A DNA stretch of 64,000 nucleotides, taken from the NCBI GenBank assembly GCA_016184005.1, contig JACPDL010000001.1:829-64828 (forward strand), in the 5' to 3' direction. Made by a program: the position numbers and the translations under genes. The notes under the pieces are model-generated. The model searched no databases. It saw nothing but the letters and a program-made list of their open reading frames with translations, and was not told where the DNA came from. How positions within the stretch are numbered: position 1 is the stretch's first letter; each line of letters starts with the position of its first letter. Below are positions 1-64,000 of the stretch, one piece after another. The stretch is from Candidatus Aenigmatarchaeota archaeon (GTDB taxonomy: Archaea > Aenigmatarchaeota > Aenigmatarchaeia > GW2011-AR5).

Positions 1-191
1 AATTTAGTACCGAACTTTGTTAATTCATTGAATTCCTTCTTTGGATCCGGAATGGCGATCTTTTTCATTAACACAAGGTCGCCAAGTCTGCTTACCACAA
101 GCCTGCTGCCTTCCTCAATCCCAAGATCGTTTCTTATCTCCTGGGGTATGACAACCTGTCCCTTGGACGTTACTTTTGTTACTTCTGACAT
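1..191 (-). CDS. AbrB/SpoVT-family DNA-binding protein (antitoxin-like); 3' end runs off the window
   Basis: My own translation from the ATG at 191 gives MSEVTKVTSKGQVVIPQEIRNDLGIEEGSRLVV... The SKGQVxIPxxIR motif is typical of the AbrB/MazE fold. GAGGTGA lies just upstream of the ATG. It is absent from the ORF track because no stop codon falls inside the window. Confidence 0.6.
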   Translation of the reverse strand, partial: MSEVTKVTSKGQVVIPQEIRNDLGIEEGSRLVVSRLGDLVLMKKIAIPDPKKEFNELTKFGTK

Positions 192-381
192 GACATCACC
201 TCTCAGTAAGAATGTATTACTTTCCAACTTTATAAGGTTTACGGTAATCGGCTAGCAGGGAACGCGACAAAGAAACTGAAAAGGGCAGGCGACGTTCACC
301 ACGGCGCTGTCAGCGCCGGCGCCTTATAAACAGCCCAAACACCGCAATATTTAAATACTTTCCGGCTTTAACTATTAAACA

Positions 382-909
382 GTGATAATCATGCAGTACA
401 AATCAAGGTGGGCAAGAGGCCTTGTGGCTTCCCTCGGACTGATGGCAGCCGCGCACGCGCCCGCATACGCGCAGGGCGTTGCGGCAAAGGACAGCGGCAA
501 GGACGGGCCCGACGGCAGGCAGTACAGGGTCATCGCAATCCATGCCAACGGCAACGCCAACGGCTCGAAGCCGCTGATCGTCCTCGACAGGCTCGACGAC
601 GGCATAAGAATAGAGCCTTTCCTGTCCCCATGGCAGTACACGGAATCCACAGGCTCAGCAGCCGTGGACGCGGCAGGCTTCAAGGGCTACACAGCAGAGA
701 AGATCATGGACAGGGGCAGCGTAATAGGCTACGTGCTGGAGCCGCAGGACAGCCCGGGCGCAGGCAGGATACTCTACTCCTTCGACAACAGCAGGAACGG
801 CAAGGCCGTCATGCGAGTCTCCCAGGAAAGCCTGACCCAAGCCGGAGGAGCAGGTGGGGCTGGGGGAGATGGCGGAGCCGGAGGCGGCGGGGCTGGCGGC
901 GGGTATTAA
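382..909 (+). CDS. Secreted hypothetical protein with a Gly/Ala-rich C-terminal tail, in a GC-rich block
   Basis: It has a signal-peptide-like N-terminus (RGLVASLGLMAAAHAPAYAQG) and a tail GGAGGAGGDGGAGGGGAGGGY. An alternative start is at 391. GC content is far above the window average, and overlapping same-length ORFs in other frames are the expected GC artefacts. Confidence 0.5.
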   Translation: MIIMQYKSRWARGLVASLGLMAAAHAPAYAQGVAAKDSGKDGPDGRQYRVIAIHANGNANGSKPLIVLDRLDDGIRIEPFLSPWQYTESTGSAAVDAAGFKGYTAEKIMDRGSVIGYVLEPQDSPGAGRILYSFDNSRNGKAVMRVSQESLTQAGGAGGAGGDGGAGGGGAGGGY

Positions 910-918
910 CTTCTCATT

Positions 919-3726
919 CTAACAGCCAGTTGCTATAAATGAATTAGTTATTGATACACTATTCAAATTATTATCTGTGCCACTGAGTGTTTCTATAAAA
1001 TTTCTAGGTTGACAGTATGTCCAAAATGCGCCTGGGATTATTACATCACCACTCGCAGGAACAGATACTGAAATACTCAAGCAATCGGTTGTTTCTGGGA
1101 ATCCTCCACATGCTGCCCAATACCTACATTTGCTAGTTAATGTTACACCAACGTTGTTTGTTTCTTGTACTCTAGTTGAATAATAGTATGCTGTAGCACC
1201 TTCTGGTGGTGTGATAGGCGACCCGCCACAAACCGCTGAACAGCTTGGTCCGCACGCCAAGCTTGCAAGCAGCACAGCCATCTTCACGCAGGTGTCGCCC
1301 GTCTGGGCATAATTCGGCGGGCAGCCGCACACGCTGGCTTTGTCGATCAGCGCGCCGGCCTGGCAGAACTTCGGCTTGGTCAGGCTGCATGCGCCGCTGG
1401 CTGTGCCGTCGGGGCATGACGGCGAGCAGGGCGTGCTTGTTTCCGTATAGTATCCTGACGGGCAGGAGGGGCTTAAGGAGCATGAAACTGTCTGGGCGGG
1501 CTTCGCGTAGCAGTGGCAGTTCCACTTGTCCGGGATGAAGAAGAAGACCCAGTGGCAGGCGGAGCCTTCAACGCTCTTCACGTTCCCCGCGCCGTATACG
1601 GGGTCATACGCATTCTCGCAGTCGTCGTCGCAGCTGGAAACGCACATCGTCTCGATGTACTGCCAGTCATTGCTCCTGCATGTCAGCGCGTTCCATCCGG
1701 GGAGCACGCAGTTGTCTCCGCTCGCCGTGTAGCCCGCAGGGCAGCCGCAGGTGCCTGCCCTGCTTACAAGGCCGCCGCCCTCGCAGCGCAGGGGTTTCGT
1801 TGCGCTGCACGCGCCCTCAAGCGTGCCGTCCGAGCACACGACCACGCAGCTATCACCACTCACCGCATATCCCGAAGGGCATCCGCATATGCTGGCCCTG
1901 TTGACGAGGCTCCCGCTCAGGCAGTACTTGGGCTTCGTTATGCTGCATGAGCCGCTGGCTGTGCCGTCGGGGCATGTTGGCACTATGCAGCTGTCTCCGC
2001 TCGCGACGTATCCCGAAGGGCATCCGCACACGCTGGCTTTGTCAACAAGCGCCCCGTCCTGACAGTACTTAGGCTTCGTTGCGCTGCATGAACTGTATGC
2101 AGTGCCGTCGTTGCATGTCGGAACCACAGGGGTGCAGCTGTCTCCGTTCACTACATAGCCAAAGGGGCATCCGCATATGCTGGCCCTGTTGACGAGGCTC
2201 CCGCTCAGGCAGTACTTCGGCTTCGTCACGCTGCATGCACTGTACGGCGTGCCGTCAGCGCATGTCGGCAGAACGCAGCTGTCTCCGCTCGCGACGTATC
2301 CCGAAGGGCATCCGCACACGCTGGCTTTGTCAACAAGCGCGCCGGCATCGCAGTACTTGGGCTTGCTCGTGCTGCAGCTGCTGTACGCAGTCCCGTCAGC
2401 GCATGTTCCGGCGACGTTCACCACGGCGCTGTCAACGGCGACGCCTCCCGGCCCTGTGCACGTCAGCGTGTAGGTCTGTGTTGCGGTTATCGGCGGTGTA
2501 AGCTCTGATCCTGACAGGCTTTTCGCGCCGGACCACGAACCGGATGCAGAGCAGGAATCCGCGTTTGATGATGTCCACGAAAGCGTTGCCTGCGAGCCGT
2601 AGGCAATAGTCGGGCTCTCCATGCCGTTGGCCTTTATGTCGACAACCGGCAGGACGCACGGCCCGCAGTCGGCCGTGCACGTCGAGCAGGTTTCTCCAAG
2701 CTCGCATCCGTTGGCTCCGCACGTCGTGCAGGTGGCGTTGGCTATGACGTCACCGGAGCTGCATGTCGGCACCGATGCGCAGATGGTCTGGAAATCCTGC
2801 GTGCATGTAGTTTCGAATATTAGAGGAAATGTGGGAACGCATGATATTGTCGTGTAACCCGGCGGGCACGGCGGGCAGGTGAGAATCTGCGTCACGGTTG
2901 TCGTTTCCCTGCACGTGAGCCGGGTGGTTGTAGGCAGGCTAGCGATGGCCACAGTGACATTGTCGCTTGCCGTCCCGCCTATTCCTGTGCACGAAAGATA
3001 GAACGTTTTTTCCGATGTTACCGGCGGCGTAATCTCCGTGCCAGTGAGCGGCTTCGAGCCGGACCAGCCGCCGGATGCCGTGCATGTGCTTACGTTGGAA
3101 GACGTCCACGACAGCTCGACAGACAGGCCCGAGCGTATCACGAGGCTGTCGTTGCCGTCACCCTTCAGGTCCACAGCAGGCAGGGGGCACGTGCCGCAGT
3201 CAGCCGCGCAGGTAGCGCATGTTTCGCCGGCCGCAGCCTGGCAGAACATATCACCGCATACTACGGACCGGCAGCTTCCGTCTGCCGCGCAAACCTGCCC
3301 CAGCGGGCAGCTGCATGTGGTGCATTTATTGACAAGCGTGCCGGCCTGGCAGAACTTCGGCTTTGCCGCAGAGCACCTGTCATATGCAGTGCCGTCAGCG
3401 CACGCCGCCGCCACGCTGCCAAGGTCCGACAGGTAGACCCTGTTGTCGCCGGCCAGCAGATGTGAGACAAGCTCGACGTAGGGACTGGTGAGGCCCGCCA
3501 TCGGTATGCCGTATCCTGTGAAGTCGACATCCACATAAGGCTTGTTCACGGCCTGGATTACCTTCTCAGACGCCATCAGGGTTCTCGGCGAGTTGTAAAG
3601 GTTAACGGTTATAATAAACTGGTAAGGCACAGGCTGATCAAGCGGTATTTTTAGGCTGCCCACGATCTGCGCATGGCCAGTCGCAGCAGCAAGCAGAATA
3701 GCGACAATGAAAATTATTTTTTTCAT
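919..3726 (-). CDS. Large secreted cysteine-rich repeat protein (adhesin or surface-protein-like), with two Ig-like domains and at least 7 copies of a ~47-aa six-Cys module
   Basis: The ORF is 919..3750. I prefer the start MKKIIFIVAILLAAATGHAQ (ATG at 3726) because it gives a Sec-type signal. The repeat module is C-x-DGT-x4-CS-x2-KPK-[YF]-C-x2-G-x-L-[VI]-x3-[SGT]-x-CGCP-x-GY-x3-GD-x-C. Two SWTSSN...C.ASG.WSG domains are each preceded by GETC.TC.ADCG.C. Confidence 0.8.
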   Translation of the reverse strand: MKKIIFIVAILLAAATGHAQIVGSLKIPLDQPVPYQFIITVNLYNSPRTLMASEKVIQAVNKPYVDVDFTGYGIPMAGLTSPYVELVSHLLAGDNRVYLSDLGSVAAACADGTAYDRCSAAKPKFCQAGTLVNKCTTCSCPLGQVCAADGSCRSVVCGDMFCQAAAGETCATCAADCGTCPLPAVDLKGDGNDSLVIRSGLSVELSWTSSNVSTCTASGGWSGSKPLTGTEITPPVTSEKTFYLSCTGIGGTASDNVTVAIASLPTTTRLTCRETTTVTQILTCPPCPPGYTTISCVPTFPLIFETTCTQDFQTICASVPTCSSGDVIANATCTTCGANGCELGETCSTCTADCGPCVLPVVDIKANGMESPTIAYGSQATLSWTSSNADSCSASGSWSGAKSLSGSELTPPITATQTYTLTCTGPGGVAVDSAVVNVAGTCADGTAYSSCSTSKPKYCDAGALVDKASVCGCPSGYVASGDSCVLPTCADGTPYSACSVTKPKYCLSGSLVNRASICGCPFGYVVNGDSCTPVVPTCNDGTAYSSCSATKPKYCQDGALVDKASVCGCPSGYVASGDSCIVPTCPDGTASGSCSITKPKYCLSGSLVNRASICGCPSGYAVSGDSCVVVCSDGTLEGACSATKPLRCEGGGLVSRAGTCGCPAGYTASGDNCVLPGWNALTCRSNDWQYIETMCVSSCDDDCENAYDPVYGAGNVKSVEGSACHWVFFFIPDKWNCHCYAKPAQTVSCSLSPSCPSGYYTETSTPCSPSCPDGTASGACSLTKPKFCQAGALIDKASVCGCPPNYAQTGDTCVKMAVLLASLACGPSCSAVCGGSPITPPEGATAYYYSTRVQETNNVGVTLTSKCRYWAACGGFPETTDCLSISVSVPASGDVIIPGAFWTYCQPRNFIETLSGTDNNLNSVSITNSFIATGC
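1693..2403 (-). repeat. Tandem array of five Cys modules inside the large CDS, with an A-B-A-B structure of about 288-nt period
   Basis: The segments at about 1881-1940 and 2169-2228, and at about 1997-2050 and 2285-2338, are near-identical at the nucleotide level. Further diverged copies lie at 3262..3402 and 1282..1416. Confidence 0.85.
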
Positions 3727-3796
3727 GCTGAAAATAATTATTCCCGCCACCAGATAAAGATTTTTGGCTCATTAGAACCCGTCATTATATTTAATA

Positions 3797-4171
3797 TTAT
3801 TCTACCGAAGGCCTTATTCCTTCCCAGACCTGGTATCTGTCCGACTGCAGCAGAATAAGATCAAAAGTTACAGTCTTGCTGGTACAGTCATTAATTGTGT
3901 AAAAAACATCAACTGCGTAGCCAATCCTGCCTTTTGAAAGCTGGAAGAAATAAATGTAATCATTCAGGTTTTCCGAAAGTTCCTCGCAAGTGTTCCCCGA
4001 CAACTGGATTGTCCTTTGCAGCCCCTGCTTCAGGTTTGCAAAATGATAGTCTTCGTTATAGCTGGACGTGCCTGCCGTATCAACAGCATTGAAGCTGCGC
4101 AGGTTAGAGGAAACGGCAAAGACCGAGAATGCGATGAATATAGCAGATATTGCAAACCATTGCCCTTTCAT
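3797..4171 (-). CDS. Small type IV pilin-like protein (class III signal peptide candidate)
   Basis: The N-terminus MKG|QWFAISAIFIAFSVFAVSS has K-G followed by a hydrophobic helix, as in archaeal prepilins. The gene sits directly upstream of, and co-oriented with, the large Cys-rich protein. Confidence 0.45.
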   Translation of the reverse strand: MKGQWFAISAIFIAFSVFAVSSNLRSFNAVDTAGTSSYNEDYHFANLKQGLQRTIQLSGNTCEELSENLNDYIYFFQLSKGRIGYAVDVFYTINDCTSKTVTFDLILLQSDRYQVWEGIRPSVE

Positions 4172-4209
4172 GAGTTATTATTATTACTTCTCAATATATA
4201 ATAAATTAT

Positions 4210-5100
4210 ATGGAATGGGATTGTATACAATGCGGCAGGTGCTGCAAAAGGTGGAATATCAGCATAGATATGGAAGATATAGAAAATATAAAGAAATGCG
4301 GTTACGATGAAAGAGAATTTGTCGACAACAGAAAGGGGCAATTATTCCTAAAGCATCGCGGCCCAAATTGTGTCTTTCTGACCGAAGACAACAGATGCAG
4401 AATCCAGTCAGAACACGGCTATGAATTCAAGCCAAAAATATGCAGACAGTTCCCATTCGACAGAAACAATGTAAACACACTTGTCTGTGGAAATGTCATA
4501 CAAATAGGATTCAAAGAAAAAACACCATTTGTGGATAAAGGCAGGATATTTCAGTATGGAAGCAAAATAATATCACCAGAATTATTGTTGTACGCTATTA
4601 GCAAGGCAGACGCAGGGAATTGCGCAAATTCCTGGTATACAATTCTTAAGGGCATAAAGGCATCAAAAAACAGGATTATAGAAGAAAACGATATAGATGT
4701 GGCACTAAAGAATCCAAGTAAAATGTCCAGGCTGCAAAACCTCAGGCTGAAAATTATGTTGGCCGGATATTCCCGGTTCTTCTACCCGGAATTGGCACTA
4801 TTAATTTCAAGAAAATTCAAGATACCGCTAAAATTCGCCTGCGAAAAAACAGACATAAATTTCAAACACATTAAAGGTGTTGGAATTAAAAGCTCCGACA
4901 GGCAGAAATTTCTTAATCTGCTGAAAAAGGGTTACGGCATAATTTATAAGCCTGATTATCCCGACCATCTTCTGTTCTGCCTGTTCTTCTTGGATGATTT
5001 CTCAAAGCAGACAGCTTACAATAACAAAAAAGACAAGGCGGATATTCTGGATATTCTGAATGCGTTCAGTCTTCTGAATAGCACAATCAGGTTTAGCTGA
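4210..5100 (+). CDS. YkgJ-family Cys-cluster (putative Fe-S/Zn) protein
   Basis: N-terminal CIQCGRCCKRW, followed by NCVFL...NRCRI...KPKICRQFPF, matches the UPF0153/YkgJ pattern. Confidence 0.65.
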   Translation: MEWDCIQCGRCCKRWNISIDMEDIENIKKCGYDEREFVDNRKGQLFLKHRGPNCVFLTEDNRCRIQSEHGYEFKPKICRQFPFDRNNVNTLVCGNVIQIGFKEKTPFVDKGRIFQYGSKIISPELLLYAISKADAGNCANSWYTILKGIKASKNRIIEENDIDVALKNPSKMSRLQNLRLKIMLAGYSRFFYPELALLISRKFKIPLKFACEKTDINFKHIKGVGIKSSDRQKFLNLLKKGYGIIYKPDYPDHLLFCLFFLDDFSKQTAYNNKKDKADILDILNAFSLLNSTIRFS

Positions 5101-5141
5101 ACTACAATCTTTTCATGTGGGAAAAACGTGGGAACTGCAAA

Positions 5142-5441
5142 TCAAGCCACAGAGACAGCCTGCGCATGCGGAACGCCCTGGATGTAAAGAACGTTCTCTT
5201 TCTCTACCAGCTTTTTCCGGACCATGATCGAAATTATGCCTTTCCCTACTGCGTTGATTATGGTCGGCGACTTGATGAGGTCTGATGCCTCCTTCTCGGT
5301 GCATTCCTTGCCGCCGTAGAACTCTTTTGTTACAGAAATCTGGATGTCGCCTTCTTCGAATTTTTTGCCTATGATATCTGCATCGCATATTGCAAGCATT
5401 TGCTCGGTGCCGGAATTATAAAATTTGTACAAAAAGCGCAT
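5142..5441 (-). CDS. DUF424-like conserved archaeal protein
   Basis: The LAICDADIIGKKFEEG... pattern resembles DUF424. It lies downstream of aIF2-beta in the same orientation. The true start may be the internal MLAICD. Confidence 0.45.
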   Translation of the reverse strand: MRFLYKFYNSGTEQMLAICDADIIGKKFEEGDIQISVTKEFYGGKECTEKEASDLIKSPTIINAVGKGIISIMVRKKLVEKENVLYIQGVPHAQAVSVA

Positions 5442-5448
5442 TTTATCA

Positions 5449-5850
5449 CTATATTGCCCGCAAGGGCCTCCGGGCCCCGCACGCCTCGCACTTCAGTATT
5501 TCAATGCGCTCTGCTTTCTGGACTATTGTATCAGGCTTGGAACATTCATGGCACAAGACAAACTCCTTCACGTACTCGTCTATTTTTTTCCCGACGAGGC
5601 TGGAGGGGAATTTTCCCTGCAGATAAAGTTCGTTTCCGCGGATTTCTCCCGGCACCGCAAGCTCTTTGAACATGTATCTTGCAATATGTTTCGGTTCCCG
5701 GCGGAGCGCTTTGGCGAGTTCAAAAAGGTTCTTCAGCACCGTTTGCCTGCCTGCAAGTTGTGTGACAGCCTGGGGCACTTCAAACCGTTTTGTTTCTTTG
5801 GAAGAGATATTAGATCTCGCCCTTCTCAGCATCTCTAGGTAGTCGTCCAT
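5449..5850 (-). CDS. eif2b: Translation initiation factor aIF2 beta subunit
   Basis: It has the C-terminal zinc ribbon CHECSKPDT...KCEACG, and the length and sequence are typical of aIF2-beta. Confidence 0.9.
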   Translation of the reverse strand: MDDYLEMLRRARSNISSKETKRFEVPQAVTQLAGRQTVLKNLFELAKALRREPKHIARYMFKELAVPGEIRGNELYLQGKFPSSLVGKKIDEYVKEFVLCHECSKPDTIVQKAERIEILKCEACGARRPLRAI

Positions 5851-5854
5851 ATGG

Positions 5855-6244
5855 TCACTTTCCGTCAGATTTGCTGAAATCCCTGAGATCGCGGATTCCC
5901 AGGTACTTGTCTTTCGCGGATTTTATTGTCCCAGTCACTCCAAGCACGCGAACAACGGCTTTTGTCTCGCCGATTATCTGGATCATCATGAGCGAAGCCC
6001 TTGTATATTCCACGAAGTCATGCTGGCATTTAACTACGCCACGCTGCTGTTTATCGTCAAAAAGATTCTTAATGACCCAAATGCGCGCATCAGCAACGCC
6101 ATTTTCGCCGAGCAGATTCAGCAGCGAGGACCAAAAGGCTGTCATGAAGTCTCCGTACTCAACAGGTTTCTCGGAAATTATTTCAAAAACTACATACCTC
6201 TTGTGTGCCCGCATGCTTGGCGGCAAAAGTTTCGGTTCGGCCAT
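5855..6244 (-). CDS. rnp2: RNase P protein component 2 (Pop5)
   Basis: MAEPKLLPPSMRAHKRYVVFEI... is Pop5-like. I trimmed the track ORF (5855..6292) to the ATG at 6244 because the extension reads through a hairpin repeat. Confidence 0.8.
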   Translation of the reverse strand: MAEPKLLPPSMRAHKRYVVFEIISEKPVEYGDFMTAFWSSLLNLLGENGVADARIWVIKNLFDDKQQRGVVKCQHDFVEYTRASLMMIQIIGETKAVVRVLGVTGTIKSAKDKYLGIRDLRDFSKSDGK

Positions 6245-6246
6245 AA

Positions 6247-6296
6247 ACAAATCCCTTTCTTTTATGAAAAGAAAGGTCTTTGTAAACCCCAAAGAA
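6247..6296. repeat. Two-hairpin element filling the MazG-Pop5 spacer; same family as the tRNA-Pro(CGG) intron
   Basis: ACAAATCCCTTTCTTTTatgAAAAGAAAGGTCTTTGTAAACCCCAAAGAA shares identical blocks of 15, 15 and 12 nt with 52981..53026. Confidence 0.8.
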
Positions 6297-6301
6297 AAGA
6301 T

Positions 6302-6625
6302 TTACAGGACCTTATCTTCTTTTTTACCATTATATTTTTCAATTATTTTCTTATGCGTCAATTCAAAGGCCTCTTCGGCATCTACATCTAATTGATTTGC
6401 TAATCGGAGGATCCCGAAAAGCAAGTCCCCTACACCATCTTCAAATATCTCCTTCCTTTCTTCGAGCATCTTTTTCCTCTCGTTCAAGTTTTTATATCTC
6501 AGATACCTGCTCATTTCTATAAGCTCTTCATGAAGATGATCAAACTTATCCATATTGGGCTCATCTTTCCAGTCGTTCTTCTTCGCAAATTCCTTAACGA
6601 TTTCTTGAGCATCTTTGATTTTCAT
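6302..6625 (-). CDS. MazG-like nucleotide pyrophosphohydrolase
   Basis: It is a small all-helical protein with the EELIEM...ED..GDLL acidic motifs typical of MazG/NTP-PPase. Confidence 0.7.
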   Translation of the reverse strand: MKIKDAQEIVKEFAKKNDWKDEPNMDKFDHLHEELIEMSRYLRYKNLNERKKMLEERKEIFEDGVGDLLFGILRLANQLDVDAEEAFELTHKKIIEKYNGKKEDKVL

Positions 6626-6656
6626 TTTTTCACTTCAGTTCATTTTTCGTAATAGG

Positions 6657-6751
6657 CTTGAATAGGAGAGGAGGTTGATACGTGCAGAAAGCTTCGCTTT
6701 CTGACGTGCCAGAAAAGCTATGCTTCTCTGAGCAAGGATGTTCTCGACTTA
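6657..6751 (-). repeat. Family-2 composite hairpin element, long copy
   Basis: The minus strand reads AAGTCGAGAACATCCTT + 2 hairpins (CAGAGAAGC..GCTTtTCTG, CAGAAAGCgaaGCTTTCTG) + GTATCAACCTCCTCTCCTATTCAAG. It is near-identical to 38855..38943. Confidence 0.85.
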
Positions 6752-6764
6752 TCAATATTTTAAT

Positions 6765-6809
6765 TAGGAGAGGAGGTTGATAAGGATGAGAACCTAGGTT
6801 CTCGACTTA
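6765..6809 (-). repeat. Family-2 element, minimal copy, beginning with the Rpp30 stop codon
   Basis: The minus strand reads TAAGTCGAGAACCTAGGTTCTCATCCTTATCAACCTCCTCTCCTA. The TAA is the stop codon of the 6807..7517 CDS. Confidence 0.85.
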
Positions 6810-7517
6810 TTCATCAACTATTGTTACTCCTTCCCATCTTTTGCCTTCGAGCTTTTCCCTGTTTTGCTTGGCTATTCCTTCAGGGACGGCGGAAACAGAA
6901 TCTATTGCCTTCCCGAGATCCATGCCCAGTATATTCCCCAGTCCAGCCATGTCACGGGGAGACCGCATGTTCCATTTCGTAACAGCGCCCGAGGCTATCA
7001 CAACGCTTGCATTATAATTCTTGCACAGCATTACATTTTTTTTCATAGCTGCAATTATATGGACGCGCTGCTTCTTGTAGGACTCGAGGACTTCCCGGAA
7101 ATTCACCTCTATTGCAACGCTGTTTTCAGCTGCAGCTTTTGCGCATATATGGTCAAGCCCGGAATCTTTCCTGCCAAGCTCGGGATGGCAAAGTATATCG
7201 ACCAGCTGGTTTTCGCATGCGGCGCGGTTGACATCATAATCGCCACCATGAACCATCAGCACTTCCGCGCTATTTCTCACCTTCGTAGCAAGGATATTGA
7301 GCTCTTCCGGATTTTTCGGTTTAAGCATAACCGCATTAACAATGTCCATGCTTGCATCAGCTGTTTCCAGATCTTTCTTTGGCAAACGCGTGCCGTCGTA
7401 ATAACGAACCATGCCTATTCCATTAAGACCCAGCTTGGTTGCGAAGTCTATCGTCTCTTCGGGCGTTGATTCGCCTATGGATAGTGTTGTATGCACGTGC
7501 AGGTCGTAAAATGCCAT
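6807..7517 (-). CDS. rnp3: RNase P protein component 3 (Rpp30, PHP/TIM-like)
   Basis: It starts MAFYDLHVHTTLS..., a PHP-type motif. I trimmed the track ORF (to 7718) because its N-terminal 67 aa translate the hairpin array. Confidence 0.75.
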   Translation of the reverse strand: MAFYDLHVHTTLSIGESTPEETIDFATKLGLNGIGMVRYYDGTRLPKKDLETADASMDIVNAVMLKPKNPEELNILATKVRNSAEVLMVHGGDYDVNRAACENQLVDILCHPELGRKDSGLDHICAKAAAENSVAIEVNFREVLESYKKQRVHIIAAMKKNVMLCKNYNASVVIASGAVTKWNMRSPRDMAGLGNILGMDLGKAIDSVSAVPEGIAKQNREKLEGKRWEGVTIVDE

Positions 7518-7653
7518 GATAACCAATAAAATTTTGAGATGAAAGCTTAAAAGAGCCTTTTCTTTTAAGAAAAGAAAACCCTCGGGAAATCTGCAAAGAG
7601 CAAAGCTCTTTGGGATGCCAGAGAAGCTTTGCTTCTCTGAGCAAGAAAAACGA
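7518..7653. repeat. Array of three or more short hairpin modules between L15e and Rpp30
   Basis: The modules are CCTTTTCTTTTaagAAAAGAAAAcc, CTGCAAAGAGCaaaGCTCTTTGgGAT and CCAGAGAAGCtttGCTTCTCTGaGC. Confidence 0.8.
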
Positions 7654-8148
7654 TTACAACCCTCTGCTTTTTTTCCCGGCGCTGGTAAGTCCTCTAAAGG
7701 CACGCCGCCTGTGTGCAAGAACCCAGTTTATTGACCTGTCCTTTGCAACTGCAGGATGATGCGGATCAACAAGGATGACCTCAAAATAATGATTCTGCCC
7801 ATCACGGCCAACGGAATAAGAATTAATGACCTCAAGGTTCGGAAACTTTCGTGCGGCCCGCTTTTCTGCAATTGCCTGCTTGCTTTGCGCCGTGGTAAAG
7901 AAGCGGCCGTAGCTTCGCGGTTTTCTTCCTTTCCAGATTTTCGGCCTCTTCCTGCCGCCTTTTTTTATGCGTGTGCGAACAATAACAAAGCCCTGCTTGG
8001 ATTTGTAACCTAAACCGTGTGCCCTGTCAAGCCGCGTAGGCTTCTCAAGCCTTTCAACAACGTCCTGCTTCCTCCAAAGCCGCGCCCTCTCCTTGTATAT
8101 CGCTTTCGGTTTTTTCCACGCTTGGCGTATATGCTTATAGACTCCCAT
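7654..8148 (-). CDS. rpl15e: 50S ribosomal protein L15e
   Basis: [15 protein letters not shown]... is the canonical L15e N-terminus. I trimmed the start from 8190 to the ATG at 8148. Confidence 0.9.
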
Positions 8149-8168
8149 AAAAATCACATAATAAATCG

Positions 8169-8207
8169 GAACCCATAATATTAAATTCAATTAATCGGTT
8201 CCGATAC
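8169..8207 (-). promoter_or_regulatory. Family-1 box, copy a: probable promoter of the L15e operon
   Basis: The minus strand reads GTATCGGAACCGATTAATTGAATTTAATATTATGGGTTC. The A/T-rich TATA-like core lies about 35 nt upstream of the L15e ATG. The box is flanked by the 9-bp inverted repeat ATCGGAACC/GGTTCCGAT. Confidence 0.5.
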
Positions 8208-8260
8208 GAAGCGGAATCGAAGATTCCGCTTGTACACAAAAACCAATGTTTTTGTTGTAC
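8208..8260. repeat. Two mini-hairpin modules, each bounded by TAC, interrupting the family-1 box
   Basis: The sequence is ccgaTAC[gaaGCGGAATCgaaGATTCCGCttgTAC][aCAAAAACcaatGTTTTTGttgTAC]ctccg. Uninterrupted copies read ccgaTACctccg. Confidence 0.75.
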
Positions 8261-8272
8261 CTCCGAATATTA

Positions 8273-8312
8273 GAACCCATCATGTTATATTTAATTTAAC
8301 CGGTTCCAATAC
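8273..8312 (-). repeat. Family-1 box, copy b (tandem duplicate about 104 nt upstream of copy a)
   Basis: GAACCCATCATGTTATATTTAATTTAACCGGTTCCAATAC, followed by the same GAAGCGGAATCGAAGATTCC module. Confidence 0.7.
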
Positions 8313-8467
8313 GAAGCGGAATCGAAGATTCCATGTGCACGCACAAATCTTTGACTTGTACTGTACTTCCGAAGATTTCCAATATTTCCAGCAGAAGCAT
8401 TCTCATATTGTAAAGCTTATAAAGTTAAGCATGAATAAAATCTATTCAACAGATTGAGGTATGACTT

Positions 8468-8719
8468 ATGGTACATGCTGGGGTAAAACTTGTAATTGGT
8501 TTATTGATACTATTTGCCGGTATATACTGGTATGCGGCTGATTTTCTGAGGCTGCCAGGATTTTCAGTGCTCGGCACAGAAGCATGGATGGCACTCAAAA
8601 CAGTATTCATCGGCGTCTTCGGCCTGTTTCTTATTTTCGTTGGAGCAATAGTTGCCTGGATTGAATATGAAGACCTGAAATGGGAACGCAGGGAAAAATC
8701 TGAGAAGAAGAGGAAATAA
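8468..8719 (+). CDS. Small membrane protein (2-3 TM helices, K/E-rich tail)
   Basis: It has hydrophobic segments and a charged C-terminal tail. A TATA-like AAGCTTATAAAG lies about 50 nt upstream. Confidence 0.45.
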   Translation: MVHAGVKLVIGLLILFAGIYWYAADFLRLPGFSVLGTEAWMALKTVFIGVFGLFLIFVGAIVAWIEYEDLKWERREKSEKKRK

Positions 8720-8740
8720 ACCTTTGACGGAGGATTCTGA

Positions 8741-8968
8741 ATGGTAACGTTTGAAACATTAAAATCTGAGGAAATAAAGTTCGGGAACAACAATTTTCTG
8801 GAAATAGCAAGGAAAAAGGCAATTTCTGACGACGGAGAGAACGAGTTTATTTCTATAAGCCGGGGCTTCATAACACCGAACGGCGAAAAACGCTACAGGA
8901 AAAACTTTACATTGCCATTAAATTCTGAAGTCATTGATTTTGTTGTAGAGAACCTGAAGAAAGTATAA
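8741..8968 (+). CDS. Small hypothetical protein (weak resemblance to the PC4/YdbC-like ssDNA-binding fold)
   Basis: It is 75 aa. The pattern FGNNNFLEIARKK...GENEFISISRGF...GEKRYRKNFTLP loosely recalls YdbC/PC4. This is not verifiable without a profile search. Confidence 0.35.
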   Translation: MVTFETLKSEEIKFGNNNFLEIARKKAISDDGENEFISISRGFITPNGEKRYRKNFTLPLNSEVIDFVVENLKKV

Positions 8969-8978
8969 ACCAGCATCA

Positions 8979-9022
8979 GAACCCATAATATTAAATTCAA
9001 TTAATCGGTTCCGATACCTCCG
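8979..9022. repeat. Family-1 box, copy c
   Basis: GAACCCATAATATTAAATTCAATTAATCGGTTCCGATACCTCCG starts 10 nt after the stop codon of 8741..8968. Confidence 0.8.
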
Positions 9023-9045
9023 AATAATTCCTGATCTTTTTTCAG

Positions 9046-9321
9046 CTACCATTCGCCAAGATATCTTATTATTTCTGTCTGCAGTTGCGCAGCCCTTTCC
9101 CAGAGGGTGTCATCTTTATTCCCCTGCTGCCTGATTTCATCGTGTACCGCAGGGCAGGAAATAACGCGGAAAAGGTCAAGCTCGTTGGACGGGTATGTGG
9201 TTCTCCCTTCATCGGAAAGAAAGCGGGGATCGTCCATTATCCTTGTGTACGCTGTTCTGATCCTTTTGTACTCCATTTCTGCCTCTTCCGGCGTTAGCAT
9301 TGGATCGAAAGAGAGTTTCAT
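9046..9321 (-). CDS. Hypothetical protein
   Basis: A 91-aa ORF with no recognisable motif, lying downstream of the coiled-coil gene on the same strand. Confidence 0.4.
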   Translation of the reverse strand: MKLSFDPMLTPEEAEMEYKRIRTAYTRIMDDPRFLSDEGRTTYPSNELDLFRVISCPAVHDEIRQQGNKDDTLWERAAQLQTEIIRYLGEW

Positions 9322-9361
9322 CTTCCACCTTAATAATTCATGTTAACAAAATTTATAAGGT

Positions 9362-10702
9362 TCACTTCTTTTTCCTTCTCATCTGCCTGTCCATCTTATC
9401 CACCTTTTTGCTCATCCTCTTTATAAGTTTTAGCGTTTCTGCCTGTTTCTTGGATATTTTTGCAGCGTCCTTCTTCTGCTTGTCTATCGCTTTCTGGACT
9501 TTCTTGACCCTGCCGTCGACCTGATCGATGTCATCATACAGCACGTCTCTTAGGTTTTGCAAATCACCAACTTTCCTCATTGTTACATTCAGTATGTCAT
9601 CTGTTTTTTTGTCAACTTCTTCTGCAGTCTCCTTGAGCTTTATCGAACTGGTTTCAAGCAGTTGGATGTTTTTTTCCATCATTTCTTTGGAGACGCCTAT
9701 GTCAGAAAGCATTATGCTCAGGTACTGGTTCCTTTCAAACACATCGTTTCTCAGGTCCCTCAGGTTATCCTGCAATGTTCCAAGCAGAACTGCGCTCTGT
9801 TCTATAGCAGCCCGTGAGGCGCCATAGCTTTCAACCATATTGCCCAAGCCTGCAGATTTCTCTTCCAGCAGCGGTGCCAGCTGTGACAGCGTTTCCATGG
9901 CTGAGGCAAGCGTCATGTTCCTCTTCTCTATATCTTCAACGCTTTCCTTGAGCCTTATCGAAGATGATTCGAGGCGGCTTGCACTTATGTCTGTCATGTC
10001 GCGCGAGAGAGCAATCTCGGAAATAAGCAATTTCATATCATCGTTCTTTTGCAGGACATCAGAGGCGATCCTGTCGAGCTTTTCCTGCAAAGAAGCGAGT
10101 GAAGAGGAGCTTTTCCGGATATTCTCGTCGGCTTCTGCAATGCCTTCAGCAGCCGCGCCGAAATTTTTTGTGCGCTCTTCCATCATTTCTGCCAGTGAAG
10201 AGATGTCCTTTGCCATAGCAAGCATTATTTCATTTCTCTGCTCAGTAACCTTGGACACGTAGTTTATCCGCGGCATGAGTTCCTTTAGCTCGGTTTCGGT
10301 TTCCCTGAATGCAGAGGTTGCGTAATCAATTTCTGTTGTTTTCGCCCTGAAATTGTTAAGAGCGCCTTCAAGGCGGGAAATAGTAAGTGCCATGTCCTCT
10401 GAATGATTCTCAGCTTCCTTGAGCCTGTTTTCAAGAGCAGGCATGGAATCCAGCTTTTCCAGCCGCTGGTTCTGGAGCTCAAGTACATTCTTGATGTCTA
10501 CAAGGCTGTCCCTGACCGCACTAAGCATATCAAGCGTTGGCGAAGCCTCAGAAACCTTATCCTCAGAAAGCACTTTCTGAGATGTCAAAGAATCCAGGAT
10601 TCTTTGGGCATCCAGGAGCACGCGCACATATTCCTCCTCAACAGCTGTGATGTCAGAAGGCAGTTCTTCAGTCAAGCGCGGCCTTGTCGGCAATTCTTCC
10701 AT
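9362..10702 (-). CDS. Coiled-coil protein with an internal ~100-aa duplication and a K-rich tail
   Basis: It is heptad-rich throughout. The two repeats share ...L.LQ(E/D).L...(R).DV..(K/R)N....S(R/K)(D/E)M...LE(S/T)SSI(R/K)LKE(S/T).E(D/E).(E/D)K. Confidence 0.7.
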   Translation of the reverse strand: MEELPTRPRLTEELPSDITAVEEEYVRVLLDAQRILDSLTSQKVLSEDKVSEASPTLDMLSAVRDSLVDIKNVLELQNQRLEKLDSMPALENRLKEAENHSEDMALTISRLEGALNNFRAKTTEIDYATSAFRETETELKELMPRINYVSKVTEQRNEIMLAMAKDISSLAEMMEERTKNFGAAAEGIAEADENIRKSSSSLASLQEKLDRIASDVLQKNDDMKLLISEIALSRDMTDISASRLESSSIRLKESVEDIEKRNMTLASAMETLSQLAPLLEEKSAGLGNMVESYGASRAAIEQSAVLLGTLQDNLRDLRNDVFERNQYLSIMLSDIGVSKEMMEKNIQLLETSSIKLKETAEEVDKKTDDILNVTMRKVGDLQNLRDVLYDDIDQVDGRVKKVQKAIDKQKKDAAKISKKQAETLKLIKRMSKKVDKMDRQMRRKKK

Positions 10703-10824
10703 AAAGGTGATTCAGTTGCAATTATTTTAAACCTTTCAGCGATAAAATAAGAAGCACAGAACCATTACAATTGCATAGCGAACGGATATAAAACTTTTCA
10801 CCCATAAATAAGAATAGAGCGCCC

Positions 10825-11331
10825 ATGTTTTCTCCAAAAATCTACGAGTCCTGGAAGGATATACAGAGGCAGAAATATGAGAGCATTCTCAACATCCTGG
10901 GAAAGGATTTCCTGAAAGGGCTCTTTTCCGGGAAGCGCGTACTTGATCTTGGAATAGGATTCGGATATTTCGAGGGTTTTCTGGAAGAGAATAAAATAAA
11001 AGCAAGAATTATAGGGCTTGACAGGGACCAGGAAGCAGCCCAGAAATGCAAAGTACCCCTGATCATCGGCAACGCAAACAGGCTTCCATTCAAGAACGAG
11101 GCATTCGACATACTCTTATCCATTGATTCATTCCACTCAATAAAAAGCGGAGATTTCTCAAGGGTCGTGAAAAAGAAAGGTTTCGCACTGATAACAATGT
11201 TCTTCAACGACTATACTTACGAAAAGACACGCCAAGACCTGGAAGACAAGCTCGTGGGATTTGAGATTGTTTGCGCCTTTGAAATTCGCGGCAAGGAGAG
11301 CGAGTACGTGGTTTTAGCAAGGAAAAGGTAG
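10825..11331 (+). CDS. Class I SAM-dependent methyltransferase
   Basis: Motif I is VLDLGIGFGYF, and a later acidic or aromatic motif is FDILLSID. Confidence 0.7.
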   Translation: MFSPKIYESWKDIQRQKYESILNILGKDFLKGLFSGKRVLDLGIGFGYFEGFLEENKIKARIIGLDRDQEAAQKCKVPLIIGNANRLPFKNEAFDILLSIDSFHSIKSGDFSRVVKKKGFALITMFFNDYTYEKTRQDLEDKLVGFEIVCAFEIRGKESEYVVLARKR

Positions 11332-11344
11332 TTTCACTTAATTT

Positions 11345-11413
11345 CTTTTTCCAAGGTTTTTCTTCAAGCGACTAGACGCACAAAGTGCGTCATTTCCTTC
11401 GAGAAAAAGCTTT
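11345..11413 (-). terminator. 3' element after argS: AAAAAGCTTTTT palindrome, a GACGCACnnnGTGCGTC hairpin, and the shared motif GAAAAACCTTGGAAAAAGA
   Basis: It starts at the argS stop codon. The flanking motifs recur at 63140..63176 after the LamG gene stop, but without the inserted hairpin. Confidence 0.5.
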
Positions 11414-13087
11414 TTACATTCTTTCCAGGGGCTTCATGCCCAGGAGCCCCAGGCCCGTTCTCAGGACAATTGCCACGCACGAAACAAGGACGAGCAGTTC
11501 TTCTTCCCTCTCGGTACCGACAACACGCTTTGCATGATAGAATTCATTGAAAAGCGTCGCCAATTCGAACAGGTATTTTGCAAGATAGTTCGGCTTCATT
11601 TCATGGGCGCTTTTCTTGATGATCCACGGAAACCCTGAAATCTTCTTGATTATTGATATTTCATCGTTCTCAAAAATAATTTTCTTTGACGGCTTTTTCC
11701 TGCTTTTCTGCAGTATTGATCTGGCCCTTGCATATGTGTACTGCAGATAAGGACCTGTGTCGCCCTCGAAACTTATCGCCTGGGTTGCATCAAAAAGTAT
11801 GTCCTTAACAGGCTCAATCTTCAGCATGTAATATTTTGCAGCTGCAACTGCTATGGCTTCTGCAATATCGGATTTTGCCTTTTCATTATACTTTTGTTTG
11901 TTGAGATATTGCTCAAGCACTTCTTTTTTCAGCTCATCAAGAAGCCACTCGCCTTCAATTACTTTGCCCAGGCGTGATGACATCTTTCCTTCCTTAAGGC
12001 TGACCCAGCCGTAAACAAGATGGAACTGCTTGCCGCCAAATTTTTTAGGGTTAAGCTGTTCCTGCACTTTCAAGGTCCCCGCAAAGAAACTGGCCTGCTC
12101 GGGGCCTGCGACATGCACGCATTTGTCTATCTTTCCAAATTCTGAAAACTCCAGTTCTGCAAGCGCAAGTTCCTTCGCTTCGTAAGTGGGAAAACCCAGC
12201 TGGTTCACGAAAACCCTTTTGTCCAGGCCATGTTTTTCGCCGTCAAAAATCAGGGCGCCTTCGCTTTTTGTCAAGACTCCTTTCTTCAAAGCCTGTTTTG
12301 CTATTTTAAGCCCCGGCGCAGCAACTTCAGATTCGAAATACAGCCTGTCAAAGCTTGTATAGAGGCGTTTGTATATCCTGTCGAAATATTCAAGGCTCCA
12401 TTTCCTTGTTTCTTTCCACAATTTCATTATCTTCGGGTCTTTTTCGTAGAGTTTTTTGTTTATTTCAATAATCTCTTTTCTGGCGTTCTCGTCTTCTTCG
12501 TAAAGGCTGCTGCCTCTTGCATAAGCTCCTCCAAGAAATCTGATCTTCTCATCCAGCGACGAGAACTTTTTCATGCCCTTCAGCCTGATTCCATAAAGGC
12601 ATTTTGCAATATGCAGCCCCACGTCGCCCTGATAGTTGGCGCGTATAACCCTGCTCCCTGAGAATTCCAGTATCCTCGAGAGCGTTTCGCCTACAGTAAT
12701 ATTTCTAAGGTGGCCGATATGAAACAGCTTGTGGGTGTTTGGATGGGCGAATTCAACTATAATCTTTTCTTTGGCTTTTCCCCGGCCGTAGTTTTCCTTA
12801 TTCTTCAGAATATCCCTGACAATTTCATTTCCAATCGCGTTCCAGTCCGCATAGAAATTGACGTATGGCCCCGACGCCTGCACAGATTTTACCAGCCTGG
12901 ATCCATGCATTTTAGAAGAGATTTCTTTTGCAATGTCAGACGCAATCTTTACTGGATCCTTGTGCAAGGTTTTTGCCAGAGGAAAGCACGGCAAAGCAAT
13001 GTCTGCTTCCTGATTTCTTGGGACTTCCAGATGCACTGCACGAGTCCCGCACAGCTTCTCGACCTGCATGCGGAATTTGTTGAACAT
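11414..13087 (-). CDS. argS: Arginine--tRNA ligase
   Basis: It has the class I motifs HIGHLRN and GKMSSRLG, and the length is typical of ArgRS. Confidence 0.95.
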   Translation of the reverse strand: MFNKFRMQVEKLCGTRAVHLEVPRNQEADIALPCFPLAKTLHKDPVKIASDIAKEISSKMHGSRLVKSVQASGPYVNFYADWNAIGNEIVRDILKNKENYGRGKAKEKIIVEFAHPNTHKLFHIGHLRNITVGETLSRILEFSGSRVIRANYQGDVGLHIAKCLYGIRLKGMKKFSSLDEKIRFLGGAYARGSSLYEEDENARKEIIEINKKLYEKDPKIMKLWKETRKWSLEYFDRIYKRLYTSFDRLYFESEVAAPGLKIAKQALKKGVLTKSEGALIFDGEKHGLDKRVFVNQLGFPTYEAKELALAELEFSEFGKIDKCVHVAGPEQASFFAGTLKVQEQLNPKKFGGKQFHLVYGWVSLKEGKMSSRLGKVIEGEWLLDELKKEVLEQYLNKQKYNEKAKSDIAEAIAVAAAKYYMLKIEPVKDILFDATQAISFEGDTGPYLQYTYARARSILQKSRKKPSKKIIFENDEISIIKKISGFPWIIKKSAHEMKPNYLAKYLFELATLFNEFYHAKRVVGTEREEELLVLVSCVAIVLRTGLGLLGMKPLERM

Positions 13088-13211
13088 AAAACTCTAGTGC
13101 CGAGGGTCTTTTTAAGCATTGGCACTAAAATCCTTTCATGTATTGCAAGCTTATGACGCAGCCTTAAGGCATCTGCAGCATCATTAGCTATCTCTTTTTC
13201 CAGGTTTTGTC

Positions 13212-14189
13212 ATGAATCTAAAAAAAGCTAGAAAAAATATATTGAAAAAATCCGGCAGGATGGAAGGTTTACATATCAAAGGATATGATTTCTCTAAAAA
13301 CTTCAACATGGAGCAATTCCTTAATTCTTACAGAACTACAGGCTTCCAGGCAACGCAGCTGCGGCTGGCAATAGACATCATCAAGGAAATGAAAAAGGAA
13401 AAAGCAACGATATTCCTAGGATATACGTCAAATATGGTATCTTCCGGGCTTCGGGAGATAATAGCTTATTTGGCAAGGAAAAAGCTTGTTGATGTTCTTG
13501 TCACCACAGCCGGCGGCGTGGAGGAAGACGTGATAAAAACCTTGAAGCCGTTCTTGCTCGGCAGCTTTCACGCAGATGATAGGCAACTGCGCAGCCAAGG
13601 TGTAAATCGTATAGGCAACATCTTTGTGCCAAATGACAGATACATCGCATTCGAGAAACTAATGATGCCATTTTTTGAGAGACTCTACAAAAATCAGTCA
13701 AGCGGTCAAATTATTTCATCTTCTGAATTCACATGCGAACTTGGAAAGGAAGTACATGATGAAAACAGCATACTATACTGGGCTGCAAGAAATGAAATCC
13801 CCGTTTTTTGCCCGGCCCTGACTGACGGAAGCATAGGCGACATGCTTTACTTCTTCATGAATTCGCACCCGGATTTCAAGCTGGACATAGCTTCAGATAT
13901 CGTCAAAATAACAGAAATCGCGATGAACTCGAAGAAGACAGGCGCCATAATTCTCGGCGGTGGACTGGCAAAGCACCATGTGATGAACGCCAATCTGTTC
14001 AGAGGCGGCGCTGACTATGCTGTCTACATTTCCACAGGCAGCGAGTACGACGGATCAATGGCAGGCGCAAGGCCCAGCGAAGCCGTATCATGGGGCAAGA
14101 AGAACCTTTCAGGCCGCAGCGTCCACGTCGAAGGCGACGCGACGATTATATTTCCGCTGGTTGTTGCTGGAGTGCTGACAAATATTTAA
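13212..14189 (+). CDS. dys: Deoxyhypusine synthase
   Basis: GGGLAKHHVMNANL...GSEYDGSMAGARPSEAVSWGK is the characteristic DHS C-terminal region. Confidence 0.95.
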   Translation: MNLKKARKNILKKSGRMEGLHIKGYDFSKNFNMEQFLNSYRTTGFQATQLRLAIDIIKEMKKEKATIFLGYTSNMVSSGLREIIAYLARKKLVDVLVTTAGGVEEDVIKTLKPFLLGSFHADDRQLRSQGVNRIGNIFVPNDRYIAFEKLMMPFFERLYKNQSSGQIISSSEFTCELGKEVHDENSILYWAARNEIPVFCPALTDGSIGDMLYFFMNSHPDFKLDIASDIVKITEIAMNSKKTGAIILGGGLAKHHVMNANLFRGGADYAVYISTGSEYDGSMAGARPSEAVSWGKKNLSGRSVHVEGDATIIFPLVVAGVLTNI

Positions 14190-14212
14190 AGATTACAAGA
14201 AAATATTTTATT

Positions 14213-14428
14213 ATGAGAAAGAAAAGGAGAGCAGTCAGAGATTCTTTTGGGAATGTCAGTCATTATACGAATGCAAAAACTATAGGTCTAAGACACTTAT
14301 TGACAGGAAAAATAGTTAAACGAATAAACAAAAAAGAAGCCGCTAAAAGAGGGATTTATACTAGGACTTATACGATAAATGATACGATTCGGAAAAGAAA
14401 GAAGAGAGCCACCAACAATTTATTATAA
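14213..14428 (+). CDS. Possible small basic protein (71 aa)
   Basis: This is the in-frame ATG-started sub-ORF of track ORF 14090..14428. It is Lys/Arg rich with no motif, and may be non-coding. Confidence 0.2.
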   Translation: MRKKRRAVRDSFGNVSHYTNAKTIGLRHLLTGKIVKRINKKEAAKRGIYTRTYTINDTIRKRKKRATNNLL

Positions 14429-14436
14429 TTTCGTGA

Positions 14437-15597
14437 TCATCTCCCTGCCTTTATCGATATAATGTCGCCGTTTTTGAGTCTGTGGTCAGAAGCGATACTT
14501 TTCCTTGTCCTGGCATCTAAAGCCGAGATGAATTTCTTTCCGATGTCTTCATGAACTTTGTATGCAAGATCAAGCGCCGTGGAGCCGTTTCTTAGCAGCA
14601 AGGCGTCTGGCAGAACATCACCCTGCTTATTTGAAAGCTTGTGCTCGTTTTCGACCGGGTAGACGACTATCATATCAAGCAAGCCAAAAACAGTCTTGTT
14701 TATTGCTTCCTGCACGCCTGTGGAACCAAAAACAGAAAGGACATGTGTTGTAATGAATTCCAGGGCCTTCATCCGCTTTTCGTCTATATTCTGAACAATC
14801 TCAAAACTATTCTCTCCGGGCATGTAATTTATAGCGCCTATTTTAGCAGCTTTTCTCAGGGCCAGTTCAGCTTGCGCTGAACACGGGACGATATTGTATT
14901 TCTCCTTGAGGCTCTGATAAATTTCATTAGCGCCTTCGATATCTATCTTATTCCCGGCAATCAGCGCAGGTTTGGATTTTTCCATGAGCAATCTCAGGAA
15001 TCTTCTGAATTCTTCATCAGAAGAATCCGGCTTGAGGTTTACGCCTTTGATCAATTCTTCTATAAGCTGAAAATTCACTTTTAACCCGGATAACTGCTTC
15101 TGAACCATTGCTGTAAAATCTGCATGTTTGGTAAAACCGCGCTTTAATACATCAAGCAGCCACAACTCAATTTCTTCCTGAAAAAAAAGTATATCGCTTT
15201 CCGGGCTGTGCGTTCCAGGCGGCACCTGATTGCCATTAATGTCTGTCGAGCCGGAAATGTCTACAACATGAATGATTGCATCTGCTTCCATGATGTCGGA
15301 AAGAAACTGGTTTCCAAGGCCTTTGCCAAGATGTGCCCCAGGAACAAGTCCTGCTATATCAACAAGTTTGACAGGTATCAGCCTTGTGCTGTCTATGCAT
15401 TTAGAATTCTGCGGATTGCATTTCACTTTCAGTTCTTTGCAGGGGCAGACTGCTCTGACAAATGTCACGCCACGGTTCGGTTTTATTGTCGTGAACACAC
15501 GGTTGCTTATTTCTGCATCGACAAGCGTAGATGCGCTGAAGAAGCTTGTTTTCCCGACATTGGTCTTTCCGCAGACTGCTATTTCCATGATTACCAT
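14437..15597 (-). CDS. OBG/YchF-Drg family GTPase with a C-terminal TGS domain
   Basis: G1 is GKTNVGKTS, G3 is DIAGLV, G4 is GNKID, and the C-terminus DGDIISIKAGR is TGS-like. An alternative start is at 15588 (MEIAVCG). Confidence 0.85.
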   Translation of the reverse strand: MVIMEIAVCGKTNVGKTSFFSASTLVDAEISNRVFTTIKPNRGVTFVRAVCPCKELKVKCNPQNSKCIDSTRLIPVKLVDIAGLVPGAHLGKGLGNQFLSDIMEADAIIHVVDISGSTDINGNQVPPGTHSPESDILFFQEEIELWLLDVLKRGFTKHADFTAMVQKQLSGLKVNFQLIEELIKGVNLKPDSSDEEFRRFLRLLMEKSKPALIAGNKIDIEGANEIYQSLKEKYNIVPCSAQAELALRKAAKIGAINYMPGENSFEIVQNIDEKRMKALEFITTHVLSVFGSTGVQEAINKTVFGLLDMIVVYPVENEHKLSNKQGDVLPDALLLRNGSTALDLAYKVHEDIGKKFISALDARTRKSIASDHRLKNGDIISIKAGR

Positions 15598-15617
15598 CTT
15601 TTTGTAATATTCTTAAT

Positions 15618-15663
15618 AGGGAAAAGAGATTAGAAAGAGAAAAACCGTAGGTTTGTTCTCTTC
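15618..15663 (-). terminator. Family-4 hairpin with a T-rich tract, directly after the NUDIX stop codon
   Basis: The minus strand reads AAGAGAACAAACCTACGGTTTTTCTCTTTCTAATCTCTTTTCCCT. The same element is at 18909 and 20676. Confidence 0.65.
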
Positions 15664-16068
15664 TTACCATCCAAGAATATCTTTCAATATTTTCCTGTGA
15701 TCAGCGGCAAGTTTTGCTGGTAGTTTCTCCAACGGGAAGAATCTTGCATCTGTTGCATCGTCCATGCCTTTAATGCCTGCAGGATTTTTTGCCCTGGAGA
15801 TGAAAACAAGGGAAATGAGATGCCCTCTTGGATCGCGTTTAGGGTTGCCGTAGGCAAAAACATTCTTTTTGTCTTTCAGTGTTATGTTCAGGCCTGTTTC
15901 TTCCTTGGCTTCGCGTATTGCTGCCCTGTAAGGTTCCTCGCCGTATTCGATGAAACCGCCAGGAAGTGCCCACATGCCTTTGAACGGCTGTTTTTTTCTT
16001 TTTACCAGCGCTATGCTGTTTTCGTGCAGTATAATCACGTCTACTACCGGGAGTGGATTTTTATACAT
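15664..16068 (-). CDS. NUDIX hydrolase
   Basis: Nudix box GGFIEYGEEPYRAAIREAKEETGL. Confidence 0.85.
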   Translation of the reverse strand: MYKNPLPVVDVIILHENSIALVKRKKQPFKGMWALPGGFIEYGEEPYRAAIREAKEETGLNITLKDKKNVFAYGNPKRDPRGHLISLVFISRAKNPAGIKGMDDATDARFFPLEKLPAKLAADHRKILKDILGW

Positions 16069-16112
16069 GTAATTTCTATAATCTTCATGGTTTTAAATTT
16101 GGGGTTTAATCT

Positions 16113-16568
16113 ATGAAGCTCTGCTCTGTATGCCTTAACAGCGACATCCTTTGCAGCGGGTGCCAGAGAAAAATGGAGAATGGGCTCATAAGCAAAACGG
16201 ACGTAGAAGTAAGCAGGGCTCTGGAAAAAACTGTCAATGTGAAAACTGATTTTGTGCGTGCAACAGAACACAAAAGCCAGTTAATTATAGTTTGCGAAAA
16301 GAAAGATGCCAAGCTGATCATAGGCAGGGGCGGCAAAAACGTCAGGGAGATATCAAAACTTCTCGGAAAAGGCGTTAGAGTTATAGAGAATTCAGGCGAG
16401 AAAAAAATGCTAGAGGATATACTCGGCGCTCCTGTTGTTGGAATAAACATAGTTTATCCTGACGAGATCAGGAGAATAAGAATAGACAAGAGATTCAGGA
16501 AGCTGAGGGCAGACCCAGTCCTGCTGGAAAAGATAATGGGCAGCAAATATAATATAACATTTGAATAA
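16113..16568 (+). CDS. Zinc-ribbon plus KH-domain protein (archaeal NusA-like)
   Basis: CSVC...CSGC at the N-terminus, and the KH GxxG motif IGRGGKNV. Confidence 0.65.
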   Translation: MKLCSVCLNSDILCSGCQRKMENGLISKTDVEVSRALEKTVNVKTDFVRATEHKSQLIIVCEKKDAKLIIGRGGKNVREISKLLGKGVRVIENSGEKKMLEDILGAPVVGINIVYPDEIRRIRIDKRFRKLRADPVLLEKIMGSKYNITFE

Positions 16569-16672
16569 GTCGAGAACCTAGGTTCTCATCCTTATGCTCA
16601 AAGACATCGTAAATGTCTTTGGCATCTCAGAAAGCTTTGCTTTCTGAAGATCAACCTCCTCTCCTATTCAAG
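16566..16672 (+). repeat. Family-2 composite element beginning with the stop codon of 16113..16568
   Basis: TAAGTCGAGAACCTAGGTTCTCATCCTTAT + CAAAGACAtcgtaaaTGTCTTTG + CTCAGAAAGCtttGCTTTCTGAag + ATCAACCTCCTCTCCTATTCAAG. Confidence 0.85.
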
Positions 16673-16675
16673 AAT

Positions 16676-16864
16676 ATTATGATATGCTCTTAATACTCCA
16701 CGACTAAAGTCGTGGGTTTCTGAGAGCATGTCATCCCAACATTGTTTATGTAATATCTGCTGTCTAATCCTAAATCAAGCAAAGCTTGATTTGGATTTCT
16801 CAAAGGATTTTGAAGAAATCCTTTGCAGAAAAGACAGCAGTTTTAAGCAATGTTGCGGATAAAG
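16676..16864 (-). repeat. Family-3 double nested hairpin, expanded copy, following the stop codon of 16885..17286
   Basis: The minus strand reads TTTATCCGCAACATTGCTTAAAACTGCTGTCT[64-nt insert]TAGACAGCAG...ATAAACAATGTTGGGATGACATGCTCTCAGAAACCCACGACTTTAGTCGTGGAGTATTAAGAGCATATCAT. Confidence 0.85.
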
Positions 16865-16884
16865 AACAGAGAAGTCAGAGAACT

Positions 16885-17286
16885 CTAGTATCTTCTGGGG
16901 CCAAGCTTCATTTCCATGTTCTTCAGCCTTTCGTTTATGGTTTCCGTCTGGCTGCGTATCGCCGACAGCTGGGCCTCTATTATGTTCAGCCTGTCCAGAA
17001 TGTCGTAATTCCTTGATGATTCATCCTTATTTTCATACTGCTTACTTCCAAAGCCTTGATCGATAGTCAGGTCTTTCAGCTTATGCCTTTGGATTATCGG
17101 CTCTGAGAAATCAGGTTCCTGAGGCTGGTCGAAAGAAGATCTGGCCGGCAGGGGCTCAACAGGCTCGGGCATCCTTGGCTCATCCAGAGGATTGGGCTCG
17201 CCAAGAACATGGGACCTGAAATCGTATACGTCTTCATCGCTTTTCCTGTGCGCAATTTTATCCTTCAGCCTGCCAAATAAACCCAT
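16885..17286 (-). CDS. Hypothetical protein: MGLFGRLKDKI N-terminus, Pro/acidic linker and a C-terminal coiled coil
   Basis: It is a 133-aa ORF. The C-terminal LDRLNIIEAQLSAIRSQTETINERLKNMEMKL is heptad-like. No family could be assigned. Confidence 0.5.
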   Translation of the reverse strand: MGLFGRLKDKIAHRKSDEDVYDFRSHVLGEPNPLDEPRMPEPVEPLPARSSFDQPQEPDFSEPIIQRHKLKDLTIDQGFGSKQYENKDESSRNYDILDRLNIIEAQLSAIRSQTETINERLKNMEMKLGPRRY

Positions 17287-17449
17287 GAATAATCAATGGA
17301 TTTGCCGGTTTATATCTGTTGGTATCGCAGAATTATAGTGAAACCAGAAAAGATTTTGGACATGAATTTCTGATCTCACATATAGCTCACTGGGAATAAT
17401 ATCCAGATTCTTTACCAGTAGAGCTATAACAATAAAATCATCACGTTCT

Positions 17450-17953
17450 TCATGCCGGCGCTTCTCCCCTTGTTTCGCGCTCTATCTGCAGCGTGCGCAG
17501 CACGCGGTCGCGTATCCTGTGTATATCGTCTTTCGCGAAGTCTATGTATTTCCGCCTCTGGTGATAATAGAACGACCTGTTGTAAAACCACCAGAAACTT
17601 CTCTGAATGAAATTCGAGTATTCGTATGTTGTTATGACGGTGCCTTTCAGTTCAAGGTAGAGCCAGCCATGCTTGTCTTTCAGGCTCTGCGCGCCTTGCG
17701 CTATTGCCCGTATCGTAGTTCTTGACCAGTTATCGTCTGCGCGCTTGCAGAACCATGCGCCATAAAAGCCCCTTGGATCTTCAGTAGAATCCCAGCGCAC
17801 GTCTGTCTCAAATGTATCCTTGCCGGTGACTTTCATGGTGTCCCTTATGACACGGGGAAACATTGCAAAAGCAGAAAACGGATTCGGGCCGTTGTATCTT
17901 ATAATCAGCTTGTCAGTGGGGGCAAGTATGTCGTCAATTATCGAGATTTTCAT
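17450..17953 (-). CDS. Uncharacterised protein, paralogue B of an adjacent pair
   Basis: It shares I.Y.GP.P, W(D/E)...(D/E) and the C-terminal F(W)....FY...R.(Y)..FAK(D/E) with 17950..18468. The two genes overlap by 4 nt. Confidence 0.6.
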   Translation of the reverse strand: MKISIIDDILAPTDKLIIRYNGPNPFSAFAMFPRVIRDTMKVTGKDTFETDVRWDSTEDPRGFYGAWFCKRADDNWSRTTIRAIAQGAQSLKDKHGWLYLELKGTVITTYEYSNFIQRSFWWFYNRSFYYHQRRKYIDFAKDDIHRIRDRVLRTLQIERETRGEAPA

Positions 17954-18468
17954 GCCTGCCCGCCCTCCCTGAGGACTTCCCCGAAATGCTTGACGCTGCT
18001 TTCAAAACTTGTGACAAGTTCCTTTGCAAAGTTCAGGTATTCCATTCTTTTTTTGTGATAGAACATGTTGTGCCAGAATCTCCGTGTCATCTCATAAATT
18101 ATGTTCTGCTGCCACACCGTATCCTGCGGGTACTCTGTTATCAGGCGCGGCCTTATACGCATGTTGACTCTGCCCTCATTATTGACAGAGAAGCCGCTGA
18201 AGTCTATTTCAACGGTTATGTACGAAAACGTATCAAGAATCTTGTTGACTTCCCAGCCTACAGAGAATCGTTCGCCGTCTTTAGTCTTTTCCCAGCTGTA
18301 CTCCTTTTCCTGGACATACGCGTCTGGAACGTTGAAGACGACACGCACCAACTCGTTTATCTTCTTGTAGAATTTATCGGGAGCAGGGCCCGTGTAAGAT
18401 ATGTTTATCTCCTTTACCGGCTCGAAGACATAATCCCATATCAGAAGTTTTGTTCTTGCCCATACCAC
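17950..18468 (-). CDS. Uncharacterised protein, paralogue A of an adjacent pair
   Basis: See 17450..17953. It is divergently arranged with 18573..22455. Confidence 0.6.
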   Translation of the reverse strand: MVWARTKLLIWDYVFEPVKEINISYTGPAPDKFYKKINELVRVVFNVPDAYVQEKEYSWEKTKDGERFSVGWEVNKILDTFSYITVEIDFSGFSVNNEGRVNMRIRPRLITEYPQDTVWQQNIIYEMTRRFWHNMFYHKKRMEYLNFAKELVTSFESSVKHFGEVLREGGQA

Positions 18469-18572
18469 AGAAATGCACCTTATTGTTATATTTATGCCGG
18501 CCTTTATAAATTACCTTCTGCCCGATCTCCTTTTAGTGAAAAGCTTAATTATAAGGAATACAAATAACTAGC

Positions 18573-18908
18573 ATGGTATTCGAGATCATAGCTGCCGCTG
18601 TGCTTATAGCATTCGGCCTGCTTTCGATCTATTTCTCCGTGAGCGAAGGCGCAAGCGACGAGAAGATGCTTGCAATCCTTGCCATAGGCACTGCCGCACT
18701 GCTGCTTGGGTTATGGATACTTATAACAAAACTGACGCTTATGTTGCTGCTCCGGAAGCTTGGCGGGCTGCTGCTGACGATTGTAGGCGGCTTTTTGGTG
18801 TTTGGCTTTCCCGATATCGGCGACTACCAGAGGCCCGGGATGAGCAAGGCCGGCATATTCATAGGCTTGATAATCCTGATAATAGGCTTGTATTATCTAT
18901 TCTTCTGA
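18573..18908 (+). CDS. Small integral membrane protein (about 4 TM helices)
   Basis: It contains four hydrophobic stretches. It is the first gene of the plus-strand arm of the divergent cluster. Confidence 0.55.
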   Translation: MVFEIIAAAVLIAFGLLSIYFSVSEGASDEKMLAILAIGTAALLLGLWILITKLTLMLLLRKLGGLLLTIVGGFLVFGFPDIGDYQRPGMSKAGIFIGLIILIIGLYYLFF

Positions 18909-18957
18909 AGAAGAGAACAAACCTACGGTTTTTCTCTTTCTAATCTCTTTTCCCTTT
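18909..18957 (+). terminator. Family-4 hairpin with a T-rich tract
   Basis: AGAAGAGAACAAACCTACGGTTTTTCTCTTTCTAATCTCTTTTCCCTTTT begins 1 nt after the stop codon. Confidence 0.65.
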
Positions 18958-19019
18958 TGCCTAATAATGTAAAGCTTAATTAGAGACAGTCACATAAGAA
19001 AAATAAACGCGGTGAAACT

Positions 19020-20675
19020 ATGCCAGAGAAAAAGAAGTTCATACTAGAAGATTCTAATTTTGCCAGGGACAGGATAACGAGCGAAATAAAAGAGGGAAAA
19101 ATAAGGGACTTCAAAAAACAAATAGGCCATGTTATGATACTTCCGCCCTTTGAGGCCTATATAAGACTGGACGCAACGGGCCCGCCCGGTTTCACGTCTG
19201 GCATGCTGTATTCACTGTCATTCCAGGTGAGAAAATGGGAATACAACATCGTAAAAGCCGACGAATGGATCGAGGTCAACCCGGTACACGCGCAGTATTA
19301 CCAGCTTACGCACAGGCAGAAGGAAGAACTGGAAGGAAGGATAAAAAGCGGCCTTGCTTCAACTTCGCAATCTGTCGCAGACCTTGAGCTGCTCATGCAC
19401 GACGAGAGGAAATACAGGGAGTTCCTGCACTACTTCGGCTATCGCACTTTCAGAGAGATTGCTGAAGAAGCCAAGAAAAAGGATGATGCAGAGTCGCCTG
19501 ACTATGACTTTATCGATGTAAGCGAAGACCCGCAGAAGGCAAAGAAGCACGCTGATGAGCACTCCCTGAAGGCAGTGTTCATAGACCAGGTGGATGCCCA
19601 CACAGGCGAGGGCATAGCAATGAGGAACATAGTAGCCAGATGGCCCACGCTCATAACCGATTTCATGAAGATGAGCGACGAAGACATTGATGTCAACAAG
19701 GTAATGAAGAAGATGGATGTATCAAAGGCGGAAGCTGTAGTTCTGGTAACCAAAAACAAGCTGTATCAGGAATGGAAGAGGCTCTTCGGCGTGGAGATAA
19801 AATCACGGTACAACAGGATAAAGGAACTTGTGAAAAGCAGGAAAAAATCAGTAGAAGAGTACAGGAACTGGCTGAAGCCCACAATTGCAAGGCACAGGAT
19901 GGTGCAAGAAGGTCTTGCAAGCGAGGGGGGGCGGGCAGGATTAAGCACTGCTTTTATCAAGCATGAAAGCCAGGCACTTGCACTGTCAGAGATTGTAATG
20001 TGGATCTGGAAAGACACAGGACCCGCCACTGAATTCTACAAAGGCGGCACAGAGGAGCTGGCAAAACTGATGGCAGGCGTCGAGAGCGGCAAATCAAGAC
20101 TTTCACCATATGACAACTGGACAAAGAAAAACCTTATATTTCACCCGGAACAGGGGCTTGTGGTAAAATATCCCTGGATCACCGATGAGTGGGTTAAAAA
20201 ACAGCTGCCGACTTTCTATCCTCCTGTAAACCGGTGGATGTTTCCCCACAAGCCTTATTACGCCTTTTTCATCATAACCATGGAAAGGGCTAATATACGG
20301 ATGCCTACAGGGGCAGAGCTTGAGGACGGTACATTTGACGTAAATGCAGTATTCCTGAGCCAGAACGCGCTTTTCGTGAAGCTTCTTGAACTCAGGGCGA
20401 AGCAGGAAGAGATGAACAGGTATGTTGATGAGCTTATAGGCACAGGCCCCGCGAACGTTGAAGGCAAGGCCCTGAAGTTCGACGATAAAAACTACATTGA
20501 GCCTTTCAAAAAATTCTTCGAGTGGTTCAGCCTTGACTTTGCCTTCAGGAAGGGCGGGCCTTATGAAAGGGACTTCGAAGACAGGTACACGAAATATTAT
20601 GCCCCGGGCGTCATGGACAAATACAGGCAGATAACCGGTTTCATAAAGACCAAGATGGGCCTGGGCGTGGCCTAA
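19020..20675 (+). CDS. Uncharacterised 551-aa protein
   Basis: A long clean ORF in which I recognise no catalytic or binding motif. The central region is charged and helical. Confidence 0.7.
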   Translation: MPEKKKFILEDSNFARDRITSEIKEGKIRDFKKQIGHVMILPPFEAYIRLDATGPPGFTSGMLYSLSFQVRKWEYNIVKADEWIEVNPVHAQYYQLTHRQKEELEGRIKSGLASTSQSVADLELLMHDERKYREFLHYFGYRTFREIAEEAKKKDDAESPDYDFIDVSEDPQKAKKHADEHSLKAVFIDQVDAHTGEGIAMRNIVARWPTLITDFMKMSDEDIDVNKVMKKMDVSKAEAVVLVTKNKLYQEWKRLFGVEIKSRYNRIKELVKSRKKSVEEYRNWLKPTIARHRMVQEGLASEGGRAGLSTAFIKHESQALALSEIVMWIWKDTGPATEFYKGGTEELAKLMAGVESGKSRLSPYDNWTKKNLIFHPEQGLVVKYPWITDEWVKKQLPTFYPPVNRWMFPHKPYYAFFIITMERANIRMPTGAELEDGTFDVNAVFLSQNALFVKLLELRAKQEEMNRYVDELIGTGPANVEGKALKFDDKNYIEPFKKFFEWFSLDFAFRKGGPYERDFEDRYTKYYAPGVMDKYRQITGFIKTKMGLGVA

Positions 20676-20722
20676 GAGGAGAACAAACCTACGGTTTTTC
20701 TCCTTCTAACCTCTTTTCCCTC
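20676..20722 (+). terminator. Family-4 hairpin with a T-rich tract
   Basis: GAGGAGAACAAACCTACGGTTTTTCTCCTTCTAACCTCTTTTCCCTC begins immediately after the stop codon. Confidence 0.65.
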
Positions 20723-20763
20723 TAACAGAAAATTATATCTACAACCGAGACGAATTAGCTAGC

Positions 20764-22455
20764 ATGGCTTACAAAGTCGGCATTTCTTCAGGATGGTGGA
20801 ACATAGCCAAGGATCCCAATCTGCTGGGTTTGCCGCTAAAAGCCGGGTCGTTTGGCGCCACTACCGGCGTTCAGTTCAATCAGGTGGATATGGAAACCAT
20901 AACAGAGTTCGTTGAGCCGGATCTCAAGGACAGGTTCCGTCGCATCGTTGACAAGCTGGGCATTGAAGTCGGGCTGCACGGGGAAATAGGAAATATAGTT
21001 GCGCTTGAGTCCGCCGAGCGCCGCATATGGGAGCAGGCGCATGAAAGACTGTGCATTGCATTGAAGTGGGCAGCAGAGCTCAAGATGATTTACATTAACA
21101 TCCATTTATCACAGAATGTCATCGTCCAGCAGGAAGAACAGAGAATAAAACCATTTGGTTATCAGTATCAGGTTGTCACACCTTATGGTCAAGCCTTCTG
21201 GGAACTTGCCGAAAGATCAAAGGCTGTCAAGGACTTTATTCTAAGAAAATTAGATGCCCCACGAAACAGGGTTGCACCAGAAATCCAGTCAGAAGAACCT
21301 TTTTCAAAGGCATATTCAGCAGCCCAAGAAAATAGAAACAAGAAAATTAAAGAGAATATTGATAAATGGGTAAAAGAATTTCTCGAATCTCCAGAAGCCC
21401 AAAGAATGACACATGATCAAATAGAAAGACAAATAGCCAGAATACAAGCACAAGTTCAGCAAGAAGCTCAGAGAGAATTCACTGATATGGTTAGCAGCGG
21501 CGAATTTTTATATAACGCTTGGAAACGATCTCAATTTTCACAATATCTCGTTGACTCAGGTGAAATAGATGCTTACATAGCTGTTGGAAAATATCTACTA
21601 GAGAAAAACGATCCATTGTGGATGAACATAGTCGGCAACATGGACCCTGAAACGGCTTACAATGAAAAACCCCTTGAGTTCAACGCCGCTATATCCGCTG
21701 CATATCTTGAAGGGCACTTTAAAGTCAAGAATCATTCGAACAAAGATCATCTCCAAGGAATGAACATGGTCGAATGGTGCGAGAAGCACAAGATCAGATT
21801 GTGCATGGAAATGCCGCATGCGAATCAAGGACAGGAAGGATTGATGAGATTTTTTCATCCTCTACACTCGCAGTATCTTGTAAGAAAAATTGGATCAGAC
21901 TATGTCAAGCTTTGTATAGACTTTGAGCAAAGCATGGCGCAAAATATTGACATTGATGACATGCTGAAAAAGATGCCTGGAGATTTCGGCAAACTAATAT
22001 TCCTTCTCCATTTGGGCGAACCCATACCTTACTTCGGCACGGCGCACATACCGATAACAATCGGCGGGCAGGGACAGGAAATACTTTACAGATGGATATT
22101 CGGACTTCGCAAAAAAGGCTACAAGAGCGGTTACGTAATATTTGAGCGCGGAGGCGGGCGCGGAGGCGGAAGGGGCACGAACTACGATGTCTTCGAGGAA
22201 AGCGTCAAGGCCATACGCCAGATGGTGAAATATTTAGACCAGGATACAGAACCACAGCTGCTGCCTCCGGAATTCTTCGGCATCGGCTTCGAGAACCCTG
22301 ACGTGTGGGCAAGGCAGGTGGTTACCATGAAGGAACACGCATGGGATCCGCTGCAGGATGTTTTCATAATACCGGAAGAAAAGCACTTCTTCCTTGGGAG
22401 CTCGGCTGTCCAGAAAGGCAAGGCGCAGGAATGGGAAAGACGAAAGTTCAGGTAG
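20764..22455 (+). CDS. Uncharacterised 563-aa protein, possibly a xylose-isomerase-like TIM barrel split by a charged helical insert
   Basis: The N-terminal VGISSG...GIEVGLHGE...YINIHL and the C-terminal LCIDFEQ...FLLHLGEP...GTAHIP...GQG...KKGYKSGYVIFERGG resemble the AP-endonuclease-2/sugar-phosphate-isomerase TIM pattern. There is a GGGRGGGRG tract. Confidence 0.6.
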   Translation: MAYKVGISSGWWNIAKDPNLLGLPLKAGSFGATTGVQFNQVDMETITEFVEPDLKDRFRRIVDKLGIEVGLHGEIGNIVALESAERRIWEQAHERLCIALKWAAELKMIYINIHLSQNVIVQQEEQRIKPFGYQYQVVTPYGQAFWELAERSKAVKDFILRKLDAPRNRVAPEIQSEEPFSKAYSAAQENRNKKIKENIDKWVKEFLESPEAQRMTHDQIERQIARIQAQVQQEAQREFTDMVSSGEFLYNAWKRSQFSQYLVDSGEIDAYIAVGKYLLEKNDPLWMNIVGNMDPETAYNEKPLEFNAAISAAYLEGHFKVKNHSNKDHLQGMNMVEWCEKHKIRLCMEMPHANQGQEGLMRFFHPLHSQYLVRKIGSDYVKLCIDFEQSMAQNIDIDDMLKKMPGDFGKLIFLLHLGEPIPYFGTAHIPITIGGQGQEILYRWIFGLRKKGYKSGYVIFERGGGRGGGRGTNYDVFEESVKAIRQMVKYLDQDTEPQLLPPEFFGIGFENPDVWARQVVTMKEHAWDPLQDVFIIPEEKHFFLGSSAVQKGKAQEWERRKFR

Positions 22456-23182
22456 GCTTGACGAATTTAAGGTGAATGAAAGCAGGATAACCGTAAGCCA
22501 TTCCCCATCCTTCTGAAGTCAATTCCTTGGGAAAAGAGATTTCCTTAACTTCTGTTAAACGGAAGCCGGCCCGTATTGGCAAATTAACATATGCTGATAC
22601 AGGATGGCTATACACTGATGACGTAAAACAGTCTCCGTCTTTGTCGTAATAATCTTCCCTGAACATCTGGCTTTCAAAATAGGAGTATGGCTTATCTTCT
22701 AGAGGCCGGTGTTGAACCCAACATCTTTTCCCCGACCGTGACGGGCTTCCGGGCGCAAACAATACTGGATGGGTCACGCCAATAACCAGGGGAGACGAAG
22801 GCTTCAGCGTTCTGTAAGCTTCTTCCAGAAATTTCTTTATTTTGCCCTGCGAATTGTGTATCAAGACCCCTACGCAAAGAACCGCATCAAAGAACTGGTC
22901 TTCATAATCTGTCGATGTGATATCCTGCAATGAGTATCTAATTCCCAAGGCTTCTTCTTTTACAGCCAGAGCAAGCATTGATTCTTCCCTGTCGCAGCCA
23001 TAGACCAAAGCACCGTTCTTCGCCAGCAACCTAGCTACATATCCTGTGCCACATCCTACCTCCCAAACAGTCTTGCTTCTTATGTCCCCTAACAGCTCGA
23101 TAGCGTAAGGCCTGTTGAGCACATCACCTACTACCCTAGGCTGTTGCTTTTGCCAGAACTGCGGGTGGTCTTTATAACCCAT
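22448..23182 (-). CDS. Class I SAM-dependent methyltransferase
   Basis: Motif I is VWEVGCGTGYVARLL, and post-I is VYGCDREE. Confidence 0.8.
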   Translation of the reverse strand: MGYKDHPQFWQKQQPRVVGDVLNRPYAIELLGDIRSKTVWEVGCGTGYVARLLAKNGALVYGCDREESMLALAVKEEALGIRYSLQDITSTDYEDQFFDAVLCVGVLIHNSQGKIKKFLEEAYRTLKPSSPLVIGVTHPVLFAPGSPSRSGKRCWVQHRPLEDKPYSYFESQMFREDYYDKDGDCFTSSVYSHPVSAYVNLPIRAGFRLTEVKEISFPKELTSEGWGMAYGYPAFIHLKFVKPT

Positions 23183-23221
23183 ATCTTAAGAAAAAGCCTT
23201 AACGTTTTTATCCTTATGTAT

Positions 23222-23695
23222 CTAGCTAAATCTCTTCCTCAAAGCAAGCTCCACATTCTTTGGCACAAAGCCGCTGACATTCGCCTTGTTTCTTGCAAGC
23301 TCTTTTACAGTGGTTGAGCTGAGATAGAAATATTCCTTGTCTGTAAGGATGAATATGGTTTCTGTTTCAGGCTCAAGCTTCTTGTTTGCAATAGCCATCT
23401 GGAACTCATAATCGAAATCGGATACTGCGCGCAGGCCCCGCACAACAAGACTTGTTTTCTTCTTCCTCAGGTAATCCACAAGCAGGCCGGAGAACGGTTC
23501 AACTTCCACCCGCATGCCCTTCGTGGCACCTTTTATCATATCTGCGCGCTCCTTTGAAGAAAACAGGCATTCTTTATTCCCGTTTTCGAGCACAGCTATC
23601 ACAAGTTTGTCGAATATCTTCAGCGCCCGCTCTATCACGTCCAGATGGCCGTTGGTTATCGGGTCGAAGCTTCCCGGATAAACTGCTGTCTTCAT
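23222..23695 (-). CDS. coaD: Phosphopantetheine adenylyltransferase, bacterial CoaD type
   Basis: MKTAVYPGSFDPITNGHLDVIERA...VRGLRAVSDFDYE is the canonical bacterial PPAT sequence. The start is trimmed to the ATG at 23695. Confidence 0.9.
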   Translation of the reverse strand: MKTAVYPGSFDPITNGHLDVIERALKIFDKLVIAVLENGNKECLFSSKERADMIKGATKGMRVEVEPFSGLLVDYLRKKKTSLVVRGLRAVSDFDYEFQMAIANKKLEPETETIFILTDKEYFYLSSTTVKELARNKANVSGFVPKNVELALRKRFS

Positions 23696-23777
23696 AATGA
23701 TCACTGATTTTACAAATCCTTATAAAATGAACCGGCTATTGCTAAGAGATATTAAAATAAACAGGTAAATTAATAGC

Positions 23778-24143
23778 ATGACAAATCATCTTACCTTCGA
23801 TAACATAATAGAATTAAACCGAGTTCTTGTAAATCAATTTGGAGATGGCCCTGCCGGAGTTAAGGATGAAGGCACCCTGGATTTTATACTCGACAAGGCA
23901 TCTATGTCTGAGGATTTTAATAGAGAAGCTGCTGTTCTGCTCTATGAAATAAACACGAAGCATCCTTTCTGGGGTGCCAACAAAAGAACCGCCTTTGAGG
24001 CTTCCAAAATCTTTTTATTAGCGAACGGCATTAAATTAAAAGCAGGATTTGAAGAGGCTGTAGAGTTTGTCAATGATATGGCACAGGGTAAGGTAAATTA
24101 TCAGCAAACCCTAAGATGGCTCAAAGAACATGCGGTGAAATAA
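23778..24143 (+). CDS. doc: Doc (death-on-curing) family Fic-fold toxin
   Basis: The motif HPFWGANKRTA matches the Doc signature HxFx(D/N)(A/G)NKR, and the ~120-aa size is typical. Confidence 0.85.
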   Translation: MTNHLTFDNIIELNRVLVNQFGDGPAGVKDEGTLDFILDKASMSEDFNREAAVLLYEINTKHPFWGANKRTAFEASKIFLLANGIKLKAGFEEAVEFVNDMAQGKVNYQQTLRWLKEHAVK

Positions 24144-24230
24144 ATGACTGAGAAAAGATTTCATGAATTGATGAAAAAATCTATCAAGGAAGATGCGAAA
24201 CTCCTTAAAGCTCTTGCTGGGCAGAAGTAG
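24144..24230 (+). CDS. Possible 28-aa ORF abutting the doc stop codon
   Basis: The ATG starts 1 nt after the doc TAA. It encodes MTEKRFHELMKKSIKEDAKLLKALAGQK, a single amphipathic helix. It is too short to call with confidence. Confidence 0.2.
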   Translation: MTEKRFHELMKKSIKEDAKLLKALAGQK

Positions 24231-25601
24231 CTAGCGCTCCCAAGGTTCTTTCTTTTTCTTTCTATTTGTTTCATATAGCGATTCTGATTTGTAAGGCGTC
24301 TGCGAAGCGTAAGCGTGCTCGGAAGGCGCGGCGACAAAGGTTAGATTTCTATCGTCTTTGTAAGCCGGCTTTATCAGTTCCGGCCTCCATCCCGAGAAGA
24401 TCTTCTGGCTTTCTTTTATCTGATCAATCATCTTTAGCATGCTCTCAATAGGGGCAGGCTTTCCGGCGCCGGTAATGAATTTCCAAATGACCTTCCTGGT
24501 TTCCAGATCGATTGCATACATGTAAGTGTCCATTGAACCGAAATAAATGACGCCATTCTCTATGACAGGCCTGGAAATAACGACCCCGCCTGTCTGGTAT
24601 TTCCATGAAAGCTTTCCTTCCAGGGAGAAAGCGTAGAGGTTTCCGTCATACGACCCGAAATAAATATATCCTTCATGAATGAGCGGCTGCGTGTCTATGT
24701 TCCCTCCAGTCAGAATTTTCCAGTCTATAGCGCCGGATTCAGCATCCAGGCAGTACAGCTGCCCTGACCAGTCCCCGAAGTATATTTTACCGTCTTTTAC
24801 GGCAGGATTAGACCAGCTGATTATCCCGTCCATCCTTCTCATCCACTGCAAGCCGCCTGTTTCGCAGTCCAGGACATAGAAGTTTCTTGTGTACGCCCCG
24901 AAACAAACGGAAGCAGGGCCAATATAAGCCTTTTTTTCGCCAAACGCGCTCCATATTTCCCGGCCGGCAGAGAATACAGTCGGCGAGTTATCAACCCATT
25001 CGCCGACATAAAATTTCCAGACCAGTTCGCCTTTTGTGCTCAGGCAATAGAAATGCCTGTCGTAGCTGCCGAAGTAAAGGCTGTCGTTAGCAAAAGCAGG
25101 AGACATGAATATTGCATTGCCTGCCTTATACTTCCAGAGCAAATCGCCTTTCTCAGAAAAGCAGTGCATAAAGCCGTTTGACGATCCTATGTAAAAATTA
25201 CCCTTGTAAAACTGCCCCGAGATGGCATTCACCATGCCGCCTGTCTGGCATTTCCACGAAAGCTTTCCTGTTTCCGCATTGAGCGCATAGACAAAACCGT
25301 CTTGCGAGCCGAAAAAGGCGGTGTTGTTTTCCACAACCACAGAACCGGCTACAATATCGCCTGCCTTGAATTTCCAGACAAGCGAGCCCGTATTCTTGTC
25401 CACAGCATACACGTGGGTGTCAAGCGAGCTGAAAATAAGAAGGCTTCCAAGCACGACAGGGGATGACGTGGCCCCGCCGCCCTGCGGCCCCCGCCACATT
25501 TCCGGATCGCGCCAAGCCTCAGATCCCCGCGTTTTCTGGACGCCTTCGTCGCCGAGTTTGTACCCTTCGCCTGTCTTCACTTCTTGCCTGTAATCTTCCA
25601 T
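24231..25601 (-). CDS. PQQ-like beta-propeller repeat protein
   Basis: There are at least 8 repeats of the form G.L.WK(F/Y)..G......P.......Y(F)GS.D...Y(A/C). Confidence 0.8.
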   Translation of the reverse strand: MEDYRQEVKTGEGYKLGDEGVQKTRGSEAWRDPEMWRGPQGGGATSSPVVLGSLLIFSSLDTHVYAVDKNTGSLVWKFKAGDIVAGSVVVENNTAFFGSQDGFVYALNAETGKLSWKCQTGGMVNAISGQFYKGNFYIGSSNGFMHCFSEKGDLLWKYKAGNAIFMSPAFANDSLYFGSYDRHFYCLSTKGELVWKFYVGEWVDNSPTVFSAGREIWSAFGEKKAYIGPASVCFGAYTRNFYVLDCETGGLQWMRRMDGIISWSNPAVKDGKIYFGDWSGQLYCLDAESGAIDWKILTGGNIDTQPLIHEGYIYFGSYDGNLYAFSLEGKLSWKYQTGGVVISRPVIENGVIYFGSMDTYMYAIDLETRKVIWKFITGAGKPAPIESMLKMIDQIKESQKIFSGWRPELIKPAYKDDRNLTFVAAPSEHAYASQTPYKSESLYETNRKKKKEPWER

Positions 25602-26140
25602 AATTTCTCGACCTGCCTTTCCGTTTCCTTTCTTGCTCCCGAGTTGTCAATCACAAAATCAGCATATTTTCTCTTTTTCCTGTCACCCATCTGATGTTTT
25701 GTCCTTGCTGCAATTTCCCTTTCGCTGAAGCCTTTTTTAACCAATCTGCCTGTTCGCGTTTTGTTGTTGCAGACGACAAGTACAAGGCAATCTATAACAT
25801 CAAGGAACTTTGCTTCCACAAGCAACGGGGCGTCAATAATGACTATTTCTTTCCTTGTTTCTTTTATTATCCCCTTGATTTCCCTTTTGAGCGGCGGATG
25901 GATGATTTTATTCAGCCTTTCCAGCCTTTTTGCATCGCTGAAGACGATTGCAGCGAGTTTTTTCCTGCCGGCGGTGCCAAATTCCCGCAATATCTTCTTT
26001 TTAACGTGTTTGTTTTTCGCCGCGCGCCCTGCAAGCCTGTCAGCGTCTATAACAAGAATATTCCGCTTTTTTAGCATCTTAGCTACTGTTGTTTTTCCGC
26101 TGCCGAATGTGCCCGTGATACCTATAATAAGCTTTCGCAT
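25577..26140 (-). CDS. coaE: Dephospho-CoA kinase, bacterial/eukaryotic CoaE type
   Basis: It has MRKLIIGITGTFGSGKTT (P-loop) and a later DAPLLVE. I trimmed the start from 26380 to the ATG at 26140. Confidence 0.85.
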   Translation of the reverse strand: MRKLIIGITGTFGSGKTTVAKMLKKRNILVIDADRLAGRAAKNKHVKKKILREFGTAGRKKLAAIVFSDAKRLERLNKIIHPPLKREIKGIIKETRKEIVIIDAPLLVEAKFLDVIDCLVLVVCNNKTRTGRLVKKGFSEREIAARTKHQMGDRKKRKYADFVIDNSGARKETERQVEKLWKITGKK

Positions 26141-26178
26141 AGTATAAATTTTGTACTGTGGATTAAAAGGGTGATTTC

Positions 26179-27324
26179 GTGGAAAAGAAGAAAATGGACA
26201 AGAAAAGAGAGGCATTGAGAAAGAGGCAGCTGGACCTTGCGAACAAATACAAGGACGCTGTCCTGAAGAAGTACAAAAACCTGACCAAGAGCGTCGTGCT
26301 TTTCGGCTCCCTTGTGCGCGGAGATTTCCACGAGAAGAGCGACATAGACATACTTGTGGTAATAGACGACACGCTTTCACGGTTCACCCCGGAAATGAAA
26401 GACAGGTTTGATGACGAGCTTTACGATATTGCAAAAAGGATCAATGAAAGCATCACAGTGCAGCCGGCATGGACGCTTACCGAGTTCTGGGACATGGCGC
26501 GGATCGGCCACCCGCTGCTTTACACAATAGTCCGCGACGGCTGGGCGCTTTATGATACCGGCTTCTTCATTCCGGTAAGAAAACTGCTGGAACTGGGCAA
26601 GATACCAACCACACTGGAAGCCGTAGAGAAATTCATGGAAACCGCGCCGCAGAAGATAAACCGCGTGGAAACAGCAAAGATGTACATGGTTGCGGAAGAC
26701 CTATATTATGCTATGCTGAACAGTTCGCAGGCGGTGCTGATGTACATGGGACAGAACCCGCCTTCACCAAAGCACACGCCCGCCGAGGTTGATGAGCATC
26801 TTGTGAAAACCCAGCTGCTTGAAAGAAACTATCTTGAAGACCTGGCTGCTGTGATAGAGTTCAGAAAGAAGACAGAGCACAAGGAGATAAAGGACATATC
26901 AGGGGTTGAGCTGGACGAATTCATACAGAAATCAAAGCAGTTCGTCTCCAGGATGGAGCAGTTGCTTCTGCAGCTGCAGAAAAAGAAGAAGGAGACCATA
27001 GTGCAGAAAAACTATGAGGTCATGATAAAAGCGGCAGTCGCTGCGTTGAAAAAGATGGAGAAGCTGCCTGATGACCCGAAAGACCTTCCGCAGGCTGTAA
27101 AGGCATACCTGATCGACAAAGGCCACGTAGACCCGTACTTCAACGAGGTCTTCGGCAAGGTTGTCATGATGCGCAAGATGCTTGACGAAGACAAGACCGG
27201 GGAAATACCACAGAGGGACCTGGAGCTCACCCGCGAATACGTGCGCCGTTTCGTGCGCGACCTTGAGCCTTTACTGGAAGCGAAAACAGGCCCCCAGAAA
27301 GGCAAAAAGATGAAAAAGAAGTAG
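26179..27324 (+). CDS. Fused minimal nucleotidyltransferase (MNT) and HEPN-like domain protein with a K-rich tail
   Basis: The NTase motif is LFGSLVRGDFHEKSDIDILVVIDD, and a downstream Rx4H motif is FRKKTEH. The architecture is KNTase-like. Confidence 0.7.
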   Translation: MEKKKMDKKREALRKRQLDLANKYKDAVLKKYKNLTKSVVLFGSLVRGDFHEKSDIDILVVIDDTLSRFTPEMKDRFDDELYDIAKRINESITVQPAWTLTEFWDMARIGHPLLYTIVRDGWALYDTGFFIPVRKLLELGKIPTTLEAVEKFMETAPQKINRVETAKMYMVAEDLYYAMLNSSQAVLMYMGQNPPSPKHTPAEVDEHLVKTQLLERNYLEDLAAVIEFRKKTEHKEIKDISGVELDEFIQKSKQFVSRMEQLLLQLQKKKKETIVQKNYEVMIKAAVAALKKMEKLPDDPKDLPQAVKAYLIDKGHVDPYFNEVFGKVVMMRKMLDEDKTGEIPQRDLELTREYVRRFVRDLEPLLEAKTGPQKGKKMKKK

Positions 27325-27398
27325 CCAGCGTTGAACCCAGAACCCCATATAGAAAGGCTTTTAAAGTTTTCACTGAACAGTAATTAAAGGTTATAGAC

Positions 27399-27713
27399 AT
27401 GCACAGCTTTGCTGAAGAGAATTTCATGACAGCGGTCAAAATCGGCGGCAGGCGCTACGAATTTCCGTCTGATCTGGTAATTGGACAGTACGGGTTGACA
27501 GAGATGGTCGGTGCCTGTGAAGGTAATTTCAAATACCAGCTTGCTCTAATCAGCGGAGATGGGACGCAAGATATTTTGCCTGTCGGATTAAGAGAAAAGC
27601 CAACAGACGCAGAGATATGGAAAACGGTAACTTATGCAAATCGAGACCTTGAAAGAAGGCTGGCCAAATTGCCAAAAGCAAGGAAAGACCTTGTTGCGAG
27701 GGGAGCAGAATGA
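27399..27713 (+). CDS. Hypothetical protein
   Basis: A 104-aa ORF that overlaps the next ORF by 4 nt (ATGA). Confidence 0.4.
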   Translation: MHSFAEENFMTAVKIGGRRYEFPSDLVIGQYGLTEMVGACEGNFKYQLALISGDGTQDILPVGLREKPTDAEIWKTVTYANRDLERRLAKLPKARKDLVARGAE

Positions 27714-27931
27714 GATTCGACTTTTATGTTCACGGCCTGTGGATCATAGGCGCATTTTTCTTCTTCCTGGCAGCGCTGATTTCAGGCAACATAGAGTTTG
27801 TGGAAGGCACTACAGAGGTTAGTTTCGGGCTGGCGATACTTGTTGCGTTTGCCCTGTATCTTGTCGCGGGCATGCTGTGGATTTCTGCAGCAGTCAATGC
27901 AAGACAGGAAGAGCATCCGCACAACAAGTGA
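27710..27931 (+). CDS. Small membrane protein (2 TM helices)
   Basis: It has two hydrophobic helices and is translationally coupled to the upstream ORF. Confidence 0.4.
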   Translation: MRFDFYVHGLWIIGAFFFFLAALISGNIEFVEGTTEVSFGLAILVAFALYLVAGMLWISAAVNARQEEHPHNK

Positions 27932-28018
27932 ATTTCATCCGCAGATTGAAAAAGAACTAAAATAAGTTCTCTTTTTGGCTTCTAAAAAACATTTAAATTC
28001 TAGAAATCAATATAAATT

Positions 28019-28204
28019 ATGGCAGACAGGACAAGGCTCTCAAGCGACATATCCTTGGCTATATCGTTCCTGAGCGGCATGATATTCTCCAATGCCATCG
28101 GCGCAGCGCTGCAGGGCAACTATGTTGTAGCAGTGCTTTCTTTCGGGGCGATAGGCGTCGCGCTGATGATGAAGAAGTTTGTTGACTGGACAGTAAAAGA
28201 TTGA
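28019..28204 (+). CDS. Small membrane protein
   Basis: A 61-aa ORF with two hydrophobic segments. Confidence 0.35.
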   Translation: MADRTRLSSDISLAISFLSGMIFSNAIGAALQGNYVVAVLSFGAIGVALMMKKFVDWTVKD

Positions 28205-28208
28205 ATCA

Positions 28209-28254
28209 GAACCCAATCATATTACATTTAATTTAATCGGTTCCGATGCCTCCG
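28209..28254. repeat. Family-1 box, copy d
   Basis: GAACCCAATCATATTACATTTAATTTAATCGGTTCCGATGCCTCCG starts 4 nt after the stop codon of 28019..28204. Confidence 0.8.
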
Positions 28255-28262
28255 ATAAAATA

Positions 28263-28387
28263 TTTATCCGCAACATTGTTTAAAACTACCGACTTTAGTC
28301 GGTAGATACTACATAAACAATGTTGGGATCACATCGTTCAACAAACCCACAACTTTAGTTGTGGGTTATATCAAGAACGATATGATT
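28263..28387 (+). repeat. Family-3 double nested hairpin, minimal copy, between convergent genes
   Basis: TTTATCCG-CAACATTGTTTAaaa[CTACCGACtttaGTCGGTAG]atactacaTAAACAATGTTG-gg-ATCACATCGTTCaacaaa[CCCACAACtttaGTTGTGGG]ttatatcaaGAACGATATGAT. Confidence 0.85.
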
Positions 28388-28956
28388 TAGGTAGCTGCTT
28401 TTGCCTTCTTTTGCTGCTGGATCTCTGTCTTGCGAATTTCTATGTTTCCTGTAGGGTATATCTTGCTGCAGTCGCGGCGAATGTCTTTTTGCAGGTCTCC
28501 TTTCAGTATCATGCTTATGAAGTCTTCCGAATTGCTTTCTTTCGCTGCTTGGTCGATAATACCCTTCACTAAGTGCCTGGCGTCCTCCTTGATTGACGTG
28601 TTAACGCGCCGCACAAGGGCAAAGATTGTCTTGACCCTGATTTTGGTGCCGTCCTTGGTTTCCACATCCTGAACAACGTCTACCCTGCGCATATGGCGCT
28701 GGACCAGCCTATAGACGCGCTCGTACATAGTGTCGTGGCCGACGAATTTCGTGCGTGCCTTGGTGCCATCAACATCTGTTATCTGGAAAAGCATCTTTAT
28801 GTAGAACCTGGAAAAATCCCGTGAAATCTCCATAAAACTCACTTCTATAGTCCTGCCTATGAGTTGCTTCGGGTCAGACGCAGGCGTTTCACCTACAACC
28901 TTCTCCCCAAATTCCTTGGGTGAATACACTTCATACCATTGTTTTTTCACTGCCAT
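28387..28956 (-). CDS. rps3ae: 30S ribosomal protein S3Ae (eS1)
   Basis: MAVKKQWYEVYSPKEFG...; the length and sequence are typical of S3Ae. Confidence 0.9.
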   Translation of the reverse strand: MAVKKQWYEVYSPKEFGEKVVGETPASDPKQLIGRTIEVSFMEISRDFSRFYIKMLFQITDVDGTKARTKFVGHDTMYERVYRLVQRHMRRVDVVQDVETKDGTKIRVKTIFALVRRVNTSIKEDARHLVKGIIDQAAKESNSEDFISMILKGDLQKDIRRDCSKIYPTGNIEIRKTEIQQQKKAKAAT

Positions 28957-28961
28957 AATTA

Positions 28962-29006
28962 GAACCCATCATATTATATTTAATTTAATCGGTTCCGATA
29001 CCTCCG
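28962..29006 (-). promoter_or_regulatory. Family-1 box, copy e: probable promoter of rps3ae (leaderless or very short leader)
   Basis: The minus strand reads CGGAGGTATCGGAACCGATTAAATTAAATATAATATGATGGGTTC. The TATA-like TTAAATATAAT lies about 25 nt upstream of the ATG at 28956. Confidence 0.5.
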
Positions 29007-29095
29007 GAAACCAATCAAAACAATTGGCTGGAACTTTTATAAAGGTTTTTGAAAGCTTGCCCTACTTTTTAATCCTGATTTATTGAGTAATTATT

Positions 29096-30748
29096 ATGCG
29101 ATATTCAACCCTCGTTCAATTCTACCAAAGGCTGGAAAGTACGCCAAAAAAGCTGGAAAAGCGCGACATACTTGCGGAGCTCTATAGACAATGCAGCGAA
29201 GAAGAGCTACCGAAAGTCGTCTTGTTATCTATGGGAACTGTATTTCCTTCAGGGGCACTTGAATTAGGTATAGCCGGCGAAATGATGAAACGCGTCATTG
29301 CCCGCGTATCAGGCACAACAGACACGCAAATAACAAAAAAATACAAAGAGACAGGAGATTTAGGCCTGACTGCAGAACAATTCCTAAAAAACAGAAAGCA
29401 ATCAACTCTGGGAAAAAGAGAATTGAGTGTCGAAAAGGTATTTGAAAACCTGAGGAAGCTCCCTGAAATAGGCGGTGCAGGAAGCCAGGAAAAAAAGATT
29501 CTGCTTATTGCCGAGCTACTTTCATCGGCAGAAGCGGCAGAAGCAAAATATATTGTGCGCACAATATTGAGCGAAATGCGGATAGGAGTAGCTGCGGGAA
29601 TTGTACGTGATGCAATAGCTGCTGCTTTTGGAAAGGACGTGAAAGAAGTTGAACGTGTATTCGACTTTGTAGGCGATTATGGCCAAATAGCAGTGCTTGC
29701 AAAAAACGGCAGATTGAAGGGGGAGATACAAATTGGGAAACCTGTGCGTGTCATGCTTGCTGATCGTGCGCCTGACTTGAAGGAAGCAATGGAAGAATTT
29801 GAACAGTCGCTGCTAGAATGGAAATATGATGGCTTCAGGGTGCAAGTCCACAAATCTGGCAATGAAATAAAAATATTCTCGCGCCGGATGGAAGATGTGA
29901 CAAGGCAGTTCCCGGATATTGCCAATTTTTCAAAGGAGTGCATCAAAGCAAAAGAATGTATTGTAGAAGGCGAAGCGCTTGCTATTGATAAATCAGGAAA
30001 ACCTCGGCCTTTCCAGGAACTTTCACGAAGGATTCAAAGGAAGTATGATATAGAAAGGACGGTAAAAGAGATACCGGTTCAAGTAAATCTGTTCGACCTC
30101 ATCTACCTGAACGGCGAATCGTGGATGGACAAGCCACTCAGAGAAAGGTGGCAACAGCTTGCAAAGACTGTCAAAGAAACAAAGAATTTCCGGCTTGCGG
30201 ACCGCCTTGAAACGAAAAACTATGCTGAAGCAAAAAAATTCTACAAGCATGCACTAAAGATGGGACAGGAAGGCATAATCGTAAAAAATCTTGAAGCGCG
30301 CTACCAGCCGGGAAGGCGCGTTGGATACTGGCTGAAGGTAAAGGATATCCTAGAGCCATTAGACCTTGTTGTGGTTGGCGCAGAGTGGGGTGAAGGCAAG
30401 CGCGCCCGATGGCTCGGATCCCTCATACTCGCTGCAAAGAAAGGCGGGAAATTTGTAGAAGCGGGAAGAATGGCATCAGGATTGACAGAGGAGCAGATGG
30501 ACCAACTCACAAAACAACTCAAACCGCTTATAACCGGAGAAGAAGGAAAGACAGTAAGCCTGGAGCCGAGAATTGTAGTAGAAGTCGGCTATGAGGAGAT
30601 ACAAAGATCGCCAAAATACGAATCAGGCTACGCGTTGCGCTTTCCCCGGCTGCTCAGAATTCGTGACGCTGCTGACAAGGGGCCTGAAGACGTGAATACA
30701 GTAGCTGACATGGACAAGCTTTTCAAGATGCAGAAGAGAAGGAGATAA
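29096..30748 (+). CDS. lig: ATP-dependent DNA ligase
   Basis: The adenylation motif is EWKYDGFRVQVH, and the length of 550 aa fits. Confidence 0.95.
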   Translation: MRYSTLVQFYQRLESTPKKLEKRDILAELYRQCSEEELPKVVLLSMGTVFPSGALELGIAGEMMKRVIARVSGTTDTQITKKYKETGDLGLTAEQFLKNRKQSTLGKRELSVEKVFENLRKLPEIGGAGSQEKKILLIAELLSSAEAAEAKYIVRTILSEMRIGVAAGIVRDAIAAAFGKDVKEVERVFDFVGDYGQIAVLAKNGRLKGEIQIGKPVRVMLADRAPDLKEAMEEFEQSLLEWKYDGFRVQVHKSGNEIKIFSRRMEDVTRQFPDIANFSKECIKAKECIVEGEALAIDKSGKPRPFQELSRRIQRKYDIERTVKEIPVQVNLFDLIYLNGESWMDKPLRERWQQLAKTVKETKNFRLADRLETKNYAEAKKFYKHALKMGQEGIIVKNLEARYQPGRRVGYWLKVKDILEPLDLVVVGAEWGEGKRARWLGSLILAAKKGGKFVEAGRMASGLTEEQMDQLTKQLKPLITGEEGKTVSLEPRIVVEVGYEEIQRSPKYESGYALRFPRLLRIRDAADKGPEDVNTVADMDKLFKMQKRRR

Positions 30749-30960
30749 TTATCCGCAACATTGCTTAAAACTGCTGTCTTTAGACAGCAGATACAAGGAA
30801 GAACAGAGTTCTTCCTGTACAGGTGAAACTTGTTTCACCATGTATTACATAAACAATGTTGGGATGACATGCTCTCAGAAACCCACGACTTTTCTGCAAA
30901 GGACTTCAGAAAAGTCCTTTTCCTCGAATTAGTCGTGGGAGTATTAAGAGCATATCATGA
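30749..30960 (+). repeat. Family-3 double nested hairpin, expanded copy, starting right after the lig stop codon
   Basis: It has the same frame as 28263..28387 plus three extra hairpin modules: two TAC-bounded modules after GATAC, and one inside the CTTTAG loop of hairpin 2. Confidence 0.85.
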
Positions 30961-31109
30961 AAATAATAATTTTATCGCCATTAGCAAGAGTCAATCAATT
31001 CCTAATAAAATTCAGAAATATTTGCTTGGACCAACAAAAATATATATTAAAAATTCTCTGATGTAATTTTTGATCATCTTCATTTTACTCATTTTCATAA
31101 TATGCCCTT

Positions 31110-32828
31110 CTATAAAACCGTGACCGACTTGCTCAGATTCCTGGGCTTGTCTATCGGCAATCCTTTTTCTTTAGCGATATAGTATGCAAGCAACTGGCCG
31201 ACTATCGTTGCCAAAATTGCAAAGCCTGCATCGCTTTCTGCTGCAATCTTTATTTCTTCTTCGAATAGTTTTTCTTTCCTGTTTGTCAAGGCAATTATTC
31301 TTGCACCGCGCGCTTGAGCTTCCCTGACATTTGAAACTATAGATTCGTTATTGTCGATCAGAGCTATTACTGGAGTATCTTTTTCGATAAGCGCCAGTGT
31401 ACCATGCTTAAGCTCTCCGCCCATCATGCCTTCGGCGTGGATGTATGAAATCTCCTTTAATTTTAACGCTATTTCTCTGGAGACAGGATAAGACAAGCCT
31501 CTTCCAATGATGTAGATATCATGCTTATCTTTCAGGCCATGCGCAAGGGTTCTTATGCCGTTCTCCAGCGCAAAGACTGATTTTATTTCGCCTGCAATTT
31601 TTCGCAAATTAATCTTGTAGCCAAGCTCTTTTGCTATTGTTAGCAGCAGGATGATCTGGTTTGAGAAAGACTTTGTCGAGGCAACGCATATCTCCTGCCC
31701 CGCTTCTGTTTGCAAAGAGAGATCGCTCATTCTCTGTATGGTAGAATAAGGAACATTAACGAAGCTTGCTATTCTTGCACTTCCCTGCTTAGCATGCTTT
31801 AAAGCGTCTATAACATCCATAGTTTCCCCGCTTTGCGACAAAGCTATAACCAAAGCCTCGTTACAATTTGCATAGTCCTTGAATTCCGAGGCAATTATGG
31901 CCTGTGATTCAATTCCGGCTTTTTTAAGAAAGTAAACACCAAGCAAAGAAGCGTAGTAGCTTGTGCCGCTTGCCACAAAAATAGCCTTTTGAGAATTCTT
32001 TATTGCATCCGCTATTGCAAGCAGATTTTCTTTTTGTCGTGTCTCCAAAGACTCTAGCAGCTTTTCTGCAGATTCCGGCTGTTCGTGAATTTCTTTAAGC
32101 ATGAAGTGTTCGTATTTGCCCCTTGATTCTTCTTTTTGCAACTCTATTTTATTTTTTCCCCTGGAAAGTTCTTTGCCACTTTTATCGAAGATAGAAAACC
32201 TGGATTTTGTCAGCACAGCATATTCGTCATCTTCAAGAAAAACCACATCCTGTGTGAGCTGAGAAAAGGCATACGGATCGCTGGCTATGAAAAACCCCCT
32301 ATTTCCTATTCCTATCACAAGCGGCGAGTCTCTTTTGAAAGCGTACAGCCTGTCGCTGCCTTTTATGAAAAGCAATACAGAAAAAGTGCCTTTTGCCTCA
32401 TTGAAAAAATCAGATATTGTTTCCTCTACATTCTGTGCTTTGATTCCTTCCTCAAAGTAATGTGCTATAACTTCTGAATCTGTCTCGCTTTGGAATTTGT
32501 GGCCTAACGTTTGCAGGTTTTCTTTTATCTCCATGTAGTTTTCAATTATGCCATTGTGAACAATCAAGACATTTCCAGTGCAGTCGTGATGGGGATGTGC
32601 GTTTTCTTTTGTCACACCTCCGTGCGTGGCCCAGCGTGTCTGGCTGATTGCTATATTGCAATTGTTAGAACTTGTTAATTTTATTTCGCCTACATCTTTT
32701 TCGAAAAGTCCAGTGTCAGTTGCAATGCCGTAAGAATCATAACCGCGATATTCCAAATGTTTCAGCGACTTGAGCACATCACTAGAAGAAACCAATTCCT
32801 GGCTTATCAGCCCGAATATTCCGCACAT
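31110..32828 (-). CDS. glmS: Glutamine--fructose-6-phosphate aminotransferase
   Basis: It has the N-terminal nucleophile MCGIFG and two SIS domains. The start is trimmed to the ATG at 32828. Confidence 0.95.
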   Translation of the reverse strand: MCGIFGLISQELVSSSDVLKSLKHLEYRGYDSYGIATDTGLFEKDVGEIKLTSSNNCNIAISQTRWATHGGVTKENAHPHHDCTGNVLIVHNGIIENYMEIKENLQTLGHKFQSETDSEVIAHYFEEGIKAQNVEETISDFFNEAKGTFSVLLFIKGSDRLYAFKRDSPLVIGIGNRGFFIASDPYAFSQLTQDVVFLEDDEYAVLTKSRFSIFDKSGKELSRGKNKIELQKEESRGKYEHFMLKEIHEQPESAEKLLESLETRQKENLLAIADAIKNSQKAIFVASGTSYYASLLGVYFLKKAGIESQAIIASEFKDYANCNEALVIALSQSGETMDVIDALKHAKQGSARIASFVNVPYSTIQRMSDLSLQTEAGQEICVASTKSFSNQIILLLTIAKELGYKINLRKIAGEIKSVFALENGIRTLAHGLKDKHDIYIIGRGLSYPVSREIALKLKEISYIHAEGMMGGELKHGTLALIEKDTPVIALIDNNESIVSNVREAQARGARIIALTNRKEKLFEEEIKIAAESDAGFAILATIVGQLLAYYIAKEKGLPIDKPRNLSKSVTVL

Positions 32829-32833
32829 AATTA

Positions 32834-33535
32834 TCACTTGAAAATGCCAGGTTTCCTAAGAATTAACAGCCACTTTGGGTTATCGTTTTCTATCTGCTCG
32901 ATTAAATAGCTGGCAGCAAATTCAGACTCCATGAAATCTTCCCTTACGCGCTCAGGTTTAGGTCGGAAAAGATCTGTCTTTATACCACCAGGACAAAAAC
33001 ATAAAGCACGAAGATTTTCAGACTGCTTTCCTTTTAGTTCTTCATTCAGAGCACCAGTAAATCCAACTACCGCATGTTTTGACGCGCCATATGCCAAATG
33101 GCTTGATTTGAAATCAATTCCTGCTGTGGAACCAATATTTATTATCAAACCACGCCCTTGACTTGACATCTGCATAGCTTCGAATTTTGAGCAAAACATC
33201 ACTCCATAGAGATTCGTTTCTGTCATGTCTTTTATTTGTTGTTCAGTCATCTCATCAAATGATGCTATGTCCCATACGCCCGCATTGTTAATTGCGATAT
33301 CTATTTTTCCAAAATGCTTGACAGCTTCGTTGACAAAGTTCTCGCAATCTCCCCATTTTCTTACATCCATAACCACAGGTACTGCAGAAAGTTTTTTTGA
33401 GAACTCTAACAGTTTTTCTTTATTTCTACCGCCCAGAACAAGCCTGCAGCCTTTTACAGCAAACTGTTCTGCTAATGCTGCTCCAAGGCCTTTGTAAGCG
33501 CCCGTTATTGCAACAACTTTTCCTTCAAGATTCAT
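32834..33535 (-). CDS. Short-chain dehydrogenase/reductase
   Basis: TGAYKGLG (TGxxxGxG) and the YGASK catalytic motif. Confidence 0.85.
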   Translation of the reverse strand: MNLEGKVVAITGAYKGLGAALAEQFAVKGCRLVLGGRNKEKLLEFSKKLSAVPVVMDVRKWGDCENFVNEAVKHFGKIDIAINNAGVWDIASFDEMTEQQIKDMTETNLYGVMFCSKFEAMQMSSQGRGLIINIGSTAGIDFKSSHLAYGASKHAVVGFTGALNEELKGKQSENLRALCFCPGGIKTDLFRPKPERVREDFMESEFAASYLIEQIENDNPKWLLILRKPGIFK

Positions 33536-33537
33536 TT

Positions 33538-34692
33538 TTATTCGCCTTTCCAGTCCTTGAGATCGGGCTGTTCAGTGACGTCATTTTTTATCGCTGAACA
33601 TGGCGGGATCATCAGCCCCGGCCATATTTTCTTGCCGGGCATAACAGTTACGTTGACCCCGAACTTAACGTTGTCGCCGACAACGGCTCCAAGTTTCCTG
33701 TGCCCGCTATCTATGCGCTGGTTATTGACGTTGACTTTTATCGTCTTTTCGTCCAACCGGAGATTCGCAAATGTCACGCCAGCAGCTACATTGCAGTTCC
33801 TGCCAATGATTGAGTCGCCAACGTATGACAGGTGCGAAACAAAAGTGTTGTCCATGATTATCGAGTTCTTTATCTCAACTGCCTGGCCTACTTTGCAGTT
33901 TTTGCCTATAGATGAATGCTTGCGTATGAAGCAGTTAGGTCCGACGATTGATCCAGAGCCTATCGCAACCGGCTCCTCAATGACAGCGCCGGGACGGATT
34001 TCCACGTCTTTTGCTATCTGAGAGCCGTGTTCTTCCAAAACAAACCGGTTTGCATCAAGAAAGCCCCATGGGTATGATATAGTAATCCATTTGCTGACTT
34101 CGAAAATCTGCATTTCCTGTTCCTTAATGAGAAGGCGATAAACGTCGGTTATCTCTAATTCTCCCCTTACCGATGGTTTGACCTGATTTATCAGGGGAAA
34201 AATATTCTTGTCAAGCAATTCCATGCCGCAACGCACGAGATTTGATGCTGGGTTCTGCGGCTTTTCTACAATATTGCTTACTATATTGTTTTTTGCTTCA
34301 ACAACCCCAAAAAGCCCCGGATTGTTGACACGAAAAACGGCCGTTTTGCAGCCACCGCCTTTTGCAAAATTTTGTATGTCTGTTTTTGGAATGAACTCGT
34401 CAGCATTGATCAGAATGAATCTGCCGTTTATGAATTCTTCAGCTGCAGCAAGGGCATCAGCAGTGCCTTTCTGCTCTTCCTGATAGGCAAAGGTGCAATC
34501 CTTGAAATAAGAGGTTATATCGGTCTGACTTTTGTTCACGACAATAATTATCTCGTCAGCTACTTCTTCTAGAGATTTTATTGTCCATTCGAGCAGCGGC
34601 TTGTTTGCAACGGGCAGCATAGCCTTGGACTGCGTAAGTGTCAATGGGTGCATACGCGTGCCCGAGCCTGCCGCCAGTATTACTGCCTGCAT
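33538..34692 (-). CDS. Bifunctional sugar-1-phosphate nucleotidyltransferase / acetyltransferase (archaeal GlmU-like)
   Basis: It has MQAVILAAGSGTRMHPLT and C-terminal hexapeptide (left-handed beta-helix) repeats. The start is trimmed to the ATG at 34692. Confidence 0.85.
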   Translation of the reverse strand: MQAVILAAGSGTRMHPLTLTQSKAMLPVANKPLLEWTIKSLEEVADEIIIVVNKSQTDITSYFKDCTFAYQEEQKGTADALAAAEEFINGRFILINADEFIPKTDIQNFAKGGGCKTAVFRVNNPGLFGVVEAKNNIVSNIVEKPQNPASNLVRCGMELLDKNIFPLINQVKPSVRGELEITDVYRLLIKEQEMQIFEVSKWITISYPWGFLDANRFVLEEHGSQIAKDVEIRPGAVIEEPVAIGSGSIVGPNCFIRKHSSIGKNCKVGQAVEIKNSIIMDNTFVSHLSYVGDSIIGRNCNVAAGVTFANLRLDEKTIKVNVNNQRIDSGHRKLGAVVGDNVKFGVNVTVMPGKKIWPGLMIPPCSAIKNDVTEQPDLKDWKGE

Positions 34693-34871
34693 GGAGAAAT
34701 TAAGGGCATAAAGATTAAATAGAAAGCGACTTGAATAGGACAAAAATTGAAATTTGTAGTAGAAAGCGTTAAGCCTTTATTTTGCTGAAGAATTAATGCG
34801 TGAAGATTTCATAATTAAGAAACCAACCCATTACAGTCTACAGGTTTCATTGGATCCTGCCAGATCGCAAG

Positions 34872-34995
34872 AAATCATATCTTCTTAATATACCACCGAC
34901 TAAAGTCGGTGGTTTGTGAGAAGATGTGATCCCAGAGACATTGTGTTTCATCTGCTGTCTAAAGACAGCAGTTTTCAATGTTTCTGAGGATAAAG
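34872..34995 (-). repeat. Family-3 double nested hairpin, diverged copy
   Basis: The minus strand reads TTTATCCTCAGAAACATTGAAAA[CTGCTGTCtttaGACAGCAG]ATGAAACACAATGTCTCTGGG-ATCACATCTTCTcacaaa[CCACCGACtttaGTCGGTGG]tatattaAGAAGATATGAT. Confidence 0.8.
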
Positions 34996-35084
34996 AAACT
35001 AATAGAAGAGAAACTGGGATTTGGCGTCTAAAGATTAAATAAGAAATTGGGACAGAAATTGGGATATTCGCGTAAAACAAACGC

Positions 35085-35780
35085 TTATTCGGTTCTATAG
35101 AGCATGCCAAATAATACTGCGCCTACACTACCCGTTATCGAGACAGCTAAAAGAAAACTATTCAGTGCTTGCTTATTCTGTAAATCTGAGAAGCTTCCAC
35201 TATAAGCATTTTCCCTAAGTTCAATCTGCCTGATTGCGGTATCTACGCCCTCCAAGTGCTTTCTAAACATTGAATTATCAGGAGATTTCGCGCTTTCTTT
35301 CCGTTCATTCGGCAAAGATTCTTGAACAACTTTCAGTCCAGACTCGATACCGGTTTCTTTACCCAACCTGTTTAGCGCTTCGCCTATCAATTCCTTTGCT
35401 TTGGCGGGATCGGGAAATTTGTCAGGTTCGGGCATAGTAGCGTACACAGCAGGTCCTGGTAAACTATTGTCCTCACTAAATACGTAACCGACACCTATTC
35501 CGCTACCGCCAGTGCCTGTATAAAGACCAAGTCCAGGATTGCCGCCCGGGTTAATTCCTAGGCCAACACCCACACCGCCGCTCCCTTTTTCATAAGTAAG
35601 TTCTTCTTTGGCTTTTGATAAAATTCCTCTTGTTTCTCTTAAAGTCAGGTATCTGGCATAATCACTGTTCCGGGCAAGCTGTCTCTCTACGGAAGCTAAA
35701 TTCCCAACCGCAACTGTTCCCGTACCTAAAGAAGCTGCTAAAGCAAGAGCCGAAACAGTTATTTTTGTTTTTCTATTCAT
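35085..35780 (-). CDS. Secreted or anchored hypothetical protein with a Gly-rich segment and a C-terminal TM helix
   Basis: It has an N-terminal signal-like segment KITVSALALAASLG, a GSGGVGVGLGINPGGNPGLGLYTGTGGSGIGVG tract, and a C-terminal hydrophobic helix followed by YRTE. Confidence 0.5.
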   Translation of the reverse strand: MNRKTKITVSALALAASLGTGTVAVGNLASVERQLARNSDYARYLTLRETRGILSKAKEELTYEKGSGGVGVGLGINPGGNPGLGLYTGTGGSGIGVGYVFSEDNSLPGPAVYATMPEPDKFPDPAKAKELIGEALNRLGKETGIESGLKVVQESLPNERKESAKSPDNSMFRKHLEGVDTAIRQIELRENAYSGSFSDLQNKQALNSFLLAVSITGSVGAVLFGMLYRTE

Positions 35781-35801
35781 GAAGAATCATCATTTTATGG
35801 A

Positions 35802-36098
35802 TTACGAAGTTGTTTTAATTCCCAAGAAATCAAAAAGAGCCTGTCCACGCAAATAAGGCCTGCCGTATTTCATACCAATTTCTTCAAATTGCTGAGTCTC
35901 TTCAGAAATGTTACAACCATGATATGTATAACCTAGAAAAATAATCCCGCTCGGGTTTTTAGCATACCAACCGACACACTCTCCGTCCTTGTATGCAAGC
36001 CGGTACAGTCCTCTCCCCGCAAGCAAATTTTCCCAGTCCCATTGTATCTGAAAACCGCTTTTTCGCAGTTCTCTACCCATTCTTAAACTGGTGAACAT
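35802..36098 (-). CDS. Hypothetical protein
   Basis: A 98-aa ORF downstream of tfb on the same strand, with no recognisable motif. Confidence 0.4.
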   Translation of the reverse strand: MFTSLRMGRELRKSGFQIQWDWENLLAGRGLYRLAYKDGECVGWYAKNPSGIIFLGYTYHGCNISEETQQFEEIGMKYGRPYLRGQALFDFLGIKTTS

Positions 36099-36102
36099 TC
36101 TA

Positions 36103-37035
36103 TCACGCAGTGGCTTCCTGCTCTTCTTCCTTGCTCTTCTTCTCGACTTCTTCTTCTATGTCAAGGGCCTCGGCCATTTCCTTGTACCTGTTTCTTATCG
36201 TGACTTCTGTAACGCCGACAACGTCCGCTACATCGCGCTGGGTTTTTCTTTCACCCTCAAGAACAGAAGCTATGTAAATTGCCGCAGCGGCGCAGCCCGT
36301 AGGGCCTTTTCCGCTTATCACGTCCTTTTCCTTTGCTACTTTGAGTATCTTAATTGCACGCATCTGGACGCGGTCGCTGAGTTTGAGCATTGAGGAGAAT
36401 CTTGGTATGTAACTCTCGGCGCGCGCAGGAAGTATTCTTATGTCGAGCTTTCTTGAGATGTAACGATAAGTTCTTCCAAGTTCGCGCTTGCCGATGCCGG
36501 ATGCCTGAGAAATCTCTGTAAGCGTTCTCGGTGTCTCGTATTCTCTTGCCAATGAGTAAACAAGTGCAGCTATGATGGATTCAATGCTTCTTCCCCTGAC
36601 CAAACCTTTCTGCAATGCCTTTTCATAAAGCTTTGCGACCTCTTCATGCAGGGTTTTAGGGAGACCCAGGAAAGAAACCAGTCTCTGCAGCTCGCTTAAA
36701 GCGAAAGACATGTTTCTGTCCTTGCTTGTGAGCAGCCTTTTCTGCCATTTTCTGATTCTGAAGAACTGGGAACGCTTTTTAGCAGGAACCTTGAAGAGCT
36801 CTGTTGCCCCCTTGCCTATCTCGGTAGTCAGTCCTTTGTCGTGCCTCTTGTGCGTAAGCGGCGCGCCTGTACGGGCACGCTTCACTTTCTGGTCATGATC
36901 AAAAGCACGCCAATCCTGCCCGGTGTCAACCATGCTCTCTTCTATTACAAGCCCGCATTTTGCGCAGACCTTTTCCGCCTTTTCAGGATCTTCATAGAAG
37001 TGCTTTGCACCGCACTCAGGACATTTGAACGTCAT
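36103..37035 (-). CDS. tfb: Transcription initiation factor B (TFB)
   Basis: It has the N-terminal zinc ribbon CPECGA...CAKCG and two cyclin-like repeats. Confidence 0.95.
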   Translation of the reverse strand: MTFKCPECGAKHFYEDPEKAEKVCAKCGLVIEESMVDTGQDWRAFDHDQKVKRARTGAPLTHKRHDKGLTTEIGKGATELFKVPAKKRSQFFRIRKWQKRLLTSKDRNMSFALSELQRLVSFLGLPKTLHEEVAKLYEKALQKGLVRGRSIESIIAALVYSLAREYETPRTLTEISQASGIGKRELGRTYRYISRKLDIRILPARAESYIPRFSSMLKLSDRVQMRAIKILKVAKEKDVISGKGPTGCAAAAIYIASVLEGERKTQRDVADVVGVTEVTIRNRYKEMAEALDIEEEVEKKSKEEEQEATA

Positions 37036-37057
37036 TTATTCACCAAACCGTAATGCA

Positions 37058-37078
37058 TCTAATTATATACTAAATATG
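37058..37078 (-). promoter_or_regulatory. Candidate TATA box for tfb
   Basis: The minus strand reads CATATTTAGTATATAATTAGA, centred about 33 nt upstream of the tfb ATG. Confidence 0.35.
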
Positions 37079-37188
37079 CCGCTTTAACCCACACCCAAAG
37101 GACAACGTTTATACGTTTTTCACTCCTATATAGGAACATCTGACCTCTAACAATAAACTTTTACTTTAGGGCGTAAAGTATTTAAGGT

Positions 37189-38211
37189 TTGTGGTTTTTT
37201 GAGGGTTTAAATATAAAAAGAGGTTGGTTTGTGAGGGATATCGTGCAATACCTGGCTTTGATAGCTGGCCTAGTGCTCATTATAGCCGTGATGGGCTTTT
37301 TCGGCCTTTCTGAGATAGCTGCGGTACTCCTAAACGCAAACTATGGCTATATTCTGATTGCGGTTGGCATCGAGATTGCCTTCCTGCTGCTTCTTGCCCT
37401 GCGGCTGAAGATCATCTCCAGCAGATTCAAGGCTTTGCCCTTCAAGGATGCTTTCAGCACCAATACCACGGGCATCTTCGTAGGCTTCCTCTCCCCGCTG
37501 GCCCGCATAGGAGGGGAGCCGGTAAAGATCTACCTTCTGAAAGACAAGATAGGCGCGACAAAATCCTCGGCGATAGTGGCTATTGATACCCTGGTTGAGG
37601 TATTCTCCCTGTATATAACGATAGCAGTGGCTGTCTCTCTGCTTTCCGGCAATATACCGCAGCCGCTGTTTTCTTCGCTTTTTGTCTTCCTCTTCCTTTC
37701 CATCTACGCCAGCATAATCTTCCTGAAGATATGCTCAGATAAGCGGTGGCTGGAAGGAATCATCAGATGGCTGTCGCGCTTCCGTCGTTTTTCAAAACTG
37801 AAGGAAAAGGACTATGCAGGCATGTTCCACTCATCCTTCCGCCTGCTCCTGACTGACAAGAAGATGCTGGTTGCTTCCTTCTCGATATCGATACTCACGA
37901 AAATTCTCGAGTTTCTGAGGCTCTGGATAATACTGCTGGCGCTCGGACAGCATGTGCCGCTGGACCTCATAGTACTTTTCTGGGCTTTCCTGCTCATTCT
38001 TTCAGCAATACCGTTTCTCCCGGGCGGCCTTGGGCTCATAGAAGGCGGCGGGACGCTTGCATTGGTGTGGATTGGCATAGAAAAGTCCGTTGCAGCATCA
38101 GCCGTGCTAATCGACAGGCTGGTTTCTTACTGGCTCGTGCTGCTGATAGGCCTTATCATCATCTGGAGAAGCAAGTACACTTACAGGTTTTTGAAGAAAT
38201 TGAAGAAATAA
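37189..38211 (+). CDS. Flippase-like (UPF0104 / lysyl-PG synthase TM region) membrane protein
   Basis: It is polytopic, and the LPGGLGLIEGG motif is characteristic of this family. Confidence 0.7.
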   Translation: MWFFEGLNIKRGWFVRDIVQYLALIAGLVLIIAVMGFFGLSEIAAVLLNANYGYILIAVGIEIAFLLLLALRLKIISSRFKALPFKDAFSTNTTGIFVGFLSPLARIGGEPVKIYLLKDKIGATKSSAIVAIDTLVEVFSLYITIAVAVSLLSGNIPQPLFSSLFVFLFLSIYASIIFLKICSDKRWLEGIIRWLSRFRRFSKLKEKDYAGMFHSSFRLLLTDKKMLVASFSISILTKILEFLRLWIILLALGQHVPLDLIVLFWAFLLILSAIPFLPGGLGLIEGGGTLALVWIGIEKSVAASAVLIDRLVSYWLVLLIGLIIIWRSKYTYRFLKKLKK

Positions 38212-38252
38212 GTGCATCAGGCCTTTTAATTCATTGGTCTGTAATGTATTGC

Positions 38253-38453
38253 ATGCTTCCGCTGCTTCCTTTTGAGAGGCTTGCAAAGAAGGCAGGCGTG
38301 AAAAGGATCTCCAAGGACGCGCTAGAGGAGCTGCGCGATATAGTCACCGAAGACATGGTGGAGGCGGCGGAAAAAGCGGTGAAAATATCAAGGCACGCCA
38401 ACAGAAGGACTGTGCTTAAGGAAGACGTCGTTTTTGTGAGGAAAACATATTAG
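38253..38453 (+). CDS. Archaeal histone
   Basis: MLPLLPFERLAKKAGVKRISKDALEELRDIV...RRTVLKEDV is a histone fold of about 66 aa. It is a sub-ORF of track ORF 38067..38453. An alternative ATG is at 38244. Confidence 0.85.
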   Translation: MLPLLPFERLAKKAGVKRISKDALEELRDIVTEDMVEAAEKAVKISRHANRRTVLKEDVVFVRKTY

Positions 38454-38461
38454 GTGCTTTA

Positions 38462-38854
38462 ATGGAGAAAAGACAGACAGAGATCAAGCAACTGCGCGTG
38501 AACGGCTTCATGCTGATAGACGACGTGCCTTGCGTCGTTGAAGACATACAGATTTCCAAGGCCGGCAAGCACGGCACGGCAAAGGCGAGGCTTTCTGCAA
38601 AAGGCGTGTTCGACAACCAGCGCAGGATCATAGTCAAGCCGGCCGGCGCGAACGCCGATGTGCCTATAATAGAAAAAAGAAGCATGCAGGTCGTGGCACT
38701 GACTTCCGACAACGTGCAGCTCATGGACATGGGAGACTACTCGATGACAGAAACGCGCATACCCGAAGACTTCAAAGGCAAGCTAGTGGAAGGCGAAGAA
38801 GTCCTTGTCTGGAAATGGGGCACCAACTTACTGATAAAAGGGAAGAAAGGGTAA
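38462..38854 (+). CDS. eif5a: Translation initiation factor 5A (aIF5A)
   Basis: The hypusine loop is SKAGKHGTAKAR, and the length is 130 aa. Confidence 0.95.
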   Translation: MEKRQTEIKQLRVNGFMLIDDVPCVVEDIQISKAGKHGTAKARLSAKGVFDNQRRIIVKPAGANADVPIIEKRSMQVVALTSDNVQLMDMGDYSMTETRIPEDFKGKLVEGEEVLVWKWGTNLLIKGKKG

Positions 38855-38943
38855 TAAGTCGAGAACATCCTTGCTCAGAGAAGCATAGCTTCTCTGGCAC
38901 GTCAGAAAGCGAAGCTTTCTGCACGTATCAACCTTCTCTCCTA
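38855..38943 (+). repeat. Family-2 composite element directly after the eif5a stop codon
   Basis: TAAGTCGAGAACATCCTT + CAGAGAAGCataGCTTCTCTG + CAGAAAGCgaaGCTTTCTG + cacGTATCAACCTTCTCTCCTAA. Confidence 0.85.
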
Positions 38944-39056
38944 AATAAAAATATTACTTAAGAAAAGATTGCAAGAAGAAATGTAAAGAAACGGTCTTTG
39001 AATTTTCTTTTTGGACATACAAAGACTTTTTCTTTCCTAAAGAAAAAGGATTTGTT

Positions 39057-40097
39057 ATGAAGTTGATCGTCGGCATTGATCCGGGCATAACAGCCGCTGT
39101 TGCTTTTCTTGACGCTGAGACCGATTTCTACATAACTATTAGCAGGAGAAACTTCTCGTTCAGCGAAATATGCGAAACAATAGCCGAACGCGGCGATCCG
39201 ATAATCGTTGCTGCTGACACGCAGCACGAGCCGCAGATGCTGAGAAAGATATCCAGCACTTTCGGCTGCAGGCTGCACGTGCCAAAGAAGGACATGATGG
39301 TCGGGGAAAAGAAACTAATTACTGAAGGCTTTGGTTACCACAACGACCACGAAAGGGATGCACTTGCATCTGCGATACACGCCAAACAGGAATTCCGGCC
39401 CCTTTTTGACAAGATAGATTCCTACCTCGAAAAGAAGGGCATGAAAAGACTTTCGCCTGACGTAAAAGAACTGCTTGTGAAAGGCGAAGCTGCAAACATA
39501 GAACAGGCGGTGAAGATGCTGACAAGCGAGGAAAGAAAGGAGACAAGGGTTATTTCGAGGATAATAGAATCAAAGAAAGTGCTTGAACTCAGGCAAAAAA
39601 TACACCAGCTGGAAAAGGGAAAAAGCATACTTGAAGACTATGCGAAACACCTGGAAGGCGAAAACAAATTTCTGAAAAGATTAGAGCCAAAGAGATCATG
39701 GAACAAAGAACCAAAGATACGCATACTCGAAGAAGCTTTGTCTGGATTGAGAAAAGAGAGAGAACGCCTAAAAAACGAAATGGAAAGTTACAAAAACCTG
39801 ATCGGGAAAGACATTGAATTGGTGCATGTGTACGAGGAAGGCGGGGATTTTTCCGGAAAAATTGTCCTTGCAGAGAATAAGTTCAACCGGCGCGCGCTGG
39901 AGAAGCAGAATCCCAAAGCCATTATTTGTGACACGGCATTCCCGGCAGAAATTCCGATTATACCAAGGGATAAGGTTAAAATACACGCCATCGGCAATGT
40001 TTTAGTAGTGGACAAGCATGAGCTGGAGAAAGGCCTTCAGGAGTCTTTTATCGTCTGGCTCAAAGCCTACAAGGAAAGGCGGGCGGTACAGGAATAA
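39057..40097 (+). CDS. DUF460-like archaeal protein (RNase H-fold N-terminus plus a coiled coil)
   Basis: MKLIVGIDPGITAAVAFLD... and HERDALASA are RuvC/RNase H-like acidic motifs as seen in DUF460. Confidence 0.6.
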   Translation: MKLIVGIDPGITAAVAFLDAETDFYITISRRNFSFSEICETIAERGDPIIVAADTQHEPQMLRKISSTFGCRLHVPKKDMMVGEKKLITEGFGYHNDHERDALASAIHAKQEFRPLFDKIDSYLEKKGMKRLSPDVKELLVKGEAANIEQAVKMLTSEERKETRVISRIIESKKVLELRQKIHQLEKGKSILEDYAKHLEGENKFLKRLEPKRSWNKEPKIRILEEALSGLRKERERLKNEMESYKNLIGKDIELVHVYEEGGDFSGKIVLAENKFNRRALEKQNPKAIICDTAFPAEIPIIPRDKVKIHAIGNVLVVDKHELEKGLQESFIVWLKAYKERRAVQE

Positions 40098-40599
40098 TCC
40101 AAAAGAACTCAATGCAAGGCTCCTGGCAGTCCTGAAATTCCTTCTGAAATTCAACATTTTTGCAATACCCCTCTATCTCATTATATTGTCAGGCTACCAG
40201 GCGGAAGGCCTTATAACAGCCACGGCAGACATTGTCGAGCAGCTTCTTTCACTAACAGGCACAAGCTTTGAACGCACGGGGCTGATATTTTCCGTCCCTG
40301 TCGATAACGGAAACTGGGGGGCTGTTATAAACTGGGACTGCGTAGGCTGGAAGTCATTGCTTGCTATATTTGCACTGGTCATGGCAACAGATTACCCTAT
40401 GAGGAAAAAGCTGAAAGGACTGGCAGTCTTATTGCCGGCTGTCTATATAGCCAATATCCTCAGGATTGTATTCCTGATATGGTATGTTGCAGCATATGAC
40501 ATCGCTTATTTCTCGATCGTGCATGCTGTCTTATGGAGCTGGGGGCTTGCCTTGCTCATACTGGGTTCCTGGGTCTTGTGGCTCAAGAGTGTGAGATAA
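40018..40599 (+). CDS. Archaeosortase/exosortase-family membrane protein
   Basis: It is polytopic, and NWDCVGWKS carries the conserved Cys of the family. The start is uncertain because the ORF overlaps the upstream gene by 80 nt. Confidence 0.65.
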   Translation: MSWRKAFRSLLSSGSKPTRKGGRYRNNPKELNARLLAVLKFLLKFNIFAIPLYLIILSGYQAEGLITATADIVEQLLSLTGTSFERTGLIFSVPVDNGNWGAVINWDCVGWKSLLAIFALVMATDYPMRKKLKGLAVLLPAVYIANILRIVFLIWYVAAYDIAYFSIVHAVLWSWGLALLILGSWVLWLKSVR

Positions 40600-40610
40600 T
40601 CTTAATACAA

Positions 40611-40730
40611 GGAGAATACCACTGTTTTCAAACAGTGTTATTATAATGGTATTCTCCGGTATAAAAGAATCCACAAATAAGATACGTGGTATTTCTCCGA
40701 AATACCACCATTTTAGATGGTGGATTCTTT
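40611..40730 (+). repeat. Two adjacent nested hairpins after the archaeosortase stop codon
   Basis: GGAGAATACCA[CACTGTTTtcAAACAGTG]...TGGTATTCTCC, followed by AAAGAATCCAC...[GTGGTATTTctccgAAATACCAC]...GTGGATTCTTT. Confidence 0.75.
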
Positions 40731-40767
40731 TTATATACAGCCTGAAATAAGATAATTTAGTGGTACC

Positions 40768-41313
40768 ATGGCAGACGCCGAAAAGATAGACCAGCGGCTC
40801 AGCAAGCTCGAAGACCGGATAAAAGATAATTTTCTTGATATAGAAAAGAAGTTCCAGAAGATTGAAGGTTTCCTGGGAGAAAGAGAGACAGGGGACGTTG
40901 AGGTTGTTGAGGGGAAGGAAAAAATAACCAACATGAAGGAGCTTACAGACAGGATACAGGAACTCGAGGACCTGCTGCTTCTTATCGAGATGGAAAACAC
41001 CAAGATAAAGGAAAAGATAGTCGGGAGTGCCAACATAGAGACGCCTGTTGACGTATTGACAAGGATTCAGAAGCTTGAAGAAAAGGTGGCTGTTACAAGG
41101 GAAATAACCACAGAAGGGCTGGAAAAGAAGATAGGCGAGATTGATGAATACATCAGCAAGGAAATGGCAGAGTTTGACAAAAGGCTTGCAAGGATTGAAG
41201 ACAGTGCTCCTCATGAAATGCCAAGAACCGTAGGAATGATGGTTGAAAAGCCGCCTGAAGGTTATAAGCGAAGCAACCTTCTTGAAGAGGTCCAAAAGAT
41301 TCTGGAAGAATAA
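40768..41313 (+). CDS. Coiled-coil protein
   Basis: It contains repeated (I/L)xx(L/I)E(D/E)x(I/L/V) units such as LSKLEDRI, IQELEDLL and IQKLEEKV. Confidence 0.65.
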   Translation: MADAEKIDQRLSKLEDRIKDNFLDIEKKFQKIEGFLGERETGDVEVVEGKEKITNMKELTDRIQELEDLLLLIEMENTKIKEKIVGSANIETPVDVLTRIQKLEEKVAVTREITTEGLEKKIGEIDEYISKEMAEFDKRLARIEDSAPHEMPRTVGMMVEKPPEGYKRSNLLEEVQKILEE

Positions 41314-41315
41314 CT

Positions 41316-42830
41316 ATGACGCAGCCCAATGAAGTCGAGGAAGTTGTAAAAGCTATAGCTGTTCATGTAAAGACCGAGCTGAGAACGGCGAAGGACGAGA
41401 TAAACAGGGTAAATGAAAGGATAGAAAGGCGGTCAAAAGACATTGAAGACAAGATACAGCTCCTTGAAAACAAGATTCTCACTGACAAAACTGCTGCTCC
41501 GAAAGATATCGTCAGCAAAATATCTGAGTTAGAGAAGAAACTTGCAGCAACGCATACTGCTTCCGATACGGAAAGAATGCTGGACGAGAAGATCAGCAGA
41601 AAACTAAAAGAAATCGAAGATAGATCTTCTGCATCAAAATCCGATACTGATATTTCTGATGAGCTTGCAGATTTACGTAGCAGGATAGAATCTATGAAAA
41701 CTTCAACGGGCGTTAGCTTGTCTGCCCTAGAAAAAAAGATTTCTTCAGGAGGCAGCAAAAACGCGCAAAACATAGAAAGCAAGATAGAAACCCTGGAGGC
41801 GGCACTGAATAACCTGCAGAAATCTCAGCAGGAACTCAGGAAAGAATCTGCGGCGCTGGTTTCCATAAAGAAAAAACTGCAGGATATAAGCGGGAAGCAT
41901 GAAATTCCATCTGTTATTATTGACAAGCTGGCAGAATTTGAGAACAGGGTTTCCAGCGTCAGTGAAACAGTAAATGCAGATTTAGGTAAGATATCAGGGC
42001 TTGAAAGCAAAGTTATGTCAATTCCTGAGGAACTGGAAAGCAGACTTGACGAGAAACTGAATGAAAGATTAAGTGAAATTCGCAGTGAAATAAGCCAGAA
42101 ACCAAGCAATCAGGACCCTGACGGGCTTGCAGATATACGCAGCCAGATAGAGGATATAAAGAATTCAAATGATGAAAAGCTGGCGTCTTTCAAGAATTCA
42201 AATGATGAAAATCTGGCGTCTTTGGAGAGCAAACTAGCCAACGAAATGCAGAGACTTGAAGAGGACATGAAGCACCCCGCTGGCGTAGATGACAGAACGA
42301 ACGAAATGGTCAACAAGCTTGAAAAAATGCATACAGAACTCGAGAAGAGGCTGGCTGATAATGCAAAAACAGAATTACCCGATATGGGCAAACGGATTGA
42401 GTTTCTTGAAGGTGAAATGAAAAACTTGCAGAAATCAGAGAAGCGGACGGAAGAAGAAGATGTTATCATATCTTCTATCGACAAAAAGATGAGCGACCTG
42501 GAGATGTTCGCTAAGGATACACAGGCTAATATGGGGTATATAAAAAGCGTTGAAGGCAAGCTCGATAAGGCTATTGATGCGAAAGCCACGAGAATATTCA
42601 CAAAACAGCTTGAAGACCTGTCGCGCATTATGGACAAGAGATATCCGTCACTGGTTACACGCGATGATCTGCAAAAGTCTATTTCTGAAATCAAAAGGCA
42701 GCTTGAGGCAGTAGAATCTCCTAACATTGCAGCGCTTGCCGAACAGGTAGATTACCTTGAAAAGAAAGTGGAAGCAACATACAACATGCTGAAAAACATC
42801 TCCAACAGGATACCTGTGATAGTTGAGTAA
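41316..42830 (+). CDS. Long coiled-coil protein (504 aa), related in motif content to 40768..41313
   Basis: Its units include ISELEKKL, IETLEAAL, LAEFENRV and VDYLEKKV. It has an internal near-duplicate, IKNSNDEKLASFKNSNDENLASLESKL. Confidence 0.7.
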   Translation: MTQPNEVEEVVKAIAVHVKTELRTAKDEINRVNERIERRSKDIEDKIQLLENKILTDKTAAPKDIVSKISELEKKLAATHTASDTERMLDEKISRKLKEIEDRSSASKSDTDISDELADLRSRIESMKTSTGVSLSALEKKISSGGSKNAQNIESKIETLEAALNNLQKSQQELRKESAALVSIKKKLQDISGKHEIPSVIIDKLAEFENRVSSVSETVNADLGKISGLESKVMSIPEELESRLDEKLNERLSEIRSEISQKPSNQDPDGLADIRSQIEDIKNSNDEKLASFKNSNDENLASLESKLANEMQRLEEDMKHPAGVDDRTNEMVNKLEKMHTELEKRLADNAKTELPDMGKRIEFLEGEMKNLQKSEKRTEEEDVIISSIDKKMSDLEMFAKDTQANMGYIKSVEGKLDKAIDAKATRIFTKQLEDLSRIMDKRYPSLVTRDDLQKSISEIKRQLEAVESPNIAALAEQVDYLEKKVEATYNMLKNISNRIPVIVE

Positions 42831-42859
42831 TCTTATAAGGATTGGTTCTATCTCTTACT

Positions 42860-43156
42860 ATGGATTACCAGCAGCTAACCGAAGAAGCTCAAGCAAGAAT
42901 GGTTGTAGCGAGAGCTGCTTTCGATGGCGTTAAAGATCACTATAGGGGTTTAAGGAGATTTAAAAAAAATATTGGACAAGAAGATCTTGATGTGCTTAAT
43001 TCGTGTTCAGTGCTTCTCTTACCTCTGAGTGTCGCTGACGGCGACACGTCAATACGTTATGCTGCTGCAGACATGATAATGGAAATAGGAATTTATCAGG
43101 CCAGGTTTAGGAATACAGGGGTTAAAGCTTATAGAGTCCCTGCAGGCTGGGAATGA
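42860..43156 (+). CDS. Hypothetical protein
   Basis: This is the ATG-started sub-ORF of track ORF 42842..43156. No motif is recognisable. Confidence 0.4.
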   Translation: MDYQQLTEEAQARMVVARAAFDGVKDHYRGLRRFKKNIGQEDLDVLNSCSVLLLPLSVADGDTSIRYAAADMIMEIGIYQARFRNTGVKAYRVPAGWE

Positions 43157-43186
43157 TATAAAACCTTTCTTTTCTGAATATATTTC

Positions 43187-43933
43187 ATGACAGGCAAGAT
43201 TGAGAAGCAGCTGCTGAAGAAACTTTCAAAGCGAAAGCTGCACTTCTCTTTGATAGACCCGGATCCGCAGAAAGTTTCCCTGAAGTCAGTGGAAGAAACG
43301 GCAAGGGCACTTGAAAGATTCGGTACAGATGCCATACTCGTAGGCGGCTCGACCAGGGTGACGGAAGACGTACTTGACGAGGCCATAATAGCAATAAAAA
43401 AACACTGTTCGGCACCGGTTATACTCTTTCCGGGCAATGCAGACGGCCTGTCTAAGCACGCAGATGCAATATTGTTCATGTCTTTGATGAATTCACAAGA
43501 TGCATTGTGGATCAGCGGCCTGCAGGCGATGGGCGCGCCGCTTGTTAAGAAATTCAAGATAGAAACCCTGCCCACAGCTTACCTCATTGTTGAACCCGGG
43601 ATGAAGGCAGGCGAAGTTGGAAAAGCAAAACCACTGAAAAATAAAAACCCCGGGGAAGCGGCCGCATACGCGCTGGCGGCACAGTACTTTGGAATGCGGT
43701 TTGTTTACTTGGAAGCAGGCTCCGGAGCACCGCAGCATGTCAGCGAGAGCCTGATAAGTGCTGTGAAGAAAACCATAGATATCTCGCTGATTGTAGGCGG
43801 CGGCATAAGAAGCGCAGGAACAGCGAAGAAAGTGCTTAAAGCAGGAGCAGACATAATTGTGACGGGCACAGTGCTTGAGAAGAATATCGCCGCTGCCGAA
43901 GGCATAATCAGGACAGTACACAGTTTTAGGTGA
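43187..43933 (+). CDS. Geranylgeranylglyceryl phosphate synthase (PcrB/GGGPS family)
   Basis: It has the TIM-barrel pattern with YLEAGSGA and IVGGGIRS. Confidence 0.9.
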   Translation: MTGKIEKQLLKKLSKRKLHFSLIDPDPQKVSLKSVEETARALERFGTDAILVGGSTRVTEDVLDEAIIAIKKHCSAPVILFPGNADGLSKHADAILFMSLMNSQDALWISGLQAMGAPLVKKFKIETLPTAYLIVEPGMKAGEVGKAKPLKNKNPGEAAAYALAAQYFGMRFVYLEAGSGAPQHVSESLISAVKKTIDISLIVGGGIRSAGTAKKVLKAGADIIVTGTVLEKNIAAAEGIIRTVHSFR

Positions 43934-43937
43934 GTAT

Positions 43938-44354
43938 GTGAAGATAGATTATGATCTGCTTGTTAGAGAAGCAATAAAATCTTTGGGCTGTTTCTACGGT
44001 CCTGATACAAATTCAAGATATATTTATGGTTCTGCAGTATTGACAGATAAAGGAAACGTTTATTCTGCAAGCAACTATTCATCAGATACGGCTTCTTTGA
44101 CGCTGCATGCAGAACAGGCAGCCTTGTCACATGCAGCTTCCCATAATGATGCTAGAATTGTCGCTATAGCAATGGTAGGAAAAGAAGATCCAAAGGGAGA
44201 AAAATTATGCCATCCTTGCGGAATATGCAAACAGCTTATATGGGAAAATTCATTGAAATCCGGGATAAAAGTAAAGGTTGTAATGGCTAATCTAAAAGGG
44301 CGATATACTGTAAAAGACATAAAAAAACTTGTCCCGTATCCGTGGCCTGATTAA
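43938..44354 (+). CDS. cdd: Cytidine deaminase
   Basis: Zinc motifs HAEQAAL and CHPCGICKQ. It uses a GTG start. Confidence 0.85.
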   Translation: MKIDYDLLVREAIKSLGCFYGPDTNSRYIYGSAVLTDKGNVYSASNYSSDTASLTLHAEQAALSHAASHNDARIVAIAMVGKEDPKGEKLCHPCGICKQLIWENSLKSGIKVKVVMANLKGRYTVKDIKKLVPYPWPD

Positions 44355-45391
44355 ATTATTCCAACGGTTTCAAGGATTTTTCTGGATGCTTTTTCAGTCA
44401 GCTTGTATTTGTCCAGTATCGTGTACCTGTCCCTGACACCTCTTGAAGCCATCAGGGCTTCTACAACAAGATCAGCGCTTGCGCCAAGCTGCTTTGCCGT
44501 TGTCGGCAATCCAAACACCCTTATGGATTTTTTCACGCCTTTCCAGTCGCCTTTCTGCAAGTACATAGAAATTATTGTTCCCAGCGCAGCCTGCTCGCCG
44601 TGCATGGCCGGCTGCAAACCTTTTTCATGAAACAGCTTTTCCAACGCATGAGAGAAATTGTGTTCGCTGCCGGAGCAGGGGCGCGAAGAACCGTGAAGGT
44701 TCATTGCAAAGCCTGAACAAACGAGTCCCCAAAGCAGCGCCTCAATGCCGCCATAGCTTTTTGATTTTATTTCTTTAACATGTTCTATGCAGGCTTTTGC
44801 AGAGAGCAGGGACAGCTCTGCTATCAGAGTGCTGTATTTTTCCTTCTTTGCGCGCGAGGCTATTTTCCAGTCGTTGACGGCAGATATGTTTGAAATCAAA
44901 TCGCCGCAGCCTGAAGCCAGGAAACGATAAGGCGCGCCCTTTATTGTTTCCAGGTCGGCAATGATTGCTGCCGGCCCGCTTGCCTGTATCGATATCTTCA
45001 TTTTGTCGTTTTCTATGCTTGCGCGCGATGAGACAACACCGTCATGGCTGAGGATTGTCGGAAATGCAATCCAGGGCTTTCCTGCAAGGAACGACGAGTA
45101 CTTTGCTACATCTATAGTCCTTCCCCCTCCTATTGCAATTGAAAAGTCGCAGTGAGAGACAGTTTTTGCCAGGCTTTCGATGTAGTTCTTCTCGGCAGAT
45201 TCAGGCTTTATCATCCGCACTTCGAATTCGCCGGAAATGGCTTCTGCAACCCTGTCTGCAATTATCTTCTTCACGTTGTCATCGGCAAAGATAATGCATT
45301 TCTTCCCAAGATCCAGATTCAGGAGCATGCTGCTTATCTTGTCTTCCACTGTCTTTTCAACAAGGACGCTTAACGGGAAATTAAAGATCAT
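44351..45391 (-). CDS. egsA: sn-Glycerol-1-phosphate dehydrogenase
   Basis: It is Fe-ADH/DHQS-like with IAIGGGRTIDVAKY and GSEHNFSHAL. The start is trimmed to 45391 to avoid overlapping the NUDIX gene. Confidence 0.85.
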   Translation of the reverse strand: MIFNFPLSVLVEKTVEDKISSMLLNLDLGKKCIIFADDNVKKIIADRVAEAISGEFEVRMIKPESAEKNYIESLAKTVSHCDFSIAIGGGRTIDVAKYSSFLAGKPWIAFPTILSHDGVVSSRASIENDKMKISIQASGPAAIIADLETIKGAPYRFLASGCGDLISNISAVNDWKIASRAKKEKYSTLIAELSLLSAKACIEHVKEIKSKSYGGIEALLWGLVCSGFAMNLHGSSRPCSGSEHNFSHALEKLFHEKGLQPAMHGEQAALGTIISMYLQKGDWKGVKKSIRVFGLPTTAKQLGASADLVVEALMASRGVRDRYTILDKYKLTEKASRKILETVGII

Positions 45392-45410
45392 GCAATCACA
45401 AATTATACGT

Positions 45411-45842
45411 TTACCAACCGTGTTCGCTGTAAAATACTTTATTTTTGATACAATCAATTGCCTGTTTCACATATGGGATTGTGTTTTCCGGCAAGTCGTT
45501 TATGCCGAACCATCCCAGATCATCACATCTCTGAGGCTCCATATTGCGTAATTCTCCTTTCCAATTTTTTGCCTGTATAAAGAAATCTATCCGCTCATGA
45601 TCAGTTTTTCTGTGCATGACATGAACAACCTGAAGATCCTTTTCGTTTATTTCAATCCCAGCTTCTTCTTTTGCTTCTCTTATCATTGCTTGCAGAAAAG
45701 TTTCGTTTCCATCAAGATGACCGGCAACAACACTATAATTTCCGTCTCCCCATCCTGTATTGAATCTTCTAGAAAGCAGCACTTTGTCATCTTTCATTAG
45801 AATAAGGTGTGAAACAGCAACCAATTTGAATCTTTCTTTCAT
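45411..45842 (-). CDS. NUDIX hydrolase
   Basis: Nudix box GHLDGNETFLQAMIREAKEEAGI. Confidence 0.85.
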   Translation of the reverse strand: MKERFKLVAVSHLILMKDDKVLLSRRFNTGWGDGNYSVVAGHLDGNETFLQAMIREAKEEAGIEINEKDLQVVHVMHRKTDHERIDFFIQAKNWKGELRNMEPQRCDDLGWFGINDLPENTIPYVKQAIDCIKNKVFYSEHGW

Positions 45843-45853
45843 ATTCCACCAAC

Positions 45854-46639
45854 TTAAATGAAGACGAACAGGAGATTGCCAAAGGCCACTGTTACCAGGA
45901 GCGTCAGGGGAAATGCAGGCACAAAGCGAACGCCTTCCTTGATGACAACATACTTTTTCTTTTTCCTTATCTCGTTTATCTCAGGCTTAGTAATCCCGCG
46001 CCATATCATGCCCTCGACAACATCACCTTCTTTCAGCGCGCTTGAAGATATCCTTTTCCTGAAGACACGCGATTCTATTATTTTCCCGTAACGCCAGAAA
46101 GCAACCAGCAGCAGAAAGATTATCGAAAGCCTGAGGAAGGCATCAATTCCCTGGAAGGCATAAGTGAACAAAGAGACAATCAGGAAAAAAACAGGCAGTA
46201 TAAAAAATTTAGCATTGATCCTTATGTCCTTTATGAAGTAACTAAAGACGCCGGGGCGGAGGAGTCCCAGCCCGGCGGCGTAAATGACGGTGTACAGCGC
46301 CCCGACTATCAGGAAGTTCGACAGAAAGTTTGCCATGAATATTTCGCTGCCGAACAGGGGCACCATGTAGGCTATTGATGCAAGTATCCAAGCATCTGCG
46401 CCGCCCCATTGGCCTTTCTTATAAGCCAGAATACCCAGTGCAAGCAGCAAAGTTCCGACAGACATTGACACCGCAAGCGGGTAGAAATCGCCAAACGTAA
46501 GTGCGGATACGAACCAGTAGAACAAGCCAAAAGAGACCATGAGGGCGGGTATTTCCTCGGGGACCTCCGTAGTCTTCAGGTCATAAATGCCTGCAGCGGC
46601 AGAGGCGAGAAATGCAAGAAGTAACATCAATTCTGCCAT
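45854..46639 (-). CDS. A24-family prepilin/preflagellin peptidase (PibD/FlaK/EppA-like) with an extra C-terminal domain
   Basis: It is polytopic. The first Asp is in GIYDLKTTEVP and the second is in the GxGD-like QWGGADAWIL. Confidence 0.8.
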   Translation of the reverse strand: MAELMLLLAFLASAAAGIYDLKTTEVPEEIPALMVSFGLFYWFVSALTFGDFYPLAVSMSVGTLLLALGILAYKKGQWGGADAWILASIAYMVPLFGSEIFMANFLSNFLIVGALYTVIYAAGLGLLRPGVFSYFIKDIRINAKFFILPVFFLIVSLFTYAFQGIDAFLRLSIIFLLLVAFWRYGKIIESRVFRKRISSSALKEGDVVEGMIWRGITKPEINEIRKKKKYVVIKEGVRFVPAFPLTLLVTVAFGNLLFVFI

Positions 46640-46712
46640 ACCCTAACATTATTACAACACTTTAAAAGATTTGTTAATCATATTCTGTAAATTAGAAGAT
46701 CTTGTGATGTTC

Positions 46713-47429
46713 ATGAATTCTAGAGTACCGCTACATATAGGTGTTATCCTCGACGGAAACAGGCGTTTCGCAAAACAGCTGCTGCAAAAGCCGTGGATGG
46801 GGCACAAATGGGGGCTCCAAAAGGCACGTGAAGTGCTTGAATGGGCCTGTGAAGGCGGCATAAAGTATCTTACGGCTTATGTTCTTTCTCTGGAAAACCT
46901 GAAAACAAGGCCGAAAAGAGAACTTGAATTCATTTTCAATCATCTGGAAAAGGAAGCACAGAACATCCTCAATGAAAAAGACCACGTCATCCACCGTTTC
47001 AAAGTAAATGTAAGGTTCATAGGAAGGACCCATCTATTGCCTTCAAGGTTACAGAGAAAACTGATGGACGTGGAGCGCGCAACGAAAAATTACAAGAAGC
47101 ATTTCCTGAACGTAGCTGTTGCTTACGGAGGCCAGCAGGAAATAGTGGATGCAGTCAGAAAGCTTATGCTCAAGAGCATGAAAGGACTGCTGAAACCACA
47201 TCAGCTCGACGAAGCACTGCTCAAGAAGCATCTCTATACTGACGGCCAGCCATATCCAGACATGATTGTAAGAACAGGCGGCGACATAAGATTATCTAAC
47301 TTCCTCCCGTTCCAGTCCGTCTATTCCGAGCTGCTTTTCACTGAAAAGAAATGGCCCGAGATAACGAAGGAAGATTTCAACGGCTTCATAAAGGAATTCC
47401 AGAGCCGCAAAAGAAAATTCGGGCGCTAA
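46713..47429 (+). CDS. uppS: Undecaprenyl/di-trans,poly-cis-prenyl diphosphate synthase (cis-prenyltransferase)
   Basis: HIGVILDGNRRFA and the C-terminal RLSNFLPFQS...F motifs. The start is trimmed to the ATG at 46713. Confidence 0.9.
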   Translation: MNSRVPLHIGVILDGNRRFAKQLLQKPWMGHKWGLQKAREVLEWACEGGIKYLTAYVLSLENLKTRPKRELEFIFNHLEKEAQNILNEKDHVIHRFKVNVRFIGRTHLLPSRLQRKLMDVERATKNYKKHFLNVAVAYGGQQEIVDAVRKLMLKSMKGLLKPHQLDEALLKKHLYTDGQPYPDMIVRTGGDIRLSNFLPFQSVYSELLFTEKKWPEITKEDFNGFIKEFQSRKRKFGR

Positions 47430-47445
47430 CTTCATCTTGTTTATC

Positions 47446-47937
47446 TTATATCATTTGTAAATTTCCTTGCTTAGCATGTACGATGTACGCTAATACATCA
47501 AAATCAGGATGGAAGAATTCTATCATTTCATATTCTGGCCGTTCAATAAGGCGTAAATTCTGTGTATGTTTAGTAAGATAGCCTTTCTTGAAAGTTTTGT
47601 AATTCTCAACAACAAAATCATTGCAACCTACTTGCATTCTGTATGGGTCTGGTTTCCGAATGCGTAGAAAGAGTATAGAATGACCGCTCACATTTATTGG
47701 TTTCTTTAAACGGACACGAAGTCCATTATTTTCATTATAATAATCGCCCATTTTGGTTAATATTTTAATCAATTTTTCATACTCGTCATGGTAGTGCGAA
47801 AATACAGTAAGCGAGTTTATAGGTAATGTCTGACCTATTACATTGTTACAAAGTTTAGTTGTTTGAATGGCAATGTACTTCACGACTTTGATAAGCCGAT
47901 CCTGTGTTTTGATAGGACTAAATCTATATAGTCTCAT
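47446..47937 (-). CDS. Hypothetical protein
   Basis: A 163-aa ORF with no recognisable motif. Confidence 0.5.
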   Translation of the reverse strand: MRLYRFSPIKTQDRLIKVVKYIAIQTTKLCNNVIGQTLPINSLTVFSHYHDEYEKLIKILTKMGDYYNENNGLRVRLKKPINVSGHSILFLRIRKPDPYRMQVGCNDFVVENYKTFKKGYLTKHTQNLRLIERPEYEMIEFFHPDFDVLAYIVHAKQGNLQMI

Positions 47938-47976
47938 GACAATTTCTCCTTAACTTTCCCATAAATCTTGTTTATC

Positions 47977-48636
47977 TTATTCTAGCTGCGTGCCGTTTGA
48001 CTCATAGACTTCCAGAACTTCAGAAAGGTCTGAAATAATCTTGTCGGCGTTTACATAAGGCTTGTCGGACAGGAAAAAGGTTTTCGCACCAAGCCTCCTG
48101 CCAATTTCCATGTCTGTTTCCCTGTCGCCTGTCATTACGACCGAGCTGAATCTCCCTGCAGCAAATTCCTTGACTTTTCTGGCCTTGTACGCCACCGCTT
48201 TGCCGCCCTTATGTTCGATGATATACGGTATTCCAATGTAATGATCGATCAGGCCTTGTATGCTTATCATTTCGAGAAAATCAAGCAGCCTGTGCGGAGG
48301 CGTGGAAGAAACGACAACGTTCACGTCGCCTCTTTTCCTTATTTCGCCCAAGACAGCGTGAACGTTTTCCCTGGGCTTTATGTGCAACGGCGCAACCTCT
48401 TTGCTTAGTTTTTCAAAGAAGTTTGTCATTTCAACCACCTGTGCATGGTCTATAGCTGGCTGGAAATGCCTGAAGGAGTCACCCAAAGGCTTACCGAAAA
48501 GTCCCAGCACATCTTCATTAGAAACCTTTTTGTTTATGCCAAAAGATTCCAGCACATTGTCCAAGATAATCTTGAGCGCATCTTCAGCGCCTGTGCACAA
48601 AGTGCCGTGATAGTCCCAGACGAATAAGCGCCGCAT
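47977..48636 (-). CDS. HAD-superfamily hydrolase
   Basis: Motif I variant is FVWDYHGTL, and motif IV is MTGDRETDMEIG. Confidence 0.8.
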   Translation of the reverse strand: MRRLFVWDYHGTLCTGAEDALKIILDNVLESFGINKKVSNEDVLGLFGKPLGDSFRHFQPAIDHAQVVEMTNFFEKLSKEVAPLHIKPRENVHAVLGEIRKRGDVNVVVSSTPPHRLLDFLEMISIQGLIDHYIGIPYIIEHKGGKAVAYKARKVKEFAAGRFSSVVMTGDRETDMEIGRRLGAKTFFLSDKPYVNADKIISDLSEVLEVYESNGTQLE

Positions 48637-48686
48637 GATTTCTTACAATAGCCAATTCTTTTAAGGCTTGTTTCTAGAATAGTAGC

Positions 48687-49415
48687 ATGAAGATACTCCT
48701 GCTCAGCAAAGACGCTGTGTTCCTCGCAGATACAGCGCAGAAGAAATTCCAGACGCAGTACGGCGAGATCAACCTCGAGAAAGTGAAAATAGGCAAAAAG
48801 ATCAAGTCGACAAAGGGAAAGGAGTTTGTTGTCGCTCTGCCAACCCTGATGGACTTGCTGAAAAAAGCGAAACGCGGGCCGCAGATAATCACGCCCAAGG
48901 ATGCCGGCGCAATAGCAGCAATAACAGGCGTTACTAATGGTTGGAGATGCCTTGATGCAGGCTCGGGCTCGGGATTTCTGGCGCTATTTCTGGGGAATCT
49001 CGCAAGGCCTGATGGCAACGTTTACACATATGAAAAAAAGAAAGAGAACTACGAGATTGTGAAGAAGAACATCGTGCACTGCGGGCTTGAAGAGACTGTC
49101 ACAGTAAAAAATGCCGACGCACTCAAAGGCTTCAAGGAGAAGAACCTTGACCTGATAACCCTTGACATGCAGTTTGCAGAGAAATTAACGAAAAAAGCTT
49201 ACAATGCACTGAAACCCGGTGGCTGGCTTTGCGTCTACTCGCCGCACATCGAGCAGCAGATAAAGGCCGTGAAGGCGATGGAAAAAGAAGGCTTCGTTCA
49301 CATGAAGACAGTAGAAACCATACAGCGCGAATGGAAGATTTCCCACGGCTTTTCGCATCCAAGGCACTCGCAAGTAGTGCACACGGGCTTCATCACGGCA
49401 GGAAGGAAAGTTTGA
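48687..49415 (+). CDS. trmI: tRNA (adenine-N1)-methyltransferase (TrmI/Trm61 family)
   Basis: ITPKDAGAI..., the SAM motif LDAGSGSGFLALFL, and the C-terminal HTGFI. Confidence 0.8.
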   Translation: MKILLLSKDAVFLADTAQKKFQTQYGEINLEKVKIGKKIKSTKGKEFVVALPTLMDLLKKAKRGPQIITPKDAGAIAAITGVTNGWRCLDAGSGSGFLALFLGNLARPDGNVYTYEKKKENYEIVKKNIVHCGLEETVTVKNADALKGFKEKNLDLITLDMQFAEKLTKKAYNALKPGGWLCVYSPHIEQQIKAVKAMEKEGFVHMKTVETIQREWKISHGFSHPRHSQVVHTGFITAGRKV

Positions 49416-50167
49416 TGCCAAAGGAAAAAATTATAAGCCAGTGGAAAAAAGACCAGAGTGCTCCATTTTCTGGCTGGGATTTTTCTTATCTCAAAAACAG
49501 AATGGCTGAAGAAAAACCGTCCTGGAATTACTTATCTATAGCAAAAAGGCTTCTAAGGAAATCAAAATCTGTTCTAGATATGGGGACAGGCGGCGGCGAA
49601 ATATTTTCCTCTTTGGCACCATTCCCAGAACATGCTATTGCTACAGAAGGCTACAAACCTAATTATCTGATAGCAAAAAGAAAGCTCGAACCTTTGGGTG
49701 TCAGAGTTATAAAATGTGAAAATTCAGAAAAAACAGAAATGCCCTTCAGAAACAAAGAATTTGATCTAGTGCTGAATCGGCACGATGCCTTTAACATAAA
49801 AGAAGTCTTCAGAACATTGAAAGAAAAAGGCGCCTTTCTTACACAGCAAGTAGGCGGCGGAAATTTGGAAGACTTGATTAAAGAGTTTGGGGCTGTTTCT
49901 CATTATAAAAGCTTGACATTAAACACAATAAAAAAACAAGCCAAAGATGCAGGATTTGTTATACATGAAGCGAAGCAGTGGAAAGGAAAAATAGAATTCA
50001 AGGATGTTGGAGCCCTTGTCTACTATCTTAAAGCTATTCCATGGATTGTTGAAGATTTCAACGCAGATAGAAATCTAAGCCAATTAATGAAACTTCAGAA
50101 TAAACTCGATAAAGGTAAAAAGCTAGTTTTTACTGAAGTCAGATTCTTAATTCATGCTGTTAAATAG
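49415..50167 (+). CDS. Class I SAM-dependent methyltransferase
   Basis: VLDMGTGGGE. The start at 49415 overlaps the trmI stop codon (TGATG). The track ORF extension from 49229 lies inside trmI. Confidence 0.75.
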   Translation: MPKEKIISQWKKDQSAPFSGWDFSYLKNRMAEEKPSWNYLSIAKRLLRKSKSVLDMGTGGGEIFSSLAPFPEHAIATEGYKPNYLIAKRKLEPLGVRVIKCENSEKTEMPFRNKEFDLVLNRHDAFNIKEVFRTLKEKGAFLTQQVGGGNLEDLIKEFGAVSHYKSLTLNTIKKQAKDAGFVIHEAKQWKGKIEFKDVGALVYYLKAIPWIVEDFNADRNLSQLMKLQNKLDKGKKLVFTEVRFLIHAVK

Positions 50168-50176
50168 AGGAATTAT

Positions 50177-51064
50177 ATGCATCTAACACTTGGAGTTTTC
50201 GGGGACAATGAATTGCTGAAGAAGCTCGGCAAGCAGGGAACAGTCAATGACATAATGATTTACAACCATGCAAGCTCAGAAGGCGTATTTACTTTCGTGG
50301 CGCCTAATTCAGAGCGCGTGCAGCCGCTGCTGCAGGCAATAAGCATGACAGATGTGCCTGTGATTTCAGGTGAATTGACAAAGGAAGTTGCAGAGCAGAT
50401 TGTAGCCTTGGATGCCTTCGGCTTCGGGAAAGGATTTCTGGTTGGCGAGCACTTTCAAAAATTTGTCAAAGACACTTCTCTAGAAAACTTCGGGATTGTA
50501 AGCGATGAAAAGGAACTTCGAGAAAAAATAAAATCCCTTGAAGTGCCAGAGCTGACTAAGAATGTCTGGGCGCCTGTTGACAATTATTTCAACGTGAAAA
50601 GCGTCGGCACCGTTGTGCTCACTGTGCTGAAAGGCGGAGCAATAAAAAAATATGACAAGCTTCTTGTGCAGCCAATAGGAAAGGAAGCCGTCGTGAAAGG
50701 AATACAGTCGCAGGACAACGATATTGATGAGGCGCAGCACGGCATGAGGCTTGGGCTGAATTTGAAGGGCGTGGAAGCCGACGATCTAAAACGCGGCTAT
50801 GTTATCTGCAAGGAAGCAAACGTATCAAAGACGTTGAAGATCGAATTCAAAAAAAGCAGATTCGCTAAGGAAGGCATCGAAACCGGGAGCAATGTTCTAG
50901 TTTCTGTTGGCTTGCAGGTCATTGCAGGACGAGTAGATACAAATGGAAAAGGAATTGCACTAACGCTGGAGCATCCAGCTGCCTACTTCCCAGGCCAGAA
51001 ATGCATCCTAGCAAGCACAAAGCAAACGCTGCCGAGGATAATCGGCGGCGGAGCAATAATCTAA
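50177..51064 (+). CDS. EF-Tu/SelB-like protein with a degenerate G domain
   Basis: Its N-terminus GVFGDNELLKKLGKQGT occupies the position of the P-loop GHVDHGKT. The following VGTVVLTVLKGGAIKKYDKLLV...VKGIQSQD region is EF-Tu domain-II-like. Confidence 0.55.
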   Translation: MHLTLGVFGDNELLKKLGKQGTVNDIMIYNHASSEGVFTFVAPNSERVQPLLQAISMTDVPVISGELTKEVAEQIVALDAFGFGKGFLVGEHFQKFVKDTSLENFGIVSDEKELREKIKSLEVPELTKNVWAPVDNYFNVKSVGTVVLTVLKGGAIKKYDKLLVQPIGKEAVVKGIQSQDNDIDEAQHGMRLGLNLKGVEADDLKRGYVICKEANVSKTLKIEFKKSRFAKEGIETGSNVLVSVGLQVIAGRVDTNGKGIALTLEHPAAYFPGQKCILASTKQTLPRIIGGGAII

Positions 51065-51079
51065 TAATGGTGATTTCAG

Positions 51080-51370
51080 ATGATTGTTCATATAGCAATA
51101 TTCAAGTGGAAAGATGGAACTTCAAAAGATAGAATAAAAAAAGCCCTTGATGATGTTAAAAGCTTAAAGACCAAATGCAAGGGTGTTGCTGACATCATGT
51201 GCGGTGAGAATTTTTCCAAATGGTCTGAAGGATTCACACATGCTGCAGTTGTAATTGCTAAAGATAAGGAAGCTTTGGATGGATATAGAAACCATCCCAT
51301 GCATAAACTGGTTGCTCATGAGATCGAAGAAATGGAAGAACACGGGATTGGCATCGATTTTGAAGTATAA
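51080..51370 (+). CDS. Dabb (stress-responsive alpha/beta barrel) protein
   Basis: MIVHIAIFKWKDGTS...Y..HP.H is the typical Dabb pattern. Confidence 0.8.
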   Translation: MIVHIAIFKWKDGTSKDRIKKALDDVKSLKTKCKGVADIMCGENFSKWSEGFTHAAVVIAKDKEALDGYRNHPMHKLVAHEIEEMEEHGIGIDFEV

Positions 51371-51379
51371 CTATGAAGT

Positions 51380-51547
51380 GGGTCTGTAGTCTAGCTTGGT
51401 AAGAGCCCCTCTCAAAGGGAGAGGGTAGAGGGAGATACGTAGTTTCTCCTCTCCCGAAAGGACCCAGCCTTGGGGTGGCTGAAACCTGAGTTCAAAATCA
51501 GGACGGAGGTTGCGATACCTCCTCTGATGAATATCTCAGCGGACCCA
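51380..51547 (+). tRNA. tRNA-Pro(GGG) with two introns: one in the D-arm 3' strand (about 51405..51462, 58 nt) and one in the T-loop at 59/60 (about 51497..51533, 37 nt)
   Basis: Spliced by hand, it gives a 73-nt cloverleaf: GGGTCTG TA GTCT AGCTTGGTA AGAC C CAGCC TTGGGGT GGCTG AAAC CTGAG TTCAAAT CTCAG CGGACCC A. The D and T arms are identical to those of the second tRNA-Pro. Junctions are ambiguous by 1-2 nt. CCA is not encoded. Confidence 0.75.
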
Positions 51548-51565
51548 TTTATCAGGCTTGTAGCT

Positions 51566-51587
51566 GTGCTAGGCTGATGGTTTGGTT
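51566..51587 (+). repeat. Direct repeat DR1 (GTGCTAGGCTGATGGTTTGGTT)
   Basis: It matches 52867..52888 at 21 of 22 positions. Together the two copies bracket the Fic gene. Confidence 0.8.
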
Positions 51588-51658
51588 TCCCCGAAAACAA
51601 CCCTAGAACTACGTTTTTTGCAGAAATAAAGGCACCCGAACATAAACCACAGCAATGA

Positions 51659-52606
51659 TTAAGTTCCATGCAAGGCCAAAAACTCTTTAATCTGCCTGAA
51701 GAATTCCTTTAGCGTGAACTCTGCAAGTTTTTTTGGCGCGTCTTTCTCAACCGAGTCGATCAAAGATTGGAAATATCGCTCTTTTTTTGCTGAAATGTTA
51801 AGTAACGGAAATCCTTCTTCCAGCAAAGCCTTGTTTAATATCAGTCTGCATATTCGCTTGTTTCCATCAAGAAATGGATGAATTCTGTAAAGAGTATAAT
51901 GTGCTAAAGCCGCCTTTTCAATCGGATTCAGTCTTGTCGATTTATACCACTCCACAAACTCATCAATTAATTTGTTCAGTCTGTTATAATGCGGCGGTCT
52001 GTAAGCGATTTCTTTTCCAAGAGGATTTTTTGTATCCTGCATGTGCAAATAGACTTGTTGTTTCCTTATTCTGCCAGGAGTTTTTACTTCAAAGCTCGCC
52101 ATTATTGTCTTATGCAATTCGAGCAGATATTTTTTGTCAAGAATGCGGTTTTCTTTTATTGATCCGACCGCGGTAAGCATATTTTTGCTGATTTGTTCAC
52201 GCATGTTTAATTGTTTGTTTTTTTCAAAAGCGTTCTGGACGTCTCTAAGACCGACACTAACGTCTTCTGTCGTAAGCGTGGTCAGCGTAAAAAGAATTGT
52301 ACTGTCAACTTCATACTTTCGCTTCTGGGCTCTCGAAAGCAAAGAAAACACATTGTTAAAAGCCTCACGAAAAAGCAGTGCTTTTATCAGATCGTCTTGT
52401 GAAATTAATTTAGTGTCATAATGTTTTCTCGCTAATTTTGCTATTATTTCTGACTTGAACGAGTATTCGATCTTTTCTATATCAGCTCTCAATGGGTTTT
52501 TTGTACCGACATATTTACTGAATGTCTTTGACTTGGTCGAGACAAAATAGCTTACATCAAGGTAATAATATTTTTTCCCATTAATGATTTTTGTTCTCAA
52601 TCCCAT
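51659..52606 (-). CDS. Fic-family protein (AMPylase-type)
   Basis: Fic motif HPFLDGNKRICRLILN. Confidence 0.85.
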   Translation of the reverse strand: MGLRTKIINGKKYYYLDVSYFVSTKSKTFSKYVGTKNPLRADIEKIEYSFKSEIIAKLARKHYDTKLISQDDLIKALLFREAFNNVFSLLSRAQKRKYEVDSTILFTLTTLTTEDVSVGLRDVQNAFEKNKQLNMREQISKNMLTAVGSIKENRILDKKYLLELHKTIMASFEVKTPGRIRKQQVYLHMQDTKNPLGKEIAYRPPHYNRLNKLIDEFVEWYKSTRLNPIEKAALAHYTLYRIHPFLDGNKRICRLILNKALLEEGFPLLNISAKKERYFQSLIDSVEKDAPKKLAEFTLKEFFRQIKEFLALHGT

Positions 52607-52613
52607 ACTATAT

Positions 52614-52649
52614 TTAGGCTGATAGAAATATTTAAAACTATCAGCCTAA
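52614..52649. promoter_or_regulatory. Palindromic operator-like site overlapping a TATA-like core upstream of the Fic gene
   Basis: TTAGGCTGATAgaaatatttaaaacTATCAGCCTAA has 11-nt arms. A second, weaker palindrome GCTGATA..TATCAGC lies at 52666..52694. Confidence 0.45.
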
Positions 52650-52703
52650 TCTGTTCTGTTGGTTAGGCTGATAAAAGCTGCTAAAATTATCAGCATAAAT
52701 CTT

Positions 52704-52808
52704 GGGAGAAGCGAAGCTTCTCCGAGATCTTCGGAGAAACCCTGTCTCTCCGAGATTCCGAAATCCTTTGGATTTCGAGAATTCCAAAAAGCTACGCTTT
52801 TTGAGAAT
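52704..52808 (+). repeat. Family-6 array of four tandem hairpin modules
   Basis: GGAGAAGCgaaGCTTCTCC, TCGGAGAaaccctgtcTCTCCGA, CCGAAATCCtttGGATTTCG-AGAA and TTCCAAAAAGCtacGCTTTTTG-AGAAT. About 80 nt are shared with 58788..58867. Confidence 0.85.
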
Positions 52809-52866
52809 GTACTAATGTACCCACTGAATTACAACAATCAATGCATTCGGAAACGGGCCGGTGGAT

Positions 52867-52888
52867 GTGCTGGGCTGATGGTTTGGTT
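52867..52888 (+). repeat. Direct repeat DR2 (GTGCTGGGCTGATGGTTTGGTT)
   Basis: See DR1 at 51566..51587. Confidence 0.8.
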
Positions 52889-52941
52889 CGGTGTCAGCCA
52901 GACAATATCTTTATAATTGATGATAATAGAGGAAAATTGTA

Positions 52942-53066
52942 GGGCTTGTAGTCTAGCTTGGTAGGACTCCGGCTTCGGGAACAAATCCCTTTCTTGTAAG
53001 AAAGGTCTTTGTGAACCCCAAAGAACGAATTAGTCGGGAACCTGAGTTCAAATCTCAGCGAGCCCA
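52942..53066 (+). tRNA. tRNA-Pro(CGG) with a canonical 52-nt intron at 37/38 (about 52980..53031)
   Basis: Spliced: GGGCTTG TA GTCT AGCTTGGTA GGAC T CCGGC TTCGGGA GTCGG GAAC CTGAG TTCAAAT CTCAG CGAGCCC A. All stems pair, with one G-U in the acceptor stem. Position 37 is G, as expected for Pro. Confidence 0.85.
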
Positions 53067-53067
53067 T

Positions 53068-53475
53068 TTACATAACTTTTATTATGTATCTTGGATCAAC
53101 TTTGCCTTTTGCAGTGCCGTAATCGAAAGCTTTTTTCCAGAGCTTCAAATCTTTTGATCTGGCTTTGAATTCAACTGCGCCAAATTCTTTTTCTTTAATG
53201 ACTTTTTCCAATTCTATCAGAAAGCGCTTGCCTCTAAAAATAATCAATAGCTTTTTGTAATCTGTAAAATGAACATAGTATCCAAATTTCATAAGTTTTT
53301 CTAGCTTACTTGCAATTTTACCTATCTGTTTATCATCAACTTCTACCGTATTCAGGTGCCAAATTTGTACTTCGTCGCCTTCTATGTTTCGTTCAACTGC
53401 TGAATTTATAATTTTCAACTCTGATAGAATAGAATTATTTTCTAAACTCTCTTTAATTAACCAACCTTTCCACAT
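53068..53475 (-). CDS. Hypothetical protein downstream of hel308
   Basis: A 135-aa ORF that starts 2 nt after the hel308 stop codon. No motif is recognisable. Confidence 0.5.
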   Translation of the reverse strand: MWKGWLIKESLENNSILSELKIINSAVERNIEGDEVQIWHLNTVEVDDKQIGKIASKLEKLMKFGYYVHFTDYKKLLIIFRGKRFLIELEKVIKEKEFGAVEFKARSKDLKLWKKAFDYGTAKGKVDPRYIIKVM

Positions 53476-53477
53476 AG

Positions 53478-55637
53478 TTATTCTCCGAGCTGATCTATGA
53501 TCTGTTTTGCGACGCCTTTGCCTAGGATCTTTTCCAGCTTTTCAGTGGAGTTGCGGATGTCTGCAGCGCCTTTTATGCCGTTCTTGAAGAGCAGGCGTGC
53601 GCGCACGCGGCCGATGCCTTTCAGCTTCACTAACCGCAGCAGTTCTTCCTTCACGCCGTGTTTAATCCGCATCCTCAGCTTGTTCAGGTGATTTGCTATA
53701 GGCCGTTTTTCGAGCAGCAGCGCCAGCTCGCGGGCGGAGTACAGCAGCCATTCTGCATTGGTCACCCTGTTGTGGAGCTCGCCGGGTGCGACGCCATAAG
53801 TATCCATGAGCCTGCCTTCAGGAAACTCATTCATCCAGCCCCTGACGACAATGGAAGTCTTGAACAGGTCTATGAAATCCTCGTAGTCAATGTTCCAGAC
53901 ATCAGGCGTGTTCAGGCCGCATCTTTCCAGTTCGCCTTCGATCTGGTCGTATTCTTTGCTCTTCGCGCGGATCATCGGAAGCATTTCTAGGCATCTGCTG
54001 ATGGTCATTATGTATTCAAGGTCCGTCATGGGCTTGAGATTGGTTATCATCATGTTTGCGGACCATGGATCAACATAGAGTTCGCTCACGCGCCTGCCGA
54101 TTTTTGTGGCCGTGAGCTTCACATCTTTTGCCAGCGAGAAGGCAGGCACGAAGTCTGGAAGGATGAAATCTTCCTTTTCGATCTCGATAAAACTGTAGCT
54201 TTCGAGTTCTGCAAGGATCTTCTCGACCTTCTTCATTACCTGCCCTATGTCGCCGTACTGGTGCGCGAAAAACGTCTTCGAGAAGAATTTCTGGATATCT
54301 TTTTTTGTCTTTGCGGTACCTGAAGCAATCAATGCAAGCAGATGCATCCTGAGAATGGGTTCCGAAGAAAGTTTTGAGTATATAGCCTCCGGCTCACCAA
54401 AGATGTATTTTTCCTTGAGCTCCTCTTTTTCCCTTTCTGATTTAGCGACAAGTATTGCTTCGCCTTCGGTGTCGTAGGCAGGCCGCCCTGCACGGCCGCA
54501 CATCTGCTGCACTTCCAATGCCGGCAAGTAATCAGAGCCGTAGCCTGAGAATCTTTTCATGTCCCTGACAACAACGCGCCAGGCAGGCATGTTTAACCCA
54601 TACGCTAAAGTTGGCGTTGACGCAAGTATCTTTATCAGGCCGTAGCGGAAATTATCTTCGATGATCTTGCGCTGCTTTGCAACAAGCCCTGCGTGATGGA
54701 ATGCAGCGCCCCTGGCAACGATGCCCGCCAGCCTTTTGCACTGCACTGTAGGGGCGGGCAGCGCAGAAGCTATTTCTTTGGAAACTATTTTTAACTTTTC
54801 CTTTTCCTCTTTCGTGAGATTCTTTTCCACGGTAAAGGAAACCTTTTCAGCTGCTGCCTCGCTATTCCTGCGCGTTGAGAGGAAGAGCAGCGCCTGCTTG
54901 CCCCTCTTTACAGTGTCTTCTGTCATTGCAATTTCCGGTTCGAACTTCGAATGTATTTTCAAATCATCCTTGCCATGGTATTCTACTGCCCAGCTGTCTT
55001 TCGCCGGATAGCAGACGCCGGGATAGAGCTTAACGGGCCGAAAATCGCTTCGTACTAATTTTGCATCGAGCCATTTTGCAATCTCATCTGCATTGCTTAT
55101 TGTCGCAGACAGCGCCAAGACCTGGGCATTTGCAAGTTCCTTGAGGCGCGTCAGGACTATTTCCAGCGTCGGCCCCCTGCCCGGATCATTGAGAACGTGT
55201 ATTTCATCGCAGATTATGAGCGATGCGCTGCTTATCCATTTTGCTTCATGGCGCAGCAAGGAATCCATTTTCTCGTTGCTCGCAATTATCAGGTCGTAAT
55301 TTCCAAGCCATTCGCTTTCCTTATCCATGTCGCCGACAGAGAGCGCTATTTTCATGCCGATGCCTGTGTAACGCCTCTTGAACTCCTCGTATTTTTCGCT
55401 GCCCAAAGCGCGCAGCGGCACCAAGTAAACAGTCTTCCCGTGGTTCAGGAAATTCTTCAGGAAAGCCATTTCAGCGATCAGTGTCTTGCCGCTTGCTGTC
55501 GGGGAGGCAATAACAAGATTCTTTCCTTCCAGCAGCCCATTCTCAAGCGCAAGCTTTTGTGGCGGGTTCAGGTTTTCCGCGCCTTTCCTGAGTATATCAA
55601 TGATAGGCCTCGGGAACATGAGGTCTTCGATGCGCAT
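53478..55637 (-). CDS. hel308: Ski2-like (Hel308/Hjm) DNA helicase
   Basis: Walker A is ASPTASGKTLIAE, the DEIH box is ICDEIHVL, the C-terminus has a winged-helix/ratchet region, and the length is 719 aa. Confidence 0.9.
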   Translation of the reverse strand: MRIEDLMFPRPIIDILRKGAENLNPPQKLALENGLLEGKNLVIASPTASGKTLIAEMAFLKNFLNHGKTVYLVPLRALGSEKYEEFKRRYTGIGMKIALSVGDMDKESEWLGNYDLIIASNEKMDSLLRHEAKWISSASLIICDEIHVLNDPGRGPTLEIVLTRLKELANAQVLALSATISNADEIAKWLDAKLVRSDFRPVKLYPGVCYPAKDSWAVEYHGKDDLKIHSKFEPEIAMTEDTVKRGKQALLFLSTRRNSEAAAEKVSFTVEKNLTKEEKEKLKIVSKEIASALPAPTVQCKRLAGIVARGAAFHHAGLVAKQRKIIEDNFRYGLIKILASTPTLAYGLNMPAWRVVVRDMKRFSGYGSDYLPALEVQQMCGRAGRPAYDTEGEAILVAKSEREKEELKEKYIFGEPEAIYSKLSSEPILRMHLLALIASGTAKTKKDIQKFFSKTFFAHQYGDIGQVMKKVEKILAELESYSFIEIEKEDFILPDFVPAFSLAKDVKLTATKIGRRVSELYVDPWSANMMITNLKPMTDLEYIMTISRCLEMLPMIRAKSKEYDQIEGELERCGLNTPDVWNIDYEDFIDLFKTSIVVRGWMNEFPEGRLMDTYGVAPGELHNRVTNAEWLLYSARELALLLEKRPIANHLNKLRMRIKHGVKEELLRLVKLKGIGRVRARLLFKNGIKGAADIRNSTEKLEKILGKGVAKQIIDQLGE

Positions 55638-55668
55638 GGCATAGTTTCCCCCTTAATGCAGAAAAAGC

Positions 55669-56646
55669 TTACTTTTTCCTCTTTACGAGGTAATCGGCGA
55701 AGAAGTACAGGATTTCTTTGAGATTTCGAGGCATTGTGTCAGCTATCTTTTTCGCCTGTGCCGCAAAGCTTTCGGCCTTGTTTCTTGCATACTCAATGGA
55801 TTTGTATTTCTCGAACAATTTCTTTGCAAATGCAACGTCAGCACTTGAGGTTTTCTCAGGGCTTTTGTTGAGTATTTCTATGATTTTTTTCCTTTCTTCC
55901 TTGGTGCATTTTGAAAGGCAGTGAATGACCAGGATGCTTCTTTTTCCTTCCTTTATGTCGCGTCCTATCTCTCCGCGACCCTTGCCTTCTGTCAAATCAA
56001 GGACGTCGTCTGTTATCTGGAATGCGGGGCCGATAAATTTCCCGAATTCTATCATTTTGTTTATCATGTCTTGCTTTGAGCCTGCAGCAACCGCAGCCCC
56101 TACCATTGGTAATGTCAAGTAATGGGCTGTCTTACCCGTGATCATTCTCATATAATCATTCTCAGTTGGCGAGTTGTTATCGCGAAGATTGATGTCCATA
56201 GCCTGACCTTCCGCTGTTTTTATTGCTGCAGTCATTGTAGCTTCTGTTAGCTTCAGGATAGTCTTTTCATCAAAATCTGACTTGAGAATAAGCTCGAAAA
56301 CCTTGTGAGCCATCAGATCTCCTACGTTGATGCCATGTGCGATGCCGTATTTTACCCAGACGGTAGGTTTTTCCCTTCTCATCTTGTCTCCGTCTTCTAT
56401 GTCATCGTGCACGAGTATCCAGTTATGTAACACTTCACATGCAGCTGCGAAAGGAGCAATATTTCTTGGCTCTTTCCCCAGTGCTTCATAAGTCAAAATG
56501 GCAAGTATTGGCCTTATCCTTTTCCCGCCTGTATCAATATGGTATTTAATGGCGTCGTATAAGTTTGGTATGTTTCCTTTGAAAACGTCATTCATAGCGT
56601 CGTCAATCAACTGACCCTTTGAATTAGTTATTTCTTCAATATCCAT
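55669..56646 (-). CDS. idsA: Geranylgeranyl diphosphate synthase (trans-polyprenyl synthetase)
   Basis: The first DDxxD motif is LVHDDIEDGD, and the second is FQITDDVLD. Confidence 0.9.
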   Translation of the reverse strand: MDIEEITNSKGQLIDDAMNDVFKGNIPNLYDAIKYHIDTGGKRIRPILAILTYEALGKEPRNIAPFAAACEVLHNWILVHDDIEDGDKMRREKPTVWVKYGIAHGINVGDLMAHKVFELILKSDFDEKTILKLTEATMTAAIKTAEGQAMDINLRDNNSPTENDYMRMITGKTAHYLTLPMVGAAVAAGSKQDMINKMIEFGKFIGPAFQITDDVLDLTEGKGRGEIGRDIKEGKRSILVIHCLSKCTKEERKKIIEILNKSPEKTSSADVAFAKKLFEKYKSIEYARNKAESFAAQAKKIADTMPRNLKEILYFFADYLVKRKK

Positions 56647-56736
56647 ACAATCCTTCCTGATAACCTAAGTTGACATCAAAGCTTAAAAATAGGGGTTTTT
56701 ATATACGGCCTGAGCTAAATGATATTGGTGAAGTAA

Positions 56737-57012
56737 ATGTCAGCTCCCTATAGACGCGGCTACTCGCATACAAAATCCAAGGGCCATGAATCTACAGTTA
56801 CCTGCAGTTACTGCGGGAAGAGCGTGCCGCGATGGAAAACGTTCACGACGTACAAGGGGTTCCGGATAACAGACCCTGTGCTGAGGAAGCAGATTGATCC
56901 AAGGTTCACGAGCACGTTCAGCAGGAAATTCTACGCATGCCCAAGCTGCGCCAGGTACAGGGGCATTGTCCAGGCCGGCAGGTCGAGAAAAACCAGAAGG
57001 GGGACAGAATGA
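56737..57012 (+). CDS. rps26e: 30S ribosomal protein S26e
   Basis: G(H)...V.C..CGK.VPR.K ... Y.CPSCA is the S26e zinc-binding pattern. Confidence 0.7.
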   Translation: MSAPYRRGYSHTKSKGHESTVTCSYCGKSVPRWKTFTTYKGFRITDPVLRKQIDPRFTSTFSRKFYACPSCARYRGIVQAGRSRKTRRGTE

Positions 57013-58772
57013 AGCTGAAAAGACTATTCGGCAAAAAGAAGCAGAAATCGGATGAAACAAGCGCTGAGGAGCAGAATGAGGAACAGAAGGCAGAGGAGAA
57101 AAAGCTCAAGGAGAAAGAGATCAAGGATAAAAAGCCCCCCCTCAGAGGCTGGCTCTACAGGAAATTTACAAAACAGGACGAAAAACCGAAAACCCGCGCC
57201 GGGCAGCTTCTCCAGACCGTGAAGAACAGGATGCCCAGATACCCGCGTTTCGCTTATTCAGCTCCGCATTCATTTATCTCATTGCCAAAGATAGATGACG
57301 TCAGGTTCAAGTCCGTTATTTATCCGCTAATCAAGCCGTTTGCTTACGCCACAATCCGCTGGGATGAAACAGAGAACACCCTGGTCTACAAAGTCATAGA
57401 GCCCAAGCTCACCGAGAAAGAGGAGATGGTACTGAATAAACTCAAGGAAGGCCTTATCCAGGTCATCAACGTGACACTTGAAGACATAAAGCACGAGGAT
57501 AAAACAATAGAATTCCTTGAAGAGCATGTCAGATTTCTTCTTGGCGAGTACAATTACAAGCTTGGCGAGCAGGAATACATAAAGATCATGTACTTCATAT
57601 TCAGGGATTTTATCGGCCTTAACCAGATAGAACCCCTGCTGAGGGACCCTTACATAGAGGATATAGGCGCCGACGGATTCAAGGTGCCTGTATATGTTGT
57701 GCACCAGCGCTATGGCCCAATTAGAACAAACATTGTATTTAATGACGAGCAAAAACTCAGGGGATTCGTAACTAAACTTGCGGAAAGGTGCGACAGATAC
57801 ATAAGCTATGCAGAACCATTGCTGGACGGCAGCTTGCCAGACGGCTCAAGAATTCAGGCGTCGCTTGCAGGAGACGTCACGACAAGAGGGCCCACATTCT
57901 CGATAAGAAAATTCAGGGAAGTGCCTTTCACTCCTGTTGACATGATCAGGCTCAATACAGTCTCGCCTGAGATGCTGGCTTACCTCTGGTTTATTGTAGA
58001 GCACGGGGCAAACATACTCATTACAGGCGGCGTTGCTACAGGCAAGACATCTATGCTCAACACGCTGTCGCTCTTCATACCGTCTGAGCTGAAGATCGTA
58101 AGCATAGAAGACACAAGAGAACTTGCGCTGCCGCATGAGAACTGGATTCCGGGGGTTGTAAGAACAGGCTTCTCTTCCAGCGGCGTTGGGCAAATAACAA
58201 TGTTCGATCTGCTGAAAGCATCTTTCAGGCAGAATCCAGATTATCTTATCGTTGGTGAAATCCGCGGGAAAGAAGCTTACGTCATGTTCCAATCAATGGC
58301 GTCAGGCCATCCGAGCCTGTCAACCATGCACGCAGGCAGCGTTGAAGATGTCATCAAGAGATTGCAGACCAAACCAATAGACTTGTCACCAAGCCTGATA
58401 GGCAGCCTTGATGTTGTACTGGTAATGGTTCATGCGCGCGAAAAAGGCAAATCTGCGCGCAGGGCAAAAGAAATAGTCGAAATAGAAAACGTGGACTCTG
58501 AAACAGGAAACGCCAGGACACTGAAAATATTTGTATGGCTTCCTGCAGCAGATATTTTTGAATACAGGGGCAACTCATGGCTTCTAAATAAGATATCGTC
58601 AGAGAAAGGCATAACGATGGACAGGATAATGAAGGACATAACGAGGCGCAAAAGGCTGCTTATGTGGATGGTAGAAAACAATGTAACGAACATACAGGAT
58701 GCCAGCAAATACCTTTCGCTCTGCAGAAAAGACCCCGAGAAAATAGAAAGCCTTATTTCCCAGAACAGATAA
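57009..58772 (+). CDS. Type IV pilus/archaellum-type assembly ATPase (FlaI/ArlI/TadA-like, GspE superfamily) with a K/E-rich N-terminal extension
   Basis: Walker A is ITGGVATGKTS, followed by IEDTRELALPH and VGEIRGKEA. Its start overlaps the rps26e stop codon (ATGA). The track ORF extension from 56937 lies inside rps26e. Confidence 0.9.
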   Translation: MKLKRLFGKKKQKSDETSAEEQNEEQKAEEKKLKEKEIKDKKPPLRGWLYRKFTKQDEKPKTRAGQLLQTVKNRMPRYPRFAYSAPHSFISLPKIDDVRFKSVIYPLIKPFAYATIRWDETENTLVYKVIEPKLTEKEEMVLNKLKEGLIQVINVTLEDIKHEDKTIEFLEEHVRFLLGEYNYKLGEQEYIKIMYFIFRDFIGLNQIEPLLRDPYIEDIGADGFKVPVYVVHQRYGPIRTNIVFNDEQKLRGFVTKLAERCDRYISYAEPLLDGSLPDGSRIQASLAGDVTTRGPTFSIRKFREVPFTPVDMIRLNTVSPEMLAYLWFIVEHGANILITGGVATGKTSMLNTLSLFIPSELKIVSIEDTRELALPHENWIPGVVRTGFSSSGVGQITMFDLLKASFRQNPDYLIVGEIRGKEAYVMFQSMASGHPSLSTMHAGSVEDVIKRLQTKPIDLSPSLIGSLDVVLVMVHAREKGKSARRAKEIVEIENVDSETGNARTLKIFVWLPAADIFEYRGNSWLLNKISSEKGITMDRIMKDITRRKRLLMWMVENNVTNIQDASKYLSLCRKDPEKIESLISQNR

Positions 58773-58787
58773 TAGACACCTATTCAT

Positions 58788-58867
58788 CTTCGGAGAAACG
58801 AAGTCTCTCCGAGATTCCGAAATCCTTTGGATTTCGAGAATTCCAGAAAGCTGCGCTTTTTGAGAAT
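58788..58867 (+). repeat. Family-6 array of three hairpin modules after the ATPase stop codon
   Basis: CTTCGGAGAAACGAAGTCTCTCCGAGATTCCGAAATCCTTTGGATTTCGAGAATTCCAGAAAGCTGCGCTTTTTGAGAAT. Confidence 0.85.
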
Positions 58868-58921
58868 ACTGGATTAATTTAGCAGGTTTCTATGAATTCC
58901 ATATAAAACTTTTTTAACGGG

Positions 58922-59605
58922 ATGCAGATGAAAAGAATTACTACCGGCATAGATGGCCTGGATAATTTACTTGAAGGAGGAATCCCTGAAAGAAGCCTCA
59001 TTCTTCTGAGCGGCACAAGCGGCACCGGCAAAACAGTTTTCAGCCTGCAGTTTCTGTATAATGTTGCGAAATACGAGCCCGGCATATTCGTGAGCTTTGA
59101 GGAGGACATATCAAAGATAAAAGAAATGGCCGAAGTCTTCGGCTGGGATATTGAAAGGTATGAAAACGAAAACAAGCTCAGGTTCCTGCGGTACGATCCA
59201 TTCAGGATCGAGGATATACTTGAAGTCATTGAGAACAACATAAGGGAAATAGGCGCAAAGAGGGTTGTCATAGACTCGATATCAGCCATAGGTTTGTACA
59301 TGCGCGACCCGCCGGAAATAAGAAGAATGATACTTCAAATAAGCAACACCCTCAGGAAAAACAACTGCACTGCAGTTCTCACATGCGACATTCTTGCAGG
59401 AAAAGAATCCCTTTCAAGATTCGGCGTCGAGGAATTCGTCGTTGACGGCCTTGTGCTGCTTCACAACTCCCTTGATAAAGAAGAGTACAAGAGATCAATA
59501 AACATATGGAAGATGCCTTCTACAAACCATTCACGAAAAATTCATCCTTACAGCATCACAAAAGAAGGCTTTATAGTCCATTCGAAAGAAGTTGTGAGGA
59601 AATAG
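58922..59605 (+). CDS. KaiC/RecA-like ATPase (ArlH/FlaH-like)
   Basis: TGIDGLDNLLEGGIP...LLSGTSGTGKT (Walker A). Confidence 0.8.
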   Translation: MQMKRITTGIDGLDNLLEGGIPERSLILLSGTSGTGKTVFSLQFLYNVAKYEPGIFVSFEEDISKIKEMAEVFGWDIERYENENKLRFLRYDPFRIEDILEVIENNIREIGAKRVVIDSISAIGLYMRDPPEIRRMILQISNTLRKNNCTAVLTCDILAGKESLSRFGVEEFVVDGLVLLHNSLDKEEYKRSINIWKMPSTNHSRKIHPYSITKEGFIVHSKEVVRK

Positions 59606-59609
59606 TGCC

Positions 59610-60476
59610 ATGTACAAGACATCGGTAAGGGCTCTTGGTAACTTTGGTGCACGCTACTTTTCTAATTATTTCGGCTCACTAAAGGAAGAAATTATCAAGT
59701 CAAACCTCTCGATACTCTACGAGATATACATAGGAAAGATGCTTCTCCTGACAATTGCGTCTTTCTTTGCTTCTCTGTTCGGGATAACGTTTGTTTTCAT
59801 ATACTTTGTCCAGCTGCCGTTGTTATTTGCAGTTGCAAGCGGATTCGTCGGCGCTGCCGCGGCAAGCGCCACCACCCTGTCCCTTTTCTACTCCTATCCC
59901 TTCCACCAGCTGACCACGAAAAAAACAAGCATCGAATCAAACATGCCCTTTGCAATAAACCACATGTCAGCAATAGCTTCGAGCGGAGTGGCGCCTTTCG
60001 TGGTATTCAAGCTGCTGATGAACATAAAGGAGTACGGAGAAATAACCCATGAATTCCAGCGCATAGTAAGGAACACAGAACTCTTCGGCATGGATATACT
60101 GACGTCGATAAAAAACGTGGCCGACAGGACCCCTTCGCCCCAATTCAAGCAATTCCTTTACGGCATAGTCTCTACCATAACAAGCGGCGGCGACATGAAG
60201 GTGTTCCTTGACAATTCGGGCAAGGAAGCGCTCTTTGACTACCGGCTGAAGAGAGAAAAATACCTCCAGACACTCTCTACATACGCGGACTTCTACACGG
60301 CAGTTCTAATAGCGGCGCCGCTTTTCTTTGTGTCAATACTCTCAATAATGTCGCTTATTGGGGGAAATATACTCGGGCTGAGCATACCAACGGCAATGCG
60401 CCTCGGCATTTATATATTGATACCTGCGATGAACATGATATTCCTCCTGTTCGTGCATTATACGCAACCCAGGTGA
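59610..60476 (+). CDS. Type II secretion system F-domain membrane platform protein, half 1 (TadB/FlaJ-like)
   Basis: It is polytopic with a single T2SSF-like cytoplasmic domain (MPFAINHMSAIASSG...). Confidence 0.75.
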   Translation: MYKTSVRALGNFGARYFSNYFGSLKEEIIKSNLSILYEIYIGKMLLLTIASFFASLFGITFVFIYFVQLPLLFAVASGFVGAAAASATTLSLFYSYPFHQLTTKKTSIESNMPFAINHMSAIASSGVAPFVVFKLLMNIKEYGEITHEFQRIVRNTELFGMDILTSIKNVADRTPSPQFKQFLYGIVSTITSGGDMKVFLDNSGKEALFDYRLKREKYLQTLSTYADFYTAVLIAAPLFFVSILSIMSLIGGNILGLSIPTAMRLGIYILIPAMNMIFLLFVHYTQPR

Positions 60477-61333
60477 TTGTTCTGGCCATAATAAAACAAA
60501 AAAAGAAGAAAGAAGAAAAGAAGTTTGCTGTCCAGAAAAAGAGAGACCTGAAGCAGATAAGCCTGATCACCATAGTCATAGGACTGATAATAACATACGT
60601 AAACTTGCAGGTCTTTGTCTCGATCCCGCAAATATTCTCCATTGTCAACCTTATTGCTGTCGTAGTGGTACTTGGAGTGCCGTTGCTCGTAAAATACTCT
60701 GATTATTCGCAAATCAAGAAACTCGAGAACTATTTCCCGAAGCTGATGCGGGATATCACCGAGAACATACGGACAGGAATGACCCTGCCGCAGGCAATAC
60801 GCGCCGCAAGTTCGAACAACTACGACGTTCTATCAGCGTATGTCAAGGAATTGAACGCAAAGATTTCGTGGGGCATCCCGTTTGATACGGCGCTTATGGA
60901 TTTTGCAGACAAAACACGGAGCGATTCGATAAGAAGAACCGTGCAGACAGTGATAGAAGCCCACAGGTCCGGCGGCACGATAGAGACAGTCATGGAAGCC
61001 GTGGTGGAGTCACTCCGGGAGCTCGAGAAGATAAAGAAAGAGCGTTCTGCAAGCGTATATTCCCAGATGATAAACGGCTACCTGATCTACATAGTCTTCC
61101 TTGGAGTCATGGTAGGCATGTCGGCATTCCTGATACCGACGTTCCAGTTCGAGAACGCGCAGAGCGACTTGCGCACAATCTTCAGCGAACTTTTCAGGAA
61201 CCTCATAATCATACAGGGCTTCTTTGCAGGCATAGCAATCGGCAAAATGGCTGAAGGGAACGTATCAGCCGGCATAAAGCACTCAATGGTGCTGGTTATA
61301 TTCGGCTATACTGTGTTCTTGTTTTTTGGATAA
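60473..61333 (+). CDS. Type II secretion system F-domain membrane platform protein, half 2 (TadC/FlaJ-like)
   Basis: Its GTG start overlaps the upstream stop codon (GTGA). The pattern FPKLMRDITENIRTGMTLPQAI...SGG is T2SSF-like. Confidence 0.75.
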   Translation: MIVLAIIKQKKKKEEKKFAVQKKRDLKQISLITIVIGLIITYVNLQVFVSIPQIFSIVNLIAVVVVLGVPLLVKYSDYSQIKKLENYFPKLMRDITENIRTGMTLPQAIRAASSNNYDVLSAYVKELNAKISWGIPFDTALMDFADKTRSDSIRRTVQTVIEAHRSGGTIETVMEAVVESLRELEKIKKERSASVYSQMINGYLIYIVFLGVMVGMSAFLIPTFQFENAQSDLRTIFSELFRNLIIIQGFFAGIAIGKMAEGNVSAGIKHSMVLVIFGYTVFLFFG

Positions 61334-61401
61334 ATAGAGAGTAAAATCCTAGACGTTGAAGATATTTAGTTTTTAAGCCATATAAGAGTAAAATAAACCT
61401 T

Positions 61402-61887
61402 ATGAAACCAAAGACTCTAAAAAGAATCTTAAAAAGATTTCAAAAACTGCCTTTGCATCATATTGACACTGATATTTTTGTAGAAGCCATTAGAGAAACG
61501 AAATTAGGAAATATTTGTACAGACTATATCAACAGGATTGGTTACAAATATAGAGGGACTGTATCTTTATCAGTTCTGGGCGAATTTTTGCTCATAACAA
61601 TAAGAGATACAAAAAACCCCGAAGACAGAGAGCTTGCTTTTAGGATATTTGACCGTATACTGAAGAAACAGAAAATAGGCTTCATAACACCAGAAATAGA
61701 AGCATACGAAACAGCGCTGAAAATTATCCGCGTAGATTCAAGAATTGAGCAAACAGATGCTCTGCATTATGCATTAGCAGTTCAAGAGAAAGCAGACACG
61801 TTTGTTACATTTGACCAAAAAATGGTAGGGAATATACGTTTAGAGAAAGAATTTGGAGTGAAAATTATTCATCCAGAAAACTTATAA
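61402..61887 (+). CDS. PIN-domain nuclease (VapC-like)
   Basis: The acidic residues sit in the contexts HIDTDIF, LGEF, EQTDALH and VTFDQK. Confidence 0.75.
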   Translation: MKPKTLKRILKRFQKLPLHHIDTDIFVEAIRETKLGNICTDYINRIGYKYRGTVSLSVLGEFLLITIRDTKNPEDRELAFRIFDRILKKQKIGFITPEIEAYETALKIIRVDSRIEQTDALHYALAVQEKADTFVTFDQKMVGNIRLEKEFGVKIIHPENL

Positions 61888-62019
61888 TTTGACTTTATCA
61901 AAAATATGCCTGCGTCTAGCCTCTTTCACTAATTTATCTAGCTCTGGATCGTCAAAAAGTTTTCTTTTTGGCTGCATAACTCCTATAAGCAACTTAGAGT
62001 TTAAAAGCTTGTTCCAGCT

Positions 62020-62589
62020 TTATAATGTGCAGCCTGTCAGCTGCGTGTACAAGCTCACGGGCTGTATGCCATAGTAGACCTGGTTTCCGTAAGCTGTTGC
62101 AGGCACGCTTGTTATGTTAAGGTTTACGCATGTCTGCAGGCTCCTGCTGCAGTCGAAGAATACCCTGCCTGAGAAGCTGCCTAATGCCCGCAGCTGCTGC
62201 AGCGTATTCACATCGGTGTTGCTTCCAAAGACTACAATGCCCCGCGACAGCAGGCACTGGGAAAAGTTATCCTCCCTGAGAATGCGCGACGTGTAGGCAT
62301 CGAGCCTTTCGACATTGCCCAGAAGAAGGCTGCCGTCTTTCGTCACATATATTTCCTGCAACGTTGTCGTGTTGGCAGCCCTCAGCAGCACGCGATAGAT
62401 TCCGCTCTCCTCCTTGGCGCTGAGAACCTCAATGCTCGCCCCGAGCACAGTATAAGCTTCCTGTATCTTTTTCACTGCTGTCTCGCTGGAAGGCTGCTGG
62501 AACTGGCTGGAAAAGACAGCTATCCCGGAGACAATAATTATTACAGCAACACCCAGCACCATCACGTGCAGGTTCTTGGGAGCTTTCAT
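62020..62589 (-). CDS. Membrane-anchored hypothetical protein, possibly with a thioredoxin-like fold lacking CxxC
   Basis: It has an N-terminal TM anchor. The C-terminal ...IVVFGS...LNITSVPATAYGNQVYYG pattern is thioredoxin-like. Support for this is weak. Confidence 0.4.
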   Translation of the reverse strand: MKAPKNLHVMVLGVAVIIIVSGIAVFSSQFQQPSSETAVKKIQEAYTVLGASIEVLSAKEESGIYRVLLRAANTTTLQEIYVTKDGSLLLGNVERLDAYTSRILREDNFSQCLLSRGIVVFGSNTDVNTLQQLRALGSFSGRVFFDCSRSLQTCVNLNITSVPATAYGNQVYYGIQPVSLYTQLTGCTL

Positions 62590-62680
62590 CGAAAATACTA
62601 GCCATCTAATCTTCTAAAGCCTTTCCTCCGGAGAAATTGTAATGTTTGCGTGATTAATTGGATTGTGTAAAACAAATTTC

Positions 62681-62986
62681 CTAGTCGTAAAGCCCGCCGC
62701 GGGCAACATCGTAGATTATCAGCAGCAGGCCGAGAAACAGGATCAGGTTACCGTATAAATCATAGGGCTTCGGGAATGTCTGCGTAAGCGCTGTTGCTTT
62801 CAGCAACGCCCCAAGCACTGCAGCGACGACGCCTGCAGCAGCTATAGGGTATTTCTGTTTCTTCTTCTTTGCCCAGCCAAAGCACCGCTTGCATTTCACG
62901 ACAACTTTGCCAAATCCAATCTCAAGCGTGCCGTCGTCTTTGCTTTTGCCCCGCTTTTTTCTTGCAGGCATTATAGAAATTGTCAA
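62681..62986 (-). CDS. Small membrane protein
   Basis: A 101-aa ORF with a basic N-terminus, a CKRC pair and two TM helices. Confidence 0.4.
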   Translation of the reverse strand: MTISIMPARKKRGKSKDDGTLEIGFGKVVVKCKRCFGWAKKKKQKYPIAAAGVVAAVLGALLKATALTQTFPKPYDLYGNLILFLGLLLIIYDVARGGLYD

Positions 62987-63089
62987 AAGCGGGATATAAA
63001 GTTATTCCGGCAGACAAGTAACTAGTATTTGATTATGTTTTCTTTTGCCAATATTCCAGATTTTTCCCATGTTTTCTGAGTAAATTTCT

Positions 63090-63150
63090 TTCCAGATTTT
63101 CTTAGCAGATTCTTTTTCCAGATTCTCTTAGCAGATTCTTTTTCCAAGGT
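63090..63150. repeat. Tandem direct repeat of about 26 nt, roughly 2.5 copies
   Basis: TTCCAGATTTTCTTAGCAGATTCTTT / TTCCAGATTCTCTTAGCAGATTCTTT / TTCCAAGG...; it lies downstream of the LamG gene stop codon. Confidence 0.8.
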
Positions 63151-63173
63151 TTTTCTTTTAAAGAAAAAGCTTT

Positions 63174-64000
63174 TTAGCACGCGTTCCCCCAGTTCACGAA
63201 CGCCTCTATGGCGAGTGTTATCAACGAGCCTGCATTCGGCTGTATCCTGCAGTCCGTGGCTGTCACGTTGCTGTTCCTGAAGATGACCGTCCCTGAACTG
63301 CCCTGTATGAATATGTTTGTCACCTGTATGCTCTTCCCGTCTATGACGCAGTTGTCTGAAGCCTCTATCGTCCAGTTCACCGGGTTCCCTTGGTTGAGAG
63401 GAGGGGGATTGCAGGTCAGGGCTTCCCCGCCCCCCACTGAAATGAACGTGCTCGGCACATACTGGTTATTGTACTCCGTCTTTATCTGGTCGGGGTTCAG
63501 CGTGCCGTTGTAAATCCTGACTTCTGTCATCTTGCCGTCGAATGTTCTGGCAAGCGAACTTCCCGGAGCATCAGAGTTGCCGATTACCAGATTGAAGGCT
63601 GCGTCACTTACATAAGCTCCAGATGGCAGCACTCCATCCCTGAATGTCGCTATCAGGCTGCCGTTCCTGTAAAACGTTGCGTTTGTCGTGGCAGCCGCAG
63701 AAACGTTGTAAGTAACTACTGTGTGCTGCCATGAATTTGTTCTCATCGTGTTGTTCGCGGCATTGTAGAATCCATCGTTTGTCGCAAAGTCTATGTTCAT
63801 TCTCGTGGTTTGCTTTGTCGTTGAATTGGTATTGCCCACGAAGAGAAGCCAGCTCTGCTTGTCCATTATCCTGCCGAAGCTGCTTTCCCCGTATGTGTCG
63901 GCGTTGACCCATGCGACCAATGAAAACTGTTTGAGATTGTTTATCACGGCGTTCTGTGTGACGTTGATGCCGTCATCTGCGCCATCAAAGTTATTTGCGC
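63174..64000 (-). CDS. LamG/concanavalin-like domain secreted protein; 5' end lies outside the window
   Basis: ...FDGADDGINV...FSLVAWV...FDGKMTEVRIYNGTL is the Laminin_G_3 pattern. The reading frame stays open upstream of the track start (GTG at 63947) to the window edge. Confidence 0.75.
   Translation of the reverse strand, partial: ANNFDGADDGINVTQNAVINNLKQFSLVAWVNADTYGESSFGRIMDKQSWLLFVGNTNSTTKQTTRMNIDFATNDGFYNAANNTMRTNSWQHTVVTYNVSAAATTNATFYRNGSLIATFRDGVLPSGAYVSDAAFNLVIGNSDAPGSSLARTFDGKMTEVRIYNGTLNPDQIKTEYNNQYVPSTFISVGGGEALTCNPPPLNQGNPVNWTIEASDNCVIDGKSIQVTNIFIQGSSGTVIFRNSNVTATDCRIQPNAGSLITLAIEAFVNWGNAC

Follow-up and report, generated by a model that had tools for sequence, protein, structure and literature searches.

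Several kinds of small mobile repeat are built of units of less than 100 nt that form hairpins, insert in tandem or into one another, leave orthologous empty sites and encode no protein of their own. The cassettes of an uncultured archaeon that we describe here show all of these traits and fit this class of small hairpin mobile repeats (SDR and mitochondrial GC-cluster, double-hairpin and RHE elements) by behaviour, not by homology. The Nostocaceae SDRs were reportedly described by Elhai et al. (2008, Genome Res 18:1484), with the short palindrome HIP1 proposed as insertion site, and Paquin et al. are said to have reported the double-hairpin elements of Allomyces mitochondria in 2000. The RPEs of Rickettsia are bacterial palindromic repeats of ~100–150 nt that form a single sequence family; like some of our cassettes they lie in frame in protein genes and are tolerated as extra peptide, but the in-frame coding inserts found here measure 51 and 57 nt. 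According to the passage of PMC5861425 that cites them, SDR4–6 are likewise mobile units of ~21–27 nt that can form hairpins; their insertions are nested, orthologous sites can be empty and no transposase is known. As described there, they differ from our cassettes in being cyanobacterial, unrelated in sequence, and single units rather than two-hairpin cassettes with a shared linker. Mitochondrial hairpin elements (GC42, PMC4478555; sponge, PMC2800124; and Allomyces) resemble the cassettes as hairpins or double hairpins of ~40–80 nt that carry the same 2–3 nt on both sides (AG or TAG in yeast GC clusters), stand singly or in tandem arrays, and appear in lineage-specific bursts next to close relatives without them, by no established mechanism. 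They reside in organelle genomes and have no sequence relationship to the cassettes, and their stems are conserved while their loops vary; in the cassettes it is the linkers that are conserved and the stems that vary.

The REP/BIME and REPIN–RAYT systems (PMC3116915, PMC3733652, PMC3337134) are also similar, with extragenic palindromes of 20–40 nt, single or arrayed, that lie mainly downstream of genes or between convergent genes, sometimes within genes, and are thought to be mobilised in trans with the doublet as the mobile unit. However, none of the 35 hairpins whose flanks we analysed carries a GTAG or CGTC tag there, and the paired hairpins of our cassettes (hp1/hp2 and hp3/hp4, below) are unrelated and in tandem, whereas a REPIN is an inverted pair of one REP. 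The cassettes have hypervariable stems instead of forming a single homogeneous family of high copy number, their host is archaeal, and no RAYT was found in the analysed DNA or in related contigs.

The window, a 64-kb stretch whose coordinates are used throughout (plus strand unless minus is given), comes from an Aenigmarchaeota (DPANN) genome. DPANN genomes are very small and streamlined, yet this lineage is rich in miniature hairpin elements, with at least six families. The window contains 38 perfect hairpins (stem of at least 8 bp, loop of 2–7 nt), compared with 6.3 ± 2.4 (maximum 12) in 100 dinucleotide shuffles, and their abundance is not due to chance. All but six of them (32/38) lie in the non-coding 7.5 kb, 12% of the window, and most hairpin arrays directly follow stop codons or sit between convergent genes. 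Searching the whole window against Rfam 15, at the gathering threshold and at E ≤ 1, matched only tRNA-Pro at 52942–53066, and ARAGORN reported zero tRNAs in the window.

Upstream of L15e, which is on the minus strand, positions 8200–8265 read CCGATAC-GAAGCGGAATCgaaGATTCCGCTTGTAC-ACAAAAACcaatGTTTTTGTTGTAC-CTCCG. The proximal family-1 box (8165..8207), at 17 nt before the start codon of L15e, has the stem ATCGGAACC/GGTTCCGAT, a 23-nt AT-rich TATA-like loop and a GATAC end. At its terminal TAC (8205..8207) sits DHE-3 (8208..8260), a 53-nt double-hairpin cassette, followed by CTCCG (8261..8265), the right part of the box, which comes directly after GATAC in uninterrupted copies. DHE-3 is composed of G, hp1 (8209–8231; stem 10 bp, loop 3 nt), a central GTAC (8232–8235), hp2 (8236–8255; stem 8 bp, loop 4 nt), T and a terminal GTAC (8257–8260). 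The earlier note gave the sequence of the two TAC/GTAC-bounded hairpins correctly. Uninterrupted boxes for comparison are found at 8975..9022 (GATAC|CTCCG at 9013–9022; 98% identical to the proximal box, and shortened by 24 nt in the sister population), at 28207..28254 (GATGC|CTCCG at 28245–28254) and at 28959..29006 (GATAC|CTCCG at 28997–29006), the last immediately before the start codon of S3Ae (minus strand). A distal tandem copy of box plus cassette (8269..8375) has a doubled TGTAC linker, a degenerate hp2′, the sequence TA-CTG-TA at 8364–8370, and a mismatched hybrid hp1*, whose 5′ arm is like that of the proximal copy and whose 3′ arm is like that of a copy on the sister contig L110. 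Three box subtypes (proximal, distal and that of the L110 locus) carry the cassette at the identical TAC. When the proximal and L110 cassettes are compared, hp2 and both linkers are identical, and all 8 differences over 53 positions fall within hp1: three base pairs with compensating changes account for six of them, and the other two affect the loop and the bulged base 5′ of the stem. Two divergent promoters flank the focal cassette, which is upstream of both genes.

The comparison of strains for empty and filled sites, which the earlier note had suggested, revealed a polymorphism exactly at the TAC boundaries. The orthologous site of L140 reads CCGGTTCCGATAC|CTCCG and lacks precisely the 53 nt at 8208–8260, which are present in the window and in six other contigs (L135, L138, L139, L141, L142 and L143). 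Because L140 is nested within a population that otherwise carries the cassette, the polymorphism is most parsimoniously read as a precise loss in L140. Gene conversion of L140 by an uninterrupted box was considered and found no support: its box equals that of L141, and its right flank matches none of the other box copies compared. The same sequences recur in independent ENA, JGI, NCBI and Logan assemblies, and an assembly artefact was rejected on this ground. Two more distant relatives (L136 and L137; ~80% amino-acid identity) have neither box nor hairpins upstream of L15e, and the four family-1 boxes of L137 are all uninterrupted. Because these relatives have only uninterrupted boxes, DHE-3 is, judged by the comparison of orthologous sequences, a derived feature that was inserted into a pre-existing box. 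The unit gained or lost is the 53-nt hairpin pair, which replaces the four independent single-hairpin insertions that had been envisaged. Slippage between the TAC repeats, brought together by the hairpins, would explain the focal loss as well as excision does.

A second hairpin pair, reported earlier in a family-3 element, is also seen: positions 30795–30845 read AAGGAAGAACagaGTTCTTCCTGTAC-AGGTGAAACttGTTTCACCATGTAT, flanked by GATAC and TACATAAAC, with stems of 9 and 8 bp. This 51-nt cassette, DHE-4 (30795..30845), is inserted after the family-3 GATAC in the order hp3 (30796–30816), GTAC, hp4 (30822–30839) and ATGTAT. Its host, an expanded family-3 element (30753..30958) that is missing in the sister genome (L124), carries in addition a single-hairpin insert (30893..30929) in the TTTA loop of its domain-2 hairpin. 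The minimal family-3 element (28268..28386) is 119 nt long, has two nested-hairpin domains, is inserted after TTAT and is missing from the orthologous site of the sister genome. Its junction GATAC|TACATAAAC is as the earlier note described it, at ~28305–28318 and so a few bases from the position given there, '28296..'. A further copy on the minus strand (16679..16858) follows TTTAT, is missing in L136 and L146, and has a two-hairpin insert (16767–16829) in its domain-1 loop. All five family-3 copies are preceded by TTAT and have constant ends, CC(G/T)CA...ATAT[GC]AT, with T[GC]AT as terminus. One of them shares 98% identity with a copy from another genome, the genes of which are ~80% identical to those of the window.

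The mobile unit is a two-hairpin cassette of 51–57 nt, and we defined four cassette families. Unrelated loci carry near-identical copies, empty sites are found at orthologous positions, and the insertion hosts include the family-1 box, family-2 and family-3 elements, hairpin loops and coding DNA. A 56-nt DHE-1 copy (16594..16649, minus; CTTCAGAAAGC..GATGC..CAAAG..GAGCAT) sits at GGTTGAT|AAGGAT of a family-2 element, and the orthologous element of the outgroup L136 is uninterrupted (GGTTGAT|AAGGAA). Another DHE-1 copy of 51 nt (10561..10611) adds 17 codons in frame, in antisense orientation, to a coiled-coil gene (9362–10702, minus); it is missing from the L136 ortholog and is present but decaying in L138 and L146, where the stems accumulate mismatches. 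Since stems in the coding region decay, perfect stems are evidently not restored automatically. A third DHE-1-type cassette, upstream of Rpp14, is found only in the sister. All three start with CYTCAG, end with RGCAT and are preceded by ..AT (left flanks TTAT, TGAT and AGAT). As judged from the orthologous sites, the direction of change is established as insertion for some copies, including the in-frame 17-codon one.

DHE-2 occurs at four loci of the sister population with 0–2 mismatches over 51 nt, and the window has clean empty DHE-2 sites at 5124/5 and 25597/8; at 5124/5 the identity between target and terminus is down to ~1 nt. DHE-2 copies vary by ~3 nt at one end, which fits copy-choice better than site-specific cleavage. 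A four-hairpin array A-B-C-D (52698..52808; linkers GAGATC/GAGATT/AGAATTC) represents the type that is parental to DHE-2, the A-D cassette of the sister. The three-hairpin array B-C-D (58786..58867), between the T2SS ATPase and KaiC-like genes, corresponds to A′′-B in the sister and to nothing in the outgroup. At 6664..6811 two adjacent family-2 elements, one expanded (6664–6750, two hairpins) and one minimal (6766–6811), correspond to zero or one copy in sister strains. The elements differ within ~9-kb stretches between strains that are >99% identical and between sister species that are ~96% identical.

Each cassette folds into two adjacent hairpins, with z of −5.5 to −7.1 relative to shuffles. 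At the focal site, the TAC at 8205..8207 pairs with GTA at 8232–8234; pairing of the flanking TAC and GTA lengthens each stem by 3–4 bp beyond a 1–2-nt bulge. An outer helix of this kind was found in 24 of the 35 non-overlapping window hairpins of our flank analysis (6.9 ± 2.3 when the flanks are permuted). Seven of the 35 have a TAC no more than 5 nt 5′ of the stem, where ~1 is expected. The linkers comprise GTAC, itself palindromic, ACGTG, GATGC/GCATC and GAGATT/GAGAAT, and the outer-helix and linker architecture is general among the window hairpins. The four hairpins hp1–hp4, which the earlier note had called unrelated, are not wholly so: all have a purine-rich 5′ arm, and a CARA...TYTG stem base is common to many other window hairpins. 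Stem variation is mainly A/G with compensating T/C, and a few G.T intermediates occur. The central GTAC linker pairs both with the TAC of the left flank and with the terminal GTAC, and therefore target and terminus must match; a target duplication, by which the repeated TAC had been explained, is not needed. Insertion, as the earlier note proposed, is supported for the family-1 box; TAC is not supported as a general target, as other cassettes are bounded by AT/ATC, TCTT/AAGA or ACGTG.

We put at roughly one half the probability that the cassettes are non-autonomous mobile elements, moved as single strands by a trans-acting enzyme that is possibly of the HUH type. The general cassette layout is [1–2 nt]-hairpin α-[linker]-hairpin β-[0–2 nt]-[reverse complement of linker], in which the linker (GTAC; GATGC or GAGATT elsewhere) is able to pair both with the 3′ end of the cassette and with the final 3 nt of the left flank. 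The cassette therefore always lies 3′ of a short motif that equals its own end (TAC...TAC). Insertion entails no further duplication, and the cassette can exit precisely. We infer that single-stranded cassette DNA is cut and rejoined by an enzyme encoded outside the window, which would recognise the hairpin feet together with the linker/target pairing. The best model is peel-and-paste transposition by IS200/IS605 Y1-HUH TnpA or RAYT enzymes, where a guide tetranucleotide beside the hairpin picks the target and cleavage sites. Stem sequence would be free to vary as long as pairing holds, because only copies that fold would keep propagating. The same enzyme could also move family-3 elements, whose target is strictly TTAT and whose two ends each have a hairpin nearby. 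Nesting in hairpin loops or just 3′ of hairpin feet (GGTTCCG-ATAC| in family-1, GTCGGTAG-ATAC| in family-3) fits a single-stranded target.

The cassettes share with IS200/IS605 PATEs a hairpin at each end and the lack of terminal inverted repeats; their hairpins reach within 1–5 nt of the ends, and neither end repeats the other in inverted form. Like PATEs, they also seem to insert 3′ of a short and specific motif without truly duplicating the target, and their precise excision regenerates the site (as in L140, although slippage could give the same product). A guide-like stretch next to the hairpin foot, which would pair with the target or the cleavage site, and an apparent leaning towards single-stranded targets (loops, hairpin feet) are further points in common. 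The mechanism that they would resemble is that of IS608. Known IS200/IS605 targets are fixed 4–5-mers. For comparison, the left flank is GATAC at the four DHE-3/DHE-4 sites and TTAT at all five family-3 sites, but the motif that a cassette shares with its flank is only 2–4 nt long and varies between cassette families. Unlike PATEs of hundreds of nt, the cassettes measure 51–57 nt, and we know of no element of ~53 nt that is mobilised by a TnpA. Their guide would lie 3′ of the left hairpin instead of 5′, and TnpA and TnpB were not found in the 64-kb window or related contigs. In line with the earlier note, which saw no transposase in the window, Pfam scans of its ~70 ORFs detected no Y1/HUH (PF01797-type), RAYT, TnpB, DDE transposase or integrase domain. 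Such domains were likewise absent from the precomputed Pfam gene tables of the strain, sister and outgroup contigs, and from ten further scanned ORFs (nine of L130, one of L140).

The main rival to enzymatic transposition, to which we give a substantial minority chance, is replication slippage and template switching with no dedicated enzyme. A replisome stalled by hairpins would let the nascent strand switch at 2–4-nt microhomologies, copy a hairpin array located elsewhere and return; slipped mispairing between direct repeats at hairpin bases would delete arrays precisely, and quasipalindrome correction would maintain perfect stems. Flank and insert end are identical over 2–4 nt at almost every junction (TAC, AT(C), AAGA), the motif differs among cassettes, and DHE-2 ends are variable, all as such switching predicts. 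It also accommodates the gain and loss of single modules at linker repeats (B-C-D in the window, A′′-B in the sister), the L140 deletion between TAC repeats, the failure to find a transposase in the window ORFs and related contigs, and the old distal hp1* hybrid, which could yield both perfect hp1 variants by arm-to-arm copying. However, random switching should give variable boundaries, whereas the ends are constant at independent sites (CYTCAG...RGCAT three times, family-3 five times after TTAT). Insertion at the same TAC in family-3 as in three subtypes of the box is another point against it. The 98%-identical family-3 copy shared by ~80%-identical genomes calls for transfer rather than a local replication error, and the mismatching stems in coding DNA speak against a general perfecting process. 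Two other routes were rejected: cutting and ligation at GTAC restriction sites, as the box site is ATAC, and fold-back or hairpin-capped repair copying the flank, as the sequence of the flanks bears no relation to that of the hairpin arms.

It is rather improbable that the hairpins are functional structural modules that arose by local duplication and diverged with compensation, with TAC/GTAC as the base of a longer selected stem; candidate roles would be stabilisers of RNA 3′ ends or UTRs, terminator-like or processing signals, or protein-binding DNA hairpins. Such selection would account for the positional conservation of the L15e–p30 spacer hairpins in a relative with 81% amino-acid identity in L15e, where stems differ and pairing is kept, for the compensated stem changes, for the conserved outer-helix-plus-bulge architecture and for the siting of arrays just past stop codons or between convergent genes. 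Yet the focal cassette, between divergent promoters, is probably outside mature RNA, presence varies among strains that differ by <1%, antisense copies lie in frame within coding genes, and near-identical copies at unrelated loci come with clean empty sites; function would cover maintenance and not origin or arrival. Less probable still is a reading of each single hairpin as a very small palindromic MITE, of Tc1/IS630 type, that inserts at TA and duplicates it, GA-TA-[C...G]-TA-[C...G]-TA-CCTCCG. The four focal hairpin units can be read as TA-flanked C...G, many hairpins of the genome start with CA and end with TG, and the distal TA-CTG-TA resembles a Tc1-type excision footprint, but TA flanks occur only at the two GTAC arrays, and the junctions of DHE-1, DHE-2, family-2 and family-3 are not TA duplications. 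Both hairpins are gained and lost together with no footprint, units of 23–26 nt are far below known IS630/Tc1 terminal repeats, and the window ORFs yielded no DDE transposase.

Within the preferred reading of transposition in trans, a more specific and, in our view, unlikely version makes the 4–6-nt linker a built-in guide that would program insertion and excision by a single-strand nuclease/ligase that acts in trans and might belong to a new family, so that a change of linker (GTAC, GATGC, GAGATT) would retarget the cassette. The cassettes would then be the smallest self-specifying mobile DNA so far seen in archaea, and together with families 1–4 might rebuild DPANN promoters, untranslated regions and even protein sequences. 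If this linker-guided model is true, it represents a minimal natural form of programmable single-strand DNA insertion and points to an enzyme worth finding; if the replication-error model is true, hairpins can spread genome-wide without any transposase. Ribosomal-protein genes acquire promoter-like boxes through these elements, which also split overlapping genes and lengthen conserved proteins by 17–19 amino acids.

Searches beyond the related contigs returned little else. Scanning viral contigs for the family-1 box, family-3 and DHE-2 gave nothing, a metagenome scan with a 19-mer of the family-1 box recovered the sister genome again and otherwise chance matches, and an exact-protein look-up of the window L15e had no match. 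A scan of genome collections with TTWAAYCGGTTCCRATRC, a pattern that proved too degenerate, gave 118 matches that were mainly chance bacterial ones, and revealed two sister-MAG contigs, L043 and L110. Metagenome assemblies break at element sites, and exact-protein look-ups of the window S3Ae and GlmS retrieved only same-strain Logan unitigs, which end inside the repeats.

The focal box reads CCGATAC-GAAGCGGAATCgaaGATTCCGCTTGTAC-ACAAAAACcaatGTTTTTGTTGTAC-CTCCG at 8200-8265, letter for letter as the earlier note had given it, and carries a 53-nt double-hairpin cassette, DHE-3 (8208-8260). Uninterrupted family-1 boxes in the window pass directly from GATAC to CTCCG (9013-9022 and 28997-29006) or from GATGC to CTCCG (28245-28254). 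When the focal hairpins are folded, the TAC on the 5' side of each pairs with GTA on the 3' side, a detail absent from that note, so each stem extends by 3-4 bp past a 1-2-nt bulge; GTAC, a palindrome, serves both as the end of one hairpin and as the start of the following one. An outer helix followed by a bulge and a perfect inner stem is a general feature of the hairpins in the window (24 of 35, against 6.9 ± 2.3 with permuted flanks). Perfect hairpins, with a stem of at least 8 bp and a loop of 2-7 nt, number 38, compared with 6.3 ± 2.4 in dinucleotide shuffles, and 32 of them fall in the 7.5 kb of non-coding DNA. The genes of the window, which is archaeal, include L15e, S3Ae, RNase P proteins, TFB, ATP-dependent DNA ligase and tRNA-Pro(CGG); by its L15e homologs the window belongs to the Aenigmarchaeota (DPANN).

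A degenerate pattern scan of a genome collection yielded the sister MAG RIFCSPHIGHO2_01_FULL_AR5_44_11 (contigs L043 and L110), a metagenome scan added L123-L132 of the same genome, and further related contigs were reached through homologs of three window proteins. Eight strain contigs (L138-L145) have identical copies of a 446-aa protein. Seven of them (L138-L144) cover a 2.2-kb comparison region, where they have 0-13 mutual differences and lie ~3.9% from the window. Strain contig L135 encodes an L15e with 98% identity to that of the window, L149 is an additional sister contig, L146 is a relative with a 446-aa protein 95% identical to the window's, and L136, L137 and L151 are outgroups at ~80%.

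In an alignment of the spacer from an 83-aa gene to L15e, the 53 nt are present in the window, L135, L138, L139, L141, L142 and L143, whereas L140 lacks exactly 8208-8260 (...CCGGTTCCGATAC/CTCCGAATAT...). The empty sites and strain polymorphism that the earlier note predicted therefore exist, but the single-hairpin insertions that it envisaged do not hold: the mobile unit is a two-hairpin cassette, of several kinds. Upstream of L15e, L136 and L137 have neither box nor hairpins; elsewhere L137 has four family-1 boxes, all uninterrupted and two in tandem, and L146 has one box only, with two degenerate hairpins. From these states it follows that DHE-3 entered a family-1 box at TAC; this entry predates the split of the window and L146, and box and cassette were duplicated afterwards into the proximal and distal copies (distal, 8269-8375). 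The absence of the cassette from L140 is most parsimoniously explained by its later, precise loss, because this contig is nested in the sister population and has derived SNPs in common with the filled L141, while the 3.9%-diverged window is filled.

DHE-3 is also found at an unrelated locus in the sister genome (L110, L123, L130), where it occupies the same TAC of a box of a third subtype. Its second hairpin (8236-8255 in the window) and both GTAC linkers match the window exactly, and all eight differences fall within the first hairpin (8209-8231) or on the base that precedes it: three base pairs are altered on both arms (AAGCGGAATC/GATTCCGCTT vs ACATGGAATC/GATTCCATGT), the loop has one change, and the bulged base just before the stem on its 5' side has another. 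The old distal copy has the 5' arm of one variant of this hairpin and the 3' arm of the other. Its end (8362-8371) reads ...TTGTAC-TGTAC-TTCCG, with a doubled linker that is found in L146 as well; as TA-CTG-TA this resembles a Tc1-type excision footprint, and linker slippage could equally explain it.

DHE-1 has the form CYTCAGAAAG..-GATGY-CAAAG..CTTTG-RGCAT. At 16594-16649 it splits a family-2 element that is uninterrupted in the orthologous position of outgroup L136 (GGTTGAT/AAGGAA), and at 10561-10611 it adds 17 codons in frame (AQRILDSLTSQKVLSED) to a conserved coiled-coil gene (9362-10702), whose L136 ortholog is without them and whose cassette has begun to lose its stems in L138 and L146. 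A third copy, in the sister population, lies in a family-4 box upstream of Rpp14, and the window site is empty. DHE-2 (TCTT-GGGAGAAGCgaaGCTTCTCC-GAGATT-CCAAAAAGCtgcGCTTTTTG-AGAA) occurs at four sister-population loci with 0-2 mismatches in 51 nt, and two of these are clean empty sites in the window (5124/5 and 25597/8); at the latter, the sister's 57-nt insert (L043 2888-2944) is in frame and gives a PQQ beta-propeller gene 19 codons directly after Met-Glu. DHE-4 (30795-30845; AAGGAAGAACagaGTTCTTCCTGTAC-AGGTGAAACttGTTTCACCATGTAT) follows the GATAC of a family-3 element and is followed by TACATAAAC, and more two-hairpin inserts lie in TTTA loops of family-3 hairpins. Arrays also vary by single modules at repeated linkers; the array between the T2SS ATPase and KaiC-like genes is B-C-D in the window, A''-B in the sister and absent from the outgroup.

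A cassette's central linker is complementary to two places, the final 3 nt of the left flank and the 3' end of the cassette itself. In DHE-3 the left flank is TAC, and linker and terminus are both GTAC; in DHE-1 the flank is ATC or AT, the linker GATGC and the terminus GCAT(C); in DHE-2, read in reverse orientation, left flank and terminus are both AAGA. Complementarity to both makes flank and terminus the same, which mimics target duplication. The TAC that the earlier note proposed to be duplicated or recreated on insertion may therefore be no duplication of the target at all. A TAC bias at the flanks is present (7 of 35 hairpins) but is confined to three array sites, and TAC is therefore not a genome-wide target. 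A shared flank and terminus motif of 2-4 nt occurs at nearly all junctions with a verified empty site, where ~0.3 nt is expected by chance.

The hairpins of the window are distributed over several repeat families, all with a conserved scaffold and a variable hairpin number: family 1 (9-bp stem, AT-rich TATA-like loop, end GATAC-CTCCG), family 2 (AGGAGAGGAGGTTGAT...AAGGAT-GAGAACCTAGGTTCTC-GACTTATT), family 3 (~119 nt, two nested-hairpin domains), family 4 (AACAAATCC-hairpin-GTCTTTGT) and hairpin arrays with linkers GAGATT/GAGAAT. Family 3 (28268-28386, 30753-30958, 16679-16858 and 34874-34993 on the minus strand, and L151 1509-1628) is preceded by TTAT and ends in T[GC]AT in all five copies, has stems compensated between copies, and has no match in Rfam. 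It is missing from the sister at both window loci compared, and at 16679-16858 from L136 and L146; family 3 is itself mobile. The copy at 34874-34993 has 98% identity to one in an outgroup genome, against only ~80% for the genes, and this suggests either that the element spread horizontally not long ago or that it is under very strong constraint.

The family-1 box has the look of a portable promoter (8165-8207 and 28959-29006, read on the minus strand; L137 6690-6840). Its AT-rich loop (TTTAATAT / TTAAATAT on the minus strand) precedes the L15e and S3Ae start codons by ~19-29 nt; the box displaced an ancestral TATA-like sequence upstream of L15e that is kept in L136, and in the sister genome a family-4 box stands in place of the left half of the S3Ae box. 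Family-4 boxes (TACAAAGAC-hairpin-GGATTTGTT; 6246-6300 minus, 38990-39056 plus, 52978-53025; L043 6415-6492) adjoin the start codons of Rpp14, DUF460 and, in the sister, S3Ae. The tRNA-Pro(CGG) (52942-53066), detected with Rfam while ARAGORN reported no tRNA in the window, is interrupted at the canonical 37/38 position by a 56-nt intron, most of which is the reverse complement of the family-4 box; the outgroup intron is alike in layout and diverged in sequence.

The cassettes were seen to have inserted into genes and into elements already in place, to recur almost unchanged at unrelated loci, to be missing from orthologous sites and, in one case, to have been lost precisely; their ends are constant within a family, and they favour sites beside hairpin feet and in loops. 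These are very probably mobile cassettes. Our overall reading, at a probability of roughly 0.5, is that they move as single-stranded DNA, with a trans-acting enzyme that would read the hairpins and the pairing of linker and target. The nearest model is the peel-and-paste mechanism of the IS200/IS605 TnpA and RAYT enzymes. For REPINs and RAYTs this comparison is backed by published studies (PMC3337134, PMC3733652), and we propose the enzyme class tentatively. The earlier note's statement that the window encodes no transposase is correct: none of any kind was found among ~70 window ORFs, 10 ORFs of L130/L140 or the precomputed Pfam tables of related contigs. This result counts against the proposed mechanism, and so do the shared motifs, which are short and differ from one cassette family to the next, and the DHE-2 ends, which vary by ~3 nt between copies.

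Template switching and slippage of the replisome at hairpins, the main rival, would readily produce microhomology at junctions, deletions that are precise and arrays that change module by module. We consider it somewhat unlikely. It sits less easily with cassette ends that stay constant, with one site being hit repeatedly and with the identity of family 3 across species. A purely functional role of the hairpins in RNA or DNA may aid the persistence of some arrays, and the hairpins of the L15e-p30 spacer keep their position in L136 with compensated stems; such a role gives no account of cassette arrival, strain-level turnover or antisense in-frame copies, and is improbable as the whole explanation. 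TA-duplicating insertion of the Tc1/IS630 type fits the GTAC arrays but nothing else, and is very improbable.

Small hairpin elements of bacteria include REP, BIME and REPIN sequences and the RPEs of Rickettsia, and the mobility of the known kinds is unknown or trans-acting. Mitochondria have double-hairpin elements, GC clusters (PMC4478555) and repetitive hairpin-forming elements (PMC2800124), and SDRs are small hairpin elements of cyanobacteria (cited in PMC5861425). The present cassettes lack the GTAG/CGTC tag that defines REP and are not inverted doublets of a single REP; they are also much smaller than PATEs. They reverse the conservation pattern of sponge elements, with constant linkers and stems that are free. 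Literature searches returned no account of such elements in DPANN archaea.

In L146 and L136 the NUDIX and GTPase genes adjoin each other; in the window a 73-nt insertion (15591-15671, minus strand) separates them. A perfect 8-bp direct repeat (GATGGTAA) lies on either side of it, the signature of a true target-site duplication, unlike that of the cassettes. The insert is a member of a repeat with further copies at 18908-18955 and 20674-20721. A further family of structured elements (GCCTC-GCCGCC/CACCACC...GTGGTGCGTCC-CTTTCGTTTCGC...) follows stop codons in sister L138 (6810-7218) and in L146 (~11345-11400), where the window has nothing (7637-7652, 9360); the L15e-p30 spacer is longer in the sister (409 nt) than in the window (136 nt). 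The sister genome lacks a Fic/DOC gene (23778-24143) together with the sequence on either side of it (23688-24277 in all), and over window positions 27403-27709 it has unrelated sequence of similar length instead of a 104-aa ORF (27399-27713). The Hel308-like helicase (53478-55637, minus strand) has 719 aa in the window and 1173 aa in the outgroup (L151 2192-5713), where it contains an intein with a LAGLIDADG domain; a protein search found inteins in several T2SS ATPase homologs as well. A 935-aa ORF (919-3726, minus strand) that matches no Pfam family carries tandem repeats of 141 nt (47 aa), and the stretch around it (1-4000) has a GC content of 56-57%, against ~44% elsewhere.

Follow-up and report, generated by a model that had tools for sequence, protein, structure and literature searches.

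Family 3, a paired-hairpin repeat of Candidatus Aenigmatarchaeota, is probably a non-autonomous mobile DNA element with IS200/IS605-like traits

Structured repeats that lie directly behind archaeal stop codons raise the question of whether they belong to the genes, as signals at the 3' ends of transcripts, or propagate on their own account. The question arises here from a stretch of 64,000 nt of Candidatus Aenigmatarchaeota DNA (hereafter the window), in which a first-pass annotation had noticed four copies of a repeat, Family 3, and had read them as a dedicated structured 3'-end or termination element. The window encodes an intron-containing tRNA and archaeal housekeeping genes, and the DNA ligase beside one of the copies has its named relatives in Candidatus Aenigmatarchaeota MAGs. 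Our analysis confirms the observation and finds the covariation to be real, and the fold is best explained as serving the repeat's own single-strand transposition and not as a 3'-end signal. We are confident that Family 3 is a selfish, mobile repeat and that its hairpins promote its own propagation. The fuller statement, that it is a mobile DNA element, non-autonomous and about 120 nt long, which moves in Aenigmatarchaeota by an IS200/IS605-like single-strand route, is probable. On the mechanism taken by itself we are evenly divided, and Family 3 is a candidate for the IS200/IS605-like group and not a proven member. No account of this repeat family was found in the literature.

A sequence check found the four copies where they had been listed, with boundaries refined to 28264-28386 (copy 1, plus strand), 30749-30958 (copy 2, plus strand), 16679-16862 (copy 3, minus strand) and 34874-34993 (copy 4, minus strand). 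They score 82-135 bits with a covariance model, from which the refined boundaries of all four were taken; any other match in the window has at most 28 bits, so that by this model the 64 kb hold no fifth copy. Copies 1 and 4 are intact (123 and 120 nt). Copy 2 (210 nt) and copy 3 (184 nt), both of subfamily A, owe their greater length to other small hairpin elements nested inside them, two in the former and one in the latter. Copy 1 is flanked on one side by a conserved 61-aa ORF (stop at 28204) and on the other by the minus-strand gene of ribosomal protein S3Ae, whose stop codon at 28387 it abuts. Copy 2 begins right after the stop codon of the DNA ligase, with GlmS converging from 31110, and copy 3 separates a convergent pair formed by a KH-domain gene (plus strand, stop 16568) and a 133-aa ORF (minus strand, stop 16885). 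The surroundings of copy 4 are variable; its neighbours are a GlmU-like gene and a 231-aa ORF, which are both encoded on the minus strand. The genome is compact, with a usual gap between ORFs of a few tens of bases, and the gaps of more than 150 nt that hold copies 1-4 are mostly occupied by the repeats.

Read 5' to 3', the element starts with TT, followed by ATCC and the 5' arm of outer stem 1, AAAA, a 20-nt tip hairpin (8-bp stem and TTTA-type loop), about 8 unpaired nt and the 3' arm of outer stem 1, which closes with GGGAT. Then come the 5' arm of outer stem 2 (C/G-ACAT...), CA(C/G)AAA, a second 20-nt tip hairpin, about 7 unpaired nt and the 3' arm of outer stem 2, ending in AT(A/G)T(G/C)AT. 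In copy 1 the TT is at 28264-28265, module I at 28266-28329 with its tip hairpin at 28286-28305, and module II at 28330-28384 with its tip hairpin at 28346-28365, after which the terminal AT follows; the tip hairpins of copy 4 are at 34952-34971 and 34893-34912. The two modules are homologous, and from their sequences the halves look like a tandem duplication of one module. The feet of both tip hairpins are preceded on the 5' side by a nearly invariant A-rich tetranucleotide (AAAA or (C/G)AAA), and in all intact copies the first tip hairpin begins at a distance of 22 nt from the 5' end, and the second stops 19-20 nt short of the 3' end. The termini are not reverse complements of each other, TTATCC(G/T)C... 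at the 5' end facing ...AT(A/G)T(G/C)AT at the 3' end (TTATCCGCAAC... and ...GAGCATATCAT), and comparison of the ends of the copies revealed no terminal inverted repeats. Hairpins with a TTTA or TAAA loop and a G+C-containing stem of at least 7 bp occur in the window inside the four elements only; elsewhere in it the same loops are found in just two pure A/T hairpins, at 4196 and 7557.

The sequences quoted in the first-pass annotation stand with some corrections. All of its tip stems are right. The frame it gave as common to the four copies, TTTATCCGCAACATTG, is present in copies 1-3 (three exact matches only), and copy 4, which represents a second subfamily (TTATCCTCAGAAACATTG...), reads TTTATCCTCAGAAACATTG instead. 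Among the quoted arms of outer stem 2 the third, AGAAGATGTGAT, is in error; the 3' arm in copy 4 is AGAAGATATGAT, and all window copies therefore share one C.A mismatch. The CTTTAG loop described as constant is interrupted in copies 2 and 3, where inserts split it as CTT^TAG.

The nested pair of hairpins folds as had been described. As DNA, copy 1 reaches -32.8 kcal/mol compared with -9.3 +/- 2.3 in shuffles (z = -10.2), and the single-strand fold of copy 4 has about -28 kcal/mol compared with about -9 for shuffles (z = -7.3); the opposite strands of both copies fold about equally well. The compensatory change from which selection on structure had been argued is also borne out. A structure-blind MAFFT alignment of 16 copies has 94.8% of the cells paired and double changes in 23 of the 40 pairs, with a covariation score of 0.46 against 0.18 in column shuffles (reached in 0 of 500) and 0.05-0.08 with slid partners. 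With 26 distinct copies aligned to the covariance model, an alignment that leans towards that model, 94.9% of the cells are paired, both sides have changed in 31 of 40 pairs and the score is 0.484 against 0.164 in shuffles; helices 2 and 4, those of the tip hairpins, are 98-99% paired. Outer stem 1 occurs in at least 10 entirely different sequences, and every one of them pairs. The alignments thus support selection on the fold and not on the sequence.

The strand on which the fold is used is less sharply marked. Close to the base of stem 2, most copies have a mismatch at one and the same position, which is C.A in 16 of 25. Setting this conserved mismatch aside, the given strand carries G.T mismatches in 21 cells (12 pairs) and A.C mismatches in 7 cells (6 pairs), an excess that is modest evidence, drawn from the alignment, for folding of the given strand. 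The tip loops are TTTA and its reverse complement TAAA, and also TTCA and TGAA; inversion of the loop at the DNA level would be one possible cause of these variants.

Copies outside the window were collected by pattern scans and with the covariance model, which was trained on 16 copies. In about 215-290 kb of related DNA the model gave 29 strong matches (68-139 bits), which reduce to approximately 25 distinct copies with unrelated flanks once the same locus from several samples is collapsed. They come from the window, three Aenigmatarchaeota MAGs and several metagenomes (groundwater). A degenerate pattern of module II retrieved 20 loci from metagenomes, and an 18-mer retrieved 99 loci from the genome collection, nearly all of these in unrelated bacteria, with four true copies in two Aenigmatarchaeota MAGs; scans of a viral collection gave no matches to the element. 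The copies fall into subfamily A (CAACATTG...), subfamily B (CAGAGACATTG...) and several divergent forms. Copy 4 is 96-98% identical to B copies at at least 7 other loci in related genomes. One copy is found in a genome (L124; related loci are given as L numbers) whose ligase is only 71% identical, with diverged stems in the same architecture. The density reaches 4 copies in 64 kb in the window and 3 in 10 kb of L103. With Rfam 15 at gathering level the sole match in the window is the tRNA, and under permissive settings the best match on the element has 23 bits where the gathering score is 60.

If the repeat acted as a cis-acting RNA in 3' untranslated regions, either as a terminator or by protecting mRNA from 3' exonucleases as bacterial REP and intrinsic-terminator hairpins do, it should keep a fixed relation to the genes upstream. 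In the window it seems to do so, since all four copies are in sense orientation 0-91 nt past a stop codon. As a description of the family this does not hold. Orientation relative to the flanking genes, which the annotation had itself named as a point that could overturn its reading, is random once the copies of related genomes are included: of 25 classifiable copies, 7 are between convergent genes, 6 between divergent genes, 6 in tandem and co-oriented and 6 in tandem and anti-oriented. These counts rest on our own ORF calls, with the flanking genes of the key cases verified, and they are the pattern expected from random intergenic landing. Expressed in another way, 13 of the 25 are downstream in sense, and the remaining 12 are antisense or in a divergent promoter region. 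The latter include copies between divergent epimerase and glycosyltransferase genes (L102), divergent tRNA-synthetase and beta-CASP genes (L121) and divergent S3Ae and ligase genes (L124), as well as copies antisense to real genes (L116, L095 and L103). Even in the window, copies 1-3 each lie between convergent genes and are therefore equally antisense, next to the stop codon of the other gene, which makes the designation as sense arbitrary. The apparent siting at 3' ends would rather follow from the compactness of the genome, where landing between two convergent genes is safest.

The 3'-UTR reading can further appeal to the pairing maintained by compensatory change and to the given strand, on which G.U-compatible mismatches outnumber A.C; some copies may also have come to a secondary use by the host. 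It has to contend with the C.A mismatch that most copies carry in stem 2 on that same strand, with the lack of a conserved oligo-T downstream of the element and of any Rfam match and, above all, with related genomes in which the same genes do without any element. Being missing at orthologous sites in close relatives, Family 3 is no conserved part of the 3' ends of those genes. We therefore regard a role as a dedicated 3'-end or termination element as quite unlikely, and the evidence favours what the annotation had offered as its alternative, a single-stranded DNA intermediate.

Comparison with close relatives indicates that occupancy turns over. The ligase and GlmS genes adjoin with no intergenic nucleotide in L122 and L124 (TAA/TTA; here and below an oblique stroke marks a junction), where the window has copy 2 and a further 150 nt. 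Where the window has copy 1, a gap of only 1 nt separates S3Ae from its convergent neighbour in L124, and the S3Ae junction in L122 is occupied by different hairpin repeats. L123, with 94% DNA identity, has no Family-3 copy across the interval of copies 2 and 4 of the window, and it carries a sister-family insertion that the window does not have. Contigs that are 95-96% identical to the window over 56.5-63 kb contain both a Family-3 copy and a sister-family insertion that are absent in the window; the Family-3 copy is that of L105/L111, and the corresponding window region, 62647-62683 (95-96% identical), does not have it. From these pairwise comparisons, none of the five sites has the same occupancy in genomes of 94-96% identity. 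The sites of copies 2 and 4 hold non-homologous DNA in the relatives, and among them there is no clean pair of empty and filled sites for Family 3. In several samples, Logan short-read contigs break off within copies 1, 2 and 3 after 23-29 nt of the copy, as is expected at a repeat, and look-ups of the flanking genes by exact protein yielded no more than short contigs terminating within the repeat.

The style of insertion is best seen in two sister families, X and Y, which have the same two-module hairpin build as Family 3. For Family Y the window provides an empty site at 61474, CACTGATA/TTTTTGTAG, which in L108 is filled as CACTGATA/CCTTAAC...TTTTTCACA/TTTTTGTAG (right end also given as ...GGTTTTTCACA/TTTTTGTAG). 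The insertion is seamless and causes no target duplication, and the TGATA that precedes it was already present in the empty site; TGATA stands 5' of all four distinct Family-Y copies. Family X has the junctions GAAA/TCTTGCATTCC...ACA/ in all three sequence-matched copies, likewise with no duplication. One of its copies is nested in the Family-3 copy of L117, whose uninterrupted relatives read GAAA/ACTG. At a chromosomal site that is empty in the window (34752), Family X is present in both L122 and L123, and GAAA precedes the L122 insertion; this would be consistent with one target having been used repeatedly and also with precise excision. Turning to Family 3 itself, all copies with a motif-readable 5' end begin with T(T/C)AT, and a 48-nt deletion variant ends exactly at /TTATCC. 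By analogy, the target motif would be the T(T/C)AT found at the left edge, with insertion probably taking place with no target duplication.

Taken together, seamless insertion at a motif, 20-nt hairpins on one strand, tetranucleotides at their feet and asymmetric ends read as a signature of the IS200/IS605 type, judged from sequence and by comparison with known elements. The rules of these elements comprise subterminal hairpins of 20-25 nt, a guide tetranucleotide 5' of the foot and a flanking target motif, and IS200-type Y1 transposases occur in Archaea (PMC6006769, PMC10055086). We propose that an enzyme acting in trans recognises the fold on one DNA strand and moves the element by single-strand "peel-and-paste" transposition of the IS200/IS605 (HUH/Y1 TnpA) type. 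The element would be excised and then inserted 3' of a short motif, probably TTAT, with no target duplication; the small subterminal hairpins would be the binding sites of the enzyme, and the A-rich tetranucleotides 5' of their feet may help to define the cleavage sites. A further detail may bear on such a mechanism. The base at -4 from the foot of tip hairpin 2 and the second base of the terminal T-N-A-T are complementary in all 25 distinct copies (CG in 11, GC in 12, AT in 1 and TG in 1). The former is unpaired in the hairpin model and mirrors the state of the stem-2 partner, and the complementarity comprises only two or three independent changes of state; at the left end, L118 fits a counterpart of the rule and L110 contradicts it. 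The resemblance to the contact between guide and cleavage site in IS200/IS605-type elements is thus a lead, not a result.

In working principle, Family 3 comes closest to PATEs, which are non-autonomous derivatives of IS200/IS605 elements moved by TnpA in trans. Both are non-coding, with asymmetric ends, no inverted repeats and subterminal hairpins of about 20 nt on one strand at both ends, and they share a conserved tetranucleotide 5' of each foot and a constant short motif at the left junction, in Family 3 a putative target; the sister families add precise insertion 3' of a motif with no duplication. Family 3 departs from described IS200/IS605 ends in the long outer stem around each hairpin and in having its very ends base-paired, and from PATEs in being a tandem dimer of homologous modules and in having no TnpB remnant or guide-RNA scaffold. 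A cognate TnpA or autonomous parent was not found in the DNA examined. The Pfam scan of 50 window ORFs gave no transposase or integrase, the genes called on the related loci, which are fragments of genomes, gave neither, and a tblastn search of approximately 300 kb of DNA with approximate Y1/RAYT query sequences, a weak test, gave no match. Nor were there solo modules, split ends flanking an ORF or a longer element with the same ends. As only fragments of genomes were read, the absence of a transposase is weak evidence.

Some features also recall REP sequences and REPINs: abundant intergenic imperfect palindromes, a structure that is kept while the sequence drifts, two-unit mobile composites, other small mobile elements inserting inside, and possible secondary effects on mRNA. 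The repeats could accordingly be a population maintained by the host, moved by a single domesticated enzyme and persisting vertically in the service of the cell, through DNA topology, protein binding or mRNA decay. Its conserved fold, its density in a small genome and its presence, with diverged stems in the same architecture, in genomes with ligases just 71% identical would suit such a population. REPINs, however, are inverted doublets that make a single long hairpin, and their foot is GT[AG]G, whereas Family 3 consists of direct modules with an A-rich foot and has no GT[AG]G motif, and RAYTs, the class 2 Y1 enzymes, are not known from Archaea (PMC6006769). The turnover between genomes that are 94-96% identical moreover looks like ordinary selfish activity, and we consider host maintenance unlikely. 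A classical cut-and-paste MITE, with a DDE transposase acting on terminal inverted repeats, is very unlikely. Family 3 does share with MITEs (e.g. Correia and the TIR-based elements of DPANN) a non-coding, intergenic and taxon-specific unit of about 100 nt that is dense in small genomes, and high MITE densities have been noted in DPANN genomes (PMC11602168). Its termini nevertheless do not form inverted repeats, its sister families insert with no target-site duplication, and what is conserved is the internal hairpins and not the ends.

A folded single strand is also the substrate in integrons, where a tyrosine recombinase uses attC sites for cassette capture. Such sites have been reported in Archaea, including one Aenigmatarchaeota MAG (PMC9668308), and they resemble Family 3 in being recognised through a structure that is conserved while the sequence varies, in their conserved mismatched bases and in lying often 3' of genes. 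Copies 1 and 2 are on the same strand 2.4 kb apart, the sites of copies 2, 4 and the L105 copy carry accessory genes that differ among relatives, and subfamily A even has a partial R-box look (ATCC-GC-AAC ... GTT-G-GGAT). An attC hairpin is closed by R''/R' boxes (RYYYAAC ... GTTRRRY). The AAC/GTT boxes are, however, missing in subfamily B and the divergent copies, so that there are no conserved R/L boxes. The published archaeal sites are single hairpins, not double ones, with TAAC...GTTA boxes (Data S9, PMC9668308) that the majority of Family-3 copies do not have, and six of them, when aligned, aligned poorly in the centre. Between copies 1 and 2 lie S3Ae and the ligase, core genes that keep their synteny in element-free relatives, the copies are random in orientation and form no co-oriented cassette arrays, and the 50 window ORFs scanned include no integrase. 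With boxes that are not conserved and flanking genes that are core, we rejected the attC interpretation as highly improbable. Also rejected were an H/ACA guide RNA, considered as ACA follows module I (no K-turn, multi-copy, random context), hammerhead and other ribozymes (no core motifs, no Rfam match) and a Helitron/IS91-like A/T target (inconsistent across families).

DPANN genomes are very small and gene-dense, and every non-coding base in them is therefore conspicuous. Reading Family 3 as a mobile element implies that structured elements, inserting beside and into one another, make up a large part of the longer intergenic DNA here, and that assemblies of these organisms fragment at such sites because of these insertions. 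It also cautions against taking hairpins after genes as archaeal terminators, and such elements could mislead searches that look for attC sites or non-coding RNAs by their structure. The elements may be usable as strain-level markers for uncultured Aenigmatarchaeota. Should the enzyme be found, the combination of a hairpin, short target motifs and guide-like covariation would offer a compact archaeal model of single-strand transposition.

It is tempting to extend the proposal to all of these elements. One Family-Y copy directly abuts a Family-3 copy and carries the identical B-type tip hairpin, CCACCGAC-TTTA-GTCGGTGG, which suggests, at the level of sequence, one shared enzyme. Family 3, X and Y and the hairpin chains in the loops might then form a guild moved by one candidate single-strand DNA enzyme, which would read a hairpin and a guide-like base and insert seamlessly 3' of motifs of 4-5 nt. 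We hold this tentatively and think it less likely than not; if true, DPANN archaea would have gained their first described REPIN/PATE-like replicator system, and some copies may have been co-opted at the RNA level or as promoter elements where intergenic regions are very short.

The nested inserts show such elements within one another. The 3' internal loop of module I in copy 2 holds two small hairpins that together measure 51 nt (30795-30845, plus strand), and the CTT^TAG loop of its tip hairpin 2 a 38-nt TTCTGCAAAGGA... hairpin element (30892-30929, plus strand). In copy 3, a 64-nt TTCTGCAAAGGA... hairpin chain (16767-16830, minus strand) lies in the CTT^TAG loop of tip hairpin 1. The latter two sit exactly in the tip loops, which are thereby interrupted. 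The small TTCTGCAAAGGA... element is at the identical CTT^TAG position in four cases with differing parents, and an insert identical to that of copy 3 is found at the same loop position in two different parents, L110 and L117. The composite with the 51-nt insert is seen at further loci too (L104 and L107/L077), which indicates that composite copies spread on after the nesting had taken place.

The convergent junction between the DNA ligase and GlmS genes (window 30749-31109; L123 1543-2215; L127; L129 1875-3367) is a hot spot. In the window it is filled by a Family-3 double-hairpin repeat and 150 nt of further DNA, in relatives its content is a 196-aa ORF or VapBC together with DUF3800, and in L122 and L124 the intergenic length is 0 nt. 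A 1.87-kb indel distinguishes the window (62647-62683) from the 95%-identical relative L111 (2609-4481), where it comprises one Family-3 copy and several small ORFs, on the minus strand; three copies of a small gene's 35-nt 3' terminus (AGTCGTAAAGCCCGCCGCGGGC...) occur within it.

Occupied and empty sites were also found for the sister hairpin elements. Family X, with the sequence frame TCTTGCATTCC...GGAATGCGGGAT...ACA, is present in L123 (5152-5249), L122 (about 8834-9150) and L121 (about 960-1060) and is nested in L117 (about 3585-3706); its insertions have GAAA on the 5' side and no duplication. Upstream of the GlmU-like gene, L122 and L123 both carry a Family X insertion at a site that is empty in the window (34752), which implies either precise excision or repeated use of one target. 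Family Y, like its sister Family 3 a hairpin repeat of two modules, is found at window 40599-40734, L124 9665-9796, L108 1882-2066 and L122 3378-3516, joined seamlessly with TGATA immediately 5' of the insertions, and an empty counterpart of the L108 site lies at window 61474. One Family Y copy also contains the Family-3 tip hairpin, the 20-nt inner hairpin of each module.

The Family-3 tip loops in L095, L118, L061, L124 and L019 form reverse-complement pairs (TTTA and TAAA, TTCA and TGAA), and no single-step intermediates between them were seen in these copies. Such pairs may have arisen by loop inversion in DNA hairpins. Tip loops of Family 3 also contain inserted units of the type found in short-hairpin chains (window 16767-16830 and 30892-30929). 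In these chains, present in many intergenic regions (also at window 6683-6736, 7592-7645, 16564-16660, 52727-52808 and 58786-58867), short hairpins are connected by GAGA(A/T)(T/G)CC-like linkers. The flank of copy 4 on its 5' side (window 34994-35040) has a homologous counterpart in L122 (9425-9467). Only GCGGATAA adjoins it there, at the stop codon of a 75-aa ORF. This sequence is the reverse complement of TTATCCGC, the 5' end of Family 3, and may be either the leftover of an old Family-3 copy or a chance match.

A 43-nt repeat (window 8165-8207, 8269-8311, 8975-9017, 28213-28254 and 28959-29001), in which inverted arms of 9-10 bp (ATCGGAACC...GGTTCCGAT) enclose an AT-rich, TATA-like core, lies upstream of the ribosomal-protein genes L15e and S3Ae. 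A second repeat copy stands directly before Family-3 copy 1, so that copy 1 and S3Ae are together bounded by direct repeats.

The first 4000 nt of the window have a G+C content of 56-57%, against about 44% in the rest. A 943-aa ORF on the minus strand (919-3750) contains tandem repeats of 138-147 nt and possibly encodes a repetitive surface protein. The tRNA gene at 52942-53066 (Rfam match, 45 bits) is 125 nt long and therefore has an intron inside.

What the first reader, a model, noticed from the sequence alone, without database searches (positions are those of the whole stretch)
51380..51547. tRNA-Pro(GGG) needs two non-canonical introns (D-arm and T-loop) to fold
As encoded, the 168-nt locus has intact acceptor halves but no contiguous cloverleaf. 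Removing about 58 nt from the 3' strand of the D stem and about 37 nt from the T loop (59/60) yields a perfect 73-nt tRNA. Its D and T arms are identical to those of the neighbouring tRNA-Pro(CGG). Multiple introns at non-canonical positions are known mainly from Thermoproteales and a few ultrasmall archaea whose splicing endonucleases have relaxed specificity. Both introns are built from the same kind of short hairpins as the intergenic repeats. Both also contain the GATAC core seen in families 1 and 2: intron 1 has AGGGAGATACGTAG, and intron 2 has GGAGGTTGCGATACCTCC (compare GGAGGTTGATAC at 6674).
Basis: partly seen in the sequence, partly recalled or inferred. Interest (0 to 1): 0.62.

Follow-up and report, generated by a model that had tools for sequence, protein, structure and literature searches.

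The report
Two-intron proline tRNA gene, DPANN archaeon
This is a real proline tRNA gene of a tiny Aenigmarchaeota (DPANN) archaeon, broken by two introns in unusual places (D loop and T loop); it is a clean new example of a known archaeal oddity, in a genome where every tRNA gene I could detect carries at least one intron.

Summary
As encoded, window 51380-51547 (+) is not recognised as a tRNA by ARAGORN or Rfam. Removing 58 nt (51402-51459) and 37 nt (51497-51533) gives a 73-nt tRNA-Pro(GGG) with a perfect cloverleaf.

- **T-loop intron (59/60):** it sits in a strict bulge-helix-bulge (BHB) splicing motif.
- **D-arm intron (21/22, D-loop/D-stem border):** its motif is relaxed.
- **Sister species:** the exons and intron 2 are identical, but intron 1 is a different 92-nt sequence at the same site. 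Its two changes in the paired intron positions both keep pairing.
- **Family relatives:** six genomes have the same tRNA without introns, one has only a 59/60 intron, and one has only a 22/23 intron.
- **Spliced product:** aligned with these orthologues, all stem positions pair, with four compensatory pairs.
- **Splicing machinery:** the genome encodes RtcB ligase and a single alpha-type EndA carrying the Lys-rich "L3" loop already linked to disrupted tRNA genes in DPANN.

Two side claims fail. GATAC is not an enriched or conserved core, and intron 2 matches no repeat family. Intron 1 does carry a 39-nt hairpin repeat.

Verdict: a new member of a known kind, of moderate-to-low interest.

The parts
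51380..51401 (+). Exon 1: acceptor 5' strand, U8-A9, D-stem 5' strand and D loop up to A21 (GGGTCTGTAGTCTAGCTTGGTA)
   Evidence: ARAGORN on the spliced sequence; my BHB-aware finder; identical in sister species G001.
51402..51459 (+). Intron 1, 58 nt, at tRNA position 21/22. Its BHB is relaxed. The central 4-bp helix pairs 51396-51399 (TTGG) with 51454-51457 (CCGA). The 5' bulge is TA|A and the inner helix is GAG:CTC. The outer helix is only 1 bp, or else D-stem pairs 10-12:23-25 closing a 4x3 loop.
   Evidence: BHB check; constrained fold costs 6.5 kcal/mol over the MFE. G001 has a different 92-nt intron at the same site with CCAA and CTT, both still pairing.
51414..51452 (+). 39-nt hairpin repeat inside intron 1 (AAAGGGAGAGGGTAGAGGGAGATACGTAGTTTCTCCTCT)
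   Evidence: Seven further copies in the genome at 87-100% identity. One lies in the tRNA-Thr(CGT) intron, one inside a dubious ARAGORN tRNA-Gly(TCC) call at C4:200610-200906, and two end directly on ATG start codons.
51460..51496 (+). Exon 2: D-stem 3' strand (GGAC), position 26, anticodon arm (anticodon GGG at 51472-51474), 4-nt variable loop, T-stem 5' strand and T loop up to A59
   Evidence: Identical in G001 and in metagenome contig L054.
51497..51533 (+). Intron 2, 37 nt, at 59/60. Its motif is a strict hBHBh'. The outer helix is the 5-bp T stem. The central helix pairs 51491-51494 (TTCA) with 51528-51531 (TGAA). The bulges are AA|A and TA|T. The inner helix is 5 bp, followed by a GGAGGT/ACCTCC hairpin.
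   Evidence: BHB check: H 4/4, h 5, h' 5. Identical in G001. No significant copies elsewhere in the genome.
51534..51547 (+). Exon 3: U60, T-stem 3' strand, acceptor 3' strand and discriminator A73. CCA is not encoded; TTT follows at 51548-51550.
   Evidence: The T4:A69 pair spanning exons 1 and 3 is a compensatory change relative to C4:G69 in relatives.
52942..53066 (+). Neighbouring tRNA-Pro(CGG) with one canonical 52-nt intron (52980-53031). Its D and T arms are identical to those of the GGG gene.
   Evidence: Rfam tRNA 45.1 bits; ARAGORN; my finder.

Best explanation
The locus is the genome's only detected gene for tRNA-Pro(GGG), which reads CCU and CCC. Two archaeal protein-spliced (BHB) introns interrupt it.

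**Proposed pathway (inferred from the known archaeal route, not observed here).**
- The roughly 168-nt precursor is cut by the cell's single splicing endonuclease, an alpha-type EndA with the DPANN 'L3' Lys-rich loop.
- Cuts fall at 51401|51402 and 51459|51460 for intron 1, and at 51496|51497 and 51533|51534 for intron 2.
- RtcB joins the three exons. The ends are trimmed and CCA is added.

**The two sites differ in quality.** Intron 2 presents a textbook 3-4-3 bulge-helix-bulge built on the T stem. Intron 1 presents a relaxed motif: a good 5' bulge, central helix and inner helix, but a weak outer helix. It therefore presumably depends on the relaxed specificity attributed to loop-bearing endonucleases.

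**Folding consequence (inferred).** In the precursor, the two central helices tie up D-loop U17-U17a-G18-G19 and T-loop U54-U55-C56-A57. These are the nucleotides that form the tRNA elbow, so the L-shape could form only after both introns are gone.

**Origin (inferred).** The two-intron state is derived within this genus. Intron 1 is a hot spot where short mobile hairpin repeats have been exchanged.
For: **Shown here**
- The spliced sequence is a perfect tRNA-Pro(GGG); the unspliced sequence is not recognised.
- Both junctions have BHB motifs exactly where the cloverleaf requires them. Intron 2 is strict (H4, h5, h'5). Intron 1 is relaxed (H4, h1, h'3).
- Sister species G001 and a metagenome contig have 73/73 identical exon bases and an identical intron 2. 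They carry an unrelated 92-nt intron-1 interior. Its two substitutions in the seven paired intron positions (CCGA to CCAA, CTC to CTT) both keep pairing.
- Within the family, six genomes have an intron-less orthologue (Rfam 53-56 bits for the four scored). One genome has only a 59/60 intron with a different sequence. One has only a 22/23 intron.
- On the alignment of the spliced product with these orthologues, 100% of cells pair. Four pairs show compensatory changes; slid controls show 0-1.
- All relatives have G22, which supports the 21/22 junction.
- The machinery is present: EndA with PF02778+PF01974 and RtcB at 578 bits.
- The EndA insert GVQLKKGPKSAKEH aligns gap-free with the N. equitans alpha-subunit insert and, with a single one-residue gap, with the ARMAN-2 insert. 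This is the L3 loop that PMC5829648 associates with alpha4-type EndAs of DPANN and heavy tRNA gene disruption.
- Need for the tRNA: CCU+CCC are 47% of Pro codons, 19 per 1000 codons. No second GGG or AGG gene was found in this genome.
- Genome context: 18 high-confidence tRNA gene models all have introns, 9 of them two. Position 59/60 is occupied in 9.

**From the literature**
- 59/60 and 22/23 are known non-canonical sites (PMC4090602).
- ARMAN-2 pre-tRNA-Pro(GGG) has two introns, at 53/54 and 59/60 (PMC3239211).
Against:
- Intron 1's BHB is weak. Loose BHB criteria give about 35 chance candidates per 170 nt. The BHB-forming fold is 6.5 kcal/mol above the MFE.
- Only one EndA gene of the alpha type was found. 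Classically this type is held to need strict BHBs.
- The EndA's triad lysine position is Ala, so its activity and specificity are assumed, not shown.
- The two intron-1 alleles share their ends, so their BHBs are not independent observations.
Confidence: 0.88

Rival explanations
1. A dead tRNA gene: a former tRNA-Pro(GGG) inactivated by insertion of short repeats and never spliced. CCU and CCC would then be read by another tRNA.
For: Intron 1 contains a mobile-looking 39-nt repeat. The intron-1 BHB is weak. No expression data are available.
Against: - All 73 exon bases are identical in the sister species, while the intron-1 interior is replaced and the flanks diverge.
- Both inserts sit in BHB motifs at junctions that restore a perfect cloverleaf.
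- The lineage-specific T4:A69 pair is compensatory across exons 1 and 3.
- No other GGG or AGG tRNA-Pro gene was found, and CCU+CCC are 47% of Pro codons.
- Every other detected tRNA gene in this genome is also interrupted.
Confidence: 0.04
2. A functional two-intron gene, but intron 1 is excised at a different register (22/23 to 25/26), giving an AGAC D-stem strand, or by a route that does not use the BHB proposed here.
For: Sliding the junction by 1-3 nt (locus 23-25 / 81-83) also gives an ARAGORN-valid tRNA with an A22-U13 pair. The outer helix of the proposed BHB is only 1 bp.
Against: - Those registers have no 4-bp central helix (hand check on the sequence; they are absent from the candidate list).
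- All seven distinct orthologues have G22.
- The 22|23...80|81 register is the only one with H 4/4 plus h' 3, in both G000 and G001.
Confidence: 0.06
3. A different tRNA: with only the T-loop insert removed, the locus folds as a tRNA-Leu(CAA)-like molecule with one 53-nt anticodon-loop intron.
For: ARAGORN reports such a model when intron 2 alone is removed.
Against: That model has a G:G mismatch in the D stem, a U.U in the anticodon stem and an irregular variable region. It lacks the class-II long arm of tRNA-Leu. It has no orthologue, whereas the Pro(GGG) model matches intron-less genes in six relatives.
Confidence: 0.01

Closest known systems
ARMAN-2 (Ca. Micrarchaeum acidiphilum) pre-tRNA-Pro(GGG) with two introns at 53/54 and 59/60, and pre-tRNA-Cys with a 59/60 intron cut in vitro by epsilon2 EndA (Fujishima et al. 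2011, PMC3239211)
   Same: Same isoacceptor, an ultrasmall DPANN archaeon, two non-canonical BHB introns with one at 59/60, and an EndA carrying the same Lys-containing C-terminal-domain insert.
   Different: Here the second intron is in the D arm (21/22) with a relaxed BHB, not in the T loop. The enzyme is a single 202-aa alpha-type protein rather than the three-unit epsilon2. Nothing has been tested biochemically.
Multi-intron tRNA genes and transposed intron families of Thermoproteales (Sugahara 2007/2008 and Fujishima 2010, as summarised in PMC4090602)
   Same: Up to three BHB introns per gene at sites such as 20/21, 22/23 and 59/60. Related intron sequences occur in unrelated tRNAs. In this genome at least five 59/60 introns form one family, and the intron-1 core recurs in the tRNA-Thr(CGT) intron.
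   Different: Those organisms have (alpha-beta)2 EndA with the Crenarchaea-specific loop. Here there is one alpha-type gene with the L3 loop. The repeat in intron 1 also occurs outside tRNAs, at gene starts.
alpha4-type EndAs with the L3 loop in DPANN and Hadesarchaea, associated with increased tRNA gene disruption (Kaneta et al. 2018, PMC5829648)
   Same: Single-gene EndA with the L3 insert, and a heavily disrupted tRNA gene set that standard predictors cannot complete.
   Different: Aenigmarchaeota were not among the genomes analysed there. The loss of the canonical triad lysine seen here is not mentioned in that paper.

Membership tests
Archaeal BHB (EndA/RtcB-spliced) tRNA introns at non-canonical positions | The exons alone rebuild a canonical cloverleaf with the conserved nucleotides | tested here: met
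   73-nt tRNA-Pro(GGG) with all stems fully paired and U8, A14, G18G19, U33, G37 and TTCAAAT present. It matches intron-less orthologues with 4 compensatory pairs.
Archaeal BHB (EndA/RtcB-spliced) tRNA introns at non-canonical positions | A 3-4-3 bulge-helix-bulge motif at the exon-intron boundaries of intron 2 | tested here: met
   H 4/4 (TTCA:TGAA), 3-nt bulges, outer helix 5 bp (the T stem), inner helix 5 bp.
Archaeal BHB (EndA/RtcB-spliced) tRNA introns at non-canonical positions | A bulge-helix-bulge motif, strict or of a recognised relaxed type (HBh'/hBH), at intron 1 | tested here: inconclusive
   H 4/4 including one G.U, a 3-nt 5' bulge and a 3-bp inner helix. The outer helix is only 1 bp, or a D stem offset by a 4x3 loop. 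This fits the relaxed class. The motif is kept in the G001 allele. On its own it is close to what loose criteria find by chance.
Archaeal BHB (EndA/RtcB-spliced) tRNA introns at non-canonical positions | The genome encodes the splicing endonuclease and the RtcB ligase | tested here: met
   EndA at C3:113931-114539, PF01974 98 bits plus PF02778 57 bits. RtcB at C4:255836-257143, 578 bits.
Archaeal BHB (EndA/RtcB-spliced) tRNA introns at non-canonical positions | An endonuclease of a type shown to cut relaxed motifs: (alpha-beta)2 or epsilon2, or one bearing a specificity loop | tested here: inconclusive
   Only one alpha-type gene was found, with no paralogue. Its best structural relative is the M. 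jannaschii alpha4 enzyme. It carries the L3 insert shared with N. equitans and ARMAN-2. Its specificity has not been measured, and the triad Lys position is Ala.
Archaeal BHB (EndA/RtcB-spliced) tRNA introns at non-canonical positions | The mature spliced RNA is observed | not testable with these tools
Transposed/mobile tRNA intron families (Fujishima 2010 type) | The same intron sequence occurs in tRNA genes of different identity | tested here: inconclusive
   The intron-1 core (39 nt) recurs in the tRNA-Thr(CGT) intron and at five or six non-tRNA sites. Intron 2 has no relatives and is not a member of the 59/60 two-hairpin family shared by Val, Gly, Asn, Gly and Ser tRNAs.
Split or permuted tRNA genes | Exons on separate loci or in permuted order | tested here: not met
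   The three exons are colinear on one strand within 168 nt.

The most novel reading that the evidence does not exclude
The locus may be one visible symptom of a lineage-wide re-engineering of tRNA splicing.

- In this DPANN phylum the alpha-type EndA has lost the canonical catalytic-triad lysine (A, S or T at that position in every correctly read homologue sampled).
- It carries an almost invariant K(K/R)GPK loop next to the catalytic His. A loop lysine may have taken over catalysis and at the same time relaxed substrate choice.
- That would have allowed every tRNA gene to fill with introns at D-loop, T-loop and other sites.
- Introns such as the two here mask G18G19 and U54-A57. Order-dependent BHBs exist, as in the genome's tRNA-Pro(UGG). 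Together these would make splicing an obligatory, ordered folding checkpoint.
Probability: 0.2. Interest if true: 0.65.

Novelty: new member of a known kind. Interest (0 to 1): 0.35.

Why it matters
**Annotation.** Standard tRNA finders miss this essential gene and most others in the genome: 14-17 of the 40-odd tRNA genes an archaeal genome normally needs are found. Aenigmarchaeota genomes will therefore look tRNA-deficient unless intron-aware models are used.

**Biology.** The locus adds a clean, comparatively supported case of a D-loop intron plus a T-loop intron in a lineage not covered by the published surveys I found. Intron-less, one-intron and two-intron alleles of the same tRNA occur within one family, which is useful material for studying intron gain and turnover.

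**Enzymology.** It also points to an EndA that cannot work exactly like the characterised ones, because its triad lysine is missing.

The finding itself extends a known phenomenon and does not reveal a new one.

Tried and rejected
- **GATAC core.** Rejected. The motif is not enriched (1555 observed against about 1800-1890 in shuffles). Half of the repeat copies read GAAAC at that place. The GGAGGTTG(N)GATAC pattern has only the self-hit, with 0.6 expected by chance. The site at 6674 (GGAGGTTGATAC) is 2 nt shorter and lies in an unrelated context.
- **Intron 2 as a repeat.** blastn-short and regex searches found only 15-17-nt near matches at E>=0.29. It is also not a member of the genome's 59/60 two-hairpin intron family.
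- **Contiguous or one-intron alternative folds.** Rfam gives nothing at E<=10. ARAGORN's Leu(CAA) model is poor.
- **A second EndA subunit.** phmmer of EndA against all six-frame ORFs of at least 50 aa found nothing better than E=0.36. The Pfam search of the genome found one gene.
- **A third allele.**
  - The third genome of the genus (G002) has no syntenic region and no GGG exon.
- **First search pattern.** My exon-2 pattern with up to 3 mismatches was too strict for the wider family. I replaced it with a 5'-exon pattern plus spliced alignment and my own finder.
- **Limits of my finder.** It evaluates BHBs on the primary sequence only and allows at most 3 introns, with none in the acceptor or T stems. 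It therefore recovers only 18 confident tRNA genes, and the full tRNA set remains unresolved.

Full report
**1. Observation**

Window 51380-51547 (+) reads GGGTCTGTAGTCTAGCTTGGTA / 58 nt / GGACCCAGCCTTGGGGTGGCTGAAACCTGAGTTCAAA / 37 nt / TCTCAGCGGACCCA.
- ARAGORN finds no tRNA anywhere in the window.
- Rfam finds only the neighbouring tRNA-Pro(CGG) at 52942-53066. Even with permissive thresholds it reports nothing at the locus.
- Deleting locus positions 23-80 and 118-154 yields a 73-nt sequence that ARAGORN calls tRNA-Pro(GGG), with every stem fully paired.
- Deleting only intron 1 gives nothing. Deleting only intron 2 gives a poor Leu(CAA)-like model with mismatches in the D and anticodon stems.
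- The D and T arms are identical to those of tRNA-Pro(CGG).

**2. Splice motifs**

I used the standard archaeal geometry:
- The last two exon bases plus the first intron base form a 3-nt bulge.
- The four bases before that bulge pair with intron bases -5 to -2.
- The last two intron bases plus the first base of the next exon form the second bulge.

*Intron 2* (window 51497-51533, position 59/60) is a strict hBHBh'. The T stem is the 5-bp outer helix. TTCA:TGAA is the central helix. The bulges are AA|A and TA|T, and the inner helix has 5 bp.

*Intron 1* (51402-51459) fits only in the register A21|G22.
- The central helix is TTGG:CCGA, with one G.U pair.
- The 5' bulge is TA|A and the inner helix is GAG:CTC.
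- The outer helix is a single C16:G pair.
- When the motif is forced, ViennaRNA closes the 3' splice site with D-stem pairs 10-12:23-25 across a 4x3 loop, at a cost of 6.5 kcal/mol over the MFE.

Intron 1 is therefore a relaxed motif. Loose BHB criteria produce about 35 chance candidates in a gene of this size. The weight of the argument thus lies in the coincidence with the cloverleaf junction and in the comparative data.

**3. Comparative evidence**

The genome is 0.92 Mb in 5 contigs and 94% complete. Close homologues of its EndA are named Aenigmarchaeota/Aenigmatarchaeota by their sources.

*Sister species.*
- G001, and a metagenome contig with the same allele, have the same upstream gene, identical exons (73/73) and an identical intron 2.
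- They carry a 92-nt intron 1 whose interior is unrelated. Only the first 4 nt and the last roughly 10 nt are shared.
- In the seven intron positions that pair in the BHB, the two alleles differ twice (CCGA/CCAA and CTC/CTT). Both changes keep pairing.

*The wider family*.
- tRNA-Pro(GGG) is intron-less in six genomes: G028, G036, G025, G034, G027 and G011.
- It has only a 48-nt 59/60 intron of a different sequence in G010.
- It has only a 21-nt 22/23 intron in G020.
- The four intron-less genes I scored reach 53-56 bits with Rfam's tRNA model.

*Covariation.*
- I aligned the in-silico spliced G000 sequence with the six other distinct orthologues. All 147 stem cells form standard pairs.
- Four pairs show changes on both sides. 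One is the lineage-specific U4:A69, which joins exon 1 to exon 3.
- Slid controls give 0-1 such pairs.
- All orthologues have G22, which agrees with the 21/22 junction.

The two-intron state is therefore derived in this genus, and the exons are under tRNA-type constraint.

**4. Is the tRNA needed, and is the machinery there?**

- CCU and CCC make up 47% of proline codons, 19 per 1000 codons.
- No other GGG or AGG proline tRNA gene was found in this genome.
- The other two isoacceptors are also interrupted. CGG has one canonical intron. UGG, at C4:476309-476497, has three introns.
- RtcB is present.
- There is one EndA gene of 202 aa with PF02778 plus PF01974. No paralogue is detectable. Its best structural relative is the M. 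jannaschii alpha4 enzyme.
- Its six-residue Lys-rich insert between the catalytic Tyr and His (GVQLKKGPKSAKEH) aligns without gaps to the N. equitans alpha-subunit insert and, with a single one-residue gap, to the ARMAN-2 insert.
- Fujishima et al. (PMC3239211) first noted this Lys-containing C-terminal insert in N. equitans and ARMAN-1/-2.
- Kaneta et al. (PMC5829648) named it L3. [quoted passage not shown]

It is met through the loop, not through an (alpha-beta)2 or epsilon2 architecture.

**5. The repeat claims**

- *Intron 1.*
  - Its core (window 51414-51452, 39 nt) has seven more copies in the genome at 87-100% identity.
  - One copy lies antisense in the tRNA-Thr(CGT) intron.
  - One lies inside a dubious ARAGORN tRNA-Gly(TCC) call.
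  - Two end directly on ATG start codons.
- *The G001 allele of intron 1.* It carries a different short repeat, ACAAACCTACGGTTTTTCT, which itself occurs at least six times in G000. Intron 1 therefore looks like a landing pad for small hairpin repeats.
- *Intron 2.* It has no significant relatives. It is not a member of the two-hairpin family that fills the 59/60 site of at least five other tRNAs in this genome.
- *GATAC.* It is not enriched in the genome and is not conserved among copies of the repeat.

**6. Genome context**

I wrote a finder that demands an acceptor stem, U8, a T arm and so on, and lets the parse jump only across BHB candidates.
- In strict mode it returns 20 models in the genome and none in the reversed genome.
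- In relaxed mode the best reversed-genome control scores 20.75.
- Eighteen loci score at least 22. Nine have one intron, nine have two, and none is intron-less. Position 59/60 is occupied in nine.
- ARAGORN with introns allowed finds 17 genes, all with introns.
- None of the 14 Rfam hits has the length of an uninterrupted tRNA gene.

The locus is therefore typical of its genome rather than exceptional.

**7. Comparison with what is known**

- Non-canonical sites including 20/21, 22/23 and 59/60, genes with up to three introns, and intron families shared between tRNAs are established for Thermoproteales and Nanoarchaeota (PMC4090602).
- ARMAN-2 has a two-intron pre-tRNA-Pro(GGG) (53/54 and 59/60) and a 59/60 intron that is cut in vitro (PMC3239211).
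- I found no paper dealing with tRNA introns of Aenigmarchaeota.

This is a new member of a known kind.

**8. What is shown and what is inferred**

*Shown:*
- the exon/intron anatomy and the motifs;
- conservation and covariation across relatives;
- the intron presence/absence pattern in the family;
- the presence of EndA and RtcB;
- the membership of the intron-1 core in a repeat family.

*Inferred:*
- that the RNA is actually spliced at these junctions;
- that this EndA cuts the relaxed site;
- any order of intron removal;
- that masking of the elbow nucleotides has functional meaning.

Noticed in passing
G000:C3:113931-114539 (L003 1198-1806); relatives L055-L084: The only EndA lacks the canonical catalytic-triad lysine. 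M. jannaschii K156 and M. kandleri K334 (K334A is inactive, PMC5829648) align with Ala179 in AHNIRARML. This motif is invariant in 13 Aenigmarchaeota EndAs. In a phylum-wide sample of 30 loci, the 18 read in the correct orientation all have A, S or T at that position, together with a conserved K(K/R)GPK insert next to the catalytic His. A loop lysine or R178/R180 may have taken over. I found no mention of this in PMC5829648.
   Followed up: partly
whole genome G000 (outside and inside the window): No uninterrupted tRNA gene was detected by ARAGORN, Rfam or my BHB-aware finder. All 18 high-confidence models have one or two introns. Position 59/60 is occupied in nine. At least five of those introns (Val GAC, Gly GCC, Asn GTT, Gly TCC, Ser GCT) are one two-hairpin family: AAGCCCTTT...GCGCTTGCGGAAA...GCAAGCAAAGGC..CGAAAN.
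   Followed up: partly
G000:C4:476309-476497 (+), outside the window: tRNA-Pro(UGG) has three introns: 14 nt at 33/34, 48 nt at 37/38 and 53 nt at 59/60. The canonical 37/38 BHB (H4, h5, h'10) exists only after the 14-nt mini-intron is removed; on the primary transcript only 2 of 4 central pairs form. This implies an obligatory order of splicing. ARAGORN accepts the spliced 74-mer.
   Followed up: partly
window 51557-51590 and 52867-52888; also G000 C3:10298(-), C4:141276, C4:474967, C4:92464(-): The 22-nt 'direct repeats' flanking the Fic gene between the two tRNA-Pro genes belong to a six-copy family, GGCTYGTAGCTGTGCTWGGYTGATGGYTTGGYT...GTGGTTGATTGGYAGTCTA. Its start resembles a tRNA 5' end. 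These are therefore not cassette-specific flanks.
   Followed up: partly
window 15638-15656(-), 18917-18935, 20683-20719; G000 C4:166268, C4:425201(-), C5:117197: The 19-nt ACAAACCTACGGTTTTTCT, found in the sister species' version of intron 1, is itself a dispersed repeat in this genome.
   Followed up: no
G000:C4:448032-448144 (-): ARAGORN's 'tRNA-Pro(cgg)' with an odd 18-nt intron is better modelled as tRNA-Arg(TCG) with two short introns at 30/31 and 41/42 in the anticodon stem.
   Followed up: no
L017 1804-1877, L028 324-444, L043 (-) 37-131, L051 (-) 185-282: Several genera of the same family carry tRNA-Pro(AGG) genes with A34, as reported for ARMAN-4 and ARMAN-5 in PMC3239211. G010 has both AGG and GGG genes.
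   Followed up: no
relatives G065, G068, G084, G094, G113, G114, G119, G120, G131, G132 and the ~400-aa hits: EndA architecture varies widely within this phylum. There are single alpha-type genes, adjacent pairs of alpha-like genes, fused two-unit ORFs of 370-410 aa, and distant ORFs of about 400 aa that match in two or three stretches (epsilon-like?).
   Followed up: no
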